Shown: positions 1 through 64,000 of the stretch, one piece after another
Layout of the letters: each line of letters begins with the position of its first letter
Numbering within the stretch: position 1 is the first letter of the stretch
NCBI GenBank assembly: GCA_038246995.1
Contig: JBBRVH010000001.1
Span: forward strand, 4,466-68,465
Length of the DNA stretch: 64,000 nt
From: Sphingomonadales bacterium
Lineage (GTDB): Bacteria; Pseudomonadota; Alphaproteobacteria; Sphingomonadales; Sphingomonadaceae
Reading direction: 5' to 3'
Notes under the pieces: model-generated
The model's database searches: none
The model's input: the letters and a program-made list of their open reading frames with translations, nothing else
What the model was told of the DNA's origin: nothing
Program-made: the position numbers and the translations under genes

Positions 1-322
1 CCGCGCGGATTTCGCCGGTGAAGCCCGCCTGGCGCAGCACCGCCGCCGAGGAATAACCGCGGCCATCACGGAATTTGGGAAAGGCGATCTCCACGAGTTT
101 GAGCCGGCCGAGATGTGGCACGAGATCGCGCGCATCCTCGCCGGGCTCGATGCGGACCGCGGCAAAATTGCCGCCCGCGAGGAAATCGGCGAGCGGTGCG
201 ATCGGCGATTCGAACGGCGCATCATCGCGGAAACGCAGCTTGGCCGGTGCGTCATCGAGCGCCGGCGAGGCAGCACCGGCGACCGCGACCTGATCCTGCC
301 CGTCGCGGTCAGCGACATTCAT
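1..322 (-). CDS. DUF934-family protein (sulfite-reduction operon accessory); C-terminus runs off the window edge
   Basis: Absent from the ORF track because it is cut by the edge. Reverse-strand ATG at 320-322, 4 nt after the cysI stop. My translation MNVADRDGQDQ...GRLKLVEIAFPKFRDGRGYSSAAVLRQAGFTGEIRA has the FPKF-DGRGYS core I associate with DUF934. Confidence 0.7.
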   Translation of the reverse strand, partial: MNVADRDGQDQVAVAGAASPALDDAPAKLRFRDDAPFESPIAPLADFLAGGNFAAVRIEPGEDARDLVPHLGRLKLVEIAFPKFRDGRGYSSAAVLRQAGFTGEIRA

Positions 323-326
323 ACGA

Positions 327-1967
327 TTATCCATAAACTGCTTCCTTGAAAGGGGCCGGGCCGAGGCGGCGATAGGTGTCGAGGAAGCGTTCGTCCGGTG
401 CGGTGCGGGCGGTCTTGTAGAAGGCGATCACTTTGTCGACCGCATCTATGATCCCGTTTTCGTCAAAGCCGGGGCCGAGAATCTTGGCGAGGCTGGCGTC
501 TTCGGCGCCCGAGCCGCCAAGCAGCAGCTGATAGGCTTCCTCGCCCTTCTTATCGACGCCCAGAATGCCGATATGGCCGGCGTGGTGGTGGCCGCAGCCG
601 TTGATGCAGCCGCTGATCTTGACCTTCAGCTCACCGATATCGCGCTGTTCGGCCGTGTCGTTTTCGAACTTTGCAGCGATTTTCTGCGCGATCGGGATCG
701 AGCGCGCGTTGGCGAGCGTGCAATAATCCATGCCGGGGCAGACGATGATGTCGGTGACCAGATCGAGATTCGGCGTGGCGAGTTCGGCGGCATCGAGCGC
801 CTGCCAGACGGCGTAGAGATCGGCCTTGCGCACATGCGCCAGCACGAGATTCTGGCTGTGCGTCACGCGGATTTCGTCATGCGCATAGCGTTCGGCAAGG
901 TCGGCAATCACGTCCATCTGCGCCGAAGATGCATCGCCCGGAATGCCCGACTTGGGCTTCAGGCTGATCGTCGCGATGGCGTAACCGGGCTGTTTATGGC
1001 CATGGACATTCTGGTCGACCCACAGCTTGAAATCGGGGTCCGACAGATCGAGCGTGTCGGGGGCATCGCGGTCATAGTCCGGATCGGCGAATTGCGCGAT
1101 GATCCGGTCATATTCGGCCTGTGGCGCATCGAGCCCGAGTGGTTCGAGCGTCGCCCATTCGGCCTCCACCTGGCGCGTGAACTCCTCGATGCCGAGCTCG
1201 GTGACGAGTATCTTGATGCGCGCCTTGTAGATGTTGTCACGCCGGCCGTAGCGATTGTAGACGCGCAAAATGGCTTCGGAATAGCTGAGGAACTGCGACA
1301 CCGGAATCCATTCGCGCACCACCTTGCCGATGATCGGGGTACGGCCCATGCCGCCGCCGACAAAGACGCGGAAACCCAGGGCACCGGCGTCGTTGCGATA
1401 AAGTTGCAGGCCGATATCGTGGAGCTGGATCGCCGCGCGATCGGTATCCGACGCGATCACCGCGATCTTGAACTTGCGCGGCAGGAATGAAAATTCCGGG
1501 TGCAGCGTCGACCATTGGCGGAGCAATTCCGCATAGGGCCGCGGATCGGCGACTTCATCGGCGGCGGCGCCGGCGAACTGGTCCGAACTGATGTTGCGGA
1601 TGCAATTGCCGCTGGTCTGGAAGGCGTGCATCTCGACCTTCGACAGATCGTCGAGCAGGTCTGAAAACTGTTCCAGCTTGATCCAGTTGTACTGGATGTT
1701 CTGGCGGGTGGTGAAATGGCCGTAATCGCGGTCGTACTTGCGGGCGATATGCGCCAGCATCCGCATCTGGGTGCCCGACAGCGTGCCATAGGGGATGGCG
1801 ACGCGCAGCATATAGGCGTGGAGTTGCAGATACAGCCCGTTCATCAGCCGCAGTGGCTTGAACTGGTCCTCGGTGATTTCATTGCGCAGGCGGCGGCCGA
1901 CCTGGTCCTTGAATTCGGCGACGCGGGCATCGACGATGGCCTGGTCATATTGGTCGTAGCGATACAT
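327..1967 (-). CDS. cysI: sulfite reductase hemoprotein (siroheme/4Fe-4S nitrite-sulfite reductase family)
   Basis: 546-aa ORF. Cys clusters VCPGMDYCTLANA and SGCINGCGHHH are typical of siroheme-[4Fe-4S] reductases. Operon context with cobA, DUF2849 and DUF934. Confidence 0.9.
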   Translation of the reverse strand: MYRYDQYDQAIVDARVAEFKDQVGRRLRNEITEDQFKPLRLMNGLYLQLHAYMLRVAIPYGTLSGTQMRMLAHIARKYDRDYGHFTTRQNIQYNWIKLEQFSDLLDDLSKVEMHAFQTSGNCIRNISSDQFAGAAADEVADPRPYAELLRQWSTLHPEFSFLPRKFKIAVIASDTDRAAIQLHDIGLQLYRNDAGALGFRVFVGGGMGRTPIIGKVVREWIPVSQFLSYSEAILRVYNRYGRRDNIYKARIKILVTELGIEEFTRQVEAEWATLEPLGLDAPQAEYDRIIAQFADPDYDRDAPDTLDLSDPDFKLWVDQNVHGHKQPGYAIATISLKPKSGIPGDASSAQMDVIADLAERYAHDEIRVTHSQNLVLAHVRKADLYAVWQALDAAELATPNLDLVTDIIVCPGMDYCTLANARSIPIAQKIAAKFENDTAEQRDIGELKVKISGCINGCGHHHAGHIGILGVDKKGEEAYQLLLGGSGAEDASLAKILGPGFDENGIIDAVDKVIAFYKTARTAPDERFLDTYRRLGPAPFKEAVYG

Positions 1968-2254
1968 CAGATGGCTTCCACAGAAAGGCTGCCGCGCGCG
2001 AGGTCGGCACGAACGCTGGGGCCCGAAGCGCGCACGCGCTCGCGGGTGGTGGTGGGGACGAAACTGCCTGGCTCGCCGGTGACATCGATCAGCACCGGAT
2101 CGTTGATGCGCTCGGCGGCGATCAGGCCGGCAACCAACGCCGCGCCTTCATCGCCGATGGGCACGGCATCGGCGATGCGGGTGCTCCAGTCGCTGCCGTT
2201 CCACCAGAGGACATCGCCGGTTTGGAGGCGGTTGCCAGTCAGGATACGGGGCAT
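1967..2254 (-). CDS. DUF2849-like small protein
   Basis: 95-aa ORF that shares 1 nt with the cysI start and overlaps the cobA stop by 16 nt. LTGNRLQTGDVLWWNGSDW resembles the small protein usually found between cobA and cysI in alphaproteobacteria. Confidence 0.6.
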   Translation of the reverse strand: MPRILTGNRLQTGDVLWWNGSDWSTRIADAVPIGDEGAALVAGLIAAERINDPVLIDVTGEPGSFVPTTTRERVRASGPSVRADLARGSLSVEAI

Positions 2255-3024
2255 GGGGCGGCCTTTGTGATGCTGGTGAGGACGTCGGCGCCAAGGGTGG
2301 CGACATCGCCGACGATGATGAGGGCGGGGGATTTGACCGCTTCGCGCGCCACCGTGCCGCCAAGATCGGCGAGCAGCGAGCGGATGACTCGCATGTCAGG
2401 GTGGGTGGCGCGTTCGAGGATGGCGATCGGCGTGTCGGGCGACAGCCCCTCGGCGATCAGTTTTTCGGCAATGCGGTCGGCACCCGTGACACCCATGTAG
2501 ATGACCAGCGTCCGCCCCTTGCCCGCCAGCCCGACCCAATTCTGTTCGGCCAGGCCACGGCATTCGCCGGCAACAAAGCTGACGATCGAGGCATGGTCGC
2601 GATGGGTGAGCGGCATGAAGGCAGCGGCGGCACCGCCCATCGCGGCACTGATGCCGGGGATGACCTCCACCGGAACGCCGCCGGCAACACAGGCGCTGAC
2701 TTCCTCACCGCCGCGGCCGAAGATGAACGGGTCGCCGCCCTTCAGCCGGATGACAGTGTGCCCAGCGCGCGCCTCGGCAACGAGCAGATCGCCAATGGCG
2801 TCCTGCTGCATCGTATGACGATCCCGGCGCTTGGCGACCGAAATCAGCCGGGCGGTGGCAGGAACCAGCGCCATGACATCCTCGCCAACCAGCCCATCAT
2901 GGACGATGACATCCGCCGCCGCGATGGCGCGAACAGCGCGAACGGTCAGCAGATCGGCAGCGCCAGGGCCAGCGCCGACAAGGATGACTCGCCCGGAAAG
3001 TGCGGTTTTTTCCATGCGCTGCAC
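2239..3024 (-). CDS. cobA: uroporphyrinogen-III C-methyltransferase (SUMT)
   Basis: VILVGAGPGAADLLTVRAVRAIAAADVIVHDGLV and KGGDPFIFGRGGEE tetrapyrrole-methylase motifs. Start is 3024 or the ATG at 3015. Confidence 0.9.
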   Translation of the reverse strand: MQRMEKTALSGRVILVGAGPGAADLLTVRAVRAIAAADVIVHDGLVGEDVMALVPATARLISVAKRRDRHTMQQDAIGDLLVAEARAGHTVIRLKGGDPFIFGRGGEEVSACVAGGVPVEVIPGISAAMGGAAAAFMPLTHRDHASIVSFVAGECRGLAEQNWVGLAGKGRTLVIYMGVTGADRIAEKLIAEGLSPDTPIAILERATHPDMRVIRSLLADLGGTVAREAVKSPALIIVGDVATLGADVLTSITKAAPCPVS

Positions 3025-3107
3025 ATAGGCCCCTGCCCCCGTTCAGCGCCAGTGGCCGGCGGGCAAGGCTTTCTTGGCCATGGCGAAGCGAGGTTTGGGG
3101 TAAGCGC

Positions 3108-3144
3108 CGCCGGCGGCTGGGGCCTTGGCCCCAGACCCCGTTTT
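3108..3144 (+). repeat. GC-rich palindromic REP-like element, copy a
   Basis: cgccggcggctggggccttggccccagaccccgtttt. It contains the hairpin ctggggcc-tt-ggccccag and matches the reverse complement of 3950-3987 with 1 mismatch and 1 indel. Confidence 0.7.
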
Positions 3145-3283
3145 AAAAAGCCCTATTGGAATACCGCGCGTGGCGCTCTTGAACCATAGCGTCGGGCACG
3201 TCCGCTCCCGCCCAATCTTAGTCGTTACTCGGGTGCCAAGCATGGACTAAAGGCAGACATCTACCGTGGTGTCAGTTATGTGA

Positions 3284-3826
3284 TTGGGTGTGACACAATT
3301 CCCCTCACATAAATCGCCGCTTGGCATCTCAGATCTGCCCGATCCTGCCAATTTCACTGAATTTTCTCCGTTCATCAAAGGTGTTTTCAGCCAGTGGCAC
3401 CATACGCCATTCAGACTCGAAAACAGGGACTTTGTAACAGCCGAACAATGGATGATGTATAGCAACGCGACACTTTTTGGCGACGCCAATGCTGCTGCCC
3501 AGATTGCCGGCAACAGCGATCCGGCAATCCAGAAGCGACTGGGGCAAGCGGTTCAAGGATTTGACCAAGCTACATGGGATCGCTGGAAAATCGACATCGT
3601 CTACCGCGGCAACATCGCCAAGTTCAGCCGAAATGAGGGAGCGCTTCGGCAACTTAGCAACACTGCTAACGCTCTGCTGGTCGAAGCCAATCCTCGCGAC
3701 TGGATATGGGGAAGCGGTTGCGCCATCGATTATGCAAGCGGGCATGCACCAGCGAACTGGCTTGGACAGAACCTGCTGGGGTTGATCCTCACAAAGGTAA
3801 GGATGGACCTCGCAAATCCGGCATAG
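3284..3826 (+). CDS. NADAR (DUF1768/YbiA-like) family protein
   Basis: 180-aa ORF. FSPFIKGVFSQWHHTPFRLENRDFVTAEQWMMYSNATLFGD and NPRDWIWGSG fit the NADAR/YbiA pattern. Only TTG (3284) or GTG (3290) starts are available. GC clearly below the surroundings. Confidence 0.75.
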   Translation: MGVTQFPSHKSPLGISDLPDPANFTEFSPFIKGVFSQWHHTPFRLENRDFVTAEQWMMYSNATLFGDANAAAQIAGNSDPAIQKRLGQAVQGFDQATWDRWKIDIVYRGNIAKFSRNEGALRQLSNTANALLVEANPRDWIWGSGCAIDYASGHAPANWLGQNLLGLILTKVRMDLANPA

Positions 3827-3949
3827 CCGGCAGTTATCATGCGCTGCCGCCCATGACCGCTTTCTTGGGTCAGGACCCCAAAGCAGATAGCCGCATCACC
3901 ATCAACAGCCGACATTCGACCAAAGGCGCCGACGACGTAATCGATGTTG

Positions 3950-3987
3950 AAACGGGGTCTGGGGCCTTAGGCCCCAGCCGCCGGAGG
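3950..3987 (-). repeat. GC-rich palindromic REP-like element, copy b (inverted relative to copy a)
   Basis: Plus strand aaacggggtctggggccttaggccccagccgccggagg. Its reverse complement aligns to 3108-3144. Confidence 0.7.
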
Positions 3988-4005
3988 CTCTTTTGGAACC
4001 TCCGG
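3950..4005 (-). terminator. candidate rne terminator region (two hairpins)
   Basis: On the minus strand just after the rne stop (4021): ccggagg-N11-cctccgg (3981-4005), then ctggggcc-taa-ggccccag followed by accccgttt. The T-tract is weak. Confidence 0.4.
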
Positions 4006-4020
4006 CGTAAGCGCTCAGGA

Positions 4021-6564
4021 TCAGCCGAAAGTACGCTGCCACCAGCCCTTGCGCGGTGATGCGGCCGCGGTGTCGGCATCGGTGGCGGCCGCCGGCGTCG
4101 GTTCGGCGGCGGGTTCGGCGGCGGCTTCCGTGACCGGTGCTGCGGTTTCGGCGGCCTTGGGCTTGCGCGCACGCTTGGGCTTGACCTCGGCTGCGGGTTC
4201 TTCAACCACGGCCGCCACGGGTTCGGCGGCCTTGGCGGGCTTGGCCGCGGCGGGCTTGGCGGCCTTTGGCGCTGCAGGCTTGGCGACAGGCGCTTCGGCG
4301 ACGGGCTCGACCGCTACCGCTACCACCTTGGGCGCCGCCTTTGACGGGCGCTTGCGGGTGGTCCGTGCCGGCTTGGCTTCGGGCTCGGCGGCAGGTTCGG
4401 GCACAGCGACAGCAACCGGTGCGACATCGGGCACGGCTTCGACATCGGCCTTGCGGCGGCGGCTGCGCTTGGCCGGGGCTTCGGCGACGGCTTCGACCGC
4501 CGGGGGTGCTTCGGCAGCGGCTTCGGCTTCCGACGCAACGGCGGTTTCGGCCTTGTCGCCACTACGCTTGCCGCGACGGCCGCGCCGGCGGCGCTTGCGT
4601 TCACGATCACCGCGAGCTTCGGTTTCGGCCGACGTCTCGCCCGGCTGGGCCGTGGTTTCGGCTTCATCGGCATCGGCAGCATCATCGCCATCGACGGCGG
4701 TGTCTTCGGCGCTTTCGACTGCGGTTTCCGGTGCAGCGTCATCGCCGTTGCGGCCGCCGCGGCGGCGACGGCGCTTGTTGCGGCCGCCACGTTCGTTGCG
4801 GTCGCCGCGCTCACCCTGCGGGCGCTCGTCGCCATCCTCGTCATCGCCGTCGTCGATCACGTCGTCGGGGTCATCCTCGATGCGGACCAGCGCCGGCAGC
4901 GCCTGCATTTCGACCTTCTTCGTCGGCGGCGGGCCGCCGGCATCGATGGCGAAATTCGGGCCGATCAGGGCTTCATCGGGCACGGTGACGATGGTGACAC
5001 CGTAGAGTTCTTCCAGCTCGGCAAGCTCGATACGCTTGCGGTTGAGGATATAGACCGCGACCTCGTCGCCGGCGCGCAGGGTGAATTCCGACGCGCGGCC
5101 ACGCAGCGCTTCGGCTTCGAGCGCGCGCAGGGCCGCCAGAGCGGCGGACGAGACCGAGCGGACCATGCCGGTGCCTTCGCACATCGGGCAGATGTGGGTG
5201 GAGGCTTCCAGGATGCCGGTGCGCAGACGCTGGCGGCTCATTTCCATCAGGCCGAAGGCCGAAATGCGGCCGATCTGGATGCGGGCGCGGTCGTTGCGCA
5301 GCGCGTCCTTCATCGCCTTTTCGACGCGGCGGTTGTTGGCGGAAACTTCCATGTCGATGAAATCGATGACGACCAGCCCGGCCATGTCGCGCAGGCGCAA
5401 CTGGCGGCCGATTTCATCGGCGGCTTCAAGGTTGGTCTTGGTGGCGGTTTCCTCGATGCCATATTCGCGCGTCGAACGGCCGGAGTTGATGTCGATCGAC
5501 ACCAGCGCCTCGGTCGGGTTGATGACGATATAGCCGCCGGATTTGAGCTGGACGACCGGCTGATACATGCCTTCAAGCTGTTGTTCGACGCCAAAACGCT
5601 GGAACAACGGCACATTGTCGGAATATTCGACGACCTTGGGGGTGTGGCCGGGCATCAGCATCGACATGAAGCGCGAGGCATCGGCAAAACCTTCGGCGCC
5701 TTCGACGATGACCTGTTCGATATCGCGGTGATAGATGTCGCGGATGGCGCGCTTGATCAGGTCCGAATCCTGGTGGATCAGCGCCGGCGCCGATGAGGTG
5801 AGGGTGCGCTCGCGGATTTCATCCCACAGCCGGGTCAGATAATCGAAATCGCGGCGAATATCTTCGGACGAACGCTTCAGCCCGGCGGTGCGCACGATGG
5901 CGCCCATGCCCTGCGGCAGCTTGAGATCCGACATGATCGCCTTCAACCGCTTGCGATCGGCGATGTTGGAGATCTTGCGGCTGATGCCACCGCCATGCGC
6001 GGTATTGGGCATGAGCACGCAATAGCGGCCGGCGAGCGACAGATAGGTGGTCAGCGCTGCGCCCTTGGAGCCGCGTTCTTCCTTGACGACCTGGATCAGC
6101 AGCACCTGGCGGCGACGGATGACTTCCTGAATCTTGTAGCGGCGGCGCAGCGACTGGCGCTTGCGGCGCAGCGCGTCGGTCGGCTCGTCATGCTGGCCAC
6201 CGGTTTCGGCAACTTCGCCGACCGGATCGCCGTTTTCATCGAGATCTTCGTCGTGATGATCGTCGTGCTCGGCGGCATATTCGGCTTCTTCGCGGAGCAG
6301 CGCTTCGCGGTCCTCGCGCGGGATCTGGTAATAATCGGGATGGATTTCGCTAAAGGCGAGGAAGCCGTGACGGTTGCCGCCATATTCGACGAACGCCGCC
6401 TGCAGCGACGGTTCGACCCTTGTTACCTTGGCGAGATAGATATTACCCTTGAGCTGCTTCCTGTCGGCAGCTTCAAAGTCGAATTCCTCAATTCGTTGTC
6501 CATTGACCACGGCAACCCGGGTTTCTTCCGGGTGGCGGGCGTCGATCAGCATGCGAAGTGACAT
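4021..6564 (-). CDS. rne: ribonuclease E
   Basis: S1/catalytic N-terminus MLIDARHPEETRVAVVNGQRIEEFDFE...NIYLAKVTRVEPSLQAAFVEYG, Zn-link CPMCEGTG, and a long Arg/Ala/Pro/Lys-rich C-terminal scaffold. Start placed at ATG 6564 (MSLRMLID), not the ORF-track 6657. Confidence 0.95.
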   Translation of the reverse strand: MSLRMLIDARHPEETRVAVVNGQRIEEFDFEAADRKQLKGNIYLAKVTRVEPSLQAAFVEYGGNRHGFLAFSEIHPDYYQIPREDREALLREEAEYAAEHDDHHDEDLDENGDPVGEVAETGGQHDEPTDALRRKRQSLRRRYKIQEVIRRRQVLLIQVVKEERGSKGAALTTYLSLAGRYCVLMPNTAHGGGISRKISNIADRKRLKAIMSDLKLPQGMGAIVRTAGLKRSSEDIRRDFDYLTRLWDEIRERTLTSSAPALIHQDSDLIKRAIRDIYHRDIEQVIVEGAEGFADASRFMSMLMPGHTPKVVEYSDNVPLFQRFGVEQQLEGMYQPVVQLKSGGYIVINPTEALVSIDINSGRSTREYGIEETATKTNLEAADEIGRQLRLRDMAGLVVIDFIDMEVSANNRRVEKAMKDALRNDRARIQIGRISAFGLMEMSRQRLRTGILEASTHICPMCEGTGMVRSVSSAALAALRALEAEALRGRASEFTLRAGDEVAVYILNRKRIELAELEELYGVTIVTVPDEALIGPNFAIDAGGPPPTKKVEMQALPALVRIEDDPDDVIDDGDDEDGDERPQGERGDRNERGGRNKRRRRRGGRNGDDAAPETAVESAEDTAVDGDDAADADEAETTAQPGETSAETEARGDRERKRRRRGRRGKRSGDKAETAVASEAEAAAEAPPAVEAVAEAPAKRSRRRKADVEAVPDVAPVAVAVPEPAAEPEAKPARTTRKRPSKAAPKVVAVAVEPVAEAPVAKPAAPKAAKPAAAKPAKAAEPVAAVVEEPAAEVKPKRARKPKAAETAAPVTEAAAEPAAEPTPAAATDADTAAASPRKGWWQRTFG

Positions 6565-6971
6565 TATGGGGCTCCATGGCGCCGCGGCCGCCCCTTGCGG
6601 GGCACCGGCGGCGCATATTTCTGGCGTCGGCGCGGCGCTGTGCGGCCACGCTGACAATATGTTGCGGGATATGTGCGGTCAGGCCCGAATGATCCGCAGT
6701 CGCCGCCCATGGCTTGCCGGCCCGAAGGGCGGCCGCGCTTGAACGAAATGGCGAAACGATCATCCGACCCCTAAAATACGCCCGGCCTCGACCCCGGCCG
6801 GGTTGCGTGCCTCGCGGCGAGCTTCGGCGAACGCCACCCTTGCGGGCGACAGGACGAAACTGCCGGAAACAACAGCGGCCAAGCCACTGTTCAGCATAGT
6901 CGTAGCACGTGGATGCGGGGGGCGGCAAGGGCAGGTATCCGATGGGGAGCGTGCGCTGCCGGACACGCATG
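6565..6971 (-). promoter_or_regulatory. long rne promoter/5-prime leader region
   Basis: About 400 nt without a credible ORF between the rpsD terminator and the rne start. It contains GC hairpins, e.g. cccggcc..ggccggg near 6781-6805. Confidence 0.35.
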
Positions 6972-6999
6972 AAAAAGCCCGGGCAAAACCCGGGCTTTT
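6972..6999 (-). terminator. rho-independent terminator downstream of rpsD (bidirectional shape)
   Basis: aaaaa-GCCCGGG-caaaa-CCCGGGC-tttt. Stem 6977-6983 / 6989-6995, flanked by A and T runs, 54 nt after the rpsD stop. Confidence 0.7.
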
Positions 7000-7052
7000 C
7001 CAGAACCGGTACCGCCGGGGAACACCCCCGACGCCACACCGATCGCCGAGAC

Positions 7053-7664
7053 TCAGCGCGAATAGAATTCGACCACCAGGTTCGGCTCCATCTTCACCGG
7101 ATAGGGCACTTCATCAAGGGTCGGGACGCGGACATAGGTCGCCTTGGGCCCTTCGACCGCGACATATTCCGGCACTTCACGCTCGGTCAGGCCCTGCGCT
7201 TCCATGACCAGCGCCATTTCCTTCGCCTTGCTGCCGAGTTCGACGACATCGCCCGGCTTTACCTTGGCCGAGGCAATGTTGCAGCGGCGGCCGTTGACGA
7301 TGATGTGGCCATGATTGACGATCTGGCGGGCGGCAAAGATCGTCGGCGCGAACTTGGCGCGATAGACGACCATGTCGAGGCGCTGTTCGAGCAGGCCGAT
7401 GAGGTTCTGCGAGGTATCGCCCTTCATCTGCACGGCGGCCTGATAGGTGGCGCGGAACTGCTTTTCGGTGACATCGCCGTAATAGCCCTTGAGCTTCTGC
7501 TTGGCCTTCAGCTGGATGCCGAAATCCGACACCTTGCTCTTGCGGCGCTGGCCGTGCTGGCCCGGGCCATATTCGCGCTTGTTGACCGGCGACTTGGGGC
7601 GGCCCCAGATGTTTTCGCCCATGCGGCGATCGAGCTTGTACTTGCTGTTATGACGCTTCGACAT
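7053..7664 (-). CDS. rpsD: 30S ribosomal protein S4
   Basis: [49 protein letters not shown]... Start moved to ATG 7664. Confidence 0.95.
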
Positions 7665-7914
7665 ATGATTCGCTTTCGTGATTGCTGAAGCTGGCGCGCC
7701 TTGCCGGCACACCTGCCCTTGAAACCCCGGCCTCGCACCGACCGGCCAGAACCTTGCGGCATGCCGGGCGCGGCCACTGCTTCACCGGGGGTGCAGGGCC
7801 AGTTGCGAAGCGGCGGCGGTTAGACGAAGCCGGCACCACGGTCAAGTGCAGCTTGACTTTCCGGCACGTTCCCGCCACACGCCGCGCTTCCAGAAAATCG
7901 GAAAGTACGCCCCC

Positions 7915-8256
7915 ATGGCACGCGTTACCGTTGAAGATTGCGTCGACAAGATCCCCAACCGTTTCGACCTGGTGCTGTTCGCGGCGACCCGCGCGCGCGC
8001 CATTTCATCGGGTGCCGAAATCACCGTTGATCGCGATCGCGACAAAAACCCGGTCGTGGCGCTGCGCGAGATCGCCGACGAGAATATCAAGCCGGTCGAT
8101 CTGCAGGAAGCGCTGATCGCCTCGATGCGCCGCGTCGTCGAAAGCGAAGACGATACCCCCGATGCGATCGGGTCGTTGTCGGCATCTGCCGAAGCCTTGC
8201 GGATCACGGCGGCGCAACCGCCGCGCAACCAGAACCTCGGGCCCGACTACGAATAA
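7915..8256 (+). CDS. rpoZ: DNA-directed RNA polymerase subunit omega
   Basis: [33 protein letters not shown]. Start at ATG 7915. Confidence 0.95.
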
Positions 8257-8413
8257 AAGGCCGCGCGCGCCGGTACGGCACGGCGGTCTGGTTGGGGACG
8301 GTCTGTAGCCGGGCCGTCGCGTCGCAAAGGCTGATCGCGACAACGCAGGTGGGTGCGCTGGCCCGGACGGCGTATCAAGTGCTTTGGACAAAGCGCCGCG
8401 GGAATGCCGGCGG

Positions 8414-10186
8414 TCAGGGGCGTTGCAGTTCCTGTGCCACTGAACCTTCAGGGTTTGCGACAGGCTCGACGCGCCAGACGCGGCGCCCCGCATAGTAGCG
8501 GATCAGGGCAGCGTTTTTATCATCGCCGAGATCATGCGCCCAGATGATCGGCTGATGGTCGATATCGGCGCCGTTGAAAACCCATTGGACACCCCCCTTG
8601 GCGCCACTGACGGGCCGAACGAAAACAAGATCATCGCCGCTTGCTGCCGCAAGCGCCCGTTCGACCGGCAATCGTCCATAGGGGACCGCGAGATAGCAGC
8701 ACGGAGTCATGAAGGTCGGCGCCAGCCGCGGCCAGCCGGTGACGAGGCTTGCCAGCGGCACGATGCAGGTCGCGACAATCGCCAGGGGTAGCGCACGCGA
8801 CAGGAACAGGCCCCACGGCCCCCAGCGCGCATGGCGCAGGGCGCCCAGCCCGGCGACGCTTATCAGCACCAGCAGGCCGACCGCCGGCGTGAGATAATGC
8901 GGCCAACTGAAGGTGATGAAACAGAAACCGACGACGGTGACCGCGAAGGAAGCCGCCAGGACAGGACGGGATCGCAGCCAGAACAGGCCGAAAATCATCG
9001 GAATCGTCAGCAGCGGGCCGAAATAGAACGACCAGATATTGCGCAATTTGCCCGCTGTCGCCCTCAGGGCATGCACGGGTGTCGAATAATCGCCGGCGGG
9101 ACGGCTCTCTGCCTGGTAAAAGGCGTCAAGACCCGGCGGCACCGCACGCTTCGGCACGCTTGCTGTTTGCGTGACGAAAGCGGGCATCCTTGCATAGTCG
9201 GTACGATTGAGCTCGTACGGTGTTTCATAGGCCGAACCGGTATTCGCCTGGTTATACGCCAGCAACAGCGCCCCCGAAGCACCAACCGCAGCAATCATCG
9301 GCACCATGAGCCGGAGCGCCGAGGGCCATTGCCTGTCGGCGAGCAGTCGAACTAGGCGATACAGCAGCACCGGCACCAGTGGCAGACACAGCAGCAGGCC
9401 TTCATACGGCCGTGTCAGCATGAGCAGCGCGACGCCCAGCGCCAGCGCCAGCGCTGCGCCCGTATCTATCCGCACGAGCAGCCGCGGCAACGCGCCGATA
9501 ACCAATATGCCCCCCAGAACCGTGGATGCCAGCCCATATGGCATGTTCATGAAGGGTGAAAACAGACCGAACCGGACCACGAAAAGCAGCCCGCCGACAA
9601 AGGCGATATTGGCGCCGAGCCAGCCGCGCAACATCCAGACGATGGCGGCCCCCGCCGCTGCCACCACCAACATGACGCCGACACCCGGTTCGCCGGCGAG
9701 GCCGAGACCAAGGGCGAGTTCGAGGCCGCGACCCGGAAAGTACATGCTGCCATAGGCGGGCGCCTGGTGGACATAGACGCTTTCGAAAAAGGCGGCAAAA
9801 GGGTGGGGTGGATTGGCCAGCCGGCCGAGCAGGAAAGTTTCGGCCTGCAATCGCAGGCTGGATTCATCACGGCCGATCGTGATCGGCCAGGGCAACCCTG
9901 CCAAAAGGCACAGACGACAGATGATCACCGTCGTCGCCACGAACAGCGGCGCACCGACCGGATGGCTTGCGATCTGCGCCAGACGGCGTTCGCATCCGAC
10001 GAAAAACCGGCTCGCCGCCTGCGGCCGGATCGCGCAGGTGATCAACATTATGGCGAAAAGCGCTATTTCGACGGTCTGCCTGACATAAGGTTCGACTTGC
10101 TGGATCAAGCTCACGGTCACCTCTGACGTGTAACGGCAGCGCATGGCGGCACGCCCGGAAAATTGTCTTAAAGAATCCTGCAACAA
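8414..10186 (-). CDS. large polytopic membrane protein, probable GT-C-fold (ArnT/PMT-like) glycosyltransferase
   Basis: About 570-590 aa with many hydrophobic helices. A DE pair sits in the first predicted external loop (ITIGRDESSLRLQAETFLLGRL). Soluble C-terminal domain of about 110 aa. Start uncertain: TTG 10186, ATG 10144, or GTG 10120/10114, where the 10114 GTG follows GAGG. Confidence 0.55.
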   Translation of the reverse strand: MLQDSLRQFSGRAAMRCRYTSEVTVSLIQQVEPYVRQTVEIALFAIMLITCAIRPQAASRFFVGCERRLAQIASHPVGAPLFVATTVIICRLCLLAGLPWPITIGRDESSLRLQAETFLLGRLANPPHPFAAFFESVYVHQAPAYGSMYFPGRGLELALGLGLAGEPGVGVMLVVAAAGAAIVWMLRGWLGANIAFVGGLLFVVRFGLFSPFMNMPYGLASTVLGGILVIGALPRLLVRIDTGAALALALGVALLMLTRPYEGLLLCLPLVPVLLYRLVRLLADRQWPSALRLMVPMIAAVGASGALLLAYNQANTGSAYETPYELNRTDYARMPAFVTQTASVPKRAVPPGLDAFYQAESRPAGDYSTPVHALRATAGKLRNIWSFYFGPLLTIPMIFGLFWLRSRPVLAASFAVTVVGFCFITFSWPHYLTPAVGLLVLISVAGLGALRHARWGPWGLFLSRALPLAIVATCIVPLASLVTGWPRLAPTFMTPCCYLAVPYGRLPVERALAAASGDDLVFVRPVSGAKGGVQWVFNGADIDHQPIIWAHDLGDDKNAALIRYYAGRRVWRVEPVANPEGSVAQELQRP

Positions 10187-10298
10187 CTACAAGAAATCGA
10201 TTCCCGTCAAATCAAAATTACCAAACAAAAGATTTAACCTGGGACAAATCCAAGGGCAGCGCCGATTGTCGGGGTGCGTGCAATACTATTGAAGGTCG

Positions 10299-10679
10299 TC
10301 AACGAAAAACGATGGTCTTGTTCAAGGTAAAGTTGAAGACAAAGGCAATGGCGATGGCCGCCGTCTTGGCCAGGATCGGCGATCCGAGCAGGTAGCTGCT
10401 GAAAAAAACGGTCAAGGACACGTTGAGCAAAAACCCCAGGCTGGCCGCAGCGAGGAACAGCAGATAGCCCCGCCGCGTCCGGTCCTGCTTGAAGACATAG
10501 CGCGATGACAGCAGGTAATTCACCAGCGCTGCCACAAGGAAACTGATCATGGCGGCAATGACGACCGACAAGCCGGCGCGCAACCCCAGGGCAAAGCCGC
10601 CGATATCGAAAATCGCGGCAATGCCGCCGGTCACCAGATAGCGGCTGGCCTGGACGGCCGTTTCGCGCCATTTCGTCAT
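10299..10679 (-). CDS. GtrA-family membrane protein
   Basis: 126 aa with 4 hydrophobic segments. RYLVTGGIAAIFDIGGFAL...NYLLSSRYVF...FNFTLNKTIVFR is the GtrA pattern. Its ATG overlaps the HAD stop (ATGA at 10676-10679). Confidence 0.85.
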   Translation of the reverse strand: MTKWRETAVQASRYLVTGGIAAIFDIGGFALGLRAGLSVVIAAMISFLVAALVNYLLSSRYVFKQDRTRRGYLLFLAAASLGFLLNVSLTVFFSSYLLGSPILAKTAAIAIAFVFNFTLNKTIVFR

Positions 10680-11353
10680 GCGGTATGCAGGGGGGCGAAT
10701 AACGGATCGTTGAAATCCGCAAAACTCTGGTAGCCCGCAACGGGCCTGGACGACCGGATCAGCGCCCTGACGCCCGCCTGGCGCGCCGCCTCGCCATCTC
10801 GTTCGGCACGATCACCTATCATGACCGTGGTCGCCGGCGTCGCCCCGGCGCGAGCAATCACCTCCAGAAGCCCGGTCGGGTCGGGCTTCATGATGCCGAC
10901 ATCGGCCGCCGACACCACGAAATCGGCGCCAAGGCCCATGGCATCGAGCTTGGCCTGCGCCGGATAGTCCGACAAGGCGGCCACCTGCCGGCCACTGCGA
11001 CGGATGCCGGCAAACAGCCCGGCAGCGCCGGCGATGACATGCGGTTTCAGATGTGGCAGCGGCCGTGTCTCGATCCATTCGGCGACCGTTGCCGCCACCG
11101 TTGCCGCCGATGTTCGCGTCTGTTCGGCAACATGGGCAATCAGCTTGCTTTCGAAATCCCGAACCCGATCATCGGCAAGGACTTCGCGGTGGCTGCGGTA
11201 GAGCGAGAGAATCCGGAACGTCTGCAACGACCGCGTGCCGATAACATCGGCGACGAGCATGCGCAGCATGGCGAGCCGCAGCCCCCGCTGGCGATACAGG
11301 GTTCCGTCGACGTCGAAAACGACCAGCCGGACGCCCTGCCAATCAAAAGCCAT
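10676..11353 (-). CDS. HAD-superfamily phosphatase/hydrolase
   Basis: Motif I VVFDVDGTLY and motif IV GDRAERDGEAA. Start moved to ATG 11353 (MAFDWQG), which overlaps the ubiA-like stop by 11 nt. Confidence 0.85.
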   Translation of the reverse strand: MAFDWQGVRLVVFDVDGTLYRQRGLRLAMLRMLVADVIGTRSLQTFRILSLYRSHREVLADDRVRDFESKLIAHVAEQTRTSAATVAATVAEWIETRPLPHLKPHVIAGAAGLFAGIRRSGRQVAALSDYPAQAKLDAMGLGADFVVSAADVGIMKPDPTGLLEVIARAGATPATTVMIGDRAERDGEAARQAGVRALIRSSRPVAGYQSFADFNDPLFAPLHTA

Positions 11354-12341
11354 AGCGCGGGTCGAGCGAGATGAAGCTTTGCGCCGACAGCGCCACCAGC
11401 CACGGCATGTCGACAAAGGTGCACAGCGCCAGCAAGGCCACCAGCAGCGCGCTGACGGCAATCAGCCGCTTTTCGGCGAAAATCTTTTCCGGCTTCTGGG
11501 CAACCGAACCAGCCTGCATCGAAAGCGTCATGTACTGCGCGAAAAGCGCCGCGAACGCCGGGAAGGTCAGGATATATTCGATGCGATACTTGATCAGAAA
11601 TACCGCGAGGAAAAAGGCGCTGAGCATTGCATAGACCATGCAGGCGACGGTCAGGCTGGTTTCAGTATAACCCGAAAAGCTGGCGCGATAGCGGCTGAGC
11701 AGTTCGCGGCCATGGCTGGCGGTGATCTCGCGATATTCCGACAGGCGCTTGGCCGTCATCAGGAAGCCACCCCCGGTCCAATAGGCCAGCAGGATCGACG
11801 ATGGCGGCAGCGTGTGCGGATCGATCATCGCCCAGCCGATCATCATGCGCAGCGGATTGTTGATCGCCTCGCTGACCACATCGAAATAAGGCACTTCCTT
11901 CGATCGCATCGGGCGGACATTGTAGACAATGCCCTGGGCGGCAAACACCACGGCGACCCAGAACATCGCCATGTTCGCCATGGCGGCGCTGCCCAGGCCG
12001 ATCACCACGAAGACCAGCCACTGGAGCCCGACAAGCCGGGAATCCAGCGTCACCTGGACCGCCGTGCGCGCCGACTTGGTGGGGTGAAACTTGTCGAATT
12101 CGCGATCGAGGAATTCGTTGATCGTATAGTTTGCCGATGCAATCGCCACGGCGCAGATCAGGCCCAGGATGATCGACAGGACCGGATTGGGGGCCGCGAT
12201 GCCGCGCAACATATAGGCCAGCACCATGCCCGGCACGATGAAGACATGTTTGGTCGCATGGTCGAACCGGGCAATGGTCAGATAGTCGCCAAGGCCAGCC
12301 GACCGGACGGGCGCCAGCTTCACGCCATCAGTTCCAGACAT
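11343..12341 (-). CDS. UbiA-family polyprenyl-phosphate transferase, possibly a phosphoribosyltransferase type
   Basis: 332 aa, polytopic. First Asp-rich motif NYTINEFLDREFDKFHPTK, second region YNVRPMRSKEVPYFDVVSEAINN. Strong SD (GGAGGA) before ATG 12341. Confidence 0.8.
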   Translation of the reverse strand: MSGTDGVKLAPVRSAGLGDYLTIARFDHATKHVFIVPGMVLAYMLRGIAAPNPVLSIILGLICAVAIASANYTINEFLDREFDKFHPTKSARTAVQVTLDSRLVGLQWLVFVVIGLGSAAMANMAMFWVAVVFAAQGIVYNVRPMRSKEVPYFDVVSEAINNPLRMMIGWAMIDPHTLPPSSILLAYWTGGGFLMTAKRLSEYREITASHGRELLSRYRASFSGYTETSLTVACMVYAMLSAFFLAVFLIKYRIEYILTFPAFAALFAQYMTLSMQAGSVAQKPEKIFAEKRLIAVSALLVALLALCTFVDMPWLVALSAQSFISLDPRYGF

Positions 12342-12627
12342 AAAATCCTCCGTGCTTCAAACAGCCCATAAGCAGTTCAACTTCAACTGCAAGTTCAAGT
12401 TCCGACATGACCGGCAGATACGCGAACCCGTTACGAACGCCAGCACCCCCGGATAGAGGCGAACAAAAAGTTGGCGGCAACCCGGCACGGGACGCCGCCA
12501 ACCACTGACCGTCAGAATTCTGTAATATATTGAAATACGTTGACAGATTTCTCCGATACCCAGAATTTTTACCTCATGCTGTGGTGCAGCACAAGCCGGG
12601 AATGGCGCTGCAACGCCCGGATTGCGG

Positions 12628-14127
12628 TCAGCGGCGAGGGTCCGTTGCAGCGCCTGCAGCAAGCCGCCGCCCCCGCACGATCTCGGCGATAAGGACAAGC
12701 GCTGCCAGCGGGATCAACCATATCACCCTCGCCTGGAAGCGCGGGTCAGGCGATGCCAGCGCCCCGCAGACGACAGCGTTCACCACGACCCCGGTGAACA
12801 GCAACACGCAGAACCAGGTGAGCCCGGGGGTGGCCTGCAACCGCTGGCGGCCGCCGGCGAGCGCGGCGCCCAGCACTGCCAGGCTGCCGAGCACGGCGAT
12901 CAGGTTGAACCGGCTCATCAGGTCGAGAAAGTCATCCCCCTGCGCGATCCGCGACGCGCGGATCCCGGCCCAGACGTCGGGAGGGAAAGAGGTAGAAAAA
13001 TTGGCGCGGGCCTTTGGCGTGACCTTCATGTTGTCGAGAGAGAATCGCTGCAATTGCAGCACCACGTCGCGCGCCGCACCGCCGATGACCTGCAACGGCT
13101 CGTGCCGGAACACGGCCAGCGCAAAAGCGACCTGTTCATCCGAAAGAGCCCGCCTGGTTTCACGATCGGCGAGTTCGAAAATGCCCTTGTCCGGATCGAC
13201 GCTGAACATGAAATCCACCCAGCCGACCGGCAACCGCGCCTTGTACTTGCAGACGGCAAAGCCGGCTTGCGGACAATAGGCGTCGATATAGTCCATACCC
13301 GGCCCCATCTCCACGAGATGCGCGGTGATATGGGGGAGCATCATCGGTTTTTCGCCCGTGAGGCGTGTCGTGGCAAGATTGAAGGCCAGCATCAGTGCCG
13401 ACGCAGAGGCAAAGATCGCCACGAGAAACGCCAGTTCGCGCCACTTGCGCTGCGCCCTGGCCATGAAAAACTGCGCGATGACACCCAGCCCGATCGCCAT
13501 CCCGGTGATCAGCAGGTGGCTCGGATGGACGGCGGCGGCAAAGACACAGGCGCCGAACAGGAAAAGCCGGTCTCCCGGCTGCAGTTTTCTCCAGTAAACC
13601 AGCACCAGCGCCGTCACCAGAATGATGACCGGTGCAAAGATGTCGGGCATGATATAGGCGATTGTCGGGCCGACGCTGGTGAAGGCGGACAACAGCGCCA
13701 TGACGATGACATAGGGCGCGACACCGGCCTGGTTCACACCGCGGACGAATACCAGGGCAATCAAGGTGGCCACCACATAGGCCTGAACCGCAACGACGAG
13801 CCAGAAATCCGAATAGAGATAGCCGACCGCAGCCAATATCCCGTAATAGATCGAGCGATTGCCGGTCACGGGGTTGGCAACGACCTTGTCCTTGCGGTCG
13901 CCCGTGGGCATCGCCACGACCTTGCCGGCGATCAGCGCCTTGGCTTGCCGCGGTTGCCAGCGTTCGACACCTTCCTCGACCCCGAGGACTTTCTGCAGGA
14001 CAATCGAGCCGCCGCGAACATAGGAACGGCTGTCGCTGAACAGGACCGCATAGCCATTCACCAGCCCGAAGCTGCACAGCATGAACGCGCCGATGAGGCC
14101 AAGCCAATAGGGCTTGAATTTTGTCAT
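12628..14127 (-). CDS. polytopic membrane protein of unknown function (possible second lipid-linked-sugar glycosyltransferase)
   Basis: About 500 aa from ATG 14127 (MTKFKPYWLGLIGAF...). Roughly 10 or more hydrophobic helices with a soluble stretch (residues about 330-440). I recognise no family motif. Confidence 0.5.
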   Translation of the reverse strand: MTKFKPYWLGLIGAFMLCSFGLVNGYAVLFSDSRSYVRGGSIVLQKVLGVEEGVERWQPRQAKALIAGKVVAMPTGDRKDKVVANPVTGNRSIYYGILAAVGYLYSDFWLVVAVQAYVVATLIALVFVRGVNQAGVAPYVIVMALLSAFTSVGPTIAYIMPDIFAPVIILVTALVLVYWRKLQPGDRLFLFGACVFAAAVHPSHLLITGMAIGLGVIAQFFMARAQRKWRELAFLVAIFASASALMLAFNLATTRLTGEKPMMLPHITAHLVEMGPGMDYIDAYCPQAGFAVCKYKARLPVGWVDFMFSVDPDKGIFELADRETRRALSDEQVAFALAVFRHEPLQVIGGAARDVVLQLQRFSLDNMKVTPKARANFSTSFPPDVWAGIRASRIAQGDDFLDLMSRFNLIAVLGSLAVLGAALAGGRQRLQATPGLTWFCVLLFTGVVVNAVVCGALASPDPRFQARVIWLIPLAALVLIAEIVRGRRLAAGAATDPRR

Positions 14128-14400
14128 CAAAAACCGACTTCTTCCCGTTTTGCTGACGAACCACAACGCGTGCAAGGCTGATGCCAAGCACAAAAAATGC
14201 CGGAATTCCAGTCTTTTTTCCAGATATGCACAGCGTGCTTCGCACATGCGAAATGAAAGGCCAAGTGCTTTTTGCCCGAAAGCGCGCCGGCCTTTGGCAC
14301 GGCGATGGCGCTGGGCGAAAGCGCCGCGCCGCCCGATTCCGACACGCCCGTCGCAGCGTTAACGGTTGCGCCACGGCGACGCCCACCCCAGTATCGGGAC

Positions 14401-16503
14401 ATGCTGCGCCAGTATGAACTTGTCGAACGCGTCAAGGCCTATGATCCCGATGCGGACGAGGACCTGCTGAACCGCGCCTATGTGTTTTCGATGAAGGCGC
14501 ATGGCAGCCAGTTGCGCGCCTCGGGTGACCCCTATTTCAGCCACCCGATCGAAGTCGCGGGCATCCTGACCGACCTGAAACTGGATGACGAGACCATCGC
14601 CACCGGCATCCTGCACGATACCATCGAGGATACGGTCGCGACGCAGGAACAGATCGATCGTCTGTTCGGCACCAGCGTCGGCCGGCTGGTCGATGGCGTC
14701 ACCAAATTGTCGAAGATCGAGGCGCAGACCGACAGCGAGCGCCAGGCCGAGAATTTGCGCAAGTTCCTGCTCGCCATGTCGACCGACATCCGCGTGTTGC
14801 TCGTCAAGCTGGCGGACCGGCTGCACAACATGCGCACGCTGCATTTCATCAAGTCCGAGGAAAAGCGCCGTCGCATCGCCCGCGAGACGATGGATATCTA
14901 TGCGCCGCTTGCCGAACGCATCGGCATGTATGGCTTCATGGACGAATTGCAGGAACTCGCCTTTCGCCAGCTCGAACCCGAAGCGCATGCCACGATCACC
15001 GCCCGGCTCGACAAGCTGCGCGATCATGGCGGCGACACGGTGGCGCGCATCGCCTCGGGCATCAAGCTGCTGCTCGGGCAAAAGGGCATCGATGCCGAGG
15101 TGACCGGCCGCGAAAAACGCCCCTATTCGATCTGGCGCAAGATGCAGGGCCGCCAGGCGACCTTTGAATCGCTGTCCGATGTCATGGCCTTCCGGGTGCT
15201 CGTCGATGATGAGGCCGAATGCTATCGCGCGCTCGGCGTCGTCCATGGCCGCTGGCCAATGGTGTTCGGCCGTTTCAAGGATTTCATCTCGACGCCCAAG
15301 CGCAACGGCTACAAATCGATCCATACCACCGTGCTGCATTCCGAAAACACCCGCATCGAAGTGCAGATCCGCACCCGGCGCATGCACGAGGAAGCCGAAT
15401 TCGGCCTCGCCGCGCACTGGGCCTACAAGCAGGGCGGCGATGGCGCTCCGGCACGCGAGGCCTATCCCTGGCTCGAGGATCTGCTCGAAGTGCTGCGCGA
15501 TGCCGCGTCGCCCGAAGAACTGCTCGAAAACGCCCGGCTGGCGATGTTCCAGGACCAGGTGTTCGTCTTCACGCCCAAGGGCACCTTGTTCCAGTTGCCC
15601 AAGGATTCGACCCCCGTCGATTTCGCCTATGCCGTCCACTCCGATCTGGGCGATCGCTGCGTCGGTGCCAAGGTCAATGGCCGCGTCGTGCCGCTGCGCA
15701 CCCGGCTGGTGAATGGCGACCAGGTCGAGATATTGCGCGCCAAGGCCAAGGCGCCCGATCCGGCGTGGGAAGGCTTTGTCGCCAGTGCCAAGGCGCGTGC
15801 CGCGATCCGCCGCCATGTCCGCCAGAAAAACCTGCTCGAAAGCCAGGCGATGGGCAGCAAATTACTCGAATCGCTGGCGCTGCGCCTCAAGATCGCGCTC
15901 GGCGACGATCTGCTCGGCCCGGCGCTGGGGCGGCTGAAACTGCCGGATCGCGCCGCGCTGGAACTCGCCATGGCGCGCAACGCGCTGACCGATGCCCAGG
16001 TTTCGGAAAGCCTGGTGCCGGGCTCGACCGCGGGGCAGAAGCCCCGGCGCGGGCGCGGCAAGCCCGGGCCGGCGGCGGTCAGCATCCATGGCCTGACGCC
16101 GGGCGTGGCCTTCGAACTCGGCGCCTGCCGGCCGATCCCGGGGGATCGCATCGTCGGTATCCGCCACCCCGGCCAGCCAATCCAGGTCCACACCATCGAT
16201 TGCGCCAGCCTGGCCGAGGAAACCGGCGAATGGCTGGAAGTATCCTGGGGCAAGGAAACCGATGGCGCCGTCGCGCGGCTGGCCGTGGTGGTGCACAACC
16301 AGCCGGGCTCGCTCGCCTCGCTGGCGACGACGCTGGCGGCGCACAACGCCAATATCGTCAATCTGGCCCTGAAACACCGCGACCGCGAGTTCCACACCGA
16401 TGTCATCGACATCGAGGTCGAGGATCTGGCGCATCTGACCACAATCATCGCGGCGCTGCGCCAGGTGAAGGCGGTGGTGTCGGCGGAACGGCTGCGCGGG
16501 TGA
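14401..16503 (+). CDS. spoT: bifunctional (p)ppGpp synthetase/hydrolase (RelA/SpoT homolog)
   Basis: HD-domain region [24 protein letters not shown], synthetase core YKSIHTTV, and the TGS and ACT-like C-terminus. Start placed at ATG 14401 ([11 protein letters not shown]). Confidence 0.95.
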
Positions 16504-16546
16504 GTCGCGCTCGCAAGGCGCGCGCGATGCTGCTAGGCGGTCTGCC

Positions 16547-17128
16547 ATGACCGACGAACAGATCCTTGCCGAATTCCGCGCAGCGCAAGCCCTGCTGGAG
16601 GGGCATTTCATCCTGTCCTCCGGCCTGCGCTCGCCGCGCTACCTGCAATGCGCCCGGGTGCTGATGGACCCGGCGCGGGCGGCTCGGCTGGCGGAAGCGC
16701 TGGCGGCGAAAATTCCGGAGGATGTGAAGGCACAGATCGATGTGGTGATCGCCCCGGCGATGGGCGGACTCATCTGCGGGCATGAACTGGCGCGCGCGAT
16801 GGGCAAATTGTCGATGTTCGTCGAACGCCCGTCCGGCAGCTTCGAACTGCGCCGCGGTTTCCGGCTCGAACCCGGGCAAAAGGTGCTGCTGATGGAAGAT
16901 GTCGTGACCACCGGCCTTTCTTCACGTGAAGCCATTGCGGCCGTGAACGCTGCCGGCGGCACCGTCATCCACGCCGCCTCGCTCGTCGACCGCTCGAACG
17001 GCACCGCTGATCTCGGCGTGCCCTTCACCCCGCTGATCCGCCTCGACGTGCCAAGCTATGCCGCCGATGCACTGCCGCCCGAACTTGCCGCCATCCCGGC
17101 GATCAAGCCCGGCAGCCGGGCGGCATGA
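16547..17128 (+). CDS. pyrE: orotate phosphoribosyltransferase
   Basis: [17 protein letters not shown] and the PRPP loop [13 protein letters not shown]. Confidence 0.9.
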
Positions 17129-17868
17129 CTGCCCCGATCCACAAGCTGCGGCTGGGCGTCAATATCGATCACGTCGCCACCATCCGCAATGCGCGCGGCG
17201 GGCTGCACCCCGATCCGGTGCGCGCCGCGCTGATGGCGGCCGAAGCCGGTGCCGATGGCATCACCGCGCATCTGCGCGAGGACCGGCGCCATATCACCGA
17301 TGCCGATCTCGATGCGCTGGTCGGCAGCATCAGCCTGCCGCTGAACCTTGAAATGGCCGCCACCGACGAAATGCTCGGCATTGCCTTGAAGCATCGTCCG
17401 CACGCCGCCTGCATCGTTCCCGAACGCCGTGCCGAACGCACCACCGAAGGCGGGCTCGATGCCGCCGGCCAGCATAATGTGCTGGCGCCGATCGTGGCGC
17501 GATTGCAGGACGCCGGCATCCGGGTCAGCCTGTTCATCGCGCCCGAAGCGCGGCAACTCGAAGCCGCGGCTCGGCTCGGCGCGCCGGTGGTGGAATTGCA
17601 CACCGGGCCGTACAGCCATGCCGTGACCGACGCCGGGATTGCCGCCGAAATGGCGCGGCTGGTGCGTGCCGCCGAAATCGGGGCGACGCTCGGGCTCGAA
17701 ATGCACGCGGGGCATGGGCTGACCTTCGACAATGTCGGCCCGGTGGCGGCGCTGCCGCAACTGCACGAGCTCAACATCGGGCATTTCCTCATCGGCGAGG
17801 CGGTGTTTACCGGGCTCGGGCCGGCGATCGCGCGGATGCGCGCGGCGATGGACGCGGCACGCGCATGA
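17125..17868 (+). CDS. pdxJ: pyridoxine 5-phosphate synthase
   Basis: [16 protein letters not shown]...[16 protein letters not shown] overlap with pyrE. Confidence 0.95.
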
Positions 17869-17882
17869 GCAACCCTTTTTTC

Positions 17883-17985
17883 TCCCCTCCCGGCACGGGA
17901 GGGGCCGGGGGTGGGAAGAATCGTGCCGCAATGCCGTCCTTTCGGCGCAGAGAACCCACCCCCGACCCCTCCCGTTCCGGGAGGG
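17883..17985. repeat. composite palindromic intergenic element (two CCCCTCCCG/CGGGAGGGG hairpins flanking a 10-bp long-range stem)
   Basis: Hairpin 17883-17903, long stem cgggggtggg 17905-17914 with cccacccccg 17954-17963, hairpin 17965-17985. Confidence 0.65.
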
Positions 17986-17995
17986 GAGAAGCAAG

Positions 17996-18418
17996 ATGAA
18001 CATACCTCCCGGCGTCTTCGTCCTCGGGCTCGGGTCCGACTTGTGCAACATCGATCGCATCGACAACAGCATCACTCGCTTCGGTGATCGCTTCATCAAC
18101 CGCGTCTTCACCGACACGGAACGCGCCAAGGCCGATCGCCGCAAGCTGACGCGCGTCGCCACCTATGCCAAGCGCTTTGCCGCCAAGGAAGCCTGTTCCA
18201 AGGCGCTCGGCACCGGCTTTCGGCAGGGCGTGTTCATGAAGGACATGGGGGTCGTCAACCTGCCCTCCGGCGCGCCCACCCTGGCGCTGACCGGCGGCGC
18301 TGCGGCAAGGCTGGCGCAAATCACCCCGCCGGGGTACAGGGCTGACGTTCATTTGACGATGACCGACGACCACCCCTGGGCGCAGGCCATCGTCCTTATC
18401 ACCGCGAGTGCGTTATGA
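17996..18418 (+). CDS. acpS: holo-[acyl-carrier-protein] synthase
   Basis: [12 protein letters not shown]...[14 protein letters not shown]. Start at ATG 17996. Confidence 0.9.
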
Positions 18419-19245
18419 CCGAGGCTGCATTGCCGGCAACCAAGAAGCCGACCAACTGGGCCAGCGAGATCTGGCAGTTGTTCCTGCTCGTTCTCGCCGT
18501 GCTCGGCGTCCATTCCTTCATTGCCAAGCCATTCTATATCCCGTCGGGGTCGATGTTGCCGTCGCTGCTGATCGGTGACCGGCTGATCGTGTCGAAATTC
18601 CCCTATGGCTATTCCTATCTGTCGCCGTCGCTGAACGTGCTGCCCGAAATGCCGGGGCGCTTGTTCGGCCGACTGCCCGATCGCGGTGACATCGCCGTCA
18701 TCAAGAGCCCGCGCGACAAGACCGATTACATCAAGCGCGTCATCGGCCTGCCGGGTGATACGGTGCAGATGAAGGATGGCCAGCTCTGGCTCAACGGCGT
18801 GGCCGTGCCCAAGGTGGCGGTGGCCGATACAGTCATCCCGGTCAGCGCCAACAGCGATTGCGTGACTCCGATCGACGCGCAATATCGCACCACCAATGCC
18901 GCCGGCCAGCCCGAATGCCGCTTCCCCACCCATCGCGAGACGCTGCCGGGCGGGCGCACTTACCTGACCATGGACCTCGGCCAGACGCCGCAGGACAATA
19001 CCGAGCCGATGCTCGTTCCCGAAGGCACCATCTTCCTGATGGGCGACAACCGCGACAACAGCGAAGACAGCCGTTTCGATCCGGTCATCGGCGGGCTTGG
19101 CATGCTGCCGCTCGAAAATCTTGCCGGCCGCGCCGAATTCATCACCTTCTCGCTCGACGGCTCGACCGATTGGAACCCGGTGACCTGGTTCACCGCGGTC
19201 CGCAGCGGCCGCTATTTCATCAACCTCGATACCAAGCCCGAATAG
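18415..19245 (+). CDS. lepB: signal peptidase I
   Basis: [18 protein letters not shown] (Ser box), [22 protein letters not shown]. Confidence 0.9.
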
Positions 19246-19251
19246 CGCCGG

Positions 19252-20313
19252 GTGCCTGCCAAGCCACCTGCCCCGCCGCCCAGCCCGATCGAACCACGCA
19301 GCGATCGGTCGCGCACAACGGTCGAAACCGCGCTCATCTGGATCGCCAGTGCCGCTGCGGTCTGGCTCGCCTGGCAATTGGCGCAGGCGCTGCTGCTGAT
19401 CTTCGCCGGGATCGTCGTTGCCGCCGGGTTGCGCAGCGCCGAACAATTGCTGCGCGGCGTCGTCAATATCCCGCATGCCGCGCGCCTGACCATCATCGTG
19501 GTCGCGCTGCTCGGGCTGATCATCGGCTTCATCGCCTTTGCCGGGGTGGCACTGGCGGCACAGGTGCAGGAACTGACCGCGACGATCGATGTCCAGATCA
19601 TCCGGTTGACCGAGTTGGCGAGCAAATTCGGCATCGTCATCGAGCCCGGACGCTCGCTGCTGGCACGGATGCCGGACTTGCTCGACGGGCATTTCGACCA
19701 GGTGGCGGCGCTGGTCGGTTCGGCGATCGGCGGGCTCGGCGCGCTGCTGTTCGCGTTCGTCTTCGGCATCTATGTCGCGGCCGATCCGCGTCTTTACGAA
19801 CGCGGGCTGGAATGGCTGACGCCGATGGCGGCGCGCGGCGAAATGCATGCCACGCTTGCCGAAATGGCGACAGTGCTGCGCCGCTGGGTCGCCGGCCGCT
19901 TGCTGACCATGGGCATCGAAGGCGGCTTCATCTTCATCGGCCTGTCGATCGTCGGGGTGCCGCTGGCCGGGCTGCTCGGGCTGGTCTCGGGGTTGCTCGC
20001 CTTCATCCCCAATCTGGGTGCCATGATCTCGGGCGCGTTGATCGTTGCTGTGGGTTTTTCGGTCGGGCCTACCGAAGGGCTGTGGGCGGTCGGCATCTAT
20101 CTGGCCGTGCAGTTGATCGAAGGCAATGTGCTGACTCCGCTCATCGAAAAGCGCGCGGTCGATCTGGCGCCCGCGGTCGTGTTGGCGGCGCAATTGCTGT
20201 TCGGCATCCTGTTCGGCGTGCTCGGCGTGGCGCTCGCCGATCCGATCGTCGCTTTGGCCAAGGTTGCACTTGTTCGCCGCAGCAAGCCTGTGGGAACCGA
20301 TACCACTGCCTGA
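19252..20313 (+). CDS. AI-2E family (PerM/YhhT-like) transporter
   Basis: 353 aa, polytopic. The overall pattern, including the C-terminal IEGNVLTPLI block, is typical of the family. Confidence 0.75.
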   Translation: MPAKPPAPPPSPIEPRSDRSRTTVETALIWIASAAAVWLAWQLAQALLLIFAGIVVAAGLRSAEQLLRGVVNIPHAARLTIIVVALLGLIIGFIAFAGVALAAQVQELTATIDVQIIRLTELASKFGIVIEPGRSLLARMPDLLDGHFDQVAALVGSAIGGLGALLFAFVFGIYVAADPRLYERGLEWLTPMAARGEMHATLAEMATVLRRWVAGRLLTMGIEGGFIFIGLSIVGVPLAGLLGLVSGLLAFIPNLGAMISGALIVAVGFSVGPTEGLWAVGIYLAVQLIEGNVLTPLIEKRAVDLAPAVVLAAQLLFGILFGVLGVALADPIVALAKVALVRRSKPVGTDTTA

Positions 20314-20368
20314 CCGTTACAGCGCATGACGCCGTGGTATTTCGCCCGGCCGTGCCGAAAGACAGACC

Positions 20369-20698
20369 ATGGCCGAACAGCCCCATAGCGACCGCCCGAT
20401 CGAAACCCGCAGCTCGGGAGTCCCCGGCTGGCTGCTTGCCTTGCTGGTCATCGTCGGGCTCATCATCGCCGCGTTCGCGCTCGGCCTGGTGAATGTCGAC
20501 CAGCTCAGCTCGGGCAAGGCCCCCGGCGTGAAGGTCGAAACCACCGGCGGCGAACTCCCGACCTTCGATGTCGATACTGCCACGGTCGATCTCGGCAAGA
20601 AGGAAAAGACCGTTCAGGTCCCCACGATCGATGTCGGCAGCAAGGACGCGACCGTCACCGTGCCAACGGTCAATGTCGAGCCTGCCAAGGACAAATAG
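20369..20698 (+). CDS. small membrane-anchored hypothetical protein with internal PT(I/V/F)(D/N)V repeats
   Basis: 109 aa. One TM (GWLLALLVIVGLIIAAFALGLV), then PTFDVDTATVDLG / PTIDVGSKDATVTV / PTVNVEP repeats. Confidence 0.5.
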   Translation: MAEQPHSDRPIETRSSGVPGWLLALLVIVGLIIAAFALGLVNVDQLSSGKAPGVKVETTGGELPTFDVDTATVDLGKKEKTVQVPTIDVGSKDATVTVPTVNVEPAKDK

Positions 20699-20736
20699 TC
20701 GACACGGCGGCACGGCAGGCTTAACCCCAAGCCACC

Positions 20737-21198
20737 GTGCCGCCCTTTCCAGCCTCCCCCCAGATGGCCGCCGCGCTTGCCGAAGCGCGCGCGGCAGCGG
20801 CGCGTGGCGAAGTGCCCGTTGGCGCGGTGGTTTCCGCCGCAGATGGTCGCCTGCTCGCCGCTGCGGGCAACCGCACACTTGAACTTCATGATCCCACCGC
20901 CCATGCCGAGATCCTGGCGCTGCGGGCGGCCTGCGCTGCCATGGGCAGTGAACGCCTTCCCGGTGCCACGCTGCATGTCACCCTCGAACCCTGCCCGATG
21001 TGCGCGGCGGCGATCGCCCAGGCGCGCATCGCGACTTTGGTCTATGGCGCTTCCGATCCGAAATCGGGCGGCATCGAGCAGGGCCCGCGGATTTTTTCGC
21101 ATCCGCAAAGCCATCATGTGCCGCAGGTGATCTCGGGCATCGGCGAGATCGAGGCCGCCGCGCTGCTGAGGGCGTTTTTCCAGCGCCTGCGATCCTGA
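20737..21198 (+). CDS. tadA: tRNA adenosine(34) deaminase
   Basis: HAEILALR...LEPCPMCAAAI zinc-binding CDA motifs. Start may be the internal ATG at 20764. Confidence 0.9.
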   Translation: MPPFPASPQMAAALAEARAAAARGEVPVGAVVSAADGRLLAAAGNRTLELHDPTAHAEILALRAACAAMGSERLPGATLHVTLEPCPMCAAAIAQARIATLVYGASDPKSGGIEQGPRIFSHPQSHHVPQVISGIGEIEAAALLRAFFQRLRS

Positions 21199-21313
21199 TG
21201 CCGGCGATTGCGCTGTGCAACAATTGCCGTAGATAATTGTAAGGTTGGTCGGAAGTTGCGGACTCCGGTCGGATTATCCGCTATCAGTGTGTGCTTGCTG
21301 GCAAATCTTTGCG

Positions 21314-22399
21314 ATGCCGCGCCATATCGGAAGCCGAATGTCGGACGTCAGCTCGGCAAATTCCTCACCGCCTATCGACCCTGCAAGCGTCGCCGACGCG
21401 CTGGAGGGTGACCGGTTCAAGCAGTTTCTCGATCATATCCCGGTCGCCGTTGCCGTATCGGAGCTGCAGCCGTCGGAAATCGTCACCTATGCCAATCTCG
21501 AATTCCAGCGCCTGACCGGCCGCGACGCGGCACAGATCGAAGGCCGCAGCTGGCGATCATTGCCCGGCATCGCTTCGGCGGATGGCGACGAACGGCTGCT
21601 GCGCGACGCCGTGCTCGATGATTCCGAATATATCGGCGTTTTCCGCATCGAACGCGATTCAGGCCCGGTCGATGTCGATGTCTGGTCGAACACCATCGAA
21701 AACGAAGCCGGTGAACCGATCTATCGCCTCGTCGCCATGGGTTGCGCCCCGAGCGCGGTCGAAGACCCGGCGGCCAAGGCGCTGATCGACAAGGACACGC
21801 CGCTCAAGGAGCTTCAGCACCGGGTCAAGAACAACCTCCAGATGATCACGGCGCTGATCCGGCTGGAAGCACGCAACGTCACCGGCGAGGATGGCAGCGA
21901 ACGCCTCAGCCGTCTGGCGGGCCGGATCAATGCGCTGGCGGTCCTGTACGAGGCGCTGTCCCACAACGAAGCCGGCGATTCGGTCGATCTCGGCGCCTAT
22001 ATCGGGCAGATCGCTTCGGCGATCATGCAGGCCCATGCCGTCGAAGGCATCAGGCTGGACACCCGGATCGATACCTGGCCGGTCACGGTCAATGTCGCGA
22101 TGCCGGCGGGGCTGGTGGTCAACGAAGTGCTGACCAATGCCCTGAAGCACGCCTTTGTCGGGCGCGAGGGCGGCACCATCAAGCTGCACAGCCTGATCGA
22201 CGATGATGGCTGCCACATCACCATCGCCGATGATGGCGTCGGCTTTCCCGAGGGCTTAAGCTGGCCGCAACCGGGGCGATTGAGCGCCATGATCCTGCAT
22301 TCGCTCAAGCAGAATGCCGCCGCCACGGTATCGGTCGCCTCCACCCCCGGCGCCGGCGTCGCCGTGACGATCTTCTTTGCCCGGCCGACGCTAGACTGA
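21314..22399 (+). CDS. PAS-domain sensor histidine kinase (HisKA_2/HWE-type H-box)
   Basis: H-box LKELQHRVKNNLQMITALIRLE and ATPase region NEVLTNALKHAF...ADDGVGFP. Start uncertain (21245, 21314 or 21338). No adjacent response regulator. Confidence 0.8.
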   Translation: MPRHIGSRMSDVSSANSSPPIDPASVADALEGDRFKQFLDHIPVAVAVSELQPSEIVTYANLEFQRLTGRDAAQIEGRSWRSLPGIASADGDERLLRDAVLDDSEYIGVFRIERDSGPVDVDVWSNTIENEAGEPIYRLVAMGCAPSAVEDPAAKALIDKDTPLKELQHRVKNNLQMITALIRLEARNVTGEDGSERLSRLAGRINALAVLYEALSHNEAGDSVDLGAYIGQIASAIMQAHAVEGIRLDTRIDTWPVTVNVAMPAGLVVNEVLTNALKHAFVGREGGTIKLHSLIDDDGCHITIADDGVGFPEGLSWPQPGRLSAMILHSLKQNAAATVSVASTPGAGVAVTIFFARPTLD

Positions 22400-23248
22400 C
22401 CCGCGCAGCCACGCGACCAGCGCAGCATTCACCGCTGCCGGCGCATCCTGCTGCACCCAGTGCGACGCGTCGGGCAGCGTCACCAGCGTGAAATCGCGCA
22501 CCAGCGGGCCATAGCCCTGTGTATTGGCGAAATCGATCGCCATGTCCTGTTCACCCCAGATCATCAGCGTGGGCACATCGATGACAACAACCGGTTCTGC
22601 CAGCACATCGGGGAAATTGGCGCGGTAATAGGCGATCATCGCCGTCAACGCCCCCGGCACACAGGCATTGGCGCGGTAATGCGCAATGATGTCGGGCGGG
22701 AAAGCCGCCTTATCGACGGCGCTGTCGGTAAAGGCCCGGCCCACGGCCTGCGCCCCGCGCGCGCCCAACAAGGCTTCGGGCAGCCAGGGGATCTGGAAGA
22801 ACGCCACATACCAGCTCTTGCGCTTTTGCGGCCATGAAGTGCGCAGCGTGTGGCGGAAAACCGCCGGGTGCGGCACGTTCATGATGACCAGCCCATCGAG
22901 CGCTACCGCCCGCCGCTGCGCCACCACCCAGGCGATCAACGCCCCCCAATCATGCGCGACCAGCAGCTTTCGACGCGCGCCGAGCGCGTCGAACAGCGCC
23001 GCGGTATCGGCGACGAGATGATCGATATGGTACGCCGATTGCGCCGCTGGCCGGCTGGTGTCGCCATAGCCGCGCAGATCGGGCGCCACCGCGTGCCAGC
23101 CCTGGCTGGCAAGCACCGGCAACTGGTGCCGCCACGATTTGCGGCTTTCGGGAAAGCCATGCAGGCACAGTGCGATATCCGGCCCGTCGCCGCATTCATC
23201 GATGGCGAAATCGATGCCGTTGGCGGTGATGTGGCGGCTGGTGATCAC
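22391..23248 (-). CDS. alpha/beta hydrolase (epoxide hydrolase/dehalogenase-like)
   Basis: LHGFPESRKSW, DLRGYGDT and the nucleophile elbow VAHDWGALIA. Start set to GTG 23248, overlapping the upstream stop (GTGA). The ORF-track N-terminal 146 aa overlap the neighbouring gene. Confidence 0.8.
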   Translation of the reverse strand: MITSRHITANGIDFAIDECGDGPDIALCLHGFPESRKSWRHQLPVLASQGWHAVAPDLRGYGDTSRPAAQSAYHIDHLVADTAALFDALGARRKLLVAHDWGALIAWVVAQRRAVALDGLVIMNVPHPAVFRHTLRTSWPQKRKSWYVAFFQIPWLPEALLGARGAQAVGRAFTDSAVDKAAFPPDIIAHYRANACVPGALTAMIAYYRANFPDVLAEPVVVIDVPTLMIWGEQDMAIDFANTQGYGPLVRDFTLVTLPDASHWVQQDAPAAVNAALVAWLRGSV

Positions 23249-24165
23249 GCGTTGAAATGCAGCCGCAGCCCCGGCCGCGGCCAGCGCGCCCGCGCCATCT
23301 TGCCCGTCGTCGACAGGCACACCCACACGTCCATCATGTCGGCGCCGCCGAAGCAGATATTGGTGGTCAGCAAATCGGGGAAGGGAAAGAATTCCTGCGC
23401 GCCCGTCGCCGGATCGACCGAGGTAATGCCAGCGCTTTCGATCAGCGTCGCCTGGGCGATATTGCCATTGGCCTCCATCGCCAGGCTGTCGAGATAGGTC
23501 TTGTTCGGCCAGGTCGTCACGAACCGCCCCGGCACGGCGGCGAGCGGCGACGGCGCCACGGTGCCCGGCCCGGTAATGTCGAATTCCAGGATCACCCGTC
23601 CGGCGGTGACGGCCGCATAGACCTTCGTGCCATCGGGCGACAAACCAACCCCATTGAGATTGGGGCCATGAACCGCGCAGACGCACGACGAACCATCGAT
23701 CTTGCCATAGAACAGCCCGCCCTTGGTCTCGTGATGCGGGAAATGCTTGCCGAGATCGGTGAACCAGAAGCCCCCCGCCGCATCGAAAACGATGTCATTG
23801 GGACCCGACAGCGCCAGGCCGCCATCGGTCTTGTCGTACAATCGCGTCACCGCGCCGGTGGCGATGTCGACCCGCTCGATGCGCCCGGTGGTATAATCAT
23901 CGGCGGCATTGCCCGGCAGCAGCAAGCCATCCTGTTCATACCAGGCAAAGCCGCCATTGTTGCAGACATAGATCGCACCATCGGGGCCGATCGCCGCCCC
24001 GTTCGGCCCGCCGCCGGTGGTGGCAACGGTCGACAGCGTGCCATCGGGGGCGAGGCGGGTCAGTTTCCCGGCCTTGATCTCGACGAAGATGACACTGCCA
24101 TCGTCCATGGCGATGGGCCCTTCGGGAAATTGCAGGCCCTCGGCGACGATGCTGTGCGGATGCAT
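23245..24165 (-). CDS. SMP-30/gluconolactonase/LRE-family protein
   Basis: GLQFPEGPIAMDDGSV...GGPNGAAIGPDG...PNDIVFD beta-propeller pattern. Confidence 0.85.
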   Translation of the reverse strand: MHPHSIVAEGLQFPEGPIAMDDGSVIFVEIKAGKLTRLAPDGTLSTVATTGGGPNGAAIGPDGAIYVCNNGGFAWYEQDGLLLPGNAADDYTTGRIERVDIATGAVTRLYDKTDGGLALSGPNDIVFDAAGGFWFTDLGKHFPHHETKGGLFYGKIDGSSCVCAVHGPNLNGVGLSPDGTKVYAAVTAGRVILEFDITGPGTVAPSPLAAVPGRFVTTWPNKTYLDSLAMEANGNIAQATLIESAGITSVDPATGAQEFFPFPDLLTTNICFGGADMMDVWVCLSTTGKMARARWPRPGLRLHFNA

Positions 24166-24252
24166 GATGGTGATCTCCCCAGAATGTTTTTTACAGCATA
24201 GTGCCGGGGAGTCAGGTGCAGCGCCAGTGGTGAAAAGGGGAGCGTCGAAGGT

Positions 24253-24289
24253 GCCTCCGGCGGCTGGGCCTGAGGCCCGGACCCCATTT
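24253..24289 (+). repeat. REP-like element, copy c (same family as 3108-3144)
   Basis: gcctccggcggctgggcctgaggcccggaccccattt aligns with the reverse complement of 3950-3987 at roughly 32 of 38 positions. Confidence 0.6.
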
Positions 24290-24341
24290 GCGCCAGGTCC
24301 CGGGCATGGTATATACTTTATCAGTACCTGGAGGTCTTGCG

Positions 24342-24620
24342 ATGTCGAAAGCGGCAGTGTTCACCCTAAAGATCGAACCCGATCTGCGCGCCGAATTCAT
24401 GGCCGCCGCCGAGGCCAACCATCGACCGGCATCGCAGGTCGTTCGCGAACTGATGCGCGAATTCGTCCAGCAGCAACAGGAGCGCAGCGAACATACCGCC
24501 TTCCTGCAACAAAAGGTCGATGCCGCGCGCACATCAATCGGCGCCGGCCAGGGCCGCCCGAACGAAGCCGTCGAAGCCGAATTTTCCGCCCGCCGCGCAC
24601 TGCTCGCTGACGATCTGTGA
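24342..24620 (+). CDS. parD: ribbon-helix-helix antitoxin (ParD/CopG-like)
   Basis: MSKAAVFTLKIEPDLRAEFMAAAEANHRPASQVVRELMREFV is a typical RHH N-terminus. Its stop overlaps the toxin GTG (GTGA). Confidence 0.75.
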   Translation: MSKAAVFTLKIEPDLRAEFMAAAEANHRPASQVVRELMREFVQQQQERSEHTAFLQQKVDAARTSIGAGQGRPNEAVEAEFSARRALLADDL

Positions 24621-24901
24621 AAATCATCTGGACGCCGGAAGCGGTTCAGGACCGCGCCGCCATCTGGGACTATAGCGCACTCCGCGACCCCGCCGCAGCC
24701 CTGCGAATTGACCAGCTGTTCAGCACCGCCGTCGCCCAACTCGCCGATTTCCCCCAACTCGGCCACCCCGGCGAAATCGCCGGCACCCGCGAACTTACCC
24801 CGCATCGCAGCTATCGCATCGTTTATGAAATTATCGACGAGACAATCTAAATCCTCGTCCTGATCCACACCAAACGCCAATGGCCACCGCTTGGTGCGTA
24901 A
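24617..24901 (+). pseudogene. parE: RelE/ParE-family toxin interrupted by an in-frame TAA at 24848-24850
   Basis: MKIIWTPEAVQDRAAIWDYS...PHRSYRIVYEIIDETI then stop. The same frame continues ILVLIHTKRQWPPLGA to the TAA at 24899-24901, which is the expected conserved C-terminal strand of this family. Confidence 0.6.
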
Positions 24902-24928
24902 AGTTGACGGCATGGAGACAAGAAAACA

Positions 24929-24965
24929 GCCTCCGGCAGCCGTGCCTGAGGCGCGCCCCCTTATT
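24929..24965 (+). repeat. degenerate REP-like element, copy d
   Basis: gcctccggcagccgtgcctgaggcgcgcccccttatt. The first 24 nt match copy c with 3 mismatches, in the same orientation. Confidence 0.45.
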
Positions 24966-25102
24966 GCTGCCGTGTCGAGAGCCAGCTTCTGGTCAGTCGC
25001 CAGGCAGCCCAGGATGCCCGCAGCAAAAAGCTTCATAGCCAATTCTCAAAGGATCAGGTGCAGGGGGTTACCCCGTGCCCGCCGGAGGCCCTTTCGTAGC
25101 AC

Positions 25103-26731
25103 TCACTTCGGCCCGTTGGCCCGCAGCGGCACATATTCATTGCCCGCATTCCACATCGGCCAGTCCGTCCCGTCCGCCAGTTTCCGCCCGACGAGATACG
25201 CCACGCTCGCCTCTTGCGCTGTCCCCGCGAACGTCCAGTCGGCCGTGAACTGGTCGCTCGGCTGGTGGTAGCGGGTGGCGTTATAGGCGCCAACCAGCGC
25301 GTCGCCTTTCGCCGTGCCGCCCGCCACCAGATCACGCCCGGCGCGGAAGGACAGCGCCGGCACGCCGCGGCGGGCGAAGGGGTAATGGTCGCTGCGGAAA
25401 TACCAGCCGGCTTCGGGGTTGGGTTCGTCGCTGACCCGCAGCCCGAGCGATGCGGCAGCGCGGCGCAAATCACCCTCCAGCGGCGTACGGCCACCGCCGA
25501 CCAGTTCGATATTCTTCGCCGCCGGCAGCACGACATGCGGATCGAGGTTGATCACCGCCACCGTGCTCGCCAGCGCGTGGACCGGGTGGCCGGCATAATA
25601 TTCGGCGCCGAGCAGGCCCTTTTCCTCCGCCGTCCAGGCGGCGAACACCACCGATCGCGCCGGTTTCGGCCCCTTGGCAAAGGCGCGGGCGACTTCCAGC
25701 AGTTCGGCGGTGCCGGTGGCATTGTCGATGGCGCCGTTGCGGATGGCATCGCCGCTCGCATCGGGGCCATTGCGACCGTTGGCATCCCAATGCGCGCCGT
25801 AGAGCACGGTTTCGGCGGGCCGGGCGGCGCCGGGCAGGATGCCGATGACATTGTGGCTGGTCACCAGCGTCGCCTTGAGTTCGCCCTGGGCCGACAGGCT
25901 GGCCCCGGGCAAGGCCATGGCGGCAAAGCCCGGCGCGCGGGCGCGGGCCTTGGCATCGGCAAGGTCCAACCCCGCCGAAGCGAGCAATTCGGTACCAAGC
26001 CGCAGGGGCAACCAGCCGCTGAACTTGAGCGTCGACGGCGCTGGCGGCGCCCCTTTAGACGCTGTCAGCGGCGCAAAGCTCATTGCCGGCAGCGCATCGC
26101 CGCTCGCCACCTGGAGCCAGGGGTAGCTGGCGGCGGCATCTTCGTGAATGACCAGCACGCCCGCCGCACCGGCGCGCGCCGCGGCTTCGAATTTCGATCC
26201 GACCCGCCCGGCGACGACCAGCCGCCGGCCTTCGAAACCGAGATCGCTGCCGGCCTCGAAATCGGGATCATTGGCAAGGACGACGGCAATCTTGCCCTGC
26301 ATGTCGACGCCGCGATAGGCGTCATAACCGTTCCCGACGATACCGAAACCGGCAAAGACCAGCGGCAAACCGGTGATTGCCGTCACCCCCGGGTTGCGCA
26401 GTGCCAGCGTCACGTCCTGGCCGGTGCGCAGCGCCAGCGTCTTGCCACCGAAGGTCAGCGATACGACGGCGCCGGGCAGGCGATCGAGCCGGACCAGCGG
26501 CACTTCCTGCAGCCAGCCACCGTTGGGGCCGCCGGGTTGCAGGCCGGCCGCAGCCATGGATTTTGCCAGGAATTCCATGGTTTTCGCCTCGCCATCCTCC
26601 CCCGGCCCGCGGCCGCCAAAGGCATCGGAAGACAGGGTTTCGACATCGGCCTTGATCCGCGCTGCCGAAATCGGCGGTGGCGGTGCCGCCGCGAGCAAGA
26701 CCAGGGCGAAAGGAGCAAGGAGGATGCGCAT
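25103..26731 (-). CDS. M28-family aminopeptidase with PA domain, secreted
   Basis: Signal peptide MRILLAPFALVLLAAA, M28 motifs GAHWDA...GAIDNATGTAELLE...AAWTAEEKGLLG. Start moved to ATG 26731. Confidence 0.85.
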   Translation of the reverse strand: MRILLAPFALVLLAAAPPPPISAARIKADVETLSSDAFGGRGPGEDGEAKTMEFLAKSMAAAGLQPGGPNGGWLQEVPLVRLDRLPGAVVSLTFGGKTLALRTGQDVTLALRNPGVTAITGLPLVFAGFGIVGNGYDAYRGVDMQGKIAVVLANDPDFEAGSDLGFEGRRLVVAGRVGSKFEAAARAGAAGVLVIHEDAAASYPWLQVASGDALPAMSFAPLTASKGAPPAPSTLKFSGWLPLRLGTELLASAGLDLADAKARARAPGFAAMALPGASLSAQGELKATLVTSHNVIGILPGAARPAETVLYGAHWDANGRNGPDASGDAIRNGAIDNATGTAELLEVARAFAKGPKPARSVVFAAWTAEEKGLLGAEYYAGHPVHALASTVAVINLDPHVVLPAAKNIELVGGGRTPLEGDLRRAAASLGLRVSDEPNPEAGWYFRSDHYPFARRGVPALSFRAGRDLVAGGTAKGDALVGAYNATRYHQPSDQFTADWTFAGTAQEASVAYLVGRKLADGTDWPMWNAGNEYVPLRANGPK

Positions 26732-26971
26732 CGCCCTAACAGACCGGCATTCGCCGCCCCGCGCAAGCCCGGCATCTGTCCTACACGCCGGAAATCTGGT
26801 AGCAAAAATTGCCGCCGACCGCGGTGGCGACGATGTGGCCGCCAGCACGTCAAATCCCGCAGATCCGTCAACTTTGTCAATTTGTGAACTTTCGGTAATG
26901 CAATGCCACCCCTTCCCAGTCCGGTCGCTGCCGGTTAATGTTCCGCAATTGTTCTATACAAAGGCTCTGAC

Positions 26972-28405
26972 TTGATCGAATTCCTGCTTGGCTGTCTCGC
27001 CGGTCTCGCCATCGCCCTGCTGCTCGGCTGGGCGCTGTGGGCGCGGCCATTGGCCGGGTTGCGCGCCGAACGCGATACGGCGCGGGCCGAAGCGACCGAG
27101 GCGCTGGCCGAAGTCAGCCGGCAGCGCGAGGAGCGCGGGCGTCACGCCACCGAAGTGCTGATGCTTGGCCGCCGCAACGACGAACTGCGCGAAGCCGAAG
27201 CCGAACGCGAGCGATTGGCGGGGCAGTTGAGCGCACTGACCGCGCAACAGGCCGAGCGCGACCGTGCCCATGCCGCCGAAGTGGCGCGCACCGTGGAAAC
27301 CTTTCAGGCGCTGGCAGGCAAGGCCCTGGAAGGCGCGCAGGCCAAGCTGGCCGAAAGCGCCGAGCAATTGATGACCCGGCAGCGCGAAGCCGCCGGCGCC
27401 GGATTGGAGGCCAACCGCAACCAGCTCGCCGAACTGATCGCGCCGGTGAAGGAAACATTGGTCAAATATGAAACCCGGCTCGGCGAAGTCGAGGCAGCGC
27501 GGACCGAGGCCTATGGCAGCCTGAAGGAACAGCTCGCCAACGTGGTGCTCGGCCAGGAACGCGTTTCGGGGGCGGCGGCCAAGCTGGAAACCGCGCTGCG
27601 TTCATCGGGCAAGGTGGCCGGGCGCTGGGGCGAGGAACAGTGCCGCAACGTGCTCGAAGCCGCCGGGCTGGTGGAGGGCATCGATTTCGAAACGCAATGG
27701 TCGGTCGATGGCGAGGATGGCACCAAGCAGCGCCCGGATTTCAAGATCAACCTGCCCGGCGGGCGCGTGCTGGTCATCGACGTCAAATGCTCGATCGACG
27801 CCTATATTTCCGCCGCCGAAGCCGATGATGCAGCGACGCGGCAGACCTATCTCATCGCCCATGCCCGCGCTGTCAAAACCCATGCCGAAGGGTTGGCCAA
27901 AAAGGATTATGCCAAGGCGGTCGGCAGCGCGGTCGAATTCGTCGTGCTGTTCGTGCCGGGCGAAAACTTTCTTGGCGCCGCGCTCGAGCAGGATCGCAAC
28001 CTGATGAACGATTTCTTCAAGCGCCAGGTCGTGCTTGCCGGGCCGGTCAATCTCGTCGCGGTCGCCCGCACCGTCGGCGCGCTGCGCGACCAGGCGCGGC
28101 TGGCCAAGGAAGCCGGCGAAATCGCCAAGCTGGGCCGCGACCTTTATGATTCGATCCGCATCATGGGCGGCAATTTCAACAAGGTGCAAAAATCCCTCGA
28201 AGCCGCTGTCGGCAACTGGAACACGCTGGTCGGCCAGGTCGATTCGCGCGTTGTCGGCCGGGCGCGCAAGCTGAAGGACATGGGTGCCGCGACAGGCCTC
28301 GATGATCTGGTCGAGCTGGCGCCGGTCGTCCAGGTGCCGATGCTGCCGAACACCGCCGAAATGTCGGTGGCCATGCTGCCGATGGCGGAAGACGCCGCGG
28401 AATGA
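26972..28405 (+). CDS. rmuC: DNA recombination protein RmuC
   Basis: N-terminal TM, long coiled coil, nuclease-like core RPDFKINLPGGRVLVIDVKCSIDAY. Apparent TTG start. Confidence 0.9.
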   Translation: MIEFLLGCLAGLAIALLLGWALWARPLAGLRAERDTARAEATEALAEVSRQREERGRHATEVLMLGRRNDELREAEAERERLAGQLSALTAQQAERDRAHAAEVARTVETFQALAGKALEGAQAKLAESAEQLMTRQREAAGAGLEANRNQLAELIAPVKETLVKYETRLGEVEAARTEAYGSLKEQLANVVLGQERVSGAAAKLETALRSSGKVAGRWGEEQCRNVLEAAGLVEGIDFETQWSVDGEDGTKQRPDFKINLPGGRVLVIDVKCSIDAYISAAEADDAATRQTYLIAHARAVKTHAEGLAKKDYAKAVGSAVEFVVLFVPGENFLGAALEQDRNLMNDFFKRQVVLAGPVNLVAVARTVGALRDQARLAKEAGEIAKLGRDLYDSIRIMGGNFNKVQKSLEAAVGNWNTLVGQVDSRVVGRARKLKDMGAATGLDDLVELAPVVQVPMLPNTAEMSVAMLPMAEDAAE

Positions 28406-28423
28406 CCCGACATCAGCAAGTGA

Positions 28424-29563
28424 TCAGCCGAGCACGCGCATCAGGATCATCAGCACCACATAGATGCTCAGCGTGAGCCATGACGCCAGCGCCAGCACCG
28501 CCGTGCGCCAGACGGCAGCCCCGCGGGTCAACGCATAGGCGCCCTTCAACTGCGCATACATATGGACAACCGGCGCATTCAGCAGCGGCAGCCACAACCA
28601 TCCCGAAGTGATGCCGAGCGACAAGGCGCCACTGGCGATGATGAACAGCAACGACATGAAGCTGATCGAATAGAGCGAGAAAATGGCATGATCGTACATT
28701 TTCACTTCGCGGCGCGTGGCGAACAGCAGCCAGAGCCACGGTAGCGACAGCGGCACCAGCAGGAAGCTGAATTTATAGGCCTTGCCCTGGATCTTGTAGA
28801 AGACGAGTTCGGGATTCTTCATCGCGGCGCGGGCCTTGGCATTAAGCGATTCACTGCCGAAATCGGCCGTGACACCGTTGATCTTGATTTCGCGGCTGAT
28901 TTCACCGGGAATATCGGTCGGGGTGTCGATCTCCCCCTTCGCGCGCGCCTGCACCTTGTCCCGCGCCGCCATGACGCCGATCCGAACACCCTGCAGCGCT
29001 TCGAGCTCTCCATATCCCGGATTGGCCTTGGCAGCTGCAATCTCGGCATCGAGTTTGGCGAGTTCGGCTTCGACCTTGGGCAATTCCACCTTGGCCTCGG
29101 CCACGGACAACGGCTTGCCGTTTACGGCGGTGGCATCGTCGCCGCCGATGTTGTCGCCAATGTTCACGAAGCTGAAAACGAAAAACATCAGGAAAACGAC
29201 GAGCAGGAACAACGGCACCGGCGCGACATAGCGGGCGCGCTTGCCCTGGATATAGTCGCGGGTCAGCGTGCCGGGCTTGAACACCAGCATCGGCAGGGTT
29301 TTCCAGGTCTTGCCGTCGAAATGGGTGATGCCGTGCAGGATTTCTTCGCCGACATGGACGAGGCTGCGATGCACATGCGCCTTTTGCCCGCAGGCGGCGC
29401 AAAATTCGCCATGAAGCGGCGCAGCGCAATTGGCACAGCGATGGCCGGCATCGGCGGTTGCCGCCGCATCGATGTCCGCAGACCGGGCGCCCGGGCGGTT
29501 CAGTGCGTCGGCGGCAAGCCCTGCCGTCGCCAGAGCGCCCAGCGCGTCGATCTCGTCGCTCAT
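28424..29563 (-). CDS. DUF3667-like membrane protein with N-terminal zinc ribbon
   Basis: CANCAAPLHGEFCAACGQK followed by LHGITHFDGKTWKTLPMLVFKPGTLTRDYIQGKRARYV and several TM helices. Start is 29563 or 29605. Confidence 0.65.
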   Translation of the reverse strand: MSDEIDALGALATAGLAADALNRPGARSADIDAAATADAGHRCANCAAPLHGEFCAACGQKAHVHRSLVHVGEEILHGITHFDGKTWKTLPMLVFKPGTLTRDYIQGKRARYVAPVPLFLLVVFLMFFVFSFVNIGDNIGGDDATAVNGKPLSVAEAKVELPKVEAELAKLDAEIAAAKANPGYGELEALQGVRIGVMAARDKVQARAKGEIDTPTDIPGEISREIKINGVTADFGSESLNAKARAAMKNPELVFYKIQGKAYKFSFLLVPLSLPWLWLLFATRREVKMYDHAIFSLYSISFMSLLFIIASGALSLGITSGWLWLPLLNAPVVHMYAQLKGAYALTRGAAVWRTAVLALASWLTLSIYVVLMILMRVLG

Positions 29564-29678
29564 CCTTGCCCCCGTGTTGCAGCTGCGAAGGTCGGCGATA
29601 TCCACCGTTTTGGCAAGGCATGGCGTTGCGGGCGGCCCGGTCGCCCGGTAGGGTGAATGAAAGAGGAGATTTCAGATC

Positions 29679-30200
29679 ATGGCGGGCGTGAACAAGGTTA
29701 TTCTGGTCGGACGGCTGGGCAAGGACCCGGAAACCAAAAGCTTCGCCAACGGCGGCTCGGTGACGCAGTTCACCATGGCGACATCGGAAAACTGGCGCGA
29801 CAAGCAGTCGGGTGAACGCAAGGAAAAAACCGAATGGCACAACATCGTCATTCGCAACGAAAACATCGGCAAGGTGGCGCAGCAATATCTGCGCAAGGGC
29901 AGCGAAGTCTATATCGAAGGGGCGATCACCACCCGCAAATGGCAGGACCAGAGCGGCGCCGATCGCTACACGACCGAAATCGTCGTCGGTCCGTTCAAGG
30001 GCGAACTGTCGCTGATCGGCGGGCGTGATGGTGGCGGCGGTGGCGGCGGCAGCGGCGGCAGCATGGGCGGCGGCGGTGACCGCGGCGGCTATGGCGGCGG
30101 CGATGATTATGGCGCCCCGGCCGGCGGCAACAATTTCGGCAGCGCCGCCAAGCGTCCCGCCGCCTTTGACGATGATCTCAACGACGACGTGCCGTTCTGA
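29679..30200 (+). CDS. ssb: single-stranded DNA-binding protein
   Basis: [20 protein letters not shown] fold, Gly-rich linker, acidic tip [10 protein letters not shown]. Confidence 0.95.
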
Positions 30201-30221
30201 GCCCGGTGCAGGGCTGAAACC

Positions 30222-31628
30222 TCATACCCCGGCGGGCGGCAGCAGCTTGCCGGGGTTCATGATGCCGAGCGGATCGAGCGCCATCTTGAGCGCGCGCATC
30301 ACGTCGAGCCCGCCACCATGTTCGGCGGCCATGACCCCCAGCTTGTGCAGGCCGATGCCATGTTCACCGCTGATGGTGCCGCCCAGCCGCAGCGCGCGGC
30401 GGGCAATGCTGTCACCGAGCGCTTCGGCCCGAGCGCGTTCGGCGACATCGGCGGGGTCGAACAGCACCAGCATGTGGAAATTGCCATCACCGACATGGCC
30501 GACGACCGGTGCCACAAGGCCAGCGGCATCGGCTTCGGCGCGGGTTTCCAGGATCGCTTCGGCGAGCCGTGAAATCGGCACACAGGCATCGGTTGAAATT
30601 GCCTCGCACCCCGGTTTCAGGCTGCGCGCCGCCCAATAGGCATTGTGCCGCGCCGTCCACAACGCCGTTCGATCCTCCTGCCGGTCGGCCCAGCGCAGTT
30701 CGCCGCCGCCATGTTGCGCCGTCACGTCGGCAACCTGTTGCACCTGTTCCGCCACCCCGGCCGGCGCGCCATGAAATTCGAGGAACAGCGTCGGCACCGC
30801 AGCCATGCCGGTCAATCGCGAATGCCCGATACAGGCGCGCATCATTTCGGCATCAAGCAGTTCGATCCGCGCCAGCGGTACGCCCAGTTGCATGATGGTG
30901 ACCACTGCATCGATGGCGCCGCCCAGTGTTTCAAAGGCGCATACCGCCGCCGCAATGGTTTCGGGCACGCCGAACAGCCGCAATTGCAACTCGGTAATTA
31001 CGCCCAGCGTGCCTTCCGACCCTATATACAGCCGGGTCAAATCATAGCCCGCTGCCGATTTTCGTGCCCGGCCGCCGGTGTTGATGACATCGCCATTGGG
31101 CGTGACGACCGTCAGGCCCAGGGTCACATCGCGCATCGTGCCATAGCGGACGGCGTTGGTGCCGCTGGCGCGGGTCGCCGCCATGCCGCCAAGCGAGGCA
31201 TTCGCACCCGGATCCAGCGGAAAGAACAGCCCTTCGCTGCGGAGATGGGCGTTGAGCGCTTGGCGCGTGACCCCGGCCTCGACCCGGCAATCGAGATCGG
31301 CGGGATTGACCGCCAGCACCCGGTCCATTGCCGACAGATCGAGACTGATGCCGCCATGGATCGCCTGGATCTGGCCCTCCAGCGACGTACCGGTACCAAA
31401 GGGGATGAGCGGCACACGAAAATCGCGGCAAGCCCGCACCACATCGGCGACATCGGCGGTCGAATGCGCAAAGACTACCGCCGCCGGCGGCATGATGTCA
31501 TGCAAGCCTTCGCCGCGGCCATGCGCTGCCCGGACCGCTGCTGCCGTCGCCACCCGGTCGCCAAAACGCGTCACCAGGGCTGCCACGGCAGCGGTGCAAT
31601 CGACAGGCTCGGGCCGGGCAGGAATCAT
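30222..31628 (-). CDS. FAD-linked oxidase (GlcD/D-lactate dehydrogenase-like)
   Basis: FAD-binding PCMH-type N-terminus (VVFAHSTADVADVVRAC...PFGTGTSLEG) and C-terminal GGTISGEHGIG. Confidence 0.85.
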   Translation of the reverse strand: MIPARPEPVDCTAAVAALVTRFGDRVATAAAVRAAHGRGEGLHDIMPPAAVVFAHSTADVADVVRACRDFRVPLIPFGTGTSLEGQIQAIHGGISLDLSAMDRVLAVNPADLDCRVEAGVTRQALNAHLRSEGLFFPLDPGANASLGGMAATRASGTNAVRYGTMRDVTLGLTVVTPNGDVINTGGRARKSAAGYDLTRLYIGSEGTLGVITELQLRLFGVPETIAAAVCAFETLGGAIDAVVTIMQLGVPLARIELLDAEMMRACIGHSRLTGMAAVPTLFLEFHGAPAGVAEQVQQVADVTAQHGGGELRWADRQEDRTALWTARHNAYWAARSLKPGCEAISTDACVPISRLAEAILETRAEADAAGLVAPVVGHVGDGNFHMLVLFDPADVAERARAEALGDSIARRALRLGGTISGEHGIGLHKLGVMAAEHGGGLDVMRALKMALDPLGIMNPGKLLPPAGV

Positions 31629-31805
31629 GCTGTCTTATAGGCCCGGCCTCGCGCAACCGGCAGCGGCAAATTGCACCGATTGTTCAGCATTCGACAACCC
31701 TAATCCGGCTTCATCATCTTTGGATTCACGGCACGCCGGCGAGCGCCGTTGATGGAATTGTCGTCGCCGCAGCGACGGCCTGTTTTCAGTAGCGGAGTGA
31801 GAGAA

Positions 31806-33008
31806 ATGACGACAATAACCGTAACCAATAATGCCAGCCTGGTGCGGGCGCTGCGTGTGGCGCGCGGTGGCGAAACGATATTGCTGGCACCCGGCAATTA
31901 TGGCGATGTTGTATTGTCGGGGATGGGGCCGCGGTCGACAGTCACGATCAGGTCGGCGAATGCCGACAATGATGCGGTTTTCACGTCGTTGAAGCTGACC
32001 AACGTCAGCAACATGGTGTTCGACGATATCGACGTACGACATCCGCTTCTGCCCGGCGAAAGGGATTTCGAAGCGGCCATCCGGGTCAACAAGTCAAATA
32101 ATATCACATTTGTTGGAATCGACGCCAGCGGATCGTTGAATGGCAATTCGTTTGACGATGGCAATGGCATTCATGTGGGCAACAGTAGCCGCATCGCAGT
32201 GCTCGATTCGACCTTTACGGAATTCAAAAATGGCGCAGTTTTCACCAATGCGAGCGATGTCATTTTCGCTGGGAACACCATTCGCAACGTTCGCGAAGGT
32301 GTCAACATGTCAGCCGTTTTCAGCGGCTTGTTCGAACGCAATTTCGTGGCGGACGTTGCAGGTGACCCGAGCCGCGGGGATCATCCCGATGCCTTCCAGG
32401 TGCACGGCGGCGGCGGCGCGAGCCGTGATCTGGTCTTCAACTCCAATGTCATCATGGGCAACAACACCCAGGGCATCTTCATCCGTAACGAACAATTCGC
32501 CCGAACGGGGCTGGAGCACAGCAATTTCGTTATCACCAACAACTACATCGAATCGAACACGCGTAATGCCATCGCGGTCCGAGACCTCGATGGCTTCATC
32601 ATCAGCAACAATACGATCCGCGACACCGGTGGTCCCGGCCTGGTGCCGGGCATGGTCATCGTCAATCTGTCCAACGGCGTGATCAAAGGCAACGTCGTGC
32701 CTTTGATGGATGGCCAACGCGGCGCCGACCTGGTGAACGCCAATGTCGTCGTTACCGACAATATCGATATCTGGGACACCAAGCAGAAACGTGGCGTCAG
32801 CGAAGCCAGCCTGTTTGCCGCCCCGGTGGGCACCGGCGATATCGATTTCTCGGCCCTCGGCGTGCGCGCTGGCAGTGCGGCCGACATTGCCGGCGCCGGA
32901 TTTCGCGCGGTGGCCGGCATCGGCAATCTCGGGGGCTCGGCCGCGACACAGCTTGCCGCCTATCTGCCCCAGTTCGAAGGGAATTTCGCTGCCGCCTATC
33001 CGCTCTGA
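31806..33008 (+). CDS. right-handed parallel beta-helix repeat protein
   Basis: Start at ATG 31806 after GGAGTGAGAGAA. Repeated (N/D)xx(I/V)xxNx(I/F) turns (NITFVGID, SRIAVLDSTF, VIFAGNTIRNV, VITNNYIESN, IISNNTIRD). No N-terminal signal peptide. GC lower than neighbours. Confidence 0.65.
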   Translation: MTTITVTNNASLVRALRVARGGETILLAPGNYGDVVLSGMGPRSTVTIRSANADNDAVFTSLKLTNVSNMVFDDIDVRHPLLPGERDFEAAIRVNKSNNITFVGIDASGSLNGNSFDDGNGIHVGNSSRIAVLDSTFTEFKNGAVFTNASDVIFAGNTIRNVREGVNMSAVFSGLFERNFVADVAGDPSRGDHPDAFQVHGGGGASRDLVFNSNVIMGNNTQGIFIRNEQFARTGLEHSNFVITNNYIESNTRNAIAVRDLDGFIISNNTIRDTGGPGLVPGMVIVNLSNGVIKGNVVPLMDGQRGADLVNANVVVTDNIDIWDTKQKRGVSEASLFAAPVGTGDIDFSALGVRAGSAADIAGAGFRAVAGIGNLGGSAATQLAAYLPQFEGNFAAAYPL

Positions 33009-33058
33009 CGCAGCATGGAAGGTCCGGTGGGGCGCCCTGCTTCCCCAGGGGTGCCCGC

Positions 33059-33129
33059 CTGTCGACGCCGCCGCCGCGCTTTCCCCTCGCGCGGCGGCGG
33101 GACTGCGGCTATATCTGCCGCGTCGACAG
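33059..33129 (+). other. nested GC-rich hairpin in the intergenic region (terminator-like, no T-tract)
   Basis: Outer stem ctgtcgacg 33059-33067 with cgtcgacag 33121-33129. Inner 12-bp stem 33068-33079 with 33089-33100. Confidence 0.5.
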
Positions 33130-33147
33130 TGCCGGGAGCCGCCGAAC

Positions 33148-34221
33148 ATGCGCAGACTGCTGATCGTCGGAGTGATGGGCCTCATGTCGACGATAGCTGC
33201 CGCCGCACCGATGCCGAAATCGGGGCCGGCGCTGCCGCCCCCTGCCCCGCCGATTGTCATCGCGCATCGCGGCGCCAGTGCCGATCGGCCCGAACACACG
33301 CTTGCCGCCTATGCCCTGGCCATCGAACAGGGGGCCGATTTCATCGAGCCCGACCTGGTGGCGACGAAAGATCGCCAGCTTGTCGCGCGCCATGAAAACG
33401 AGATTTCGGGCACGACCGATGTCGCCAGCCATCCCGAATTCGCCGATCGCAAGACAAGCAGGACCATCGACGGCGAACGCTTCACCGGCTGGTTCACCGA
33501 AGATTTCACCCTTGCCGAGTTGAAGACCCTGCGCGCCCGCGAACGCTTGCCGCAATTGCGCCCCGCCAACGCCGCCTTCGACGGGCAGGAATCGATCCCG
33601 ACGCTGGCGGAAATCATCGCGCTCGCCAGGCAAGCGACGCGCAAGACCGGGCGCACGATCGGCATCTATCCCGAAACCAAGCATCCCAGCCATTTCCGCA
33701 CGATCGGCCTGGCGCTTGAACCGCTGCTGCTCGCCGAACTGCAAACCGCCGGCTGGACGACGGCGGCAGCGCCGGTGTTCATCCAGTCGTTCGAAGTCCA
33801 GAACCTGAAGGATCTGCACGGCCAGACCGGCGTGCGGCTGATCCAGTTGATCGGTGACGGCATGTCGGGCGATGGCGTCGCCTATGATTCGCTCGTCACC
33901 CCGACGGGCCTCGCCGGGGTCGCCACCTATGCCGCCGGCATCGGTCCGGCGCGCGAACGGATAATCCCGCGCAGCGCCGCCGGCGTGCTTGGCACACCCA
34001 CGTCGCTGGTCGCGGATGCGCATGCCGCCGGGTTGCAAGTCCACCCCTGGACGTTCCGGCCGGAAAACTTCTTCCTGAGCGCACCGTACCGCCGCGGCAC
34101 CAACCCCGTGGATCGCGGCGACGCCGAAGCCGAAATCCGCCTTTATCTCGAAACCGGCATCGATGGCGTGTTCAGCGACCTGCCAGCCGCCGCCGTCGCT
34201 GCGATGGGGCCGGCAAAGTAA
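33148..34221 (+). CDS. glpQ: periplasmic glycerophosphodiester phosphodiesterase
   Basis: Signal peptide MRRLLIVGVMGLMSTIAAAA. IAHRGASADRPEHTLAAY...FIEPDLV catalytic motifs. Confidence 0.85.
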   Translation: MRRLLIVGVMGLMSTIAAAAPMPKSGPALPPPAPPIVIAHRGASADRPEHTLAAYALAIEQGADFIEPDLVATKDRQLVARHENEISGTTDVASHPEFADRKTSRTIDGERFTGWFTEDFTLAELKTLRARERLPQLRPANAAFDGQESIPTLAEIIALARQATRKTGRTIGIYPETKHPSHFRTIGLALEPLLLAELQTAGWTTAAAPVFIQSFEVQNLKDLHGQTGVRLIQLIGDGMSGDGVAYDSLVTPTGLAGVATYAAGIGPARERIIPRSAAGVLGTPTSLVADAHAAGLQVHPWTFRPENFFLSAPYRRGTNPVDRGDAEAEIRLYLETGIDGVFSDLPAAAVAAMGPAK

Positions 34222-34296
34222 AGGGCCTGGGCCCGTCTGCGCCCTCCCCGTTCCGGGTTCGCAGCGCTGATGCGGGGGCGGGAGAACAAAGCCCTG

Positions 34297-34740
34297 CTAC
34301 TTCGCCTCGGGCCAATCGAGCAGGAAGTTGATGTTCGCCGCCGCGATCGGCCGGCTGCGGTCGAATTGCCAGGCGCGGCTGCTGACATTGACGATGCGAC
34401 GGCCGAGCCTGGTGACTTCGGCGGCGGCGATGGTATCGATCGGTGTGCCTTCGCGCATGAAATCGACCGTAACGGTGACCGGTCGGATGCGCGGCAGGCG
34501 GGTCGCATCGGGTTGCGCGACGATCACCGCGGCCAGCCCGGCGATTTCGAGCAGCCCGGCCAGCGCACCGCCGTGGATGCGCCCCGGCGCGCCGACAAGG
34601 CCGATGGCGAAGGGCATGATCAGCCGGACTTCATCGTCATCCTGATCGAAACGCAGATCGAGCGCCCGGGCATAGGGCAGCATGTCGAGCCGGCCATGGC
34701 GTTCATCGCGCAGCGCGGCGGCAAGGGCGAGGCTGGTCAT
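34297..34740 (-). CDS. PaaI-family hotdog thioesterase
   Basis: GRIHGGALAGLLEIAG motif, 147 aa. Confidence 0.8.
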   Translation of the reverse strand: MTSLALAAALRDERHGRLDMLPYARALDLRFDQDDDEVRLIMPFAIGLVGAPGRIHGGALAGLLEIAGLAAVIVAQPDATRLPRIRPVTVTVDFMREGTPIDTIAAAEVTRLGRRIVNVSSRAWQFDRSRPIAAANINFLLDWPEAK

Positions 34741-35192
34741 GGCGCCGGCTGCTGCGCGGCAAACATAAACGTGCCTGCCATGTTGGCGATCGGGTTGGCC
34801 GGGTCGCCATCATGCGCCAGCCCGCGGACAAAGGCGATCTGGCGGGTGAGGCGATAGCATTCGGCGTGGCCGACCACCGTGACACCCGGCGCCGGCCCGC
34901 GCAGATAATCGACCCGCATGTCGAGCGTGGCGTGCGATACAAGTTCACCGCGCGCCACCAGCACGGCGAAGCCGGCGCTGTTGTCGAGCAGGGTGAAAAT
35001 CGCCCCCGAAGCGATGATGCCATAATCGGGGTCGGCAAGCTGTTGTTCGGCAAAGGGCATTTCCAGCTCGGCCCAATCCTTGCCATGGGCGCGATAGCCG
35101 ATGCCCATCAGCTTGAGATGCGGTACGCCATCCATGAAGCGCTGCATGAACCGCTGCTGGCGCGCCGCGGCTTTTTCGGCGTCTGCGGTCAT
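34737..35192 (-). CDS. PaaI-family hotdog thioesterase
   Basis: IIASGAIFTLLDNSAGFAV motif. ATGA-type overlaps on both sides. Confidence 0.8.
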   Translation of the reverse strand: MTADAEKAAARQQRFMQRFMDGVPHLKLMGIGYRAHGKDWAELEMPFAEQQLADPDYGIIASGAIFTLLDNSAGFAVLVARGELVSHATLDMRVDYLRGPAPGVTVVGHAECYRLTRQIAFVRGLAHDGDPANPIANMAGTFMFAAQQPAP

Positions 35193-35602
35193 GCGGCACT
35201 GGCCTGCGCCAGTTCGCCGATGCGTGCGATCATCGAGGCGAGCCCCTGGGTCCGGTTCGACGACAGATGCTTCGACAGGCCGAGCCCATCGAGCCGGGCG
35301 CGGATCTCGGCCGTGTCGATCGCCGCTGGCGCACGATCGTCGGCGAGCAGGAGCACCAGTGCCACAAGGCCCTTGACGATCGCTGCATCGCTGTCGGCGG
35401 CGAAATGCAGCCGGCCCTCGGCAAGGCGCGGGTGCAGCCAGACCTGGCTGGCGCAGCCGCGCACGCGGGTGGCATCGGTTTTCAGGGCGTCGGGCATCGG
35501 TGGCAAGGCGCGGCCAAGGTCGATCAACAACCGGTAACGGTCATCCCAATCGTCGAAGGCGTCGAATTCGGCCTCGACATCGTCAAAAGTCGCGATGCTC
35601 AT
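35189..35602 (-). CDS. sufE: SufE-like cysteine desulfuration protein
   Basis: DDRYRLLIDLG...VRGCASQVWL active-site Cys motif. Confidence 0.85.
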   Translation of the reverse strand: MSIATFDDVEAEFDAFDDWDDRYRLLIDLGRALPPMPDALKTDATRVRGCASQVWLHPRLAEGRLHFAADSDAAIVKGLVALVLLLADDRAPAAIDTAEIRARLDGLGLSKHLSSNRTQGLASMIARIGELAQASAA

Positions 35603-35660
35603 CCCGACAGCGTTTGCGGAAGGCAGCGGCGGGGGTCAAGCCGCGCAGCGTCGCAGCGTT

Positions 35661-35897
35661 CTAAAAATCGACCCCGGCGGCGATCGCCTCCAGCTTACGG
35701 ATGCGTTCCTTCAAATCGGCAAGATCGATGCGCTGGCCGATGGCGGGCAGGTCATGGCCGTCGCCGCGCAACAGTTCGAGCTCGCGGGCCCGCAATCGCA
35801 GCCAGCCGGCCCAGGCCCAGGCGGCAAAGCCGGCGACAAGGCCGATGCCGGCAAGCGTGGCGCTCGACAGGATCAGCAGGGAATCGATTGGTGGCAT
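35661..35897 (-). CDS. PspB-like single-pass membrane protein, array copy 6 (most divergent)
   Basis: 78 aa. TM LLILSSATLAGIGLVAGFAAWAWAGW, C-terminus LKERIRKLEAIAAGVDF. SD GGGAGGA. Confidence 0.6.
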   Translation of the reverse strand: MPPIDSLLILSSATLAGIGLVAGFAAWAWAGWLRLRARELELLRGDGHDLPAIGQRIDLADLKERIRKLEAIAAGVDF

Positions 35898-35954
35898 GGT
35901 CGGTCCTCCCTAATGGTCTGAATGGGGGGTTCAGGGGTGGCGGGGCAAAGGGGT

Positions 35955-36233
35955 TCAGTCGCGTTTCAGGCTTTCGATCTCATCCGACAGGCGCCTGGCC
36001 GGGTCGGTGGCGATGCGTTCGAGTACGGCAAGACGTTCATTGAGGCGGGTGATCTCGGCCTTCATGCGGTCGGACTCCACGGCGCTGACGCCATCGGGAT
36101 CGGCCATCAGGGTGCGCCCCTGCCACTTGCCGTCACGCTTCGACAGGCGCGGGTTCACGCCCAGGCGGGCGCTGAGAATCTTGCCGATCGTCACGATCAA
36201 CACGATGCCGATAACCATTTCGAACGGATTCAT
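35955..36233 (-). CDS. PspB/PspC-zipper-like single-pass membrane protein, array copy 5
   Basis: 92 aa. TM MVIGIVLIVTIGKIL, C-terminus TRLNERLAVLERIATDPARRLSDEIESLKRD. SD AGGAAAG. Confidence 0.7.
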   Translation of the reverse strand: MNPFEMVIGIVLIVTIGKILSARLGVNPRLSKRDGKWQGRTLMADPDGVSAVESDRMKAEITRLNERLAVLERIATDPARRLSDEIESLKRD

Positions 36234-36293
36234 CGTTGGGGCTTTCCTGTGGCCGGGGGCAGGCCGGAGAAGAAGGGAAGGGTGTTCGGCAGG

Positions 36294-36620
36294 TCAGTTG
36301 AGCGCCTTGGGCTGCAAATTGTCGATTTCATCGGCAAGCCTGGTGCCGCGATCGACGGCGATGCGTTCGAGCACCTGCAACCGGTCCTTCATGCTGCCGA
36401 CTTCGGCGCGCAACTGGGCATTTTCCTGCGCCAGCAGCTTGACGCGTTCCATCGTCTCGCCGCCGCCGTGCGGCAGCATCGGCTTGCCCGAGCTGCTTTC
36501 CAGCGGGTAGCCGTTCTTGACGCGCAGCCACACGGTGGTCACCCAGCCGATGGTGCCGATGAAGACGGCGCTGACGCCGACGGGGGCAATCGCTTCGATC
36601 ATGGCGGGGTCGAGAGCCAT
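36294..36620 (-). CDS. PspB/PspC-zipper-like single-pass membrane protein, array copy 4
   Basis: 108 aa. TM VSAVFIGTIGWVTTVWL, then KNGYPLE, C-terminus MKDRLQVLERIAVDRGTRLADEIDNLQ. SD GAGGAA. Confidence 0.7.
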   Translation of the reverse strand: MALDPAMIEAIAPVGVSAVFIGTIGWVTTVWLRVKNGYPLESSSGKPMLPHGGGETMERVKLLAQENAQLRAEVGSMKDRLQVLERIAVDRGTRLADEIDNLQPKALN

Positions 36621-36631
36621 CGGATTGTTCC

Positions 36632-36907
36632 TCAGTTGATCTTGTCGGGGAGCGCCGGCGTGTCGCGCAGGCTTTCGATCTGCGCGGTCAGGCCTTCGTT
36701 GCGGTCGGTGACGATGCGATTGAGCACCGCGACGCGTTCTTCGAGCCGTTCGATCTTGGCGGCATATTGCGCCGCCTGTTCACCGGCGGTGCGTGCCGTG
36801 ATCTCCAACTGCTTTTCCTTCATCGCGATCCATTTGGTCACGACATTGGACAGGATGGCGATGATCGGGATCAGGAAGACCAGGATCGGTACCATGTAAT
36901 TCCACAT
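36632..36907 (-). CDS. PspB/PspC-zipper-like single-pass membrane protein, array copy 3
   Basis: 91 aa. TM VPILVFLIPIIAILSNVV, C-terminus ERLEERVAVLNRIVTDRNEGLTAQIESLRD. SD AGGGAGA. Confidence 0.7.
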   Translation of the reverse strand: MWNYMVPILVFLIPIIAILSNVVTKWIAMKEKQLEITARTAGEQAAQYAAKIERLEERVAVLNRIVTDRNEGLTAQIESLRDTPALPDKIN

Positions 36908-36929
36908 CGAAAATCTCCCTTGAGCCGCG

Positions 36930-37223
36930 TCAGTCGCGCAGTTTCTCGATTTCGGCGGTCAGCCGGAGCGGCGTGTCGGTGGCGATGCGTTCGAGCACCG
37001 CAACGCGTTCCTCCACCCGGCCGAGCTTGCCCCGCAGCGCTTCATTGTCGCGTTCGAGAATCTCGTTCTGGCGCTTGAGATCGAGATCATCCTTGCGCGT
37101 CTGGCCACTCCATTCGTTTTCGAGCGGGTAGCCGTGCCTGGCACGGATGGCGGTGGTGACGATCCAGCTGATAAAGCTCATCGCGATAATGGCGAGAACA
37201 AATTCGGGGCCTGCGAAGTCCAT
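36930..37223 (-). CDS. PspB/PspC-zipper-like single-pass membrane protein, array copy 2
   Basis: 97 aa. TM FVLAIIAMSFISWIVTTAI, then RHGYPLE, C-terminus VEERVAVLERIATDTPLRLTAEIEKLRD. SD AAGGA. Confidence 0.75.
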   Translation of the reverse strand: MDFAGPEFVLAIIAMSFISWIVTTAIRARHGYPLENEWSGQTRKDDLDLKRQNEILERDNEALRGKLGRVEERVAVLERIATDTPLRLTAEIEKLRD

Positions 37224-37247
37224 TGTTCACATCCTTGTCGGGCGATT

Positions 37248-37532
37248 TCAGTCGCGCAGTTTCTCGATTTCGGCAGACAGCCGGTCGGGGGTGTCGGTGG
37301 CGATGCGTTCCATCACCGCCATGCGTTCTTCCAGCCGGGCGACCTTGCCGCGCAACTTGGCGTTGTCCTGCTCCAGCTCGCTGGTCAGGGCGCGGGCTTC
37401 GACATCCTTGATGCGCTTGCCACCGAGCGAGAAGCCGTTCTTGCGGGCCTCCAGCTCCATCCCGGCGCGCACGATGCGCCCGACGACAACGATCGCGACA
37501 ATCACGATCACGAAAATCATGCCACTCGACAT
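37248..37532 (-). CDS. PspB/PspC-zipper-like single-pass membrane protein, array copy 1
   Basis: 94 aa. TM MIFVIVIVAIVVVGRIV, C-terminus LEERMAVMERIATDTPDRLSAEIEKLRD. SD GGGGAGAGAG. Confidence 0.75.
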   Translation of the reverse strand: MSSGMIFVIVIVAIVVVGRIVRAGMELEARKNGFSLGGKRIKDVEARALTSELEQDNAKLRGKVARLEERMAVMERIATDTPDRLSAEIEKLRD

Positions 37533-37559
37533 CGTCTCTCTCCCCCTCGCAGCCAGCGC

Positions 37560-37940
37560 CTAGCGCAGGCTGTCTATTTCGTTGGCCAGGCTGCGGTTCG
37601 ACGAGGTCACATAGGCCTCGATATCGCGCAGCCGGCGGTCGGATTCGCGAAAGGACGCATGGACGTCGCGCACGGTGCGCTGCGGCGCCACCCGCACATT
37701 CTTCCAGAACTGCTTGTCCTCCAGGCTTTCGTTGTACAGCATCGTCGGCTTGGGATCGGCGATCCAGCCGATGGCGAGATAGATGATCGGCAGGAAGCCG
37801 ACCCCCATCACCATCGCAGCGACGACGCCAACGCGTACCCAGGTCGGTTCCCAGCCGAAATAATCGGCGATGCCGGCGCAGACCCCCATGAAGCGCTTGT
37901 TGCGCTTGTCGAGGTAGAAACGAGTGCGGCGAACGCTCAT
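37560..37940 (-). CDS. pspC: envelope stress response membrane protein PspC (long form with C-terminal zipper)
   Basis: PspC domain FMGVCAGIADYFGWEPTWVRVGVVAAMV...IIYLAIGWI and C-terminus RRLRDIEAYVTSSNRSLANEIDSLR (compare E. coli RLREMERYVTSD). Confidence 0.85.
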   Translation of the reverse strand: MSVRRTRFYLDKRNKRFMGVCAGIADYFGWEPTWVRVGVVAAMVMGVGFLPIIYLAIGWIADPKPTMLYNESLEDKQFWKNVRVAPQRTVRDVHASFRESDRRLRDIEAYVTSSNRSLANEIDSLR

Positions 37941-37965
37941 GGCGTGTGTCCCTGTTACGACGAGA

Positions 37966-38166
37966 TCAAGCAGACCGGCTGGAGGCGATGAGCCCGATCA
38001 GCAGGTAGATGATGACCGGCGAGCCGAAGCCGACGACCATCGCAAAGAGAAAGCCGACGCGAAACCAGATCGGATCGGCGCCGAAGTAATTGGCAAGTCC
38101 GGCACAAACGCCCATGATCTTGCCATTGGTCTTGTCGAGGCGGAACGGGCCGCGGACGGTCAACAT
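37966..38166 (-). CDS. PspC-domain-only small membrane protein
   Basis: 66 aa. IMGVCAGLANYFGADPIWFRVGFLFAMVVGFGSPVIIYLLIGLI, with no zipper tail. Confidence 0.8.
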   Translation of the reverse strand: MLTVRGPFRLDKTNGKIMGVCAGLANYFGADPIWFRVGFLFAMVVGFGSPVIIYLLIGLIASSRSA

Positions 38167-38193
38167 CGGTCTATCCCTTGCGTTGGCTGAAAT

Positions 38194-38478
38194 TCAGCGC
38201 AGTTCCTGGCGATCGCTGCGGTCGGGGATCCGACCGGCGGAAAGATCGGCCAGGCGCCCGTCCTTCCAGTTGGGGTTGTCGGCGGCGATGATGCGCTCGA
38301 TCGATTCGAGCCGGCCATCGAGCCGCCGCGCCATTTCATGGAGATCGTCGAGCAGCACTTCATCCTGCTGGCTGATGCCGCGGCCGGATTTCCACTTGGT
38401 CAGATAATGGAGCACCAGCCAGGGCAGGCCGATGAACAGCATGCCGACGATGGGAATGGCGATAAAGGATTCGTCCAT
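38194..38478 (-). CDS. pspB: envelope stress response membrane protein PspB
   Basis: IPIVGMLFIGLPWLVLHYLTKWKSG...RLESIERIIAADNPNW matches the PspB pattern. Starts 4 nt after the pspA stop. Confidence 0.85.
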   Translation of the reverse strand: MDESFIAIPIVGMLFIGLPWLVLHYLTKWKSGRGISQQDEVLLDDLHEMARRLDGRLESIERIIAADNPNWKDGRLADLSAGRIPDRSDRQELR

Positions 38479-38482
38479 CGTC

Positions 38483-39157
38483 TCAACCTTCCGACTTGGG
38501 CGACAGGCGCGCCTTCATGGCCGCCAGTTCGCGGCTGACATCATCATCCGCCGATAGATCGGCGAATTCATCGGCGAGCGTGCGCGGCGGGCCGCCCAAA
38601 GACAGCGCATCGGCGCGGCCTTCGGCCAGATCGGCGCGGCGCTCCATGATCTCGAAGCGGGCAAAGGCTTCATCGACGCGCGGGCCTTTGGTCATCTCGA
38701 TAAGCTTGCTGCGGTTGGTCGCCGATTCGATGCGATTGAGAATGACGTTCTGGCGGGTGCGCGCCTCGCGAAGCTTGCCTTCCAGCTTGTGGATATCGGC
38801 TTCGTTGAGCGCGAGGCCCTGGTCGAGTGCCGCGATTTCACCCTGCATCTGGTCGGCAAAGCCCTTGGCCTTGGCCTTTTCGACCAAAGCCGCCTTGGCC
38901 AGATCCTCACGGCCCTTCGACAAGGCGAGCTCGGCCTTTTCGGCCCAGCTTGCCTGCGCGGCTTCGGCGCGGATCACCGCGCGCCGCATTTCCTTCTGGT
39001 CGGCAATGGTGCGCGCCGCCGAGGCGCGGACTTCGACCAGCGTTTCCTCCATCTCCATGATGATCATGCGGATCATCTTGGCCGGGTCTTCGGCCCGGTC
39101 GAGAAGGTCGGTGACGTTGGCGGCGATGATATCGCGGGTCCGCGAAAAAATGCCCAT
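38483..39157 (-). CDS. pspA: phage shock protein A (PspA/IM30 family)
   Basis: MGIFSRTRDIIAANVTDLLDRAEDPAKMIRMIIMEMEETLVEVR. Start moved to ATG 39157. Confidence 0.9.
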   Translation of the reverse strand: MGIFSRTRDIIAANVTDLLDRAEDPAKMIRMIIMEMEETLVEVRASAARTIADQKEMRRAVIRAEAAQASWAEKAELALSKGREDLAKAALVEKAKAKGFADQMQGEIAALDQGLALNEADIHKLEGKLREARTRQNVILNRIESATNRSKLIEMTKGPRVDEAFARFEIMERRADLAEGRADALSLGGPPRTLADEFADLSADDDVSRELAAMKARLSPKSEG

Positions 39158-39254
39158 GGTGGTGTTGCTCCAGTGCTTCAAATTGGGGCCGGAGGGGGAG
39201 GCGAGGGGGAGGGGGAAACCCCTGACCAAAGCCCCTCCGGCGATCGCCGGCGGG

Positions 39255-39431
39255 TTATTCCCCGCGGACGATATTCGAATTCGAGACGGAATTCACGCTG
39301 TTGTTCGAGCCATGCGGTGCAGCTACGGCCGGGCCGGCAGCAGCAACCAGGAAAGTGGCGCTGATCACGAGAGCGGCGGCGGCGCTGACAAGGCTGCGGA
39401 GCGTGTCGTTGCTGTTGAAGAAGTTGGTCAT
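39255..39431 (-). CDS. unannotated 58-aa ORF with signal-peptide-like N-terminus, first cistron after the psp sigma-54 promoter
   Basis: Below the ORF-track length cutoff, translated by hand codon by codon: MTNFFNSNDTLRSLVSAAAALVISATFLVAAAGPAVAAPHGSNNSVNSVSNSNIVRGE, ending in TAA. SD-like GAAGGA 7 nt upstream. Confidence 0.5.
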   Translation of the reverse strand: MTNFFNSNDTLRSLVSAAAALVISATFLVAAAGPAVAAPHGSNNSVNSVSNSNIVRGE

Positions 39432-39497
39432 TTCACGGTCCTTCGAGTGTCTGGTTGGCGGCTGGCGGGAATGTCCGGCCGCTCATGCCAAGAGTAT

Positions 39498-39513
39498 TGC
39501 AAAGGCCGTGCCA
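39498..39513 (-). promoter_or_regulatory. sigma-54 (-24/-12) promoter of the psp operon
   Basis: Minus strand reads TGGCAC-GGCCT-TTGCA, an exact fit to TGGCAC-N5-TTGCW. It points toward the small ORF and pspA and is divergent from pspF. Confidence 0.8.
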
Positions 39514-39624
39514 ACCGGCGGAAACTACATAAGATATTGAAAAGATTGGATACAGCCAGCCAAGTGGAGTTTATTTTTACTGAACCCTTGCTGAATATTG
39601 GGAAATTGCACTAACTTTGGGGCC

Positions 39625-40662
39625 ATGGCGAAACCTGTAGCCCTGATCGGTTCCTCCTCGATCTTCCTCGATGCGGTCGAACGCGCCTCGGCCGCGGCGA
39701 CGCTCAACCGCCCGGTGCTTGTCATCGGCGAACGCGGCACCGGCAAGGAACTCATCGCCGAGCGTCTCCATCGCCTCAGCCCACGCTGGGGCGGGCCGCT
39801 CGTGTCGCTCAACTGTGCGGCGCTGCCCGAAAACCTCATCGATGCCGAATTGTTCGGTTATGAAGCCGGCGCCTTCACCGGCGCCGCCCGGGCCCGCGCC
39901 GGCCGCTTTGAAGATGCCGACGGCGGCACGCTGTTCCTCGATGAAATCGGCACGCTGTCACCGGCGGCGCAGGAACGTCTTTTGCGCGTCGTCGAATATG
40001 GCGAATTGACCCGCATCGGCTCCAACCGCGCCATTGCCGTCGATGTGCGCCTTGTCGGCGCCACCAACGAAGATCTTCCCGGCATGGTGACGCGCGGTCG
40101 CTTTCGTGCCGATCTGCTCGACCGGCTGTCGTTCGAAGTCGTCACCCTGCCCCCGCTCAGGGAAAGAGCGGAGGACATCGAGGTACTCGCGACGCATTTT
40201 GCCCGGCGCATGGCCGCCGAACTCGGCTGGTCGCGTTTCCCGGGCTTCACCGACAAGGCAACGGCGTTGCTCGACAGCTATGCCTGGCCGGGCAATGTTC
40301 GCGAACTGAAGAATGTCGTCGAACGCTCCTTGTATCGCTGGGGCGATGCCGACACGCCGGTCGGGCGGATCATCCTCGATCCGTTCGAATCGCCGTGGCG
40401 GCCGGCGCCATTGCCCGGCACCGCCCATGCGATCGGTGCCGCCCCGGCGTCGATCAACCCGATCGCCGAAGCCGCCGCGCTGCCGGCGCCGGCACTGACC
40501 GGTGTCAGCGATTTTCGCGCCGCGGTGCTCGCCTATGAACGCGACATCCTGCTCGCGGCGCTCGACCGCTGCCGCCACAACCAGCGCCGCACCGCCGCGG
40601 CACTGGCGCTGAGCTATGACCAGTTGCGCCACGCGCTGAAGCGCCATGACCTGCTCGAATAG
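39625..40662 (+). CDS. pspF: sigma-54-dependent activator PspF (AAA+ domain plus HTH, no receiver/sensor domain)
   Basis: LIGSSSIFLDAVERASAAATLNRPVLVIGERGTGKELIA, GAFTGA loop (ELFGYEAGAFTGA), C-terminal HTH RRTAAALALSYDQLRHALKRH. Start at ATG 39625. Confidence 0.9.
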   Translation: MAKPVALIGSSSIFLDAVERASAAATLNRPVLVIGERGTGKELIAERLHRLSPRWGGPLVSLNCAALPENLIDAELFGYEAGAFTGAARARAGRFEDADGGTLFLDEIGTLSPAAQERLLRVVEYGELTRIGSNRAIAVDVRLVGATNEDLPGMVTRGRFRADLLDRLSFEVVTLPPLRERAEDIEVLATHFARRMAAELGWSRFPGFTDKATALLDSYAWPGNVRELKNVVERSLYRWGDADTPVGRIILDPFESPWRPAPLPGTAHAIGAAPASINPIAEAAALPAPALTGVSDFRAAVLAYERDILLAALDRCRHNQRRTAAALALSYDQLRHALKRHDLLE

Positions 40663-40708
40663 CCTGTCGCGACCTGGCCGCTGGCGCCGGGTGGCGCGCG
40701 CTGTCGCG

Positions 40709-41503
40709 ATGCACCGCCTGTTGGTCGTTTTCGTACCATTGCTGGGCGCTGCAGCGCCGGCAACCGCCGGTGATGACACGGCAAGCGCTCGCACCATCAT
40801 CGCCCGCGCCTTTGCCGCGGCTGGCGGCGATGGCTGGGCCCGCGCCCGCACCCTCATCCTGTCGGGCCGCGCCGTGTTCTACGGCGGTGGCGCTGCGCCA
40901 CGCCGGGTTGCCGATGACTACCGCATGTGGCGGGTGTTCAAGGATGCCCGCATCGCTGCCCATGGCGAAGCCGGCCAGGTACGCATCGAGGCGCGCCACC
41001 AGGGCAAGCCGCTGTTCCTTGTCGGGTCCGACGGCACGACCAGTTTCAACGAAAATGGCATCATTCCCAAGGCGCAAGCCGATGCCTTCTGGGCGAGCAA
41101 CTTCGGCTTCGGCGTCATCCGCTCGGCGCTCGGCCCGGGGTTCAGGCTCGACCGCCTGCCCGATGACAGCGTGGATGGCCATCCGGCCTGGATGGTGCGG
41201 GTGACCGATCCGGCGGGCACGGCAACGCTGTTCGGCATCGACAAGGCCAGTGCCGCGATCCGGCTCGCCGGTTTCGCCACGCCGCGCGGCTGGCATGTGC
41301 GGATTTATGATGATTTCGTGCGGCTGAAGAACCCCGCCTGGCTGCAGGCTCGCAAGGTCACGCTCTATTACAATGGGGTCAAGGCCAACGAGGTCTTCTG
41401 GACGGACTTCAAGGTCAACGCGCCCGTCCCGCCAGACCTGTTCACGCCCCCAGATCGAGCCCGTGCTTCTTCAACAGCGGCACCTGGAGGATCGCAAAAA
41501 TAA
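40709..41503 (+). CDS. secreted hypothetical protein
   Basis: Signal peptide MHRLLVVFVPLLGAAAPATAGDD. About 265 aa with no motif I recognise. The 3-prime end overlaps the convergent yciB by 62 nt. Confidence 0.5.
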   Translation: MHRLLVVFVPLLGAAAPATAGDDTASARTIIARAFAAAGGDGWARARTLILSGRAVFYGGGAAPRRVADDYRMWRVFKDARIAAHGEAGQVRIEARHQGKPLFLVGSDGTTSFNENGIIPKAQADAFWASNFGFGVIRSALGPGFRLDRLPDDSVDGHPAWMVRVTDPAGTATLFGIDKASAAIRLAGFATPRGWHVRIYDDFVRLKNPAWLQARKVTLYYNGVKANEVFWTDFKVNAPVPPDLFTPPDRARASSTAAPGGSQK

Positions 41504-42050
41504 AGGTCGCGCTGGTGACGCCCCAAACCTTGAAGTTCACCCATTGGTCGGTGGTCAGCACCTGCCGGGCGACTTCGTTCGCGGCCATCAGCGCGATGAA
41601 GAACAGCGCCCAGTTGCGGGTCAGCTTGCGCCAGCCAGCGTCATCGAGCTGCGGCAGCGCTTCGCCCATCACCAGCTTGAGATAGGATCGCCGCGTCGCC
41701 AGCCCGAACAACAATATGCCAGCGAACATGCCGTAGATCAGCGTCGGCTTGAGCTTGATGAACGTATCGTCCTGCAACCACAGCGTCAGCCCGCCGAACA
41801 CGACGACAATCAGCCCGGTGAAGATCAGCATGGGCGGGATATGGCGGGTTTTCCACCATGACAGCGCCATCGCGACCAGGGTGGCGACCATGAATGCGGC
41901 CGTGGCGGTGAACACCCCGCCGAACTTGTTGGCAGCAAAAAAGATCAGCAAAGGTCCGAAATCGATCGCCAGCTTGAGCGCGGTCGGCATCGGGGTGCGG
42001 CCGGGCTTTGCGGTTGCCGGGGAAGCAGGCGGGGGGGTGGGGTCACTCAT
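41442..42050 (-). CDS. yciB: intracellular septation protein A (YciB/IspZ family)
   Basis: LKLAIDFGPLLIFFAANKFGGVFTATAAFMVATLVAM...TFIKLKPTLIYGMFAG. Start moved to ATG 42050. Confidence 0.85.
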   Translation of the reverse strand: MSDPTPPPASPATAKPGRTPMPTALKLAIDFGPLLIFFAANKFGGVFTATAAFMVATLVAMALSWWKTRHIPPMLIFTGLIVVVFGGLTLWLQDDTFIKLKPTLIYGMFAGILLFGLATRRSYLKLVMGEALPQLDDAGWRKLTRNWALFFIALMAANEVARQVLTTDQWVNFKVWGVTSATFIFAILQVPLLKKHGLDLGA

Positions 42051-42095
42051 ACCGCCCCGCCCATACCGCCTTTTGTCACTGCCTGTCATCCCGGG

Positions 42096-42707
42096 ATGAC
42101 AGCAACCGGTGCTGCCGCTAGCGTGCGGGCCGTGTCGCCAGAACCGCTCATCATCACCGATCTTGCCTGCCGGCGCGGCGACCGGTTGCTGTTCGAAGGC
42201 GTGTCGTGCCGCCTCGAACCCGGCGGCGCGCTGCATCTCGAAGGCCCCAACGGCAGCGGCAAATCGAGCCTGATGCGCATCCTTGCCGGGCTGTTGCCAG
42301 CGGCGGCGGGCAGCATCACCGGTGGCGGCGTGCGCGGCTTTCTGGGTCATGAGGTCGCACTGAAGCCCCGCCAGCGGCTTGGCGCCGAACTGGCGCATTG
42401 GGCGCGGCTCGATGACGGACTGGCGCGCCTGCCGGCGGCGATGGCGGCGATGAATGTGACAGCGCTTGCCGAGGTGCCGTGCCGGCATCTGTCATCGGGG
42501 CAGCGTCGCCGCGCCGGGCTGGCACGCGTACTGGCGAGCGGCGCGGACCTCTGGTTGCTCGATGAACCCACCGCCGGGCTCGATACCGCGTCGGCGGCGC
42601 TGCTGGCGGCGGCGATGGCGGCGCACCGGGCGGCGGGCGGCATGGTCGTGGCGGCGGTGCATGGCGATATCGGGCTGGCGGCGCCGCAACGGTTGGTGCT
42701 CGGCTGA
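42096..42707 (+). CDS. ccmA: heme exporter ATP-binding protein CcmA
   Basis: Walker A GPNGSGKSSLMRILAGL, signature LSSGQRRR, Walker B LWLLDEP. Confidence 0.9.
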   Translation: MTATGAAASVRAVSPEPLIITDLACRRGDRLLFEGVSCRLEPGGALHLEGPNGSGKSSLMRILAGLLPAAAGSITGGGVRGFLGHEVALKPRQRLGAELAHWARLDDGLARLPAAMAAMNVTALAEVPCRHLSSGQRRRAGLARVLASGADLWLLDEPTAGLDTASAALLAAAMAAHRAAGGMVVAAVHGDIGLAAPQRLVLG

Positions 42708-43333
42708 TGTTCTTCTTTCTCGTCCGCCGCGATCTGGTGCTGATCGCACGTTCCCCGGCGCTGTGGATGCCGGTGATGTTCTTCGTGCTGGTGGCGGCGA
42801 TCTTCCCCTTTGCCGTCGGCCCCGATGCGCGGCTGCTGGCGCGCATCGCGCCCGGCATCGTCTGGGTAGCGGCGCTGCTGGCGGCGCTGTTGCCCGTCGA
42901 AACCCTGCTCGCCCCCGATCTGGAGGACGGCACGATCGACCAGCTCGCGGCGCGCGGCATCGCCATGGAACTGGTGACGGCGGCCCGCATCCTGGCGCAC
43001 TGGCTGGGCTTTGCCGTGCCGTTGCTCGCGGCGCTGCCGATCGCGGCGGTGCTGCTCGGGCTGGAGGGCGCCGCCTTCTGGCGGCTGGCGGCCGGGCTGG
43101 CGCTGGGCACGCCGGCGCTTGCCGCCCTCGCCGTGGTGGCGGCGGCGCTGACGGCGGGTTTGCGCGGCGGCGGCGCGCTGGCCGGGCTGATCATCCTGCC
43201 GCTGGCGCTGCCGATCCTGATCTTCGGAGTGGGGGCAGAAGCCGCCGGCGCGCTGAAACTGCTTGCTGCGGCCAGCCTCGTTTCGCTGGCCATCGCGCCC
43301 TTCGCGGCGGCAGCCGCGCTGCGGCAAGACTGA
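42707..43333 (+). CDS. ccmB: heme exporter membrane protein CcmB
   Basis: FFLVRRDLVLIARSPALWMPVMFFVLVAAIFPFAVGPD... Shares 1 nt with the ccmA stop (TGATG). Confidence 0.85.
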   Translation: MFFFLVRRDLVLIARSPALWMPVMFFVLVAAIFPFAVGPDARLLARIAPGIVWVAALLAALLPVETLLAPDLEDGTIDQLAARGIAMELVTAARILAHWLGFAVPLLAALPIAAVLLGLEGAAFWRLAAGLALGTPALAALAVVAAALTAGLRGGGALAGLIILPLALPILIFGVGAEAAGALKLLAAASLVSLAIAPFAAAAALRQD

Positions 43334-43337
43334 CCCC

Positions 43338-43494
43338 CCTCTCCCGCCTGCGGGAGAGGCGAGAGGCGCGCCCGTCGCGGAGGCGACATTCGTCGCGGTG
43401 CCCCGGGTGAGGGTGTACCCCAGCGCCGACACATAAGAACACCCTCACCCGCTCGGCGAAGCCGCCGAGTCGCCTCTCCCGCAAGCGGGAGAGG
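43338..43494. repeat. composite palindromic intergenic element (two CCTCTCCCG/CGGGAGAGG hairpins flanking a 12-bp long-range stem)
   Basis: Hairpin 43338-43359, stem gggtgagggtgt 43405-43416 with acaccctcaccc 43439-43450, hairpin 43473-43494. Same architecture as 17883-17985. Confidence 0.65.
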
Positions 43495-43572
43495 GGGGCG
43501 TAACTGCGCCCGACGACCGCTTGTGCCCCGCCAATTTCCCTTCCCACCAAATCGAGTCTATCCCCGCGCGCC

Positions 43573-44448
43573 ATGGCCTCCACCCCTCACCGCCTCGCCT
43601 TTCCGGCGATCGTGCTCGGCAGCGTCATGCTCGCCTTCGGGCCGTGGCTGGTGCGGCTGGCCGATGTCGCACCGGTGGCGTCGGCGTTCTGGCGGCTCGG
43701 GCTGGCGGTGCTGCCATTGGCGCTGCTGGCGCGCTTCACCGGCGCGCCGCTGGCCGCCGGCACCATCAACCCGCGCCTGCTGGCGCTGGCGGCGCTGGCC
43801 GGCGTGTGCTTCGCCGCCGATGTCGCGCTCTGGCACTATGGCATCGTGCGCACCACGCTGGCCAATGCGTCGCTGCTGTCGAACGCCGCCAGCTTCCTGC
43901 TGCCGCTGTGGGGCTTTGTCGTGCTGGGGCAAAAGCCTGGCCGCAAGGCGCTGCTCGCCATCGGCTTTGCGCTTGGCGGCACGCTGCTGCTCGTCGGGCA
44001 AAGCGCCGAACTGTCGCCGCGCCATCTCGCCGGGGATCTGCTCTGCCTGGGGGCAGCGCTGTTCTACACCGGCTATCTGATCGTTATCGACGGCCTGCGC
44101 GGCCGCGTGCCGGTGTTCCCGCTGCTGGCGCTGTCGACCGGCTTCGGCGCCGTCTCGCTGCTGCCCGCCGCGCTGCTCGTCGATGGCGCCTTCTGGCCGC
44201 ACGACTGGACGCCGCTGGTGGCACTCGCACTCGGCAGCCAGGTCCTCGGCCAGGGGCTGGTGGTCTTCGCCGTCGGCCATTTGCGCCCCCTCGTCATCGG
44301 GCTGGCCCTGCTGGTGCAACCTGCGGTCGCCGCGATCATCGGCGCGTTGCGCTTCGGCGAAGTGCCCGGCGTGCCGGAAATCGCCGGCGCGGCGTTGGTG
44401 GTGGTGGCGCTGATCCTCGTGCGGCTGCCCGACCGCTCGCAAGGCTGA
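43573..44448 (+). CDS. DMT-superfamily (EamA-like) transporter
   Basis: 291 aa, about 10 TM helices, two EamA-like halves. Confidence 0.8.
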   Translation: MASTPHRLAFPAIVLGSVMLAFGPWLVRLADVAPVASAFWRLGLAVLPLALLARFTGAPLAAGTINPRLLALAALAGVCFAADVALWHYGIVRTTLANASLLSNAASFLLPLWGFVVLGQKPGRKALLAIGFALGGTLLLVGQSAELSPRHLAGDLLCLGAALFYTGYLIVIDGLRGRVPVFPLLALSTGFGAVSLLPAALLVDGAFWPHDWTPLVALALGSQVLGQGLVVFAVGHLRPLVIGLALLVQPAVAAIIGALRFGEVPGVPEIAGAALVVVALILVRLPDRSQG

Positions 44449-44451
44449 CGA

Positions 44452-47046
44452 TCAGGCCGTTTTCACCGGCGCCTTTTTCTTGGGCGCCGGCTTTTTTGCG
44501 GCAGGCTTCTTGGCAACAGGCTTTTTCGCCGCCGCCTTCTTCACCGGCTTCTTGCCCGGCTTGGGCGGCATCGCGGCGCGCACGTCGATCAACGCCGCCG
44601 CATCTTCCAGCGCGATGGTCATCCCGTCTTCGGTCTTTGGCACCGTCGCGTTGGTGCTGCCATCGGTGATGTACTGGCCGAAGCGGCCGGCCATCAGCTT
44701 CATTTCGGCGCCGCTGACCGGGTGCGGGCCGATGATGCGCAGCGGCGCCATGGTGCCGCGAGCGCGCGGCCCGGCGGCGGCGGCTTCGGCGAGCTTGACC
44801 ACCGCAGCGTTCATGCCGGTTTCGAAGACTTCGGCGGTCGAGGTCAGCCGGGCATATTTGCCACTGTGCGCCAGATAGGGGCCGTAGCGACCGATGCTGG
44901 CGGTGATCGGTTCACCGCTTTCCGGGTGAGGGCCGATGGTGCGCGGCAGGGCAAGCAACCGCAGCGCCAGCGCCAGATCATCGGGCCCGGTGACCGGCGC
45001 ATCCTTGGGAATCGACGCGCGCGGCGGTTTTTCGCCTTCCCCCAATTGTACATAGGCGCCGAAACGCCCTGAACGCAGCGACACCGGCTCGCCCGATACC
45101 GGATCGGTGCCGAGCAGCATCGGACCTGTCGATTCCTGCCCGGCATTGTCCCCGGCGAACTGCCGCGTGTAGCGGCATTCGGGATAGTTGGAGCAGGCGA
45201 CGAACGCCCCGAACTTGCCGGTTTTCAGGCTCAATCGGCCATTGCCGCAGGTCGGGCATAGCCGCGGGTCGCCACCATCGGCGCGCGGCGGGAACAGCGT
45301 CGGCGCCAGATATTCATCGAGCGCAACCGTGACATCCGACGGTTTCAGCTCCAGAATTTCCTTGGTCTTCGGCGAAAAATCGTCCCAGAAATCGCGCAGG
45401 ACCTTCAGATATTCCAGGTCCCCCGCCGAAACGGTATCGAGCCGGGTTTCGAGATCGGCGGTGAAATCATAGCCGACATATTTCTCGAAAAAGCGTTCCA
45501 GAAACGCCGTCACCAGCCGGCCCTTTTCCTCGGCCCAGAAACGGTTCTTTTCCACCCGCACATAGGCACGGTCGCGCAGCGTCTGCAAAATCGCGGCATA
45601 GGTCGATGGCCGGCCGATGCCGAGCTCTTCCAGCCGCTTGACCAGCGAGGCTTCGGAAAAACGCGGCGGCGCTTCGGTGAAATGCTGCTTGGCCTCGACC
45701 GATTTCACCGGGCAATTTTCGCCCTGTTTCAGGCGCGGCAGGCGGCGGCCTTCATCATCGTCGCTGTCCGACGCAATGTCCTCGCTGGTTTCGGTATAGA
45801 CCGCCAGAAACCCCGGCGACAGGATGACCTGGCCGGTGGCGCGCAGGCCCGTTTGCAGCGTCGCGTCGAGCAGATCGATGCTGGTCCGCTCCATCCGCGC
45901 GCTCGCCATCTGGCTGGCAACGGTACGCTTCCAGACCAAGGCGTACAGCTTGTCGGCATCGTTCATCGGCGTGCGCGCCGGCCGGGCCATCAGGTCGGTC
46001 GGGCGGATCGCTTCATGCGCTTCCTGGGCGTTCTTGGCCTTGGTGGCGTAATGGCGCGGCTTTTCGGGCAGCACATCGGGGCCACGGCCGAAATCCTGGC
46101 CGATGACATCGCGCACCGCAGCAATCGCTTCGCTGCCGATCTGCACGCCGTCGGTCCGCATATAGGTGATGCGGCCGTCCTCATACAGGCCCTGGGCGAT
46201 GCGCATCGTGTGGCTGGCGGTAAAGCCCAGCTTGCGCGCCGCTTCCTGCTGGATCGTCGAGGTCGTGAACGGCGGATACGGATTGCGCGTCGCCGGCTTG
46301 GTTTCGACGGCATGGACGCTGAACACCCCCATCTCGGCAGCGCGGCGGGCCGCTTCGGCCTCCTTGGCGTTGGTGATGTCGAAACGATCGAGCTTCTTGC
46401 CGCGCCAGAAGCTGAGCCGCGCCGGAAAGGCCTGGCCGGCAGACGACGCCATGCCCGCCTCTACCGTCCAGTATTCGCGGGCGATATGCGCTTCGATCTC
46501 GCGCTCGCGCTCGACCACCAGCCGCAGCGCCACCGATTGCACGCGGCCGGCGCTCTTGGCGCCCGGCAGCTTGCGCCACAGCACCGGCGACAGCGTGAAA
46601 CCGACAAGATAATCGAGTGCGCGGCGCGCCAGATAGGCATCGACCAGATCCTGGTCGATCTCGCGCGGCCGCTTCATCGCCGCCAGAATCGTCGTCTTGG
46701 TAATCTCGTTGAAGGTGACGCGCTGCACACCGCCCTTGGGCAGCGCCTTTTTGGCCTTGAGCCATTCGTACAGGTGCCACGAGATCGCCTCCCCCTCGCG
46801 ATCGGGATCGGTGGCGAGAATCACGCTGTCGGCGCGCTTGGCGGCGTCCGAAATGGCCTTCAATTGCTTGGCGCGATCAGCCGAAACTTCCCACAACATC
46901 GCGAAGTCATGGTCGGGATCGACCGAACCATCCTTGGGCGGCAAGTCACGGATATGGCCGAAACTGGCCAGAACTTCATAGTTCGACCCCAGATATTTGT
47001 TGATCGTCTTTGCCTTGGCAGGCGATTCCACGATCACGAGGTCCAT
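44452..47046 (-). CDS. topA: DNA topoisomerase I
   Basis: Toprim start MDLVIVESPAKAKTINKYLG, catalytic-Tyr region RITYMRTDG, Zn-ribbon CPTCGNG...C..YPEC, Lys-rich tail. Confidence 0.95.
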   Translation of the reverse strand: MDLVIVESPAKAKTINKYLGSNYEVLASFGHIRDLPPKDGSVDPDHDFAMLWEVSADRAKQLKAISDAAKRADSVILATDPDREGEAISWHLYEWLKAKKALPKGGVQRVTFNEITKTTILAAMKRPREIDQDLVDAYLARRALDYLVGFTLSPVLWRKLPGAKSAGRVQSVALRLVVEREREIEAHIAREYWTVEAGMASSAGQAFPARLSFWRGKKLDRFDITNAKEAEAARRAAEMGVFSVHAVETKPATRNPYPPFTTSTIQQEAARKLGFTASHTMRIAQGLYEDGRITYMRTDGVQIGSEAIAAVRDVIGQDFGRGPDVLPEKPRHYATKAKNAQEAHEAIRPTDLMARPARTPMNDADKLYALVWKRTVASQMASARMERTSIDLLDATLQTGLRATGQVILSPGFLAVYTETSEDIASDSDDDEGRRLPRLKQGENCPVKSVEAKQHFTEAPPRFSEASLVKRLEELGIGRPSTYAAILQTLRDRAYVRVEKNRFWAEEKGRLVTAFLERFFEKYVGYDFTADLETRLDTVSAGDLEYLKVLRDFWDDFSPKTKEILELKPSDVTVALDEYLAPTLFPPRADGGDPRLCPTCGNGRLSLKTGKFGAFVACSNYPECRYTRQFAGDNAGQESTGPMLLGTDPVSGEPVSLRSGRFGAYVQLGEGEKPPRASIPKDAPVTGPDDLALALRLLALPRTIGPHPESGEPITASIGRYGPYLAHSGKYARLTSTAEVFETGMNAAVVKLAEAAAAGPRARGTMAPLRIIGPHPVSGAEMKLMAGRFGQYITDGSTNATVPKTEDGMTIALEDAAALIDVRAAMPPKPGKKPVKKAAAKKPVAKKPAAKKPAPKKKAPVKTA

Positions 47047-47126
47047 TTGGGTCCTGACTCGAAAACAGCAAGATGGCAGCGGCGCGGCCCCTACGCTCTA
47101 TTGGGGGCATGGCGCAAGGGGCAGTG

Positions 47127-48239
47127 TCAACCCGCCGCCACACGTCCACCGGCGTGACGTACCAGCGCGCCCGCCAGTTCCAGGTCGAGCAGCACCGTCG
47201 CCACCACCGGCGCCGGCAGGCCCGACAGGCGCACCAGTTCATCGATGGCGACGGGGGTGGGGGACAGCAGCGCTGCCACCGACGCGCGCTCGTTATCACC
47301 GGCATCCTGTGCGGGTTCATCATACCAGGTCGCCGATTCGGCTGCCTTGAAACGCATGCCGAGCGGCGACCCCCCGTTGCTGCTGTGCCCGAAGGCCGAC
47401 AGCGCCTCGACCACGTCCGCCGCCGATTGCACCAGCGTCGCGCCTTCACGGATCAGCAGGTTGCAGCCCTGGGCGCGCGGATCGAGCGGCGACCCGGGAA
47501 TTGCCATGACCTCGCGCCCCGCCTCCGCCGCGATGCGGGCGGTGATCAGTGACCCCGATTTCGGCGCGCCTTCGACCACCAGGGTCCCCGCCGCCAGCCC
47601 GGCGATGACTCGATTGCGGCGCGGAAAATGCCGCGCCTGCGGCTCCACACCGGGCTTTTGTTCGGCCAGGATCAGGCCTTTTTCAGCGATTTCGGCGGTC
47701 AGCGCGGCATTTTCGGGCGGGTAGACGACATCGACCCCGCCCGCCACCACCGCGATTGTGCCGCCGGCCATCGCCCCCTGGTGCGCCGCTGCATCGATGC
47801 CGCGCGCCAGCCCCGAGACGACAACAAGGTCTTCCGCCGCCAGATCGGCCGCCAGCGTCCGGGCAAAGCGCACGCCGGCGGCGCTGGCATTGCGCGCCCC
47901 GACGATCGCGACCGCCGGCCGGTCGAGCAGGCCCAGATCGCCGCGCGCGGCGAGCACCGGCGGCGCGGTATCGAGCGCCGCCAGCAACGCCGGATAGGCC
48001 GACGTGCCGATAAAGATCATCGTTGCCCCGATGGCATCGAGCGCCGCCAGTTCGGCCTCGGCTTCGGCCAGCGGGGTGATTGCCAGCCCACGCCCGCCAC
48101 GCCGCGCCAGATCGGGCAACGCTGCCAGCGCCGCCTCGGCCGTGCCGAAACGCGCCAGCAATTGCCGATAGGTGATCGGCCCGATCGAATCGGTGCGAAT
48201 CAGCCGCAGCCGCGCCACCGCATCGGCGGGCAGCGTCAC
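47127..48239 (-). CDS. dprA: DNA-processing protein DprA
   Basis: VAIVGARNASAAG...VVSGLARGIDAAAHQGA...FPRRNRVIAGL. Start set to GTG 48239, overlapping the plsY stop (GTGA). Confidence 0.85.
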   Translation of the reverse strand: MTLPADAVARLRLIRTDSIGPITYRQLLARFGTAEAALAALPDLARRGGRGLAITPLAEAEAELAALDAIGATMIFIGTSAYPALLAALDTAPPVLAARGDLGLLDRPAVAIVGARNASAAGVRFARTLAADLAAEDLVVVSGLARGIDAAAHQGAMAGGTIAVVAGGVDVVYPPENAALTAEIAEKGLILAEQKPGVEPQARHFPRRNRVIAGLAAGTLVVEGAPKSGSLITARIAAEAGREVMAIPGSPLDPRAQGCNLLIREGATLVQSAADVVEALSAFGHSSNGGSPLGMRFKAAESATWYDEPAQDAGDNERASVAALLSPTPVAIDELVRLSGLPAPVVATVLLDLELAGALVRHAGGRVAAG

Positions 48240-48820
48240 TTGGCGCCGATCCGGCTTTCGGTGCCGGCGCGCAGCCGGGCGATATTGTCCCGGTGCTTCC
48301 AGATCAGGATGACGGCAAGCCCGGCAAGCGCGATGGCACTGTGTGGCGACCCCAGCGCCACGGCCGCGACCGGTGCCGCCACCGCCGCCGCCATGCCGCC
48401 GACCGAGGAATGCCGGGTGATCAGCGCGCCGGCCAGCCAGGTGACCAGCGCCGCCACGCCCGCCAGCGGCACCGCCGCCAGCGCGACACCGAGCAAGGTT
48501 GCCACGCCTTTTCCGCCCCGAAATTTGAGCCAGACCGGGTAGCAATGGCCGATGAACGCCGCCACACCCGCCAGCATCCCCGCCTCCAGCCCGCCATAAT
48601 GGCGCGCGAGCAGCACCGCCGCCGCACCCTTGCCGGCATCGAGCAGCAGAGTCGCCGCCGCCAGCCCCTTGTTGCCGGTGCGCAGCACATTGGTGGTGCC
48701 GATATTACCCGATCCGACGCTGCGGATATCGATGCCGATGGCGCGCGTCAGCAACAGCCCGAACGGTATGCTGCCGAGCAGATAGCCGATACCGATCCAG
48801 AGCAATGATGTGGTCCCCAT
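48236..48820 (-). CDS. plsY: glycerol-3-phosphate acyltransferase PlsY
   Basis: YLLGSIPFGLLL...GSGNIGTTNVLRTG...FRGGKGVAT. Start moved to ATG 48820. Confidence 0.9.
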   Translation of the reverse strand: MGTTSLLWIGIGYLLGSIPFGLLLTRAIGIDIRSVGSGNIGTTNVLRTGNKGLAAATLLLDAGKGAAAVLLARHYGGLEAGMLAGVAAFIGHCYPVWLKFRGGKGVATLLGVALAAVPLAGVAALVTWLAGALITRHSSVGGMAAAVAAPVAAVALGSPHSAIALAGLAVILIWKHRDNIARLRAGTESRIGAK

Positions 48821-48898
48821 GACCGGACGGTAGCCGCAGCCGGGCCGGTTTGAAAGCCCGACCGGGTTCGTTATGGTGGCGTCCAAAGGGGTGTCACG

Positions 48899-50497
48899 AT
48901 GCAATATTGGCAGCGAATCCTGACCGGGCTGGCGCTGGCACTCCTGGGGTCGCCTGTGCTGGCCGCGGGCATGTTGCCGACCCCGGCGCGGGCGGCGGGA
49001 GAGGCCGATGGCCCCTATCCCCTGCTCGTCATCCGCGGCGCCACCATCATCGCCGGCAATGGCGGCCCGCCCTATGGCCCCGCCGACATCATCGTCAAGG
49101 GCGGCCGCATCGCGGAAATCCGCTCCGCCGGCACGCCGGGCCTGCCGCTGCGCGCGAACCGTGAACCGCAGGGGGCGGCTCGCGAAATCGACGCCACCGG
49201 CATGTACGTCATGCCCGGCTTTGTCGACATGCACGGCCATAATGGCGCTGCGGACAAGGCCAACGACCCGAGCTATGCCTATCGCCTATGGCTGGCACAT
49301 GGCGTCACCACGGTACGCGGCGTGTCGTTCTTCGGTGGTGACACCGCCCATGCCCTCGATGACAAGCGCCGCAGCGCCGCCGGCGAGATCACGGCGCCGC
49401 GGCTTTTCGTCTATCAGACGCTCGGCTCGGGCTGGACCGGCGGGCGCGTGCAGACGCCCGAAAAGGCCCGCGAATGGGTGCGCTGGGCCGCAAAGGCCGG
49501 CATCGACGGCATCAAGTTCTTCAACAAGGACGACGAAACGCCCGAAATCGACCGCGCCGCCATCGACGAGGCGAAAAAGCTCGGCCTCGGCACCGTCGCG
49601 CATCTGTCGCAACCCAATGTCGCCGAATTCAACGCCCGCGATGCCGCTGCGGCCGGGCTCGGCACCGTCACGCATTTCTATGGCCATTTCGAAGCGCTGC
49701 TGAAGGACCGCCGCACCCAGGACACGCCGGCAGAGTATAATTACAACGACGAACAACTGCGTTTCGGCGGCATCGCCGACATCTGGAACCAGATTCACGA
49801 ACCCGGCGGGCCGGAATGGGTCGATTATCTCAAGGCCCAAAAGGCGGCCGGCGTCACCTTCGATCCGACCTTCAACATCTACAGCGCCAGCCGCGACCTG
49901 ATGCGGGCAAAAAACGCCGATTGGCACGCCCAATACGCGCTGCCGTCGATGACGCGCTTTTATGAATCGAACCGCGACAACCATGGCAGCTATTTTTACG
50001 ACTGGACGACGGCGCGCGAGGTCAGCTGGCGCAATTTCTATGGTCGCTACATGCGGTTGATCAATGATTACAAGAATATGGGCGGTCGCGTCACGACCGG
50101 CAGTGACCCCGGCTTCATCTACCAGCTCTGGGGCTTCGGCTATGTCCTCGAGCTCGAAATGCTCCAGGAAGCCGGCTTTTCACCGCTCGAAGTCATCCAG
50201 TCGGCGACAATCAACGGCGCGCGCACGCTCAATGACCCCGAGGGCCAGGAACCGCAATTCGGCCTCGTCCGCGCCGGCATGATCGCCGATCTCGTCATCG
50301 TGCCGGAAAACCCGCTGGCCAATTTCAAGACGCTCTATGGCACCGGTTTTGCGAGGCTCAATCCTGCCACCAACAAATCAGAAACCGTCGGCGGCGTGCG
50401 CTGGACGATCAAGGACGGCATGGTCTTCGATGCCCCGGCGCTCCTCAGATCGGTGGCGGACCAGGTGGCGCGCGAAAAGGCGGCATCGCGCCCCTGA
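48899..50497 (+). CDS. secreted amidohydrolase-family protein
   Basis: Signal peptide LALALLGSPVLAAG. Metal-binding PGFVDMHGH. Confidence 0.8.
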   Translation: MQYWQRILTGLALALLGSPVLAAGMLPTPARAAGEADGPYPLLVIRGATIIAGNGGPPYGPADIIVKGGRIAEIRSAGTPGLPLRANREPQGAAREIDATGMYVMPGFVDMHGHNGAADKANDPSYAYRLWLAHGVTTVRGVSFFGGDTAHALDDKRRSAAGEITAPRLFVYQTLGSGWTGGRVQTPEKAREWVRWAAKAGIDGIKFFNKDDETPEIDRAAIDEAKKLGLGTVAHLSQPNVAEFNARDAAAAGLGTVTHFYGHFEALLKDRRTQDTPAEYNYNDEQLRFGGIADIWNQIHEPGGPEWVDYLKAQKAAGVTFDPTFNIYSASRDLMRAKNADWHAQYALPSMTRFYESNRDNHGSYFYDWTTAREVSWRNFYGRYMRLINDYKNMGGRVTTGSDPGFIYQLWGFGYVLELEMLQEAGFSPLEVIQSATINGARTLNDPEGQEPQFGLVRAGMIADLVIVPENPLANFKTLYGTGFARLNPATNKSETVGGVRWTIKDGMVFDAPALLRSVADQVAREKAASRP

Positions 50498-50712
50498 TCG
50501 TGACCAGGCTGGCATTTGGCCGGACAAGAGATCAGCGCTCGCTACTTTCCTGCGCGTGACAGTCGCGGTTCCTTGACCCGTCACCCGCGCGCCAGCCGCT
50601 ACAACGGTCCGACCACCAGGAGCACAAGCACGCATCGGCAGCCGCAAAGCCCGCCTGTGCGCAAGCGCCGCGCACGGTTGCCCCGCTGCCATGGCCTGCG
50701 TAAACCAACGGT

Positions 50713-52365
50713 ATGACCACCACGCTCAGTATCGCCCTTGCCCAGTTGAATGCCGTTGTCGGCGGCCTCGATGCCAATGCCGATGCGATTCTGGCGGCGC
50801 GCGCCGCCGTGCCGGGGGCCGATCTGCTGGTCACCCCCGAACTGTCGGTGATCGGCTATCCACCCGAAGACCTGGTGCTCAAGCCCGCGCTTGTTGCCGC
50901 CGGCATGGCACGCGTCCAACGGCTGGCCGCCGCCACCGCCGATGGCGGCCCGGCATTGCTCGTCGGCGCGCCGCTGGCAGAAAATGGCCGGCTGCACAAT
51001 GCCATGTTCCTGCTCGATGGCGGCCGCATCGCCGGGATCACGCGCAAGCACGACCTGCCCAATTATGGCACGTTCGATGAAAAGCGGGTGTTTTCGCCCG
51101 GCCCGCTGCCCGGCCCGCTGGCGTTTCGCGGCGCCCGGCTCGGGGTGCCGATCTGCGAGGATATCTGGACCCCCGATGTCACCGAATGTCTTGCCGAAAC
51201 CGGTGCCGACATCCTTGTCGTTCCCAACGGCTCGCCGTTCGAAACCGGCAAGGACGACCGGCGGTTGAGCCTGGCTGTCGCCCGCGTCACCGAAACCGGG
51301 TTGCCGATGATCTATCTCAACCGCGTCGGCGGCCAGGATGAACTGGTCTTCGATGGCGCGAGCTTTGTCCTCAATGCCGATCGCAAGCTGGCGCTGCAGC
51401 TGCCCGACTGGGACGAAGTCGTGCAGATGACGCACTGGACCCGCACCGGCGACCACTGGGCCTGTGCGCCCGGCGCCATCGCGCCGCGCGATGACGACCC
51501 GGCCGATATCTACCACGCCATGCTCGTCGCGCTGCGCGACTATGTGAACCGCAATGGCTTTCCCGGCGTCGTCCTCGGCCTGTCGGGCGGCATCGATTCG
51601 GCGCTGTCGGCGGCGGTCGCGGTCGATGCGCTGGGCGCCAACCGGGTGTGGTGCGTGATGATGCCATCGCCCTATACCAGCCAGGACAGCCTGGAGGATG
51701 CGGCCGAATGCGCGCGGCTGCTTGGTTGCCGGCTCGATACCGTCGGCATCGGCCCCGCCATGGACGCCTTTGGCACCATGCTGGCACCGCTGTTCACGGG
51801 CCGCACGCCCGATACGACCGAGGAAAATATCCAGTCGCGCATCCGCGGCCTGTCGCTGATGGCGATCAGCAACAAGTTCGGCCCGATGCTGCTGACCACC
51901 GGCAACAAGAGCGAGATGAGCGTCGGCTATGCCACCATCTATGGCGACATGGCCGGCGGCTATTCGGTGCTCAAGGACGTCTACAAGACCACCGTGTTCA
52001 AGCTGTGCGAATGGCGCAACCACCATCATCCGCGCCTGTCGATCGGCCCGAAAGGCCCGGTCATGCCGCAGCGAGTGATCGACAAGCCGCCGACCGCCGA
52101 ACTGCGCGACAACCAGAAGGACGCCGACAGCCTGCCGCCGTATGACCTGCTCGATCGCATCCTGATCGGCCTTGTCGAAAACGAGCGCGCTGCCGCCGAG
52201 CTGATCGCCGAAGGCATCGACCCGGCCATCGTCGCGCGCATCGAACGCCTGCTCTACATCGCCGAATACAAGCGCCGCCAGGCCCCGCCGGGGGTGAAGA
52301 TCGGCCATCGCAACTTCGGGCGTGACCGTCGTTACCCGATTTCCAACGCTTTCCGGACCGCGTGA
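50713..52365 (+). CDS. nadE: glutamine-dependent NAD+ synthetase
   Basis: N-terminal CN-hydrolase domain (ICEDIW) plus the synthetase P-loop GLSGGIDSA. Confidence 0.9.
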   Translation: MTTTLSIALAQLNAVVGGLDANADAILAARAAVPGADLLVTPELSVIGYPPEDLVLKPALVAAGMARVQRLAAATADGGPALLVGAPLAENGRLHNAMFLLDGGRIAGITRKHDLPNYGTFDEKRVFSPGPLPGPLAFRGARLGVPICEDIWTPDVTECLAETGADILVVPNGSPFETGKDDRRLSLAVARVTETGLPMIYLNRVGGQDELVFDGASFVLNADRKLALQLPDWDEVVQMTHWTRTGDHWACAPGAIAPRDDDPADIYHAMLVALRDYVNRNGFPGVVLGLSGGIDSALSAAVAVDALGANRVWCVMMPSPYTSQDSLEDAAECARLLGCRLDTVGIGPAMDAFGTMLAPLFTGRTPDTTEENIQSRIRGLSLMAISNKFGPMLLTTGNKSEMSVGYATIYGDMAGGYSVLKDVYKTTVFKLCEWRNHHHPRLSIGPKGPVMPQRVIDKPPTAELRDNQKDADSLPPYDLLDRILIGLVENERAAAELIAEGIDPAIVARIERLLYIAEYKRRQAPPGVKIGHRNFGRDRRYPISNAFRTA

Positions 52366-52551
52366 ACCGGATGCGACCGGCAGAGGCGGGCTTTCACGCT
52401 TTTGTGCTCGCTGCTGTCATTCCAGGCCCGTGTTGCGTTCGCGGGGCGGCAATGTCGGCGGTTCGTCGCCGACGCCGTTTTCTTTCGGGAGCCAACTAGG
52501 ATTCCGCACCCGACGCCGTTAGGGTTGAAGGCAAGGGAAGTCGAGGGCTGA

Positions 52552-53220
52552 ATGTCGCTGAAGCACGGGATCAAGAAGCTGCTGCGACCCCATGGCCGCG
52601 AGGCTTTTCTCGACACGCTTCCCAAGGGTGCCCATGTTCTCGATGTCGGGTGCGGCAGCAATTCACCCTATCTTGTCAAGATGCAGCGCCCGGATCTCCA
52701 TTATGTCGGGCTTGATGTCGGCGACTATAACCAGACGGTTGATCCGACCCGTTTTGCCGATGAATATATCCTGACGCCCCCCGAAAAATTTGCAGATGCC
52801 ATCGCGGCGCTCGGCTGCCGTTTCGATGCCGTGATTTCGTCGCACAACATCGAACATTGCGACGATCCGGACGGCGTTCTGAAAGCCATGAGCCGGGCGC
52901 TGCGCAAGAACGGCAAGCTTTACATGTCATGGCCATCGGAGCCATCGCTGCACTTTCCCAGCCGCAAGGGCTGTCTCAACTTCCACGATGACCCGACGCA
53001 CCAGCACATGCCCAGCTTCGACGCCGTGGTCGGAACGGTCGAAAGTGAAGGCGCCGTGGCGACCTTCAAGTCGCGCGCCTACAAACCGCCACTGCCCTGG
53101 CTTGTCGGCCTGCTGCTCGAGCCGATTTCAGCGGTGACGAAAAAGAAGGTCGCCTTCATGCAGGCGACCTGGGCATTCTATGGCTTTGAATCGGTCGTGT
53201 TCTTTTCGAGGAATGCCTAG
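52552..53220 (+). CDS. class I SAM-dependent methyltransferase
   Basis: Motif I VLDVGCGSN and post-I/II pattern AVISSHNIEHCDDP. GC lower than neighbours. Confidence 0.75.
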   Translation: MSLKHGIKKLLRPHGREAFLDTLPKGAHVLDVGCGSNSPYLVKMQRPDLHYVGLDVGDYNQTVDPTRFADEYILTPPEKFADAIAALGCRFDAVISSHNIEHCDDPDGVLKAMSRALRKNGKLYMSWPSEPSLHFPSRKGCLNFHDDPTHQHMPSFDAVVGTVESEGAVATFKSRAYKPPLPWLVGLLLEPISAVTKKKVAFMQATWAFYGFESVVFFSRNA

Positions 53221-53285
53221 GTCGGGCATGAAGGCAAAAAGCGCCGTCTGGCTCACTGTCGCGCCGCCCCGTTGAAGGATCTCTC

Positions 53286-56123
53286 ATGACCCTGTTCCGC
53301 TCGCTTGCTGCAGCCCTGCTCCTTACCTCCGGCCTTGCCGCGCCGACGCGCGCCGCCGAGCCGGTGCCGTTGCTGCCGGTAACCGAATATCAACTGCCGA
53401 ACGGGCTGAAGGTGATCTTCCACCGCGACACGTCCGATCCGGTGGTCGCGGTCGTGCTCGCGGCGCATGTCGGCTCGGCGCGCGAAACCCCGGGGCGCAC
53501 CGGCTTTGCACACATGTTCGAGCATCTGTTTTTCCTCGATTCGGAAAACCTCGGCAAGGGCGGGCTCGACCGGCTCAGCACGCGCGTCGGCGGCTCGGGC
53601 GCCAATGGCAACACCAGCAACGACATCACCATCTATGCCCAGGCAGTGCCCAAGGACGCGCTCGAAAAAATGATCTGGGCCGAAGCAGACAAATTGGGCT
53701 GGTTCATCAACACCGTCACCGACGCGGTGCTGGCCAAGGAAAAACAGGTCGTCAAGAACGAAAAGCGCGAGGCTGTCGACAACCGCCCCTATGGCCATGT
53801 CGAGGAAATCCTTGTCGAAAACCTCTTTCCGGCCGACCACCCCTACAACTGGCCGGTGATCGGCTCGCTCGCCGATCTCGATGCAGCGACGCTGAAGGAT
53901 GTCCGCGATTTCTACGCCGCCTGGTACCGCCCCGAAAACGCCACGCTGACCATCGCCGGCGATTTCGACCCGGCGCAGGCCCGCGCCATGATCGACCGGT
54001 ACTTCGCCGAAATTCCCGGCAAGGCGCAGCGCACCCCCCGGGCGGCACCGCGCCCAGCACCGCTGACCGCGAGCAAGCGGCTGGTTTACGAAGACAAGTT
54101 CGCACAATTGCCCGACCTGACGCTGGCCTTTCCAGCCGCCGCCACCGCCGACCCCGATACCGCCGCGCTGTTCGTCCTCACCGCGCTCCTGACCGACGGC
54201 AAGGACACGCCGCTGACCCGCACCCTCGTCGACGAAGAAAAACTGACCGGCGAGGTCAGCGCCAGGGTGGAGGACAGCGAGCTCGCCGGCGGCATGGTCA
54301 TCGGCGTCCGCGCCTTCGAAGGCGTGGCGCTCGACCGGGTCGACGCGGCGATTGCCAAGGGCCTTGCCCGCTTCGAAGCCAATGGCATCGACCCGCAAGC
54401 GCTGGCGCGCGCAAAGATCGGCGTCGAAAAATCGCTTTATAATGAACTCGACGACGTCAACGGCAAGGCCCAACTGATCGCCCGATGGGAAGCCTCGACC
54501 GGGCGCAGCGACTTTGTCGATGTCCTCCTCGCCCGGTTGCGCGCCGTCTCCGCCGACGACGTGATGCGCGTCTATCGAACCTATCTGAAGGACCGCCCCC
54601 GCGTCGCCGTCAGCACCGTTCCCGTCGGCGGCAAGGGGCTGGCGCTGGCCAATTCGTCCCCCGCCGCGGTCGTCGAGGAAGCCGTCGTCGCCAATGCCGA
54701 AGCCCCCGTCGACCCGGGCGCCGAAATCGCCCGCTACACGCCGACACCATCGAAGATCGACCGCAAGGCCGAACCGGCATTCGGGGCGTCGCCGGTCGTC
54801 ACTGCTCCGCCGATCTGGTCGGCTCGCCTGGCCAATGGCCTGGCGATCAGCGGCATCGCCGCATCGGAACTTCCGGTCACCCGCTTCGAGCTGGCGCTCG
54901 ATGGCGGCCAGCTGCTCGACGATCCGGCGCGACCCGGCGCTGCCAGCCTGCTCGCCCGGATGCTGACGCGCGGCACCGCCCGCCTGACTCCGGCCGATTT
55001 CGACAAGGCACTGAAGAACCTCGGCGCCGATATCAGCGTCGACGCTGGCGAGGAACGCATCGTGCTCAAGGGCAGCACGCTGACCCGGAATCTCGCGCCG
55101 ACGCTGGCGCTGGTCGAGGAGAGTCTCGTCACCCCGCGCTGGGACGACCAGGAACTGCTCCTCGCCAAGGCCGCCACGATCGGCGAAATCCAAGAAGCGC
55201 GCGCCAAACCACAACGGATCGCGGCGCGCATCGCCAGTCGCCTCAACCACCCCGGCACGGTCCTCGCCGCCGACCCGCTCGGCACCGAGACATCGGTCAA
55301 GGCGCTGACCATGGCTGATCTGCGCGCCTTCCACGCCAGCAACCTGTCGCCCGCCACGGCGCGCCTGCGCATCATCGGCGCCGACGCGGCCATAACGTCA
55401 TCAGCGCTCGCCGGCCTTGCTGCCCGCTGGACGACCCCGGCACCGACGATCCCGGTCGTCGCGCGTATCGCGCCACCGGCCAAACCGACCCTCAGCTTCT
55501 ACGATATCCCCGATGCAAAACAGTCGGTCATCGCCTTCACCGGCCCCGGCCCGCGCAAGGCCGACCCCGATTACTACGCTGCCACCGCCACCAACTTCCT
55601 GCTTGGTGGCGGCGGTTTCGCGTCACGGCTGACGCAGCAGCTGCGCGAGACCAAGGGCTATACCTATGGCGTGCGCAGCCGGTTCGACGGCGGCCGCCAG
55701 ACCGGCAGCTTCGGCCTCGCCAGCCCGGTGCGCAGCAACGTGACGCTCGAAGCTGTCGATCTCGCCCGGAGCATCACCTCGGATTTCGGCAGGACCTTCA
55801 CGGCGCAAGACCTCGCCCTCACCAGGGCCAGCCTCACCCGCGCCCGCGCCCGCGCCTTCGAAACCAGCGACGCCAAGCTCGCCCTCCTCGCCGACATCGG
55901 TGATTTTGGCCGCGCGGCCGATTTCATCGCGGCCGATGCCCGCGCCCTCCAGGCGCTCACCGTCTCCCAGGTCGAGGCGCTGGCGGCGCGCTATCTCGAT
56001 CCGGCAAGGATGCACCTGATCATCGTCGGCGATGCCCGCACCCAGAAAGCGCGGCTGGCAGCGCTCGGGCTCGGCGAGCCGGTGATGTTCGATGCGGCGC
56101 TGCTCGATGGCACCAGGCCCTGA
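53286..56123 (+). CDS. secreted two-unit M16 (pitrilysin/insulinase-like) zinc peptidase
   Basis: Signal peptide. Inverted zincin GFAHMFEHLFF. 945 aa, consistent with two M16 halves. Confidence 0.85.
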   Translation: MTLFRSLAAALLLTSGLAAPTRAAEPVPLLPVTEYQLPNGLKVIFHRDTSDPVVAVVLAAHVGSARETPGRTGFAHMFEHLFFLDSENLGKGGLDRLSTRVGGSGANGNTSNDITIYAQAVPKDALEKMIWAEADKLGWFINTVTDAVLAKEKQVVKNEKREAVDNRPYGHVEEILVENLFPADHPYNWPVIGSLADLDAATLKDVRDFYAAWYRPENATLTIAGDFDPAQARAMIDRYFAEIPGKAQRTPRAAPRPAPLTASKRLVYEDKFAQLPDLTLAFPAAATADPDTAALFVLTALLTDGKDTPLTRTLVDEEKLTGEVSARVEDSELAGGMVIGVRAFEGVALDRVDAAIAKGLARFEANGIDPQALARAKIGVEKSLYNELDDVNGKAQLIARWEASTGRSDFVDVLLARLRAVSADDVMRVYRTYLKDRPRVAVSTVPVGGKGLALANSSPAAVVEEAVVANAEAPVDPGAEIARYTPTPSKIDRKAEPAFGASPVVTAPPIWSARLANGLAISGIAASELPVTRFELALDGGQLLDDPARPGAASLLARMLTRGTARLTPADFDKALKNLGADISVDAGEERIVLKGSTLTRNLAPTLALVEESLVTPRWDDQELLLAKAATIGEIQEARAKPQRIAARIASRLNHPGTVLAADPLGTETSVKALTMADLRAFHASNLSPATARLRIIGADAAITSSALAGLAARWTTPAPTIPVVARIAPPAKPTLSFYDIPDAKQSVIAFTGPGPRKADPDYYAATATNFLLGGGGFASRLTQQLRETKGYTYGVRSRFDGGRQTGSFGLASPVRSNVTLEAVDLARSITSDFGRTFTAQDLALTRASLTRARARAFETSDAKLALLADIGDFGRAADFIAADARALQALTVSQVEALAARYLDPARMHLIIVGDARTQKARLAALGLGEPVMFDAALLDGTRP

Positions 56124-56125
56124 GG

Positions 56126-57535
56126 TCAGCGGGCGGGGGCTGCTTCCCAACCGCCGCCGAGCGCCTTGAACACCGCGATCTGCTGGCTGGTCAGCGCCGC
56201 GTCGCTGGCAGCGAGCTGCGCATCGGCGCTGGCGGCGGTGCGTTCGGCATCGAGCACGCCGAGGAACGCCTCGGCGCCGGCGGCATAGCGCAGGCGGACG
56301 ATGCGCGCTGCCTCGACGCTCTGGTCGCGCGCGGCGCGCAGGGCGGCGTTGCGGGCCCGCCCGGCAGCATAGTCCGACAGGCTGGTTTCGGTCTCGCGCA
56401 GGGCGGCGAGCACGGTGCCGTCAAAGCCGGCCAGCGCCGCTTCGCCACCGGCCTTTGCCTGCCTGATGCGCGCGCGCGCCGCGATGATGTTGGGGAAGCT
56501 CCAGCTCAGCACCGGCCCGATGCTGAAGCCGAAACCATTGTTGCTGATCACCGCGCCCGGAGTCGTGCCCTGCCCCGAGATCGCGCCGCCCAGGCTGATG
56601 CGCGGATAGAGATCGGCGGTCGCGACGCCGATGCGCGCGGTGGCGGCGGCCAATTGCCGGTCGGCGCGGCGCACATCGGGGCGGCGCTTGAGCAGCGCGG
56701 TGCCATCGCCGGTGGGGATCGGCACGTTCAATTGCGGCGGCGCGGCGCAAACGGCGGCACGCGGGTCGAATTCGGTTGGCGGCTTGCCGGTCAGCACGGC
56801 GAGGCGAAACAGCGCGCTGCGGCGTTCGGCTTCGAAGCCCGGCAGCGCCGCACGGGTGGTTTCGACCTGGGCACGGGCGCGCGCGGCATCGAGCGGCGAA
56901 TCGCGCCCGGCGGCAACGCGCTTTTCCGTAAGGGCGAAGCTGTCGGTCTGGAGTTGCAAGCTGCGGCTGGCCACCGCGAGCTGCCGCGCCGCCGAACAGG
57001 CATCGGCATAGGCGCGGGTGGTTTCGGCAGCGACGCTGATCAGCACGGCATCGCGTGCCGCCGCTTCGGCAGCGGCATCGGCACGCGCTGCTTCGATGTT
57101 GCGGCCAACCCGGCCGTACAGATCGATTTCATAGCTGGCATCAAGCCCGGCGCGGTAGAATTCGCTGCTGAACGGCACCGGGCCATTGGGTGTGGCGACC
57201 GTCTGCCGGGCTTCGACAGCGCTTGCCGTGATGTTGGTTGTCGGCAAACGCGCGCCTTGGGCTTCGTTGAGCACGGCGCGAGCGCGGCGCAGATTGGCGG
57301 TGGCGATGCGCACATCCGTGTTGGCAGCAAAGGCCTGGGCCACGAGATCATCGAGCAGCGGATCGTCATACAGCCGCCACCAGGTCGCGGGCACGGCCTC
57401 GGTGCTGGCGATGGCGGGCTCGGCACCGGCGAACGGCCCGCCGGTGGCGGCCGGCAGCGGCGCCGGGCGGTAATCGGGGCAGACAGCGCAGGCCGCGAGC
57501 AGCAGCGGCAGGCCAAGAAGCAGCGCGCGGGTCAT
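56126..57535 (-). CDS. efflux outer-membrane factor lipoprotein (NodT/OprM family)
   Basis: Lipobox LLLAAC. Two repeated alpha-barrel halves. Start ATG 57535 overlaps the RND stop (ATGA). Confidence 0.85.
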   Translation of the reverse strand: MTRALLLGLPLLLAACAVCPDYRPAPLPAATGGPFAGAEPAIASTEAVPATWWRLYDDPLLDDLVAQAFAANTDVRIATANLRRARAVLNEAQGARLPTTNITASAVEARQTVATPNGPVPFSSEFYRAGLDASYEIDLYGRVGRNIEAARADAAAEAAARDAVLISVAAETTRAYADACSAARQLAVASRSLQLQTDSFALTEKRVAAGRDSPLDAARARAQVETTRAALPGFEAERRSALFRLAVLTGKPPTEFDPRAAVCAAPPQLNVPIPTGDGTALLKRRPDVRRADRQLAAATARIGVATADLYPRISLGGAISGQGTTPGAVISNNGFGFSIGPVLSWSFPNIIAARARIRQAKAGGEAALAGFDGTVLAALRETETSLSDYAAGRARNAALRAARDQSVEAARIVRLRYAAGAEAFLGVLDAERTAASADAQLAASDAALTSQQIAVFKALGGGWEAAPAR

Positions 57536-60500
57536 GCCGATGGTTCCACGACGGGCGCGATGCGGTTGCGGCTGCGCACGCGCGCCACTTTCTTGGCCGC
57601 CCAACTCGCGATGACATAGAATACCGGGGTGAACAGCAGCCCGAAGATGGTGACGCCGATCATCCCGAAGAACACCGCGGTGCCGAGCGCCTGGCGCATT
57701 TCGGCGCCCGGGCCCGAGGCGATGACGAGTGGCACGACGCCCAGGATGAAGGCGAAGCTGGTCATCAGGATCGGCCGCAGCCGGGTCCGCGCCGCTTCTT
57801 CGGCGGCCGCGAAGCGATCGAGGCCGCGTTCTTCGGCCTGTTTGGCGAATTCGACGATCAGGATGGCGTTTTTCGCTGCCAGCCCGACGAGCACCACCAG
57901 CCCGATTTGCGTCAGGATATTGTTATCGAAGCCGCGCAGATTGACGCCGAGGATGGCCGCCAGCAGGCACATCGGCACGATCATGATCACCGCCAGCGGC
58001 AGCACCAGCGATTCATATTGCGCCGCGAGCAGCAGGAAAACAAAGACCACGGCAAGGACGAACACCGCCGCCGCCGTATTGCCCTGGGTCTTCTCCTGAT
58101 AGGCCAGCTCGGTCCATTCATAATCGAAGCCTTCGGGGAGCAGCCTGGCCGCCAGCCCTTCCATGCTGCCCAGCGCCTGCCCCGACGAGAACCCGGGCAG
58201 GCGATCGCCCTGCAATTCGGCGGCCGGGAACAGATTGTGGCGCACGACACGGTATGGCCCGCTGGCGTCCTTCAGCGTCGCGACCGAGCCCAACGGCACC
58301 ATCATCCCCGAACTGGAACGAACTTTCAGATTGGTGATGTCGGTCGGATCGTTGCGGAACGGCGCATCGGCCTGGGCGGTGACCCGGTAGGTGCGGCCGA
58401 AAAGGTTGATGTCGTTGACATAGCTTGACCCGAGATAGACCTGCAGCGTCGAAAACACATCGGCCGGGTTGACCCCGAGCAGCTGCGCCTTGTCACGATC
58501 GATATCGGCAAAGACCCGCGGCGTGCCGGTGTTGAACAGGGTAAACACGCTGGTCAGCCCCGGGGTCTGGTTGCCCGCCATCATCATGCCGAAGGTCGCC
58601 GCCTCCAGCGCCTGATAGCCGCGGCCCGAACGGTCCTGCACCATCATCTTGAAGCCGCCGCCGGTGCCGATCCCTCGCACCGGCGGCGGCGGGATGACAA
58701 GAATGTTGGCGCCGGGAATCGTGCCCATGCGCTGGCGCAGATCGTTGAGGATGTCTGCCGCCGCCTGGCCGTTCTTCTTGCGGTCGGCAAAAGTGTCCAT
58801 CTGGATGAACAGCGTGCCGGCGTTGGGGGCATTGGAAAAACTCGACCCGTCAAGCCCGGCAAAGGCGACCGCGAGCTGGATACCCTTGGTGGCGAGCGCG
58901 GTCTTCACCGCCGTCTGCACGATGGCATCGGTGCGTTCGAGCGAGGACCCCGGCGGCAACTGCACGACAGTGATGAAATAGCCCTGATCCTGCGCCGGGA
59001 TGAACCCCGCCGGCGTCGCGACGAAGCGCCAGGCCGCGAGTGCCAGCAGCCCGGCATAGACGATGAGCACCAGCATGATCGCCCGCACCGCGCGCGCGGT
59101 GATGCGACCGTAACGATCGGCGAGCCAGTCGAAGCCCTGGTTGAACCGATCGGCCGCGGCCATCGGCACCCGCCGCCAGCCGGTCGGCGCGTGGTGCGGG
59201 TCGTGCGGCTTCAGGAGCAGCGCCGCCAGCGCCGGCGACAAGGTGAGCGAAACGATGCACGAGATCAGCGTCGCCGCCGAAATGGTCAGCGCGAACTGTT
59301 TGTAGAATTGCCCCGAAATGCCCGAAATGAAGGCGGTCGGCACGAACACCGCGCACAGCGTCAGCGCGATGGCGATCAGCGCGCCGCCGACTTCGTCCAT
59401 GGTGCGATAGGCGGCGTCGCGCGGTGCATAGCCCAGTTTCAATTCGCGTTCGACATTTTCGACAACGACGATCGCATCATCGACGACAATGCCGATGGCG
59501 AGCACCAGACCGAACAGCGACAGGTTGTTGAGCGAATAGCCGAACCCCGCCATCACCGCGAAGGTGCCGATCAGCGAGACAGGAATGGCAAGCACCGGGA
59601 TGATCGCGGCGCGCCAGCTTTGCAGGAAGATCAGCACGACGATGACGACAAGGATGACGGCTTCGACCAGCGTTTCCTGGACGCTTTCGATCGAGGCCCG
59701 AACATATTCGGTGGGGTTGTAGGGGATGGTATATTCCAGCCCGGCGGGGAAATCGGCCTTGGCGCCTTCCATCGTCGCGATGATCGCATCGGCGGTGGCG
59801 AGCGCGTTCGATCCCGGCCGCTGGGTGATGGCCAGCCCGATACCCTGCTTGCCATCGACATAGGCGTTGGTGCCATAATCCTGCGCGCCGACTTCGACGC
59901 GGGCAACGTCGCTGATCCGCACCACCTTGTCGCCCGCCGCCTTGATGACGATGGCGCCGAAATCTTCGGGGCTGGTCAGCCGGCCCTGGGTCTGGACATT
60001 GAGCTCGAAACCCGAGCCACCGCGGCCGAAAGGCGGCGCGCCGATGGTGCCGGCCGCGACCTGGACGTTCTGCGAGCGCAGCGCCGCGACGATTTCATCG
60101 GCATTGAGATTGCGCGCCGCGGCCTTTTCCGGGTCGATCCAGACACGCATGGCGTAATCGCGCACGCCAAAGACATTGATGCCGCCGACACCATCGAGGC
60201 GCGCCAGTCGATCCTTGAGCAGCAGCGTCGCATAGTTGGAAACATAGTCGGTGCTCAGCGAGCCATCGCCTGACTTGAGGAACACCACCATCAGGATATC
60301 GGGCGAATTCTTGCGCGTCGTCACGCCGAGCGCGCGCACCGTATCGGGCAGGCGCGGGGTGGCCGACGCGACCCGGTTCTGCACCAGCACCTGGGCATCG
60401 TTGAGATCGGTGCCGAGCTTGAAGACGACATTCAGCGTCATCCGGCCATCGCCGGTCGATGACGAGGTCATGTAGATCATGTCCTCGACGCCGTTGATTT

Positions 60501-60708
60501 CCTGTTCGAGCGGCGCCGCCACCGTATCGGCGAGCACTTCGGCCGACGCGCCGGGGTAGGACGCGGTGATGCTGATCGTCGGCGGCGCGATCTCGGGATA
60601 TTGCGCCACCGGGAGCGTGGGATAGGCGACGATCCCGACCAGCACGATCAGAATCGAGATCACCGCGGCAAAGATCGGCCTGTCGATGAAGAAGCGCGAA
60701 AACCGCAT
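57532..60708 (-). CDS. RND multidrug efflux permease (AcrB/MexB-like)
   Basis: 1058 aa. MRFSRFFIDRPIFAAVISILIVLVG start, 12-TM RND architecture. Confidence 0.9.
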   Translation of the reverse strand: MRFSRFFIDRPIFAAVISILIVLVGIVAYPTLPVAQYPEIAPPTISITASYPGASAEVLADTVAAPLEQEINGVEDMIYMTSSSTGDGRMTLNVVFKLGTDLNDAQVLVQNRVASATPRLPDTVRALGVTTRKNSPDILMVVFLKSGDGSLSTDYVSNYATLLLKDRLARLDGVGGINVFGVRDYAMRVWIDPEKAAARNLNADEIVAALRSQNVQVAAGTIGAPPFGRGGSGFELNVQTQGRLTSPEDFGAIVIKAAGDKVVRISDVARVEVGAQDYGTNAYVDGKQGIGLAITQRPGSNALATADAIIATMEGAKADFPAGLEYTIPYNPTEYVRASIESVQETLVEAVILVVIVVLIFLQSWRAAIIPVLAIPVSLIGTFAVMAGFGYSLNNLSLFGLVLAIGIVVDDAIVVVENVERELKLGYAPRDAAYRTMDEVGGALIAIALTLCAVFVPTAFISGISGQFYKQFALTISAATLISCIVSLTLSPALAALLLKPHDPHHAPTGWRRVPMAAADRFNQGFDWLADRYGRITARAVRAIMLVLIVYAGLLALAAWRFVATPAGFIPAQDQGYFITVVQLPPGSSLERTDAIVQTAVKTALATKGIQLAVAFAGLDGSSFSNAPNAGTLFIQMDTFADRKKNGQAAADILNDLRQRMGTIPGANILVIPPPPVRGIGTGGGFKMMVQDRSGRGYQALEAATFGMMMAGNQTPGLTSVFTLFNTGTPRVFADIDRDKAQLLGVNPADVFSTLQVYLGSSYVNDINLFGRTYRVTAQADAPFRNDPTDITNLKVRSSSGMMVPLGSVATLKDASGPYRVVRHNLFPAAELQGDRLPGFSSGQALGSMEGLAARLLPEGFDYEWTELAYQEKTQGNTAAAVFVLAVVFVFLLLAAQYESLVLPLAVIMIVPMCLLAAILGVNLRGFDNNILTQIGLVVLVGLAAKNAILIVEFAKQAEERGLDRFAAAEEAARTRLRPILMTSFAFILGVVPLVIASGPGAEMRQALGTAVFFGMIGVTIFGLLFTPVFYVIASWAAKKVARVRSRNRIAPVVEPSA

Positions 60709-60711
60709 CGT

Positions 60712-61950
60712 CTATTTCGCCACGCGGGTGGCAGCGGTCGCCGATGTCGCCGGCGCTTCGATGATCGGCGGCGGCACCGGGCCGGCGCCTGGCGCCGGCG
60801 GCACGATCTTGCCGGGCCTGGGGGCAACCTTGGTACCCGGCCGGGCACGCTGCACGCCTTCGATGATCACCCTGTCATCGGGGGTCAGCCCGGCGCGCAC
60901 GACGCGCAGGCCGTCGACGAGCGGCCCCAGTTGCAGCACGCGCGGGCTGACCATGTTGTCGGGGCCGATGACCAGCGCGATCTTGCGGGTCTGGTCGGTG
61001 ACAACGGCATCTTCGGGGATCAGCATGCCATTGTAGCTGCCCGAACCGAGCAGGCGCATATGGCCGAACATGCCGGGCGTGAGGAAGCCATCGGGGTTCT
61101 TCACCACGGCGCGGCCACGAATGGTGCCCGAGCCTAGATCGAGCGCATTGTCGACAAAGTCCATCCGGCCACGCCAGCGATAATCGGTTTCATCGGCAAG
61201 GCGGATCTCGACCGGGTTGGGCGACACCCGCGACGACGGCCGGGTACCAGCGCGGTTGGCGCGCTGGTACTTCAGATAAACGGCTTCGGAACCGGTGAAG
61301 ACGAAATGGATCGGATCGAGCGAGACAATGCTGGTCAACACGGTCGTCCCCGCCGTCACATAGCCGCCGACATCGACGCGGCGGTCCGAAAGCCGGCCGG
61401 CGATCGGCGCGGTCACCCGGGTAAACGACACATCGAGCGCGCGCGCCCCGACCAGGGCCTGCGCCGCAGCGAGCGCCGCATCGGCCTGGGCAGCGGTGGC
61501 CTTGGCGGTGTCGAATTCCTCGCGGCTGATGGCGTTCTGCTGGAACAGAGTCGCGCTGCGGGCGGCATTGCTGCGCGCCAGATCGGCGCTGGCCCGCGCC
61601 CGGGCGCTTTCGGCGCGCGCCTGCGCCAGCGCTGCATCGAAGGGCCGCGAATCGATGACGTACAAAAGCTCACCCGCACGGGCGAATTCGCCATCGCGAA
61701 AGGCGATGCGCGCGACATAGCCCGAAACGCGCGGTCGCACCTCGACGCTTTGCCGGGCTTCGAAACGCCCGACATAATCGTCCCAGTCGACGATCGGCTT
61801 GATCAACGGGGTGGCCACGGTCACCGGTGGCGCAGCGCCCGGGCCACCGGGGCCGCCCGGCCCGCCGGCACCCGGCTGCTTGTCGCCACAGGCAACAACG
61901 ACAAGCGCCAGGGCCAGCGCTGCCGGGATCTTCTGCCGCGCCTGCATCAT
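60712..61950 (-). CDS. RND efflux periplasmic adaptor (membrane fusion protein)
   Basis: Lipobox LVVVACG. Hairpin and lipoyl/beta-barrel pattern (RVSGYV...FTRVTAPIAGR). Confidence 0.85.
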   Translation of the reverse strand: MMQARQKIPAALALALVVVACGDKQPGAGGPGGPGGPGAAPPVTVATPLIKPIVDWDDYVGRFEARQSVEVRPRVSGYVARIAFRDGEFARAGELLYVIDSRPFDAALAQARAESARARASADLARSNAARSATLFQQNAISREEFDTAKATAAQADAALAAAQALVGARALDVSFTRVTAPIAGRLSDRRVDVGGYVTAGTTVLTSIVSLDPIHFVFTGSEAVYLKYQRANRAGTRPSSRVSPNPVEIRLADETDYRWRGRMDFVDNALDLGSGTIRGRAVVKNPDGFLTPGMFGHMRLLGSGSYNGMLIPEDAVVTDQTRKIALVIGPDNMVSPRVLQLGPLVDGLRVVRAGLTPDDRVIIEGVQRARPGTKVAPRPGKIVPPAPGAGPVPPPIIEAPATSATAATRVAK

Positions 61951-62144
61951 TGAAACCTTTTTTGCGTTCGGCTCAAATTACGATTGTTGCACTGCGGCGT
62001 CCAGTGGTGCGACCATTTTATCTTGGAATAGAAATTATTTGCGCCGGTTTCCGGTGCGCCATTGCCTTGGGGCCGTTGCAAATGTCCATCGGATCGGGCT
62101 TTTCCCGGCTTGGCAAGTGCGCCCGCCTCCCCCATGCAGCGGCG

Positions 62145-63482
62145 ATGCAGATCGCCATGCCCCGCCGCGAATTCGCCGTATTGTTCGCGGTGCTGTTGAC
62201 CGTGGCTGCCGGTAATACCGCGTTGCAGACGGTGCTGCCGGCGATCGCCCGGGTCATCCATATCCCCGACATGCTGGTCGCCATCATCTTTTCCTTTTCG
62301 GCGCTGCTGTGGACGTTCAGCGCACCTTATTGGGCGCGCCAGTCGGATATCCGCGGACGGCGACGGCTCATGGAAGTCGGCGTCATCGGTTTCGGCGTGT
62401 CGATGCTTGGCTGCGGTATCGTCATCTATGCCGGCTTGAAGGGCCTGCTGGTTCCGGTGGCCACCTTCGCGCTGTTCGCCGGCTTGCGATCACTGTTCGG
62501 CATCTTCGGTTCGGCCTCCAACCCCGCCGCGCAAGCCTATGTCGCGGCGCGGACCAGCGAGGCCGAGCGCACCAACGCGCTGTCGACCCTGTCATCGGCG
62601 TTCGGGCTGGGCACGATCATCGGCCCGGCGGTGGCACCGTTGTTCATCATCGGTGCCGTCGGCCTGTCGGGGCCGTTGTTCGCCTTTGCCACCATTGCGC
62701 TGATCGTGCTGGTCGCTGTTCGACGCACGCTGCCCGATGACGATCCGACGCATTTCCCCGGCATCATCGGTGCCGGCCCCGATGCCGTGGCGCTGCCGGG
62801 CCGTTCCCATGGTGCCCCGGCAAGCGAGCCGACCGTGGGCGGCGGCGCCACCGGCGGCAGCCTGAAGGCCGCTGCCATCGGCCGCGGGCCGCGCCTGTCG
62901 TGGCGCGACCCGCGCATCCTGCCGTTCATGATCTTCGGGTTCTTCTCGGGTTCGATCCAGGCCGCCACCGGCCAGGCTCTCGGCTTTCTCATCATCGACA
63001 AGGTCGGCGGCAACGCCATCCAGGCCCAGCACGAAATCGCCATCGTCTTCATGGCCGGAGCCGGCGCGACGCTGCTGGTGCAATGGGGGCTGATCCCGCT
63101 GTTCCGCATGGCCCCGCCCAGCCTGATGCGGGTCGGCACGCTGATTGCCGCTATCGGCACCGCCGGGGTGGCGCTGGCGCCCGATTTCTACGGTCTGGTC
63201 ATCGCCTATGCGCTGGCATCGATGGGGTATGGCTTTGCCCGGCCGGGCTTCACCGCGGGCGCCAGCCTTGCCGTCGGCCAGGCCGAACAGGGCGGCGTCG
63301 CAGGCGCGGTAACCTCGATCAACGGCTCATGCTTCGTGCTGGCCCCCGCGATCGGCATCGGGCTGTACCAACTCGGGGCAACGCTGCCCTACAGCCTGGG
63401 AGCCGGCGCGCTGCTGCTGCTGTTCACTTTTGCCAGCCGCAACCCGGCGCTGCGCACCGAGCATGTGCCGAGCGGCGATTGA
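62145..63482 (+). CDS. MFS transporter
   Basis: 12-TM pattern with the MFS loop motif WARQSDIRGRRRLM. Start set to ATG 62145. Confidence 0.8.
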   Translation: MQIAMPRREFAVLFAVLLTVAAGNTALQTVLPAIARVIHIPDMLVAIIFSFSALLWTFSAPYWARQSDIRGRRRLMEVGVIGFGVSMLGCGIVIYAGLKGLLVPVATFALFAGLRSLFGIFGSASNPAAQAYVAARTSEAERTNALSTLSSAFGLGTIIGPAVAPLFIIGAVGLSGPLFAFATIALIVLVAVRRTLPDDDPTHFPGIIGAGPDAVALPGRSHGAPASEPTVGGGATGGSLKAAAIGRGPRLSWRDPRILPFMIFGFFSGSIQAATGQALGFLIIDKVGGNAIQAQHEIAIVFMAGAGATLLVQWGLIPLFRMAPPSLMRVGTLIAAIGTAGVALAPDFYGLVIAYALASMGYGFARPGFTAGASLAVGQAEQGGVAGAVTSINGSCFVLAPAIGIGLYQLGATLPYSLGAGALLLLFTFASRNPALRTEHVPSGD

Positions 63483-63494
63483 TCAGGTCGCGAC

Positions 63495-64000
63495 CTAGCC
63501 GACCGACAAGATGATCTTGCCGACGTGCGTGCCCGCCTCCATGCGCCGGTGCGCCTCGGCCGCATCGGCGAGCGCGAACACCCGGTCGGTGACCGGCAGC
63601 AGCCGCCCGGCATCGAATTCCGGCCAGATCGCGCCTTCCAGCGTTTCGGCGATCGCTGTCTTGAAAGCGATCGACCGCGGCCGCAGCATCGATCCCGTCA
63701 GCACCAGACGCTTGCGCATCACCGCCACCAGATCGAGATCGGCGCGCGGCCCGCGCTGAAAAGCGATGCTGAGATGGCGGCCATCGTCGGCAAGGCATTG
63801 CAGATTGCGCGGCAGATAATCACCGCCGACCATGTCGAGCACCAGGTCGACGCCGCGCTTGTCGGTGATCCGCGCCACTTCGGCGACGAAATCCTGCGCA
63901 TTGTAATCGATGGCGTGCGCCGCCCCCAGCGCCAGGGCCGCAGCGCATTTGTCGGCATTGCCGGCGGTGACGATCACTGTCATGCCCAGCGCCGTGCCAA
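63495..64000 (-). CDS. NAD(P)H quinone oxidoreductase / zinc-type alcohol dehydrogenase family, N-terminus beyond the window
   Basis: C-terminal Rossmann half VIVTAGNADKCAAALALGAAHAIDY...AHRRMEAGTHVGKIIL. The frame stays open to position 64000. Confidence 0.75.
   Translation of the reverse strand, partial: GTALGMTVIVTAGNADKCAAALALGAAHAIDYNAQDFVAEVARITDKRGVDLVLDMVGGDYLPRNLQCLADDGRHLSIAFQRGPRADLDLVAVMRKRLVLTGSMLRPRSIAFKTAIAETLEGAIWPEFDAGRLLPVTDRVFALADAAEAHRRMEAGTHVGKIILSVG

Follow-up and report, generated by a model that had tools for sequence, protein, structure and literature searches.

The locus reported here has a published counterpart in the three-component glycosylation systems of Kelly et al. 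(2024), in which a polyprenyl-phosphate 5-phosphoribosyltransferase (PPPRS) and a HAD phosphatase, a flippase and a GT-C glycosyltransferase add ribofuranose (Ribf) if an epimerase is absent (PMC11127046). A split phosphatase, a flippase of the SMR type and multiple GT-C enzymes all have precedent in these systems (PMC11127046). The residues of the UbiA-family enzyme Rv3806c that bind PRPP and decaprenyl phosphate have been described in a study which states that other UbiA enzymes do not share its phosphoribose-binding sites (PMC10994848). No donor other than PRPP is known for the DPPRS/PPPRS branch of the UbiA superfamily (PMC10994848, PMC11127046).

Here we describe a cassette of five genes from a Sphingomonadales bacterium, found in a stretch of 64,000 nucleotides (the window). 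On balance, the cassette is likely to encode a horizontally acquired system of extracytoplasmic pentofuranosylation, a variant of the three-component type that Kelly et al. (2024) described. The overall scheme was already published in that year (PMC11127046), and is thus less novel than a preliminary description of this DNA assumed. The cassette draws on families of proteins that lack characterisation, are widespread and occur on plasmids, and the literature searched contains no description of its three uncharacterised families.

Gene organization and mobility of the cassette

Five minus-strand genes lie between the plus-strand genes rpoZ and spoT, a layout that the ORFs and their translations confirm at the positions given in the preliminary description:

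7915-8256, plus strand: rpoZ, flanking the insertion on the left and convergent with gene A
8414-10144, minus strand: gene A, 576 aa from ATG
10145-10298, minus strand: AT-rich spacer from gtrA to gene A, from GC content
10299-10679, minus strand: GtrA gene, Pfam PF04138
10676-11353, minus strand: HAD gene, Pfam PF00702
11343-12341, minus strand: UbiA gene, Pfam PF01040
12462-12503, minus strand: hairpin and U-tract downstream of gene B, from RNA folding
12628-14127, minus strand: gene B, 499 aa, polytopic
14401-16503, plus strand: spoT, flanking the insertion on the right and divergent from gene B

The left flank matches TIGR00690 (59.7 bits) and Pfam RNA_pol_Rpb6, and the right flank TIGR00691 (637 bits) and Pfam HD_4, RelA_SpoT, TGS and ACT; the spoT ORF is long, its relatives aligning from residue 44 on. 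The ORF of gene A reaches back to a TTG at 10186. Judging by the many homologues of each and by a gene order that recurs in independent genomes, the five ORFs are genuine genes rather than products of chance. The motifs quoted earlier are present in the translations (NEFLDREFDKFHPTK in UbiA, DVDGT and GDRAERD in HAD, RDES in A), and the overlaps are exact: the UbiA stop and HAD start share 11 nt (11343-11353), and the HAD stop and GtrA start share 4 nt (10676-10679).

The location and orientation of the genes had suggested an insertion, and comparison with relatives bears this out. A Sandarakinorhabdus relative (L003) is collinear with the window over ~19 kb (1-8234 and 14401-19197) save for a ~5.9-kb block, its rpoZ-spoT gap measuring 291 bp vs 6167 bp in the window, and none of the five genes occurs upstream of spoT in any of 70 alphaproteobacterial loci. 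The block is an insertion, probably acquired horizontally. The composition of the cassette is near-native, so that either the insertion is not recent or its donor was similar.

Four of the genes, B-UbiA-HAD-GtrA, form a self-contained, mobile module, whose chromosomal sites are unrelated from one genome to the next and which is the only cargo of the 9.1-kb Paracoccus aestuarii plasmid p9146. The UbiA gene is carried by 18 Rhizobium plasmids, and pRL10 of R. johnstonii 3841 was confirmed to have UbiA-HAD-GtrA. Eight loci were compared besides the window's own. HAD directly follows UbiA in seven of them, gene A lying in between in the eighth (L086, B-UbiA-A-HAD-GtrA), and GtrA follows HAD in six, Acetobacter being without GtrA and the L092 copy truncated. 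Homologues of B are immediately upstream of UbiA in six loci, and beside it in divergent orientation in Acetobacter. Gene A is inside the same module in L086 and L093; the module is without it in Polymorphobacter, S. nostoxanthinifaciens, Acetobacter and p9146.

The UbiA-family enzyme and its donor

By sequence, the nearest characterised relative of the UbiA protein (Pfam PF01040, 61 bits) is the mycobacterial DPPR synthase Rv3806c. The top NCBIfam model is that of DPPR synthase (NF008977, 62.3 bits), ahead of the PRK08238 fusion model (44 bits, cut-off 351) by 18 bits and of the best model unconnected with DPPR synthesis (34 bits) by 28; the protein nevertheless scores far below all curated DPPR-synthase cut-offs (62/234, 30/207 and 21/474 bits). 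Rv3806c (8j8j) is also the sole match in a single-sequence PDB search. On these results UbiA does not group with the aromatic prenyltransferases, in keeping with the preliminary description.

The substrate-contact residues of Rv3806c are retained in 11 of 13 cases, including the 5'-phosphate binders K28 and Y70 (K31 and Y72 in UbiA). The ligand contacts map to family-invariant R25, K31, Y72, N75, D79, K89, R92, Y140, K148 and K198, and the motif and loop residues D81, R192 and E195 to invariant D83, R199 and E202. Counterparts of the residues binding PRPP and decaprenyl phosphate are invariant across 32 members of the family, among them those of the pyrophosphate binders R22, K87, R90 and K143 and of the lipid-phosphate binder K191. 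The position of the second Asp-rich motif reads KRxxE, as in Rv3806c. The HPTK feature noted earlier for DPPR-type UbiA proteins is real: Rv3806c has DREHPTK, and its K87 binds the pyrophosphate of PRPP. UbiA is thus probably a PPPRS-like polyprenyl-phosphate 5-phosphoribosyltransferase, in a clade apart from the DPPRS/PRK08238 enzymes.

The HAD-IA protein (PF00702 Hydrolase, 70 bits) is probably a 5'-phosphatase acting on the UbiA product; a phosphatase would be required only if that product bears an extra phosphate. The small GtrA-family membrane protein (PF04138 GtrA_DPMS_TM, 76.4 bits, cut-off 26.1) is proposed to be a flippase for the lipid-linked sugar.

It is unlikely, but a case can be made, that UbiA makes some other lipid-linked donor from another pyrophosphate-activated phosphosugar, a polyol phosphate or another lipid, with HAD trimming it, GtrA flipping it and B and A transferring it. 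The UbiA clade stands far apart from the DPPRS/PRK08238 (canonical PPPRS) enzymes, falls under all their cut-offs, and resembles a bona fide PRK08238 enzyme over 75 residues only (E 2e-5). The ribose-O3 contact Q135 of Rv3806c aligns to G137, an invariant Q136 adjoining it, and Y157 is not conserved in the family. In a PDB profile search Rv3806c (E 2e-6) ties with AfUbiA, an archaeal prenyltransferase of unknown function (4tq3, E 6e-7, partial). The HAD protein is not specifically related to the phosphoribose-phosphatase part of the fusion enzymes: against the HAD domain of one of them (PRK08238) it gave E 0.45. With 57-85% identity to homologues from Sphingomonadales, Acetobacter, Rhizobium plasmids and Paracoccus, the UbiA family is conserved strongly enough to suggest that it has a fixed specificity of its own. 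In favour of phosphoribose are the invariance of the 5'-phosphate, pyrophosphate and lipid-phosphate binders, the lead of the DPPR synthase model, and PRPP as the sole donor known for this branch.

Polytopic proteins A and B

Both polytopic proteins had been described as GT-C-like, and neither matches Pfam or NCBIfam. For A, the assignment stands. Its AF2 model (pLDDT 91.2, pTM 0.92) has AftA as top Foldseek match in the PDB (8if8, E 2e-5), followed by ArnT, AglB, ALG9, AftD, EmbA/B and PglB, all, AftA included, at prob 1.00, and no transporter fold. AftA is an arabinofuranosyltransferase. D92 is nearly invariant and E93 is in the consensus, and RDES/DEFS follows the second hydrophobic helix, the hydrophobic segments being those of a crude hydropathy scan only. 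The model thus confidently indicates a GT-C fold, and A would be an accessory second glycosyltransferase, its C-terminus forming a small alpha/beta domain.

For B, the absence of a transporter fold and the gene context favour the same assignment, whereas the fold match itself is weak. With the AF2 model (pLDDT 91.6, pTM 0.91), a meaningful TM-score (0.3-0.4) in the PDB is reached by GT-C enzymes alone, namely PglB (prob 0.99), STT3 (0.97) and ArnT (0.96), all at E >= 0.035. An invariant D32 stands directly after TM1; R91, Y95, P161-D162, H201 and C285/C293 are also invariant. The B family comprises 5698 representative clusters at E<=1e-3. Its distant members either adjoin GT2+GtrA, in the position of the serotype-specific GT-C of Gtr-type systems (Gtr*-like), or have GtrA as a fusion partner at one end or the other, in three independent fusions. 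B is probably a GT-C-class periplasmic glycosyltransferase and the conserved partner of UbiA-HAD-GtrA.

That B is instead a polymerase- or ligase-like enzyme, an acceptor handler or an alternative flippase, leaving transfer to A alone, is distinctly unlikely. The modest E-values, the lack of a Pfam family and of any viral or PDB match better than GT-C, and a probability of 39% in the A-B profile comparison are consistent with it. However, A is missing from most module copies, while B adjoins UbiA in all but one of the 8 other loci, so that B must do the transfer where A is missing. The Asp after TM1, the occupation of the exact GT-C site in Gtr-type systems, and a TM-score of only ~0.1 with transporter and MATE/Wzx structures also argue for B as a glycosyltransferase.

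Proposed pathway, sugar and transcription units

We infer the enzyme activities, the sugar and the acceptor step as follows. Polyprenyl-phosphate-ribofuranose would be made when the translationally coupled HAD phosphatase takes off the 5'-phosphate of the UbiA product, and GtrA would bring this donor to the periplasmic leaflet. B, the conserved GT-C-class partner, and A, the accessory GT-C, may then each pass the pentose to an envelope acceptor. The earlier proposal of synthesis, handling and transfer of a lipid-linked pentose is largely supported, the placement of UbiA, the folds of A and B and the rpoZ-spoT comparison all being compatible with it. The sugar is most likely ribofuranose, because the cluster contains no DprE1/E2-type or SDR epimerase.

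An arabinofuranose or xylofuranose donor, formed from lipid-linked ribose by an epimerase whose gene lies elsewhere in the genome, is very unlikely. Canonical alphaproteobacterial systems do have DprE1/DprE2-like genes beside UbiA-GtrA, the top structural match of A transfers arabinofuranose, and promiscuity of GT-C enzymes between Ribf and Xylf donors is documented. Published systems, however, cluster the epimerase with the other genes, whereas neither the window's module nor its surroundings have an FAD oxidoreductase or SDR; the same goes for seven of the eight other loci, and p9146 has no cargo beyond the module. The window's sole examined FAD oxidase (30222-31628) is of the GlcD type and 16 kb away. 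In Acetobacter fallax, an SDR-type epimerase lies ~6 kb from the module.

A plain prenyltransferase of the aromatic or isoprenoid kind (quinone, haem O or ether-lipid type) with functionally unrelated neighbours, as public annotation names and the generic Pfam family would have it, is hardly credible given the 16-27 bits of the quinone, haem O, chlorophyll and MqnP models vs 62 for DPPR synthase, the KRxxE replacing the second Asp-rich motif, the translational coupling, and a gene order with HAD, GtrA and B that is shared between orders and by a minimal plasmid. Relatives of UbiA are publicly annotated as '4-hydroxybenzoate polyprenyltransferase' or 'UbiA family prenyltransferase'.

The AT-rich spacers noted earlier are both below the window in GC content (0.65), at 0.446 for 10187-10298 (0.459 for 10142-10298) and 0.528 for 12342-12627. 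The spacer from gtrA to gene A (10145-10298) is a possible internal promoter region; its minus strand holds no consensus sigma-70 match. The hairpin at 12462-12503, with the stem GGUUGGCGGCG...UGCCGCCAAC followed by UUUUUGUU, is probably an intrinsic terminator parting B from the UbiA operon: the fold of 12450-12515 on the minus strand has a dG of -30.3 kcal/mol (z -3.85), and none of 200 shuffles was equally stable. With a terminator after B, the transcription units are probably B alone, the coupled genes ubiA-HAD-gtrA together, and lastly A.

Gene content and insertion of the rpoZ-spoT block

The interval between rpoZ and spoT holds five minus-strand genes in the order B, ubiA, HAD, gtrA and A, a layout given in the preliminary description and borne out by the ORFs and their Pfam matches. 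A and B encode polytopic proteins of 576 and 499 aa.

Features of the rpoZ-spoT interval (window coordinates)
7915-8256, plus strand: rpoZ, left flank, Pfam match
8414-10144 (ORF to 10186), minus strand: gene A, without Pfam or NCBIfam match
10299-10679, minus strand: gtrA, PF04138 (GtrA_DPMS_TM), 76.4 bits against a cut-off of 26.1
10676-11353, minus strand: HAD gene, Pfam HAD, 70 bits
11343-12341, minus strand: ubiA, Pfam UbiA, 61 bits
12462-12503, minus strand: hairpin and U-tract, about 130 nt past the B stop; dG -30 kcal/mol, z -3.85
12628-14127, minus strand: gene B, without Pfam or NCBIfam match
14401-16503, plus strand: spoT, right flank, complete SpoT domain set in Pfam

The motifs that had been quoted for these proteins (NEFLDREFDKFHPTK, DVDGT, GDRAERD and RDES) are present in the translations, and the gene overlaps are exact, at 11 nt for ubiA/HAD and 4 nt for HAD/gtrA. 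The two spacers described as AT-rich, 10187-10298 and 12342-12627, have a GC content of 0.446 and 0.528, against 0.65 for the whole window. A scan for consensus promoters and terminators gave counts at or below the shuffled expectation, and an Rfam scan of 7700-14600 returned no match. The consensus scan overlooked the terminator after B because of its long loop. This hairpin, at 12462-12503, is probably an intrinsic terminator that divides the cluster into separate transcription units; from its position after B, the units are likely to be B, then ubiA-HAD-gtrA, then A.

The location and opposite orientation of the block had been taken to suggest an insertion, and comparison with other genomes agrees. 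When alphaproteobacterial loci were probed with SpoT, rpoZ was found within 1 kb upstream of spoT in 50 of 70 (median gap 306 bp), and cassette genes were found upstream of spoT in none of the 70. A Sandarakinorhabdus locus (L003, Sphingosinicellaceae) is collinear with the window at 1-8234 and 14401-19197, that is, save for the block; its rpoZ-spoT gap is 291 bp, compared with 6167 bp in the window. The boundaries of the insertion are those of coding-level collinearity, the intergenic spacers of the relatives being too diverged for alignment. A metagenomic contig with a 100% identical RpoZ shares both the insertion and its site, with identities of 92% for B, 98% for UbiA, 93% for HAD, 93% for GtrA and 89% for A.

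The GC content of the five cassette genes (0.58-0.65) and their GC3 (0.73-0.80) are slightly below those of the flanks. The block is a real insertion, either old or from a donor of similar composition; a recent foreign origin is rejected because its GC and GC3 are near those of the flanking genes. No tRNA was found in the window, an integrase was not seen in the genes on either side of the block, and no convincing repeat marking its ends was found. The flanks share a near-repeat of 21-23 nt (GCGCGCCGG..GGCACGGCG, at 8265-8285 and 14282-14304), whose score was reached by 6 of 300 shuffles and which may be accidental in DNA this rich in GC or be left over from the original intergenic sequence.

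In another Sandarakinorhabdus locus (L022, 8115-10000), rpoZ and spoT are 1.9 kb apart and enclose two ORFs of 345 and 227 aa that have no Pfam match; in this family, the gap may have received insertions repeatedly. In a MAG locus with a 91% identical SpoT (L001, 1-9800), rpoZ is missing from the 9.8 kb that precede spoT. This upstream DNA contains an RlmN-like radical SAM gene, AAA/VWA genes, an alpha/beta hydrolase and a subtilase, and is without a match in the window, so that synteny ends exactly at the spoT start.

The UbiA and HAD proteins

The top NCBIfam model for the UbiA protein is a DPPR synthase (decaprenyl-phosphate phosphoribosyltransferase) model, NF008977, at 62.3 bits against a cut-off of 234. 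The protein is also below the cut-offs of the other DPPR synthase equivalogs (NF008978, 30.5 against 207 bits; NF008976, 20.8 against 474 bits) and of PRK08238 (NF006088, 43.7 against 351 bits), a HAD-UbiA fusion; the window protein has no fused HAD, its HAD being a gene of its own. The preliminary description had likened UbiA to the DPPR synthases and suggested a comparison with quinone, haem O and chlorophyll prenyltransferases. The models for the latter enzymes and for MqnP all score below DPPR synthase (16-34 against 62 bits).

The sole PDB match of the single sequence is Rv3806c (8j8j), the mycobacterial DPPR synthase, in which NDVRDVEADREHPTK aligns with NEFLDREFDKFHPTK. HPTK, described earlier as a mark of DPPR synthase-type UbiA proteins, holds up in that the Rv3806c segment aligns with it; one PRK08238 enzyme has HPRK at this place. 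A PDB search with a 32-member UbiA profile found the archaeal AfUbiA (4tq3, partial) at 6e-7 and Rv3806c at 2e-6, scores near enough to equal that sequence ranking alone is not decisive.

The active site is more informative. Ligand-contact residues were taken from the structure paper on Rv3806c (PMC10994848), the sequence was checked against the PDB chain, and positions were mapped by a MAFFT/HMMER alignment, at low identity, of 32 family sequences. In this alignment 11 of the 13 active-site residues of Rv3806c are kept, counting the motif Asp D81. The phosphoribose-binding residues of Rv3806c lack conservation in other UbiA enzymes (PMC10994848).

Active-site residues of Rv3806c and their counterparts in the window UbiA
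Pyrophosphate: R22, K87, R90, K143 to R25, K89, R92, K148; invariant
Pyrophosphate: Y138 to Y140; invariant
Mg2+: N73, D77 to N75, D79; invariant
Last Asp of the first Asp-rich motif: D81 to D83; invariant (no ligand contact given for D81 in PMC10994848)
5'-phosphate: K28, Y70 to K31, Y72; invariant
Lipid phosphate: K191 to K198; invariant
Ribose O3: Q135 to G137, with an invariant Q136 adjacent; not kept
5'-phosphate, moderate role: Y157 to N162; not kept

UbiA prenyltransferases carry a second Asp-rich motif, of the DxxxD type, in the loop after TM6. This loop reads KRLSE (A-K-R-L-S-E) in the window UbiA and KRYAE (G-K-R-Y-A-E) in Rv3806c. The second DxxxD-type motif is thus missing from the loop, and no model of an aromatic or isoprenoid subfamily, be it UbiA, MenA, haem O synthase, chlorophyll synthase or DGGGPS, outscores DPPR synthase. 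The HAD-UbiA fusion of the Cereibacter plasmid p.A is a bona fide alphaproteobacterial PPPRS (polyprenyl-phosphate phosphoribosyltransferase), with 634 bits on PRK08238; BLASTP likeness between it and the window UbiA is confined to 75 residues. The low scores on curated models and the short likeness together place the window UbiA in a separate clade. On this evidence the protein is probably PPPRS-like in function, but it lies outside the curated DPPR synthase and PRK08238 families. A tblastn search of phage genomes with UbiA gave no match.

The adjacent HAD-IA gene has a start that overlaps the UbiA stop, and HAD directly follows UbiA in seven of the eight other loci, gene A intervening in the remaining one (L086). 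The window HAD has no specific similarity to the HAD domain of the PRK08238 fusion.

The polytopic proteins and the distribution of the module

The sequences of A and B have no match in PDB, Pfam or NCBIfam, and Pfam scans of 43 A and 41 B family members returned nothing meaningful. Family B comprises 5698 representative clusters (50% identity, E<=1e-3); a B-profile search of the representatives retrieved full-length family members only and no bridge to a named family. Profile-profile comparison of A with B gave just 39% probability. AlphaFold2 models built from alignments of 43 (A) and 41 (B) sequences are both confident, with pLDDT 91.2 and pTM 0.92 for A, and pLDDT 91.6 and pTM 0.91 for B.

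Both proteins had been proposed to be GT-C-like. The predicted fold of A, which matches GT-C enzymes only, supports this proposal: Foldseek aligned it with AftA (E 2e-5), ArnT, AglB, ALG9/12, AftD, EmbA/B/C, PglB and STT3, all at probability 1.0, and transporters gave TM-scores of about 0.1. GT-C enzymes have an acidic catalytic residue conserved in their first extracytoplasmic loop; a candidate for it in A is D92, nearly invariant within RDES/DEFS, and one in B is D32. More distant A homologues occur together with GT2, epimerase and methyltransferase genes.

For B, the proposal stands on gene context, the fold match being weak. The matches are PglB (E 0.035, probability 0.99), ArnT (probability 0.96) and STT3 (probability 0.97), with TM-scores of 0.3-0.4; GT-C targets overall gave probabilities of 0.82-0.99 and E values of 0.035-0.7, and they alone gave non-trivial TM-scores. 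The context is more favourable. Distant relatives of B are found as B-GT2-GtrA (L091), as a GT2 followed by a B-GtrA fusion (L090) and in a Ruegeria polysaccharide locus (L089), where they occupy the place of the serotype-specific GT-C (Gtr*) of Gtr-type systems. The B-GtrA fusions (n=3) carry GtrA at either terminus. Invariant residues of B are D32 directly after TM1, R91, Y95, P161-D162 and H201, together with a conserved Cys pair. A Foldseek search of B against BFVD viral models, in which phage Gtr* proteins were sought, gave no useful match.

The module recurs as B-UbiA-HAD-GtrA in Polymorphobacter multimanifer and Sphingomonas nostoxanthinifaciens, with differing neighbours. In Acetobacter fallax GtrA is absent and B is divergent beside UbiA, and in one genome (L086) the order is B-UbiA-A-HAD-GtrA. 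A UbiA of 85% identity (L092) is found in yet another gene context. In this locus only the first 25 or so codons of gtrA are detectable past HAD (2170-2244), which may reflect a truncated gene or an assembly fault.

Members of the UbiA family (51-59% identity) also occur on replicons of Sphingobium and Rhodobacter and on 18 plasmids of Rhizobium. R. johnstonii 3841 carries UbiA-HAD-GtrA on its plasmid pRL10 (L094, RL_RS28975-RL_RS28965), where neither B nor A has a homologue within 8 kb; the transferase of this system must either have its gene elsewhere or be lacking. The pRL10 genes sit among toxin-antitoxin genes and adjoin a gene for a cadherin-domain protein. In Paracoccus aestuarii the 9,146 bp MobV plasmid p9146 (L095, NZ_CP067174.1) has B-UbiA-HAD-GtrA as its sole cargo. 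The plasmid also encodes a MobV relaxase and a BrnT/BrnA toxin-antitoxin pair, and its HAD gene spans the start of the record and is therefore missing from the listed annotation. Since copies of the module occur without A, A is a putative accessory second transferase.

Comparison with lipid-linked sugar systems

Three-component systems that add pentofuranoses extracytoplasmically have been described (Kelly et al., 2024; PMC11127046). Their parts are a PPPRS, to which a HAD phosphoribose phosphatase is fused in the prototype, a flippase and a GT-C that founded family GT136, and optional epimerases determine whether Ribf, Xylf or Araf is added (PMC11127046). The prototype, Citrobacter youngae O1/O2, uses ORF15 (PPPRS-PRP), ORF14 (flippase) and ORF12 (GT-C, GT136); SI Fig. 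S12 includes cases with a split phosphatase, with SMR-type flippases, with more than one GT-C in a locus and with GT-Cs that carry a hypothetical annotation (PMC11127046). By analogy, the window cassette would match this logic part for part, with a DPPR synthase-related UbiA, a putative HAD phosphatase in the place of the 5'-phosphatase, GtrA as a putative small membrane flippase and a candidate GT-C; in such systems the sugar is Ribf when an epimerase is lacking. The UbiA clade of the window is, however, far from ORF15/PRK08238-type enzymes (44 against 351 bits), its HAD is a separate gene that does not specifically resemble the fused phosphatase domain, and its flippase is GtrA instead of MATE. 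The putative GT-C families are set apart by their absence from Pfam and NCBIfam, not by comparison with GT136. The cassette, finally, stands alone between housekeeping genes or on plasmids, with no O-antigen or capsule locus. The lineage thus differs from published examples in its UbiA clade, HAD and both putative GT-C families, and also in that the cassette is mobile and self-standing, without a glycan locus beside it. Literature searches for the UbiA, A or B lineage found no paper.

The mycobacterial decaprenyl-P-arabinose pathway (Rv3806c, Rv3807c, Rv3789, DprE1/DprE2, Emb/Aft) includes the closest solved structure, Rv3806c, whose HPTK segment and KRxxE loop recur in the window UbiA. It also has a GtrA-family protein (Rv3789) and GT-C transferases, among them AftA, the best structural match of A. 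The two systems differ in that the window has a HAD instead of a PAP2 phosphatase, its UbiA has low identity to Rv3806c and is under the equivalog cut-offs, and its host is a Gram-negative sphingomonad, in which the carrier lipid is presumably undecaprenyl-P. No DprE1/E2-like oxidoreductase had been noted, and none came to light: the cluster contains no epimerase, and the only window FAD oxidase that was examined resembles GlcD and lies 16 kb from the cluster. The sugar is therefore expected to be ribofuranose, ribose being more probable than arabinose without DprE1/E2.

Clusters on Cereibacter sphaeroides p.A and Agrobacterium pusense IRBL74_p come from the same bacterial class, are plasmid-borne and have a UbiA-type synthase, GtrA and hypothetical polytopic proteins. 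They encode a HAD-UbiA fusion, GtrA, a hypothetical membrane protein, an FAD oxidoreductase, an SDR and a second hypothetical membrane protein (L096, 5371-12054, Cereibacter; L097, 5698-10538, Agrobacterium). Unlike the window cassette, they encode true members of PRK08238 (391-634 bits) together with DprE1/E2-like genes, and so are probably of the arabinose type. The window UbiA profile gives just 20-24 bits on the fusions, and the A and B family HMMs have no match to the membrane proteins, which argues that the window system is a separate lineage. In Pseudomonas aeruginosa PA7, type IV pilin is arabinosylated by a PPPRS, DprE1/E2 homologues and the GT-C TfpW (PMC11127046). This system is likewise Gram-negative and combines a DPPR synthase homologue with a GT-C for a lipid-linked pentofuranose, but it has a pilin locus, epimerases and a protein acceptor, and no pilin or epimerase genes adjoin the window cassette.

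Gtr-type O-antigen glucosylation (GtrA, the GT2 GtrB and the GT-C Gtr*; Salmonella and Shigella phages) is also encoded by a compact mobile cassette, which combines a GtrA flippase with a GT-C acting in the periplasm, and distant B-family members occur in B-GT2-GtrA or GT2 plus B-GtrA fusion arrangements. Among the ORFs and Pfam matches of 8414-14127, however, there is no GtrB-type GT2, and the putative donor synthase is UbiA plus HAD. This replacement implies a PRPP-derived pentose, not a UDP-hexose-derived sugar.

Taken together, the results support the interpretation given in the preliminary description. We are fairly confident that the cassette serves periplasmic glycosylation from some lipid-linked donor. 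The full model, in which that donor is a lipid-linked pentose, is favoured by a smaller measure, and the case for ribofuranose specifically is evenly balanced. We consider it improbable that UbiA-HAD forms a third clade, deeply separated from the others, with an undescribed lipid-linked donor as its product, or at least follows an unrecognised route to polyprenyl-P-ribofuranose, with two founding GT-C families delivering the donor to a conserved non-O-antigen envelope acceptor, e.g., a glycosphingolipid in LPS-less sphingomonads. Were this so, it would account for the ability of a four-gene cassette to function on a 9-kb plasmid or between housekeeping genes.

The lipid-linked pentose model, if it holds, assigns a function to three large families of unannotated proteins, namely the UbiA clade mislabelled '4-hydroxybenzoate polyprenyltransferase', family B and family A. 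A and B would then be candidate new GT-C families for CAZy, and the UbiA clade a second polyprenyl-phosphoribose synthase lineage in Gram-negatives. Current understanding is not overturned, as this pathway logic has been in print since 2024. Being compact and mobile, on chromosomes and plasmids, the cassette could under this model serve as a module for surface-glycan diversification or seroconversion in Alphaproteobacteria, including plant symbionts. Tractable carriers are R. johnstonii 3841 pRL10 (RL_RS28975-28965) and P. aestuarii p9146.

Elsewhere in the window, 35955-39229 is occupied by a run of roughly eight short ORFs on the minus strand, of 91-137 aa and in one case 248 aa, which is adjoined by a plus-strand sigma-54 activator gene at 39598-40662.

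Follow-up and report, generated by a model that had tools for sequence, protein, structure and literature searches.

An extension of the phage-shock operon in Sphingomonadales encodes an array of small, predicted zipper-bearing membrane proteins

Signaling by the phage-shock (Psp) system is known almost entirely from Escherichia coli and Yersinia, where PspA is gated by a single PspB and a single PspC. In these enterobacteria PspB and PspC touch each other through their cytoplasmic domains in the off state, while in the on state PspA docks on PspC, thereby freeing PspF. The stretch of 64,000 nucleotides analyzed here (the window) contains a psp locus in which pspA-pspB-pspC-pspC is directly followed, on the minus strand, by six ORFs of 78-108 aa, and it raises the question of whether these ORFs, which we term the minis (m1-m6), are genuine members of the operon and how they might relate to its known components. 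Their coordinates and spacing agree with an earlier note on this DNA, and the locus comprises the following features:

39598..40662, plus strand: pspF, the divergent sigma-54 enhancer-binding activator (TIGR02974, equivalog, 476.9 bits against a cutoff of 443.55)
39499..39513, minus strand: sigma-54 -24/-12 promoter element TGGCACGGCCTTTGC, an exact TGGCAC-N5-TTGC
39255..39431, minus strand: ORF X, 58 aa, hydrophobic, the first gene after the promoter and called as a gene in relatives
38483..39157, minus strand: pspA (TIGR02977, 262 bits; PF04012, 126 bits)
38194..38478, minus strand: pspB (PF06667, 84.7 bits; TIGR02976, 82 bits)
37966..38166, minus strand: short PspC (PF04024, 58 bits; TIGR02978 covering only profile positions 7-60)
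37560..37940, minus strand: long PspC with a C-terminal zipper tail (TIGR02978, 123.8 bits, full length)
37248..37532, minus strand: m1 (group F), 94 aa, a clade-specific recent duplicate
36930..37223, minus strand: m2 (group A), 97 aa, the universal core paralog, with a GYPLE juxtamembrane motif
36632..36907, minus strand: m3 (group D), 91 aa, the paralog most like PspB
36294..36620, minus strand: m4 (group E), 108 aa, with a GYPLE motif
35955..36233, minus strand: m5 (group B), 92 aa, matching groups A, E and D
35661..35897, minus strand: m6 (group C), 78 aa, the divergent last paralog, without the LxxEIExLR tail

All six minis are minus-strand ORFs with an ATG start, the first being separated from pspC by 27 nt and the successive ones, from m1 to m6, by gaps of 24, 22, 11, 60 and 57 nt. 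The Shine-Dalgarno strings that had been quoted for them, namely GGGGAGAGAG, AAGGA, AGGGAGA, GAGGAA, AGGAAAG and GGGAGGA, are all present 5-12 nt 5' of the respective starts. Upstream of the array, PspF lacks an N-terminal sensor domain, its AAA+ domain beginning at residue 16. The two neighboring PspCs score 58-62 bits against PF04024, with the short version consisting only of the PspC N-domain and the TM segment, without the zipper tail; it was detected as a separate short gene only among the closest loci (Polymorphobacter clade), and in most of these. ORF X recovered no family match in profile scans of the Pfam/NCBIfam type, has homologs in 41 of 73 loci, and corresponds to the gene denoted 'X' in Table S3 of Ravi et al.

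That study (Ravi et al. 2024, mSystems 9:e00847-23, PMC11237479) reports 'PspB duplicates in the operon' in Erythrobacter litoralis (Table S3, row AOL22920.1), with the architecture <-PspF X->PspA->PspB->PspC+PspB-> and then five small PspB-like genes, and refers to the PspC C-terminus as a divergent PspB domain. The window likewise displays a divergent pspF and, on one strand, X-pspA-pspB-pspC together with small PspB-like genes, and its array has the same architecture as the published variant, an equivalence based on architecture and taxonomy. The earlier note was unaware of any description of such an array, which does not hold in view of this entry in the main text and Table S3 (PMC11237479). 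The phenomenon is thus already in print for a single species, in one clause and one table row that come without a survey, orthogroups or function; the window adds a further instance and a broader survey, and is modestly novel. Literature searches on Zymomonas, Sphingomonas wittichii and Novosphingobium yielded only the induction of pspABC, such as the response of the Zymomonas genes to ethanol stress (PMC3495753), and no expression or phenotype data for the downstream genes; transcript, proteomic or interaction evidence for the minis was likewise found for no member of Sphingomonadales.

The six small ORFs are genuine, conserved genes, as is confirmed by their GC3 of 0.77-0.86 in the called frames, their Shine-Dalgarno sequences, their low dN/dS and the size of the family. 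The dN/dS values against orthologs range from 0.02 to 0.63 overall, being mostly 0.1-0.3 (0.06-0.36 for m1 and 0.03-0.23 for m6), and the family numbers no fewer than 7,757 clusters when grouped at 90 % identity and 1,798 when grouped at 50 %. A short nucleotide core does recur through the array: exactly as had been claimed, the plus-strand sequence GGCGATGCGTTC or a variant of it is found at 36009, 36357, 36710, 36981 and 37299, these being its only occurrences in the window. This five-fold recurrence, with a period of ~270-350 bp, could be taken to mean that the minis are a non-functional by-product of a tandem DNA repeat, or else decaying pspC fragments. However, the copies are only 44-63 % identical at the nucleotide level while their protein motifs have been retained, the frames are kept in numerous genera and show dN/dS far below 1, each ORF has its own Shine-Dalgarno sequence and ATG, and independent annotation pipelines call the minis as genes in relatives. 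Such an origin has a vanishingly small probability, and the non-gene reading is effectively refuted.

A search for related loci with m1, m2 and m5 as queries returned 80 loci, none of them an Erythrobacter record. In all of the 88 related loci that were examined, the minis adjoin psp genes wherever the flanks reach. The array occurs in Polymorphobacter, Sphingopyxis, Sphingorhabdus, Sphingomonas, Sphingomicrobium and other genera. All 85 loci surveyed in detail show pspA/B/C and then minis as far as the contig reaches, with 1-7 minis after pspC, some contigs ending within the locus; at one related locus (L086) the array still follows pspC though sufE is absent. The copies represent five ancient orthogroups (A, E, D, B and C) in a conserved order, to which m1 has been added as a recent clade-specific sixth. 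Group A (m2) is present in 85 of the 85 loci, while group C (m6), with 75 orthologs, is usually the last in the array. The array is therefore not peculiar to the source genome but is an extension of the phage-shock operon throughout Sphingomonadales, and the lineage-specific expansion that had been proposed holds at the level of this order.

With regard to m1, the first 27 plus-strand nucleotides from 36930 and from 37248 are indeed identical, which had been attributed to recent duplication or gene conversion. The former part stands, given that group F has only 8 members, all from close relatives. The product of m1 shares 54 % protein identity with that of m2, and the 3' third of the two genes (the 3' 90 nt) is markedly more alike than the remainder. 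The 27 identical nucleotides encode strongly conserved residues, and codon bias in this genome is strong; where m1 and m2 have the same residue, their overall codon identity (0.65) does not exceed that of other pairs (0.50-0.71), and their identical runs in relatives extend over only 1-15 nt. Taken together with the recent origin of m1, these observations do not require gene conversion, and it was rejected as a necessary explanation.

The contextual evidence also suggests that the minis are under the control of PspF. Only two exact matches to TGGCAC-N5-TTGC exist in the 64 kb window, one of which is the element at 39513-39499 upstream of the psp genes. It is kept, with at most one mismatch, in 69 of 73 related loci as against 1 of 66 control segments, and in the related loci it lies at a median distance of 355 nt upstream of pspA. 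A scan of the minus strand from pspA to the m6 end revealed no sigma-70-like promoter and a single terminator-like site, a weak one that overlaps the m6 stop. A terminator after m6 is itself unsupported, this lone candidate being weak and the folding of the region having a z-score of -0.87; Rfam gave no match in 34000-41000. Thus, the array lies downstream of a -24/-12 promoter with no intervening promoter or terminator and beside a PspF recognized by TIGR02974, in line with the claim that it sits in a sigma-54/PspF psp operon. From this arrangement we infer that the six minis form the distal part of a co-transcribed, PspF/sigma-54-dependent operon, X-pspA-pspB-pspC-pspC-m1..m6.

The minis are typified by a hydrophobic stretch of ~19-25 residues at the extreme N-terminus. 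In 407 copies the flank N-terminal to this segment contains on average 0.02-0.57 K/R, with acidic residues being common, and the 15 residues after it contain 2-4 K/R; by the positive-inside rule, this charge distribution predicts an N-out/C-in topology. The AF2 model of m2, a monomer of moderate confidence (pLDDT 73, pTM 0.30), contains a TM helix (6-30) and one long helix (44-96), joined by a low-confidence linker (31-42). Hydrophobic columns at 62/66/69/73/76/79-80 and 87/91/94 show a periodicity of 3.5-3.6 residues, and a search of PDB sequences retrieved only generic coiled coils (BICD, GCN4, prefoldin). The positive-inside analysis and the model thus point to an architecture of the PspB type, i.e. 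a short protein with an N-out TM helix and a cytoplasmic helical C-terminus. Of the features previously ascribed to the minis, the single N-terminal TM helix is confirmed for each, and the common C-terminal heptad motif is apparent in the alignments and is kept across orthologs, as is the GYPLE motif of m2 and m4. The latter forms part of a juxtamembrane GYPLE.EWGG that is kept in groups A and E (consensus KnGYPLeg.WG in group E) and to which nothing in PspB or PspC corresponds.

The position of the hydrophobic segment at the extreme N-terminus, along with the label SIG+PspB given to four Erythrobacter copies in Table S3 of Ravi et al. (PMC11237479), might alternatively indicate a cleaved signal peptide, in which case the zippers would be periplasmic and soluble. 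This is very improbable: the segment is not preceded by a positively charged n-region, the basic residues instead follow it directly as expected of an N-out/C-in protein, its length is that of a TM helix and is modeled as such, and bona fide PspB is laid out identically.

None of the minis reaches a curated Pfam/NCBIfam cutoff, and only weak zipper-type matches are obtained. The best match to a PspB model is that of m3 (TIGR02976, 24.0 bits, E 3.4e-5, cutoff 51.7; PF06667, 11.7 bits, cutoff 25.6), the other five having no PspB match at E<=1; PF04024, the N-terminal PspC domain, matches none of the six. Sub-threshold matches to TIGR02978 are confined to profile positions ~53-121. The matches to Pfam/NCBIfam profiles at E<=1 do not include FtsB/DivIC, with generic bZIP, HALZ, ZapB and GpsB appearing at E 0.01-0.3. 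Some family members carry the names FtsB or Zn-ribbon protein in JGI records. Separately, a 1776-aa match, P0129, is a dinoflagellate coiled-coil repeat protein; it was treated as a compositional or convergent match rather than as a family member, and is a warning about low-scoring matches.

More sensitive relationships were revealed by profile-profile comparison with hhalign. The pooled mini family matches the PspC tail (93.8 %, E 1.6e-7) over the last 39 aa (PspC residues 88-126) and PspB (93.3 %, E 2.6e-7) over 29 columns, it being understood that this remote homology spans 29-75 columns of coiled-coil-like sequence, and that one reversed-sequence control reached 46 % (E 2e-4), a margin of only 2-3 orders of magnitude. 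Individually, group A matches PspC over 75 columns that include the TM segment and C-terminus (93.4 %), the probabilities for groups E and B against PspC are 93.6 % and 89.3 %, and a mini HMM directly matches 42 long PspCs. The corresponding values for PspB are 90.5 % for group D (63 columns), 88.7 % for A, 71.9 % for B, 59.6 % for E and 1.9 % for C, to be read against a reversed control of up to 46 %. Groups A, E, D and B match one another at 98.5-99.9 % (E-A at 99.9 %; B with A, E and D at 99.0-99.7 %). Group C has no significant direct hhalign match to PspB or PspC, and is linked to the family only via groups D (94.6 %) and B (81.7 %). A direct comparison of PspB with the PspC tail within Sphingomonadales profiles yields only 2 %, which is not significant, so that the link between these two runs through the mini family. 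Thus, both hhalign and the sub-threshold TIGR02978 matches point to a region resembling the zipper-like C-terminal domain that follows the TM segment of PspC, and profile-profile comparison supports the proposal that the minis are single-pass membrane proteins bearing a zipper akin to the C-terminus of PspC and, probably, to PspB.

On the strength of these sequence relationships, the minis are most likely membrane-anchored zipper partners of PspA, PspB and PspC. Each would comprise an N-out TM helix, a short juxtamembrane linker and a long cytoplasmic amphipathic helix with a/d heptads (a leucine zipper), with the zipper and TM segment representing a diverged copy of the module seen in PspB and in the TM segment and C-terminal domain of PspC. 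It is at this module that, in enterobacteria, the off-state contact between PspB and PspC and the on-state docking of PspA take place. In Yersinia the PspC C-terminal domain is what PspA is bound by in the on state (PMC5596341). The zippers of the minis might pair with those of PspB, PspC, other minis and/or with PspA, and could thereby multiply the membrane-anchored sites that titrate PspA off PspF and hold it at the membrane; as the minis would be made from the induced operon itself, more docking sites for PspA would become available. With moderate confidence, we regard it as probable that the minis are genuine distal genes of the operon whose bitopic zipper products pair with PspB, PspC, each other and/or PspA.

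Alternatively, they might behave like PspB: their zippers would occupy either each other or the C-terminal domain of PspC, so that the response is silenced or buffered, and the minis would reset the switch as a damper induced in negative feedback instead of adding docking sites for PspA. The full-length alignment of group D with PspB (90.5 %), the PspB-like N-out TM segment and cytoplasmic helix in proteins of 78-108 aa, and the assignment of the Erythrobacter copies to the PspB domain by Ravi et al. (PMC11237479) are in agreement with this, but groups A, E and B are nearer to the tail of PspC, also with respect to the terminal LxxEIExLR, which is absent from PspB, and we consider such a damper unlikely. 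A role further removed from the switch, as stress effectors that make no contact with PspA, PspB or PspC and form oligomers stabilizing or sealing the inner membrane, in the manner of PspD/PspG and with the zipper used for self-assembly, is less likely still. It would accommodate the five ancient orthogroups in fixed order under purifying selection, the GYPLE.EWGG segment of groups A and E that PspB and PspC lack, and the simple TM helix plus long helix of the AF2 model; however, the conserved part of the minis is exactly the segment common to the PspB and PspC interaction domains, and linkage to psp is strict in all loci surveyed.

Returning to the minis as zipper partners of PspA, PspB and PspC, the fact that five paralogs diverged long ago and differ in their juxtamembrane segments suggests a hetero-oligomer or differentiated inputs rather than plain dosage. 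As a more elaborate and rather doubtful version, paralogs A, E, D, B and C would be non-redundant and together with PspB and PspC may form, on the cytoplasmic side of the inner membrane, a defined coiled-coil platform of hetero-oligomeric type, in which the distinct juxtamembrane segments, such as GYPLE.EWGG in groups A and E, sense different membrane perturbations and which nucleates or patterns the ESCRT-III-like PspA polymer. If true, this would amount to a multi-input, scaffolded Psp switch unlike the enterobacterial model of one PspB and one PspC. The apparent order-wide upkeep of 2-7 additional PspB/PspC interaction modules, in fixed order and under purifying selection, argues that zipper stoichiometry or combinatorics matter for the capture of PspA at the membrane. 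Members of Sphingomonadales, among them Zymomonas, Sphingomonas and Sphingopyxis, serve in biotechnology and bioremediation, and definition of this family, which has no Pfam/NCBIfam model, would correct thousands of annotations.

The proposed anchoring of PspA by the minis may be likened to that of LiaH by LiaI in Bacillus subtilis, where the small membrane protein LiaI is co-induced with, and serves as the membrane anchor of, this PspA homolog. The analogy is functional only: LiaI has no sequence relation to the minis and a different TM organization, and we know of no paralog array of LiaI. PspD and PspG are small, lineage-restricted enterobacterial proteins expressed from PspF-dependent promoters alongside pspABC; the minis resemble them as small, lineage-restricted psp accessories, but these are single-copy proteins unrelated to them in sequence, and no match to their Pfam/NCBIfam models was obtained from the minis. 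The operon of Erythrobacter litoralis, also a member of Sphingomonadales, shows the same architecture string and a small X ahead of pspA, with five copies in place of the six (one of them recent) and the extra short PspC of the window. The resemblance to PspC covers its last 39 residues, which align with the minis, and in group A extends over 75 columns including the TM helix, whereas its N-terminal PspC domain (PF04024) is absent from them. With PspB they have in common the N-out single TM helix, cytoplasmic helix, similar size, pspF-controlled operon and the core motif RLxxRxxxhERIhxxD; the 'NPNW' motif of PspB is missing from most minis, and most minis possess the extra terminal LxxEIExLR, while a true PspB is encoded beside them in the operon of the window.

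The six small minus-strand ORFs that follow pspA-pspB-pspC-pspC (m1-m6, hereafter the minis) were recovered with exactly the coordinates described in the earlier note, each with an ATG start:

37248-37532, minus strand: m1, 94 aa
36930-37223, minus strand: m2, 97 aa
36632-36907, minus strand: m3, 91 aa
36294-36620, minus strand: m4, 108 aa
35955-36233, minus strand: m5, 92 aa
35661-35897, minus strand: m6, 78 aa

The gap between pspC and m1 is 27 nt and those from m1 through m6 are 24, 22, 11, 60 and 57 nt, with the purine-rich strings earlier proposed as Shine-Dalgarno sequences found ahead of every ORF. The mini frames display GC3 values of 0.77-0.86, like the adjoining psp genes, and the long opposite-strand ORFs are shadows of the kind usual in high-GC DNA. 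Alignments revealed a single N-terminal hydrophobic segment and a common ...RLxERxAVLERIATD...RLxxEIExLR end, with m6 being divergent and truncated relative to the others, and a GYPLE motif in m2 and m4. The plus-strand core GGCGATGCGTTC, or a variant of it, occurs solely at 36009, 36357, 36710, 36981 and 37299.

The elements of the operon preceding the minis are as follows:

39513-39499, operon (minus) strand: exact match to the sigma-54 -24/-12 element TGGCACGGCCTTTGC, upstream of X
39255-39431, minus strand: X, a 58-aa hydrophobic ORF (MTNFFNSND...AAAGPAVAAP...) between the sigma-54 promoter and pspA
upstream of the minis, minus strand: pspA (TIGR02977, 262 bits)
upstream of the minis, minus strand: pspB (PF06667, 85 bits)
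37966-38166, minus strand: short PspC, 66 aa, limited to the PF04024 domain and a TM helix, without a zipper tail
37560-37940, minus strand: full-length PspC, 126 aa (TIGR02978, 124 bits)

The divergent pspF matches its curated equivalog profile (477 bits; cutoff 444), and its product lacks an N-terminal sensor domain, as does E. coli PspF. The sigma-54 element is one of two exact matches in the 64 kb; with at most one mismatch it was recovered in 69 of 73 related loci as against 1 of 66 control segments, at a median of 355 nt upstream of pspA in those loci. The other exact TGGCAC-N5-TTGC (50338-50352, plus strand) may be a chance match: it falls within the 3' end of an ORF resembling amidohydrolases (48899-50497), and an NAD+ synthetase-like ORF of 550 aa (50713-52365) begins about 375 nt downstream of it. 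Minus-strand prediction from pspA through m6 gave no sigma-70-like promoter, and the sole terminator-like site there is weak and overlaps the m6 stop, a region that folds no better than its shuffles (z = -0.87); Rfam gave no match in the region scanned around the operon. Given the upstream sigma-54 element, the lack of a predicted internal sigma-70-like promoter and the single weak terminator-like site, co-transcription from the sigma-54 promoter would be the simplest reading. X matched no Pfam or NCBIfam family, and homologs occupy the same position in at least 41 of the 73 related loci, with an (A/V)GPA motif conserved after the hydrophobic stretch. It is probably equivalent to the "X" of Ravi et al. 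2024 (PMC11237479) and to ZMO1062 of Zymomonas, and may be a hitherto uncharacterised gene that opens the psp operon of Sphingomonadales. Among the closest (Polymorphobacter-clade) loci, most show the short PspC as a gene of its own, and it was not detected elsewhere; together with the minis, which comprise only the TM and tail, it gives the operon both halves of PspC as separate genes.

A profile of the six copies matched at least 7,757 clusters at 90 % identity; among the matches listed nearly all are 96-108 aa long, without a Pfam domain, and named "hypothetical" or, wrongly, FtsB. In an exhaustive HMMER search of 1.84 billion representatives, E<=1e-3 was reached by 1,798 clusters at 50 % identity and E<=1e-10 by 193. 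One match, a 1776-aa protein of the dinoflagellate Effrenium voratum (CAJ1370721.1) with 14 tandem repeats (…QLSQLEGRLVQVEEVSPEPVQQLTASVDELRSK…; E 9e-19 overall), is most likely a compositional or convergent coiled coil, which counsels caution with low-scoring matches to the profile. Some database proteins (P0001, 177 aa; P0126, 163 aa; P0142, 175 aa) carry two mini units in one chain, and in one locus (L088, 5849-7384) the mini ORFs overlap and are frameshifted, with a 237-aa PspC running into a mini unit of the m3 type; these could be either real gene fusions, of PspC with a mini or of two minis, or assembly/frameshift artefacts.

Genomic contexts were collected for 88 loci, including the best 80 of at least 260 genome matches; the first 85 were mapped by ORFs and HMMs and the other three through gene calls and group HMMs. 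They derive from Polymorphobacter fuscus, Sandarakinorhabdus, Sphingopyxis, Sphingorhabdus, Parasphingorhabdus, Sphingomonas, Sphingosinicella, Allosphingosinicella, Sphingomicrobium, Stakelama and MAGs. Wherever the contig reaches, a divergent pspF is followed by pspA-pspB-pspC and then the minis, so that among these loci the arrangement is conserved across Sphingomonadales, with 1-7 minis per locus and most commonly 4-6 (85 loci, some on truncated contigs). The ORF maps take the longest ORF, which overestimates some gene lengths, and overlapping ORFs hide a few pspB/pspC calls. Two MAG contigs labelled "Synechococcus sp. UW140" (CALRKY020000008.1) and "Maricaulis salignorans" (CALRLP020000002.1) bear typical Sphingomonadales pspF-pspABC-minis-sufE loci, the latter with the gene order and near-identical ORF lengths of Sphingorhabdus loci, and are probably mis-binned contigs or come from mislabelled bins.

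Downstream of the array in the window, 58 nt after m6 and without a convincing intervening terminator, begin:

34297-35602, minus strand: sufE (PF02657) and two 4HBT-type thioesterase genes

These three genes usually follow the array in the 85 surveyed loci; the psp-sufE synteny is kept in nearly all of them and apparently extends to Zymomonas (ZMO1067 = SufE). Locus L086 lacks sufE and has other downstream genes, yet retains pspC followed by six minis, indicating that the conserved partner of the minis is psp rather than sufE.

Clustering of the 407 collected copies yielded five large groups, A (m2; 94 members, in every one of the 85 surveyed loci), B (m5; 88), C (m6; 75), D (m3; 69) and E (m4; 67), which are ancient, differentiated paralogs. 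Their order A-(E/D)-B-C is conserved, with lineage-specific losses and duplications; it reads A-D-E-B-C in the Polymorphobacter/Sandarakinorhabdus clade, including the window, and A-E-D-B-C in most other Sphingomonadales. L086 displays the order B'-D-E-A-B-C, its extra copy being N-terminally extended. A sixth group, F (m1), has 8 members restricted to the closest relatives and is missing from two loci (L004 and L005), so that m1 is a recent duplicate. The 27 nt from 36930 and from 37248 are indeed identical, an identity for which the earlier note offered recent duplication or gene conversion; the latter is not required. Similarity between m1 and m2 is markedly higher in the 3' 90 nt than in the remainder, but codon identity at identical residues (0.65) does not exceed that of other pairs, and runs of identity starting at the stop reach only 1-15 nt in relatives; strong residue conservation and codon bias suffice to explain the identity. 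Comparisons with orthologs in six loci gave dN/dS values of 0.02-0.63, mostly 0.1-0.3, for all six genes, implying that the reading frames, and clearly not merely a nucleotide repeat, are conserved.

None of the minis reached a curated family, and their only family-specific signals, all sub-threshold, were to TIGR02978 (PspC) for m1, m2, m3 and m5, confined to the C-terminal part of that profile, and to TIGR02976 (PspB) for m3 (E 3.4e-5; 24 bits, cutoff 51.7). When ortholog sets drawn from the loci (407 minis, 83 PspB, 102 long PspC) were compared profile to profile, the minis aligned with the final 39 residues of PspC (93.8 %, E 1.6e-7) and with the zipper core of PspB (93.3 %, E 2.6e-7), these single-template hhalign E-values being effectively P-values. 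The mini HMM also gives direct matches to 42 long PspCs, extending from their TM helix to the C-terminus. The group A alignment with PspC spans 75 columns covering TM plus tail (93.4 %) and that of group D with PspB spans 63 (90.5 %); links among groups A, E, D and B run at 98.5-99.9 %, and group C connects solely via D (94.6 %) and B (81.7 %). Reversed-sequence controls mostly fell below 8 %, with one reaching 46 % (E 2e-4), and hence remote homology of the minis to PspB and PspC is probable rather than certain. A direct comparison of PspB with the PspC tail was not significant; the minis appear to act as bridging intermediates between the two, with most paralogs seemingly closer kin of the PspC TM plus tail.

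In the full set of 407 copies, Lys/Arg residues are virtually missing from the flank N-terminal of the hydrophobic segment, which is frequently acidic, and number 2-4 among the 15 residues after that segment. This charge pattern predicts an N-out/C-in topology, as in PspB, with the zipper in the cytoplasm, and argues against the lesser alternative that the minis are periplasmic proteins whose N-terminal segment is a cleaved signal peptide. An AlphaFold2 model of m2 (67-sequence alignment; mean pLDDT 73, pTM 0.30) has a TM helix (6-30), a low-confidence linker (31-42) containing GYPLENEW and a single 53-residue helix (44-96). Hydrophobic occupancy peaks at HMM columns 62, 66, 69, 73, 76 and 79/80, and then 87, 91 and 94, consistent with a/d heptad spacing (3.5-3.6 residue periodicity) broken at the TD motif; PDB sequence searches recovered only generic coiled coils (E>0.04). 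The predicted lone long amphipathic helix would be expected to pair with partners. The structural interpretation in the earlier note, of single-TM, heptad-bearing relatives of PspB and PspC, was right.

According to PMC5596341, PspB and PspC of Yersinia and E. coli form an inner-membrane complex that switches on under stress, and interaction of their cytoplasmic domains keeps the system silent; in the on state of the Yersinia system, PspA is bound by the C-terminal domain of PspC. The minis bear the PspB/PspC interaction module on a membrane anchor, predicted to face the cytoplasm and encoded within the induced operon itself. The model we prefer, with moderate confidence in the identity of the minis and their general mode of action, is that they would pair through their zippers with PspA, PspB, PspC or one another, which might multiply or diversify the membrane sites capturing PspA. 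The main rival reading, with which the PspB-like orientation and the group D alignment would also sit well, has them behaving as induced dampers in the manner of PspB. A lesser one, that they are PspA-independent membrane effectors, has to be set beside their constant position after pspC.

The array itself, which the earlier note took to be undescribed, is already known in print, though barely characterised. Popp et al. 2022 (PMC9239133) mention no alphaproteobacterial or Sphingomonadales arrays, but a psp string ending in five small PspB-like genes, regarded as PspB duplicates, is given for Erythrobacter litoralis, also of Sphingomonadales, in Table S3 of Ravi et al. (PMC11237479), as the only such row and with no further comment; it has the architecture of the window, small X gene included. 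The same paper describes the PspC C-terminus as a divergent PspB domain. The Zymomonas mobilis genes ZMO1061-1065 comprise pspF, a hypothetical gene, pspA, pspB and pspC, the last three being ethanol-induced (PMC3495753), and ZMO1067 is SufE (PMC7064620). The place of the array is there taken by one gene only, ZMO1066, of which we found no mention in the papers searched. To the published one-line record the present analysis adds the order-wide conservation and five-orthogroup structure of the array with group A as its universal core, the apparently closer relationship that most paralogs have with the TM and tail of PspC, the predicted N-out/C-in topology and the conserved sigma-54 promoter ahead of X.
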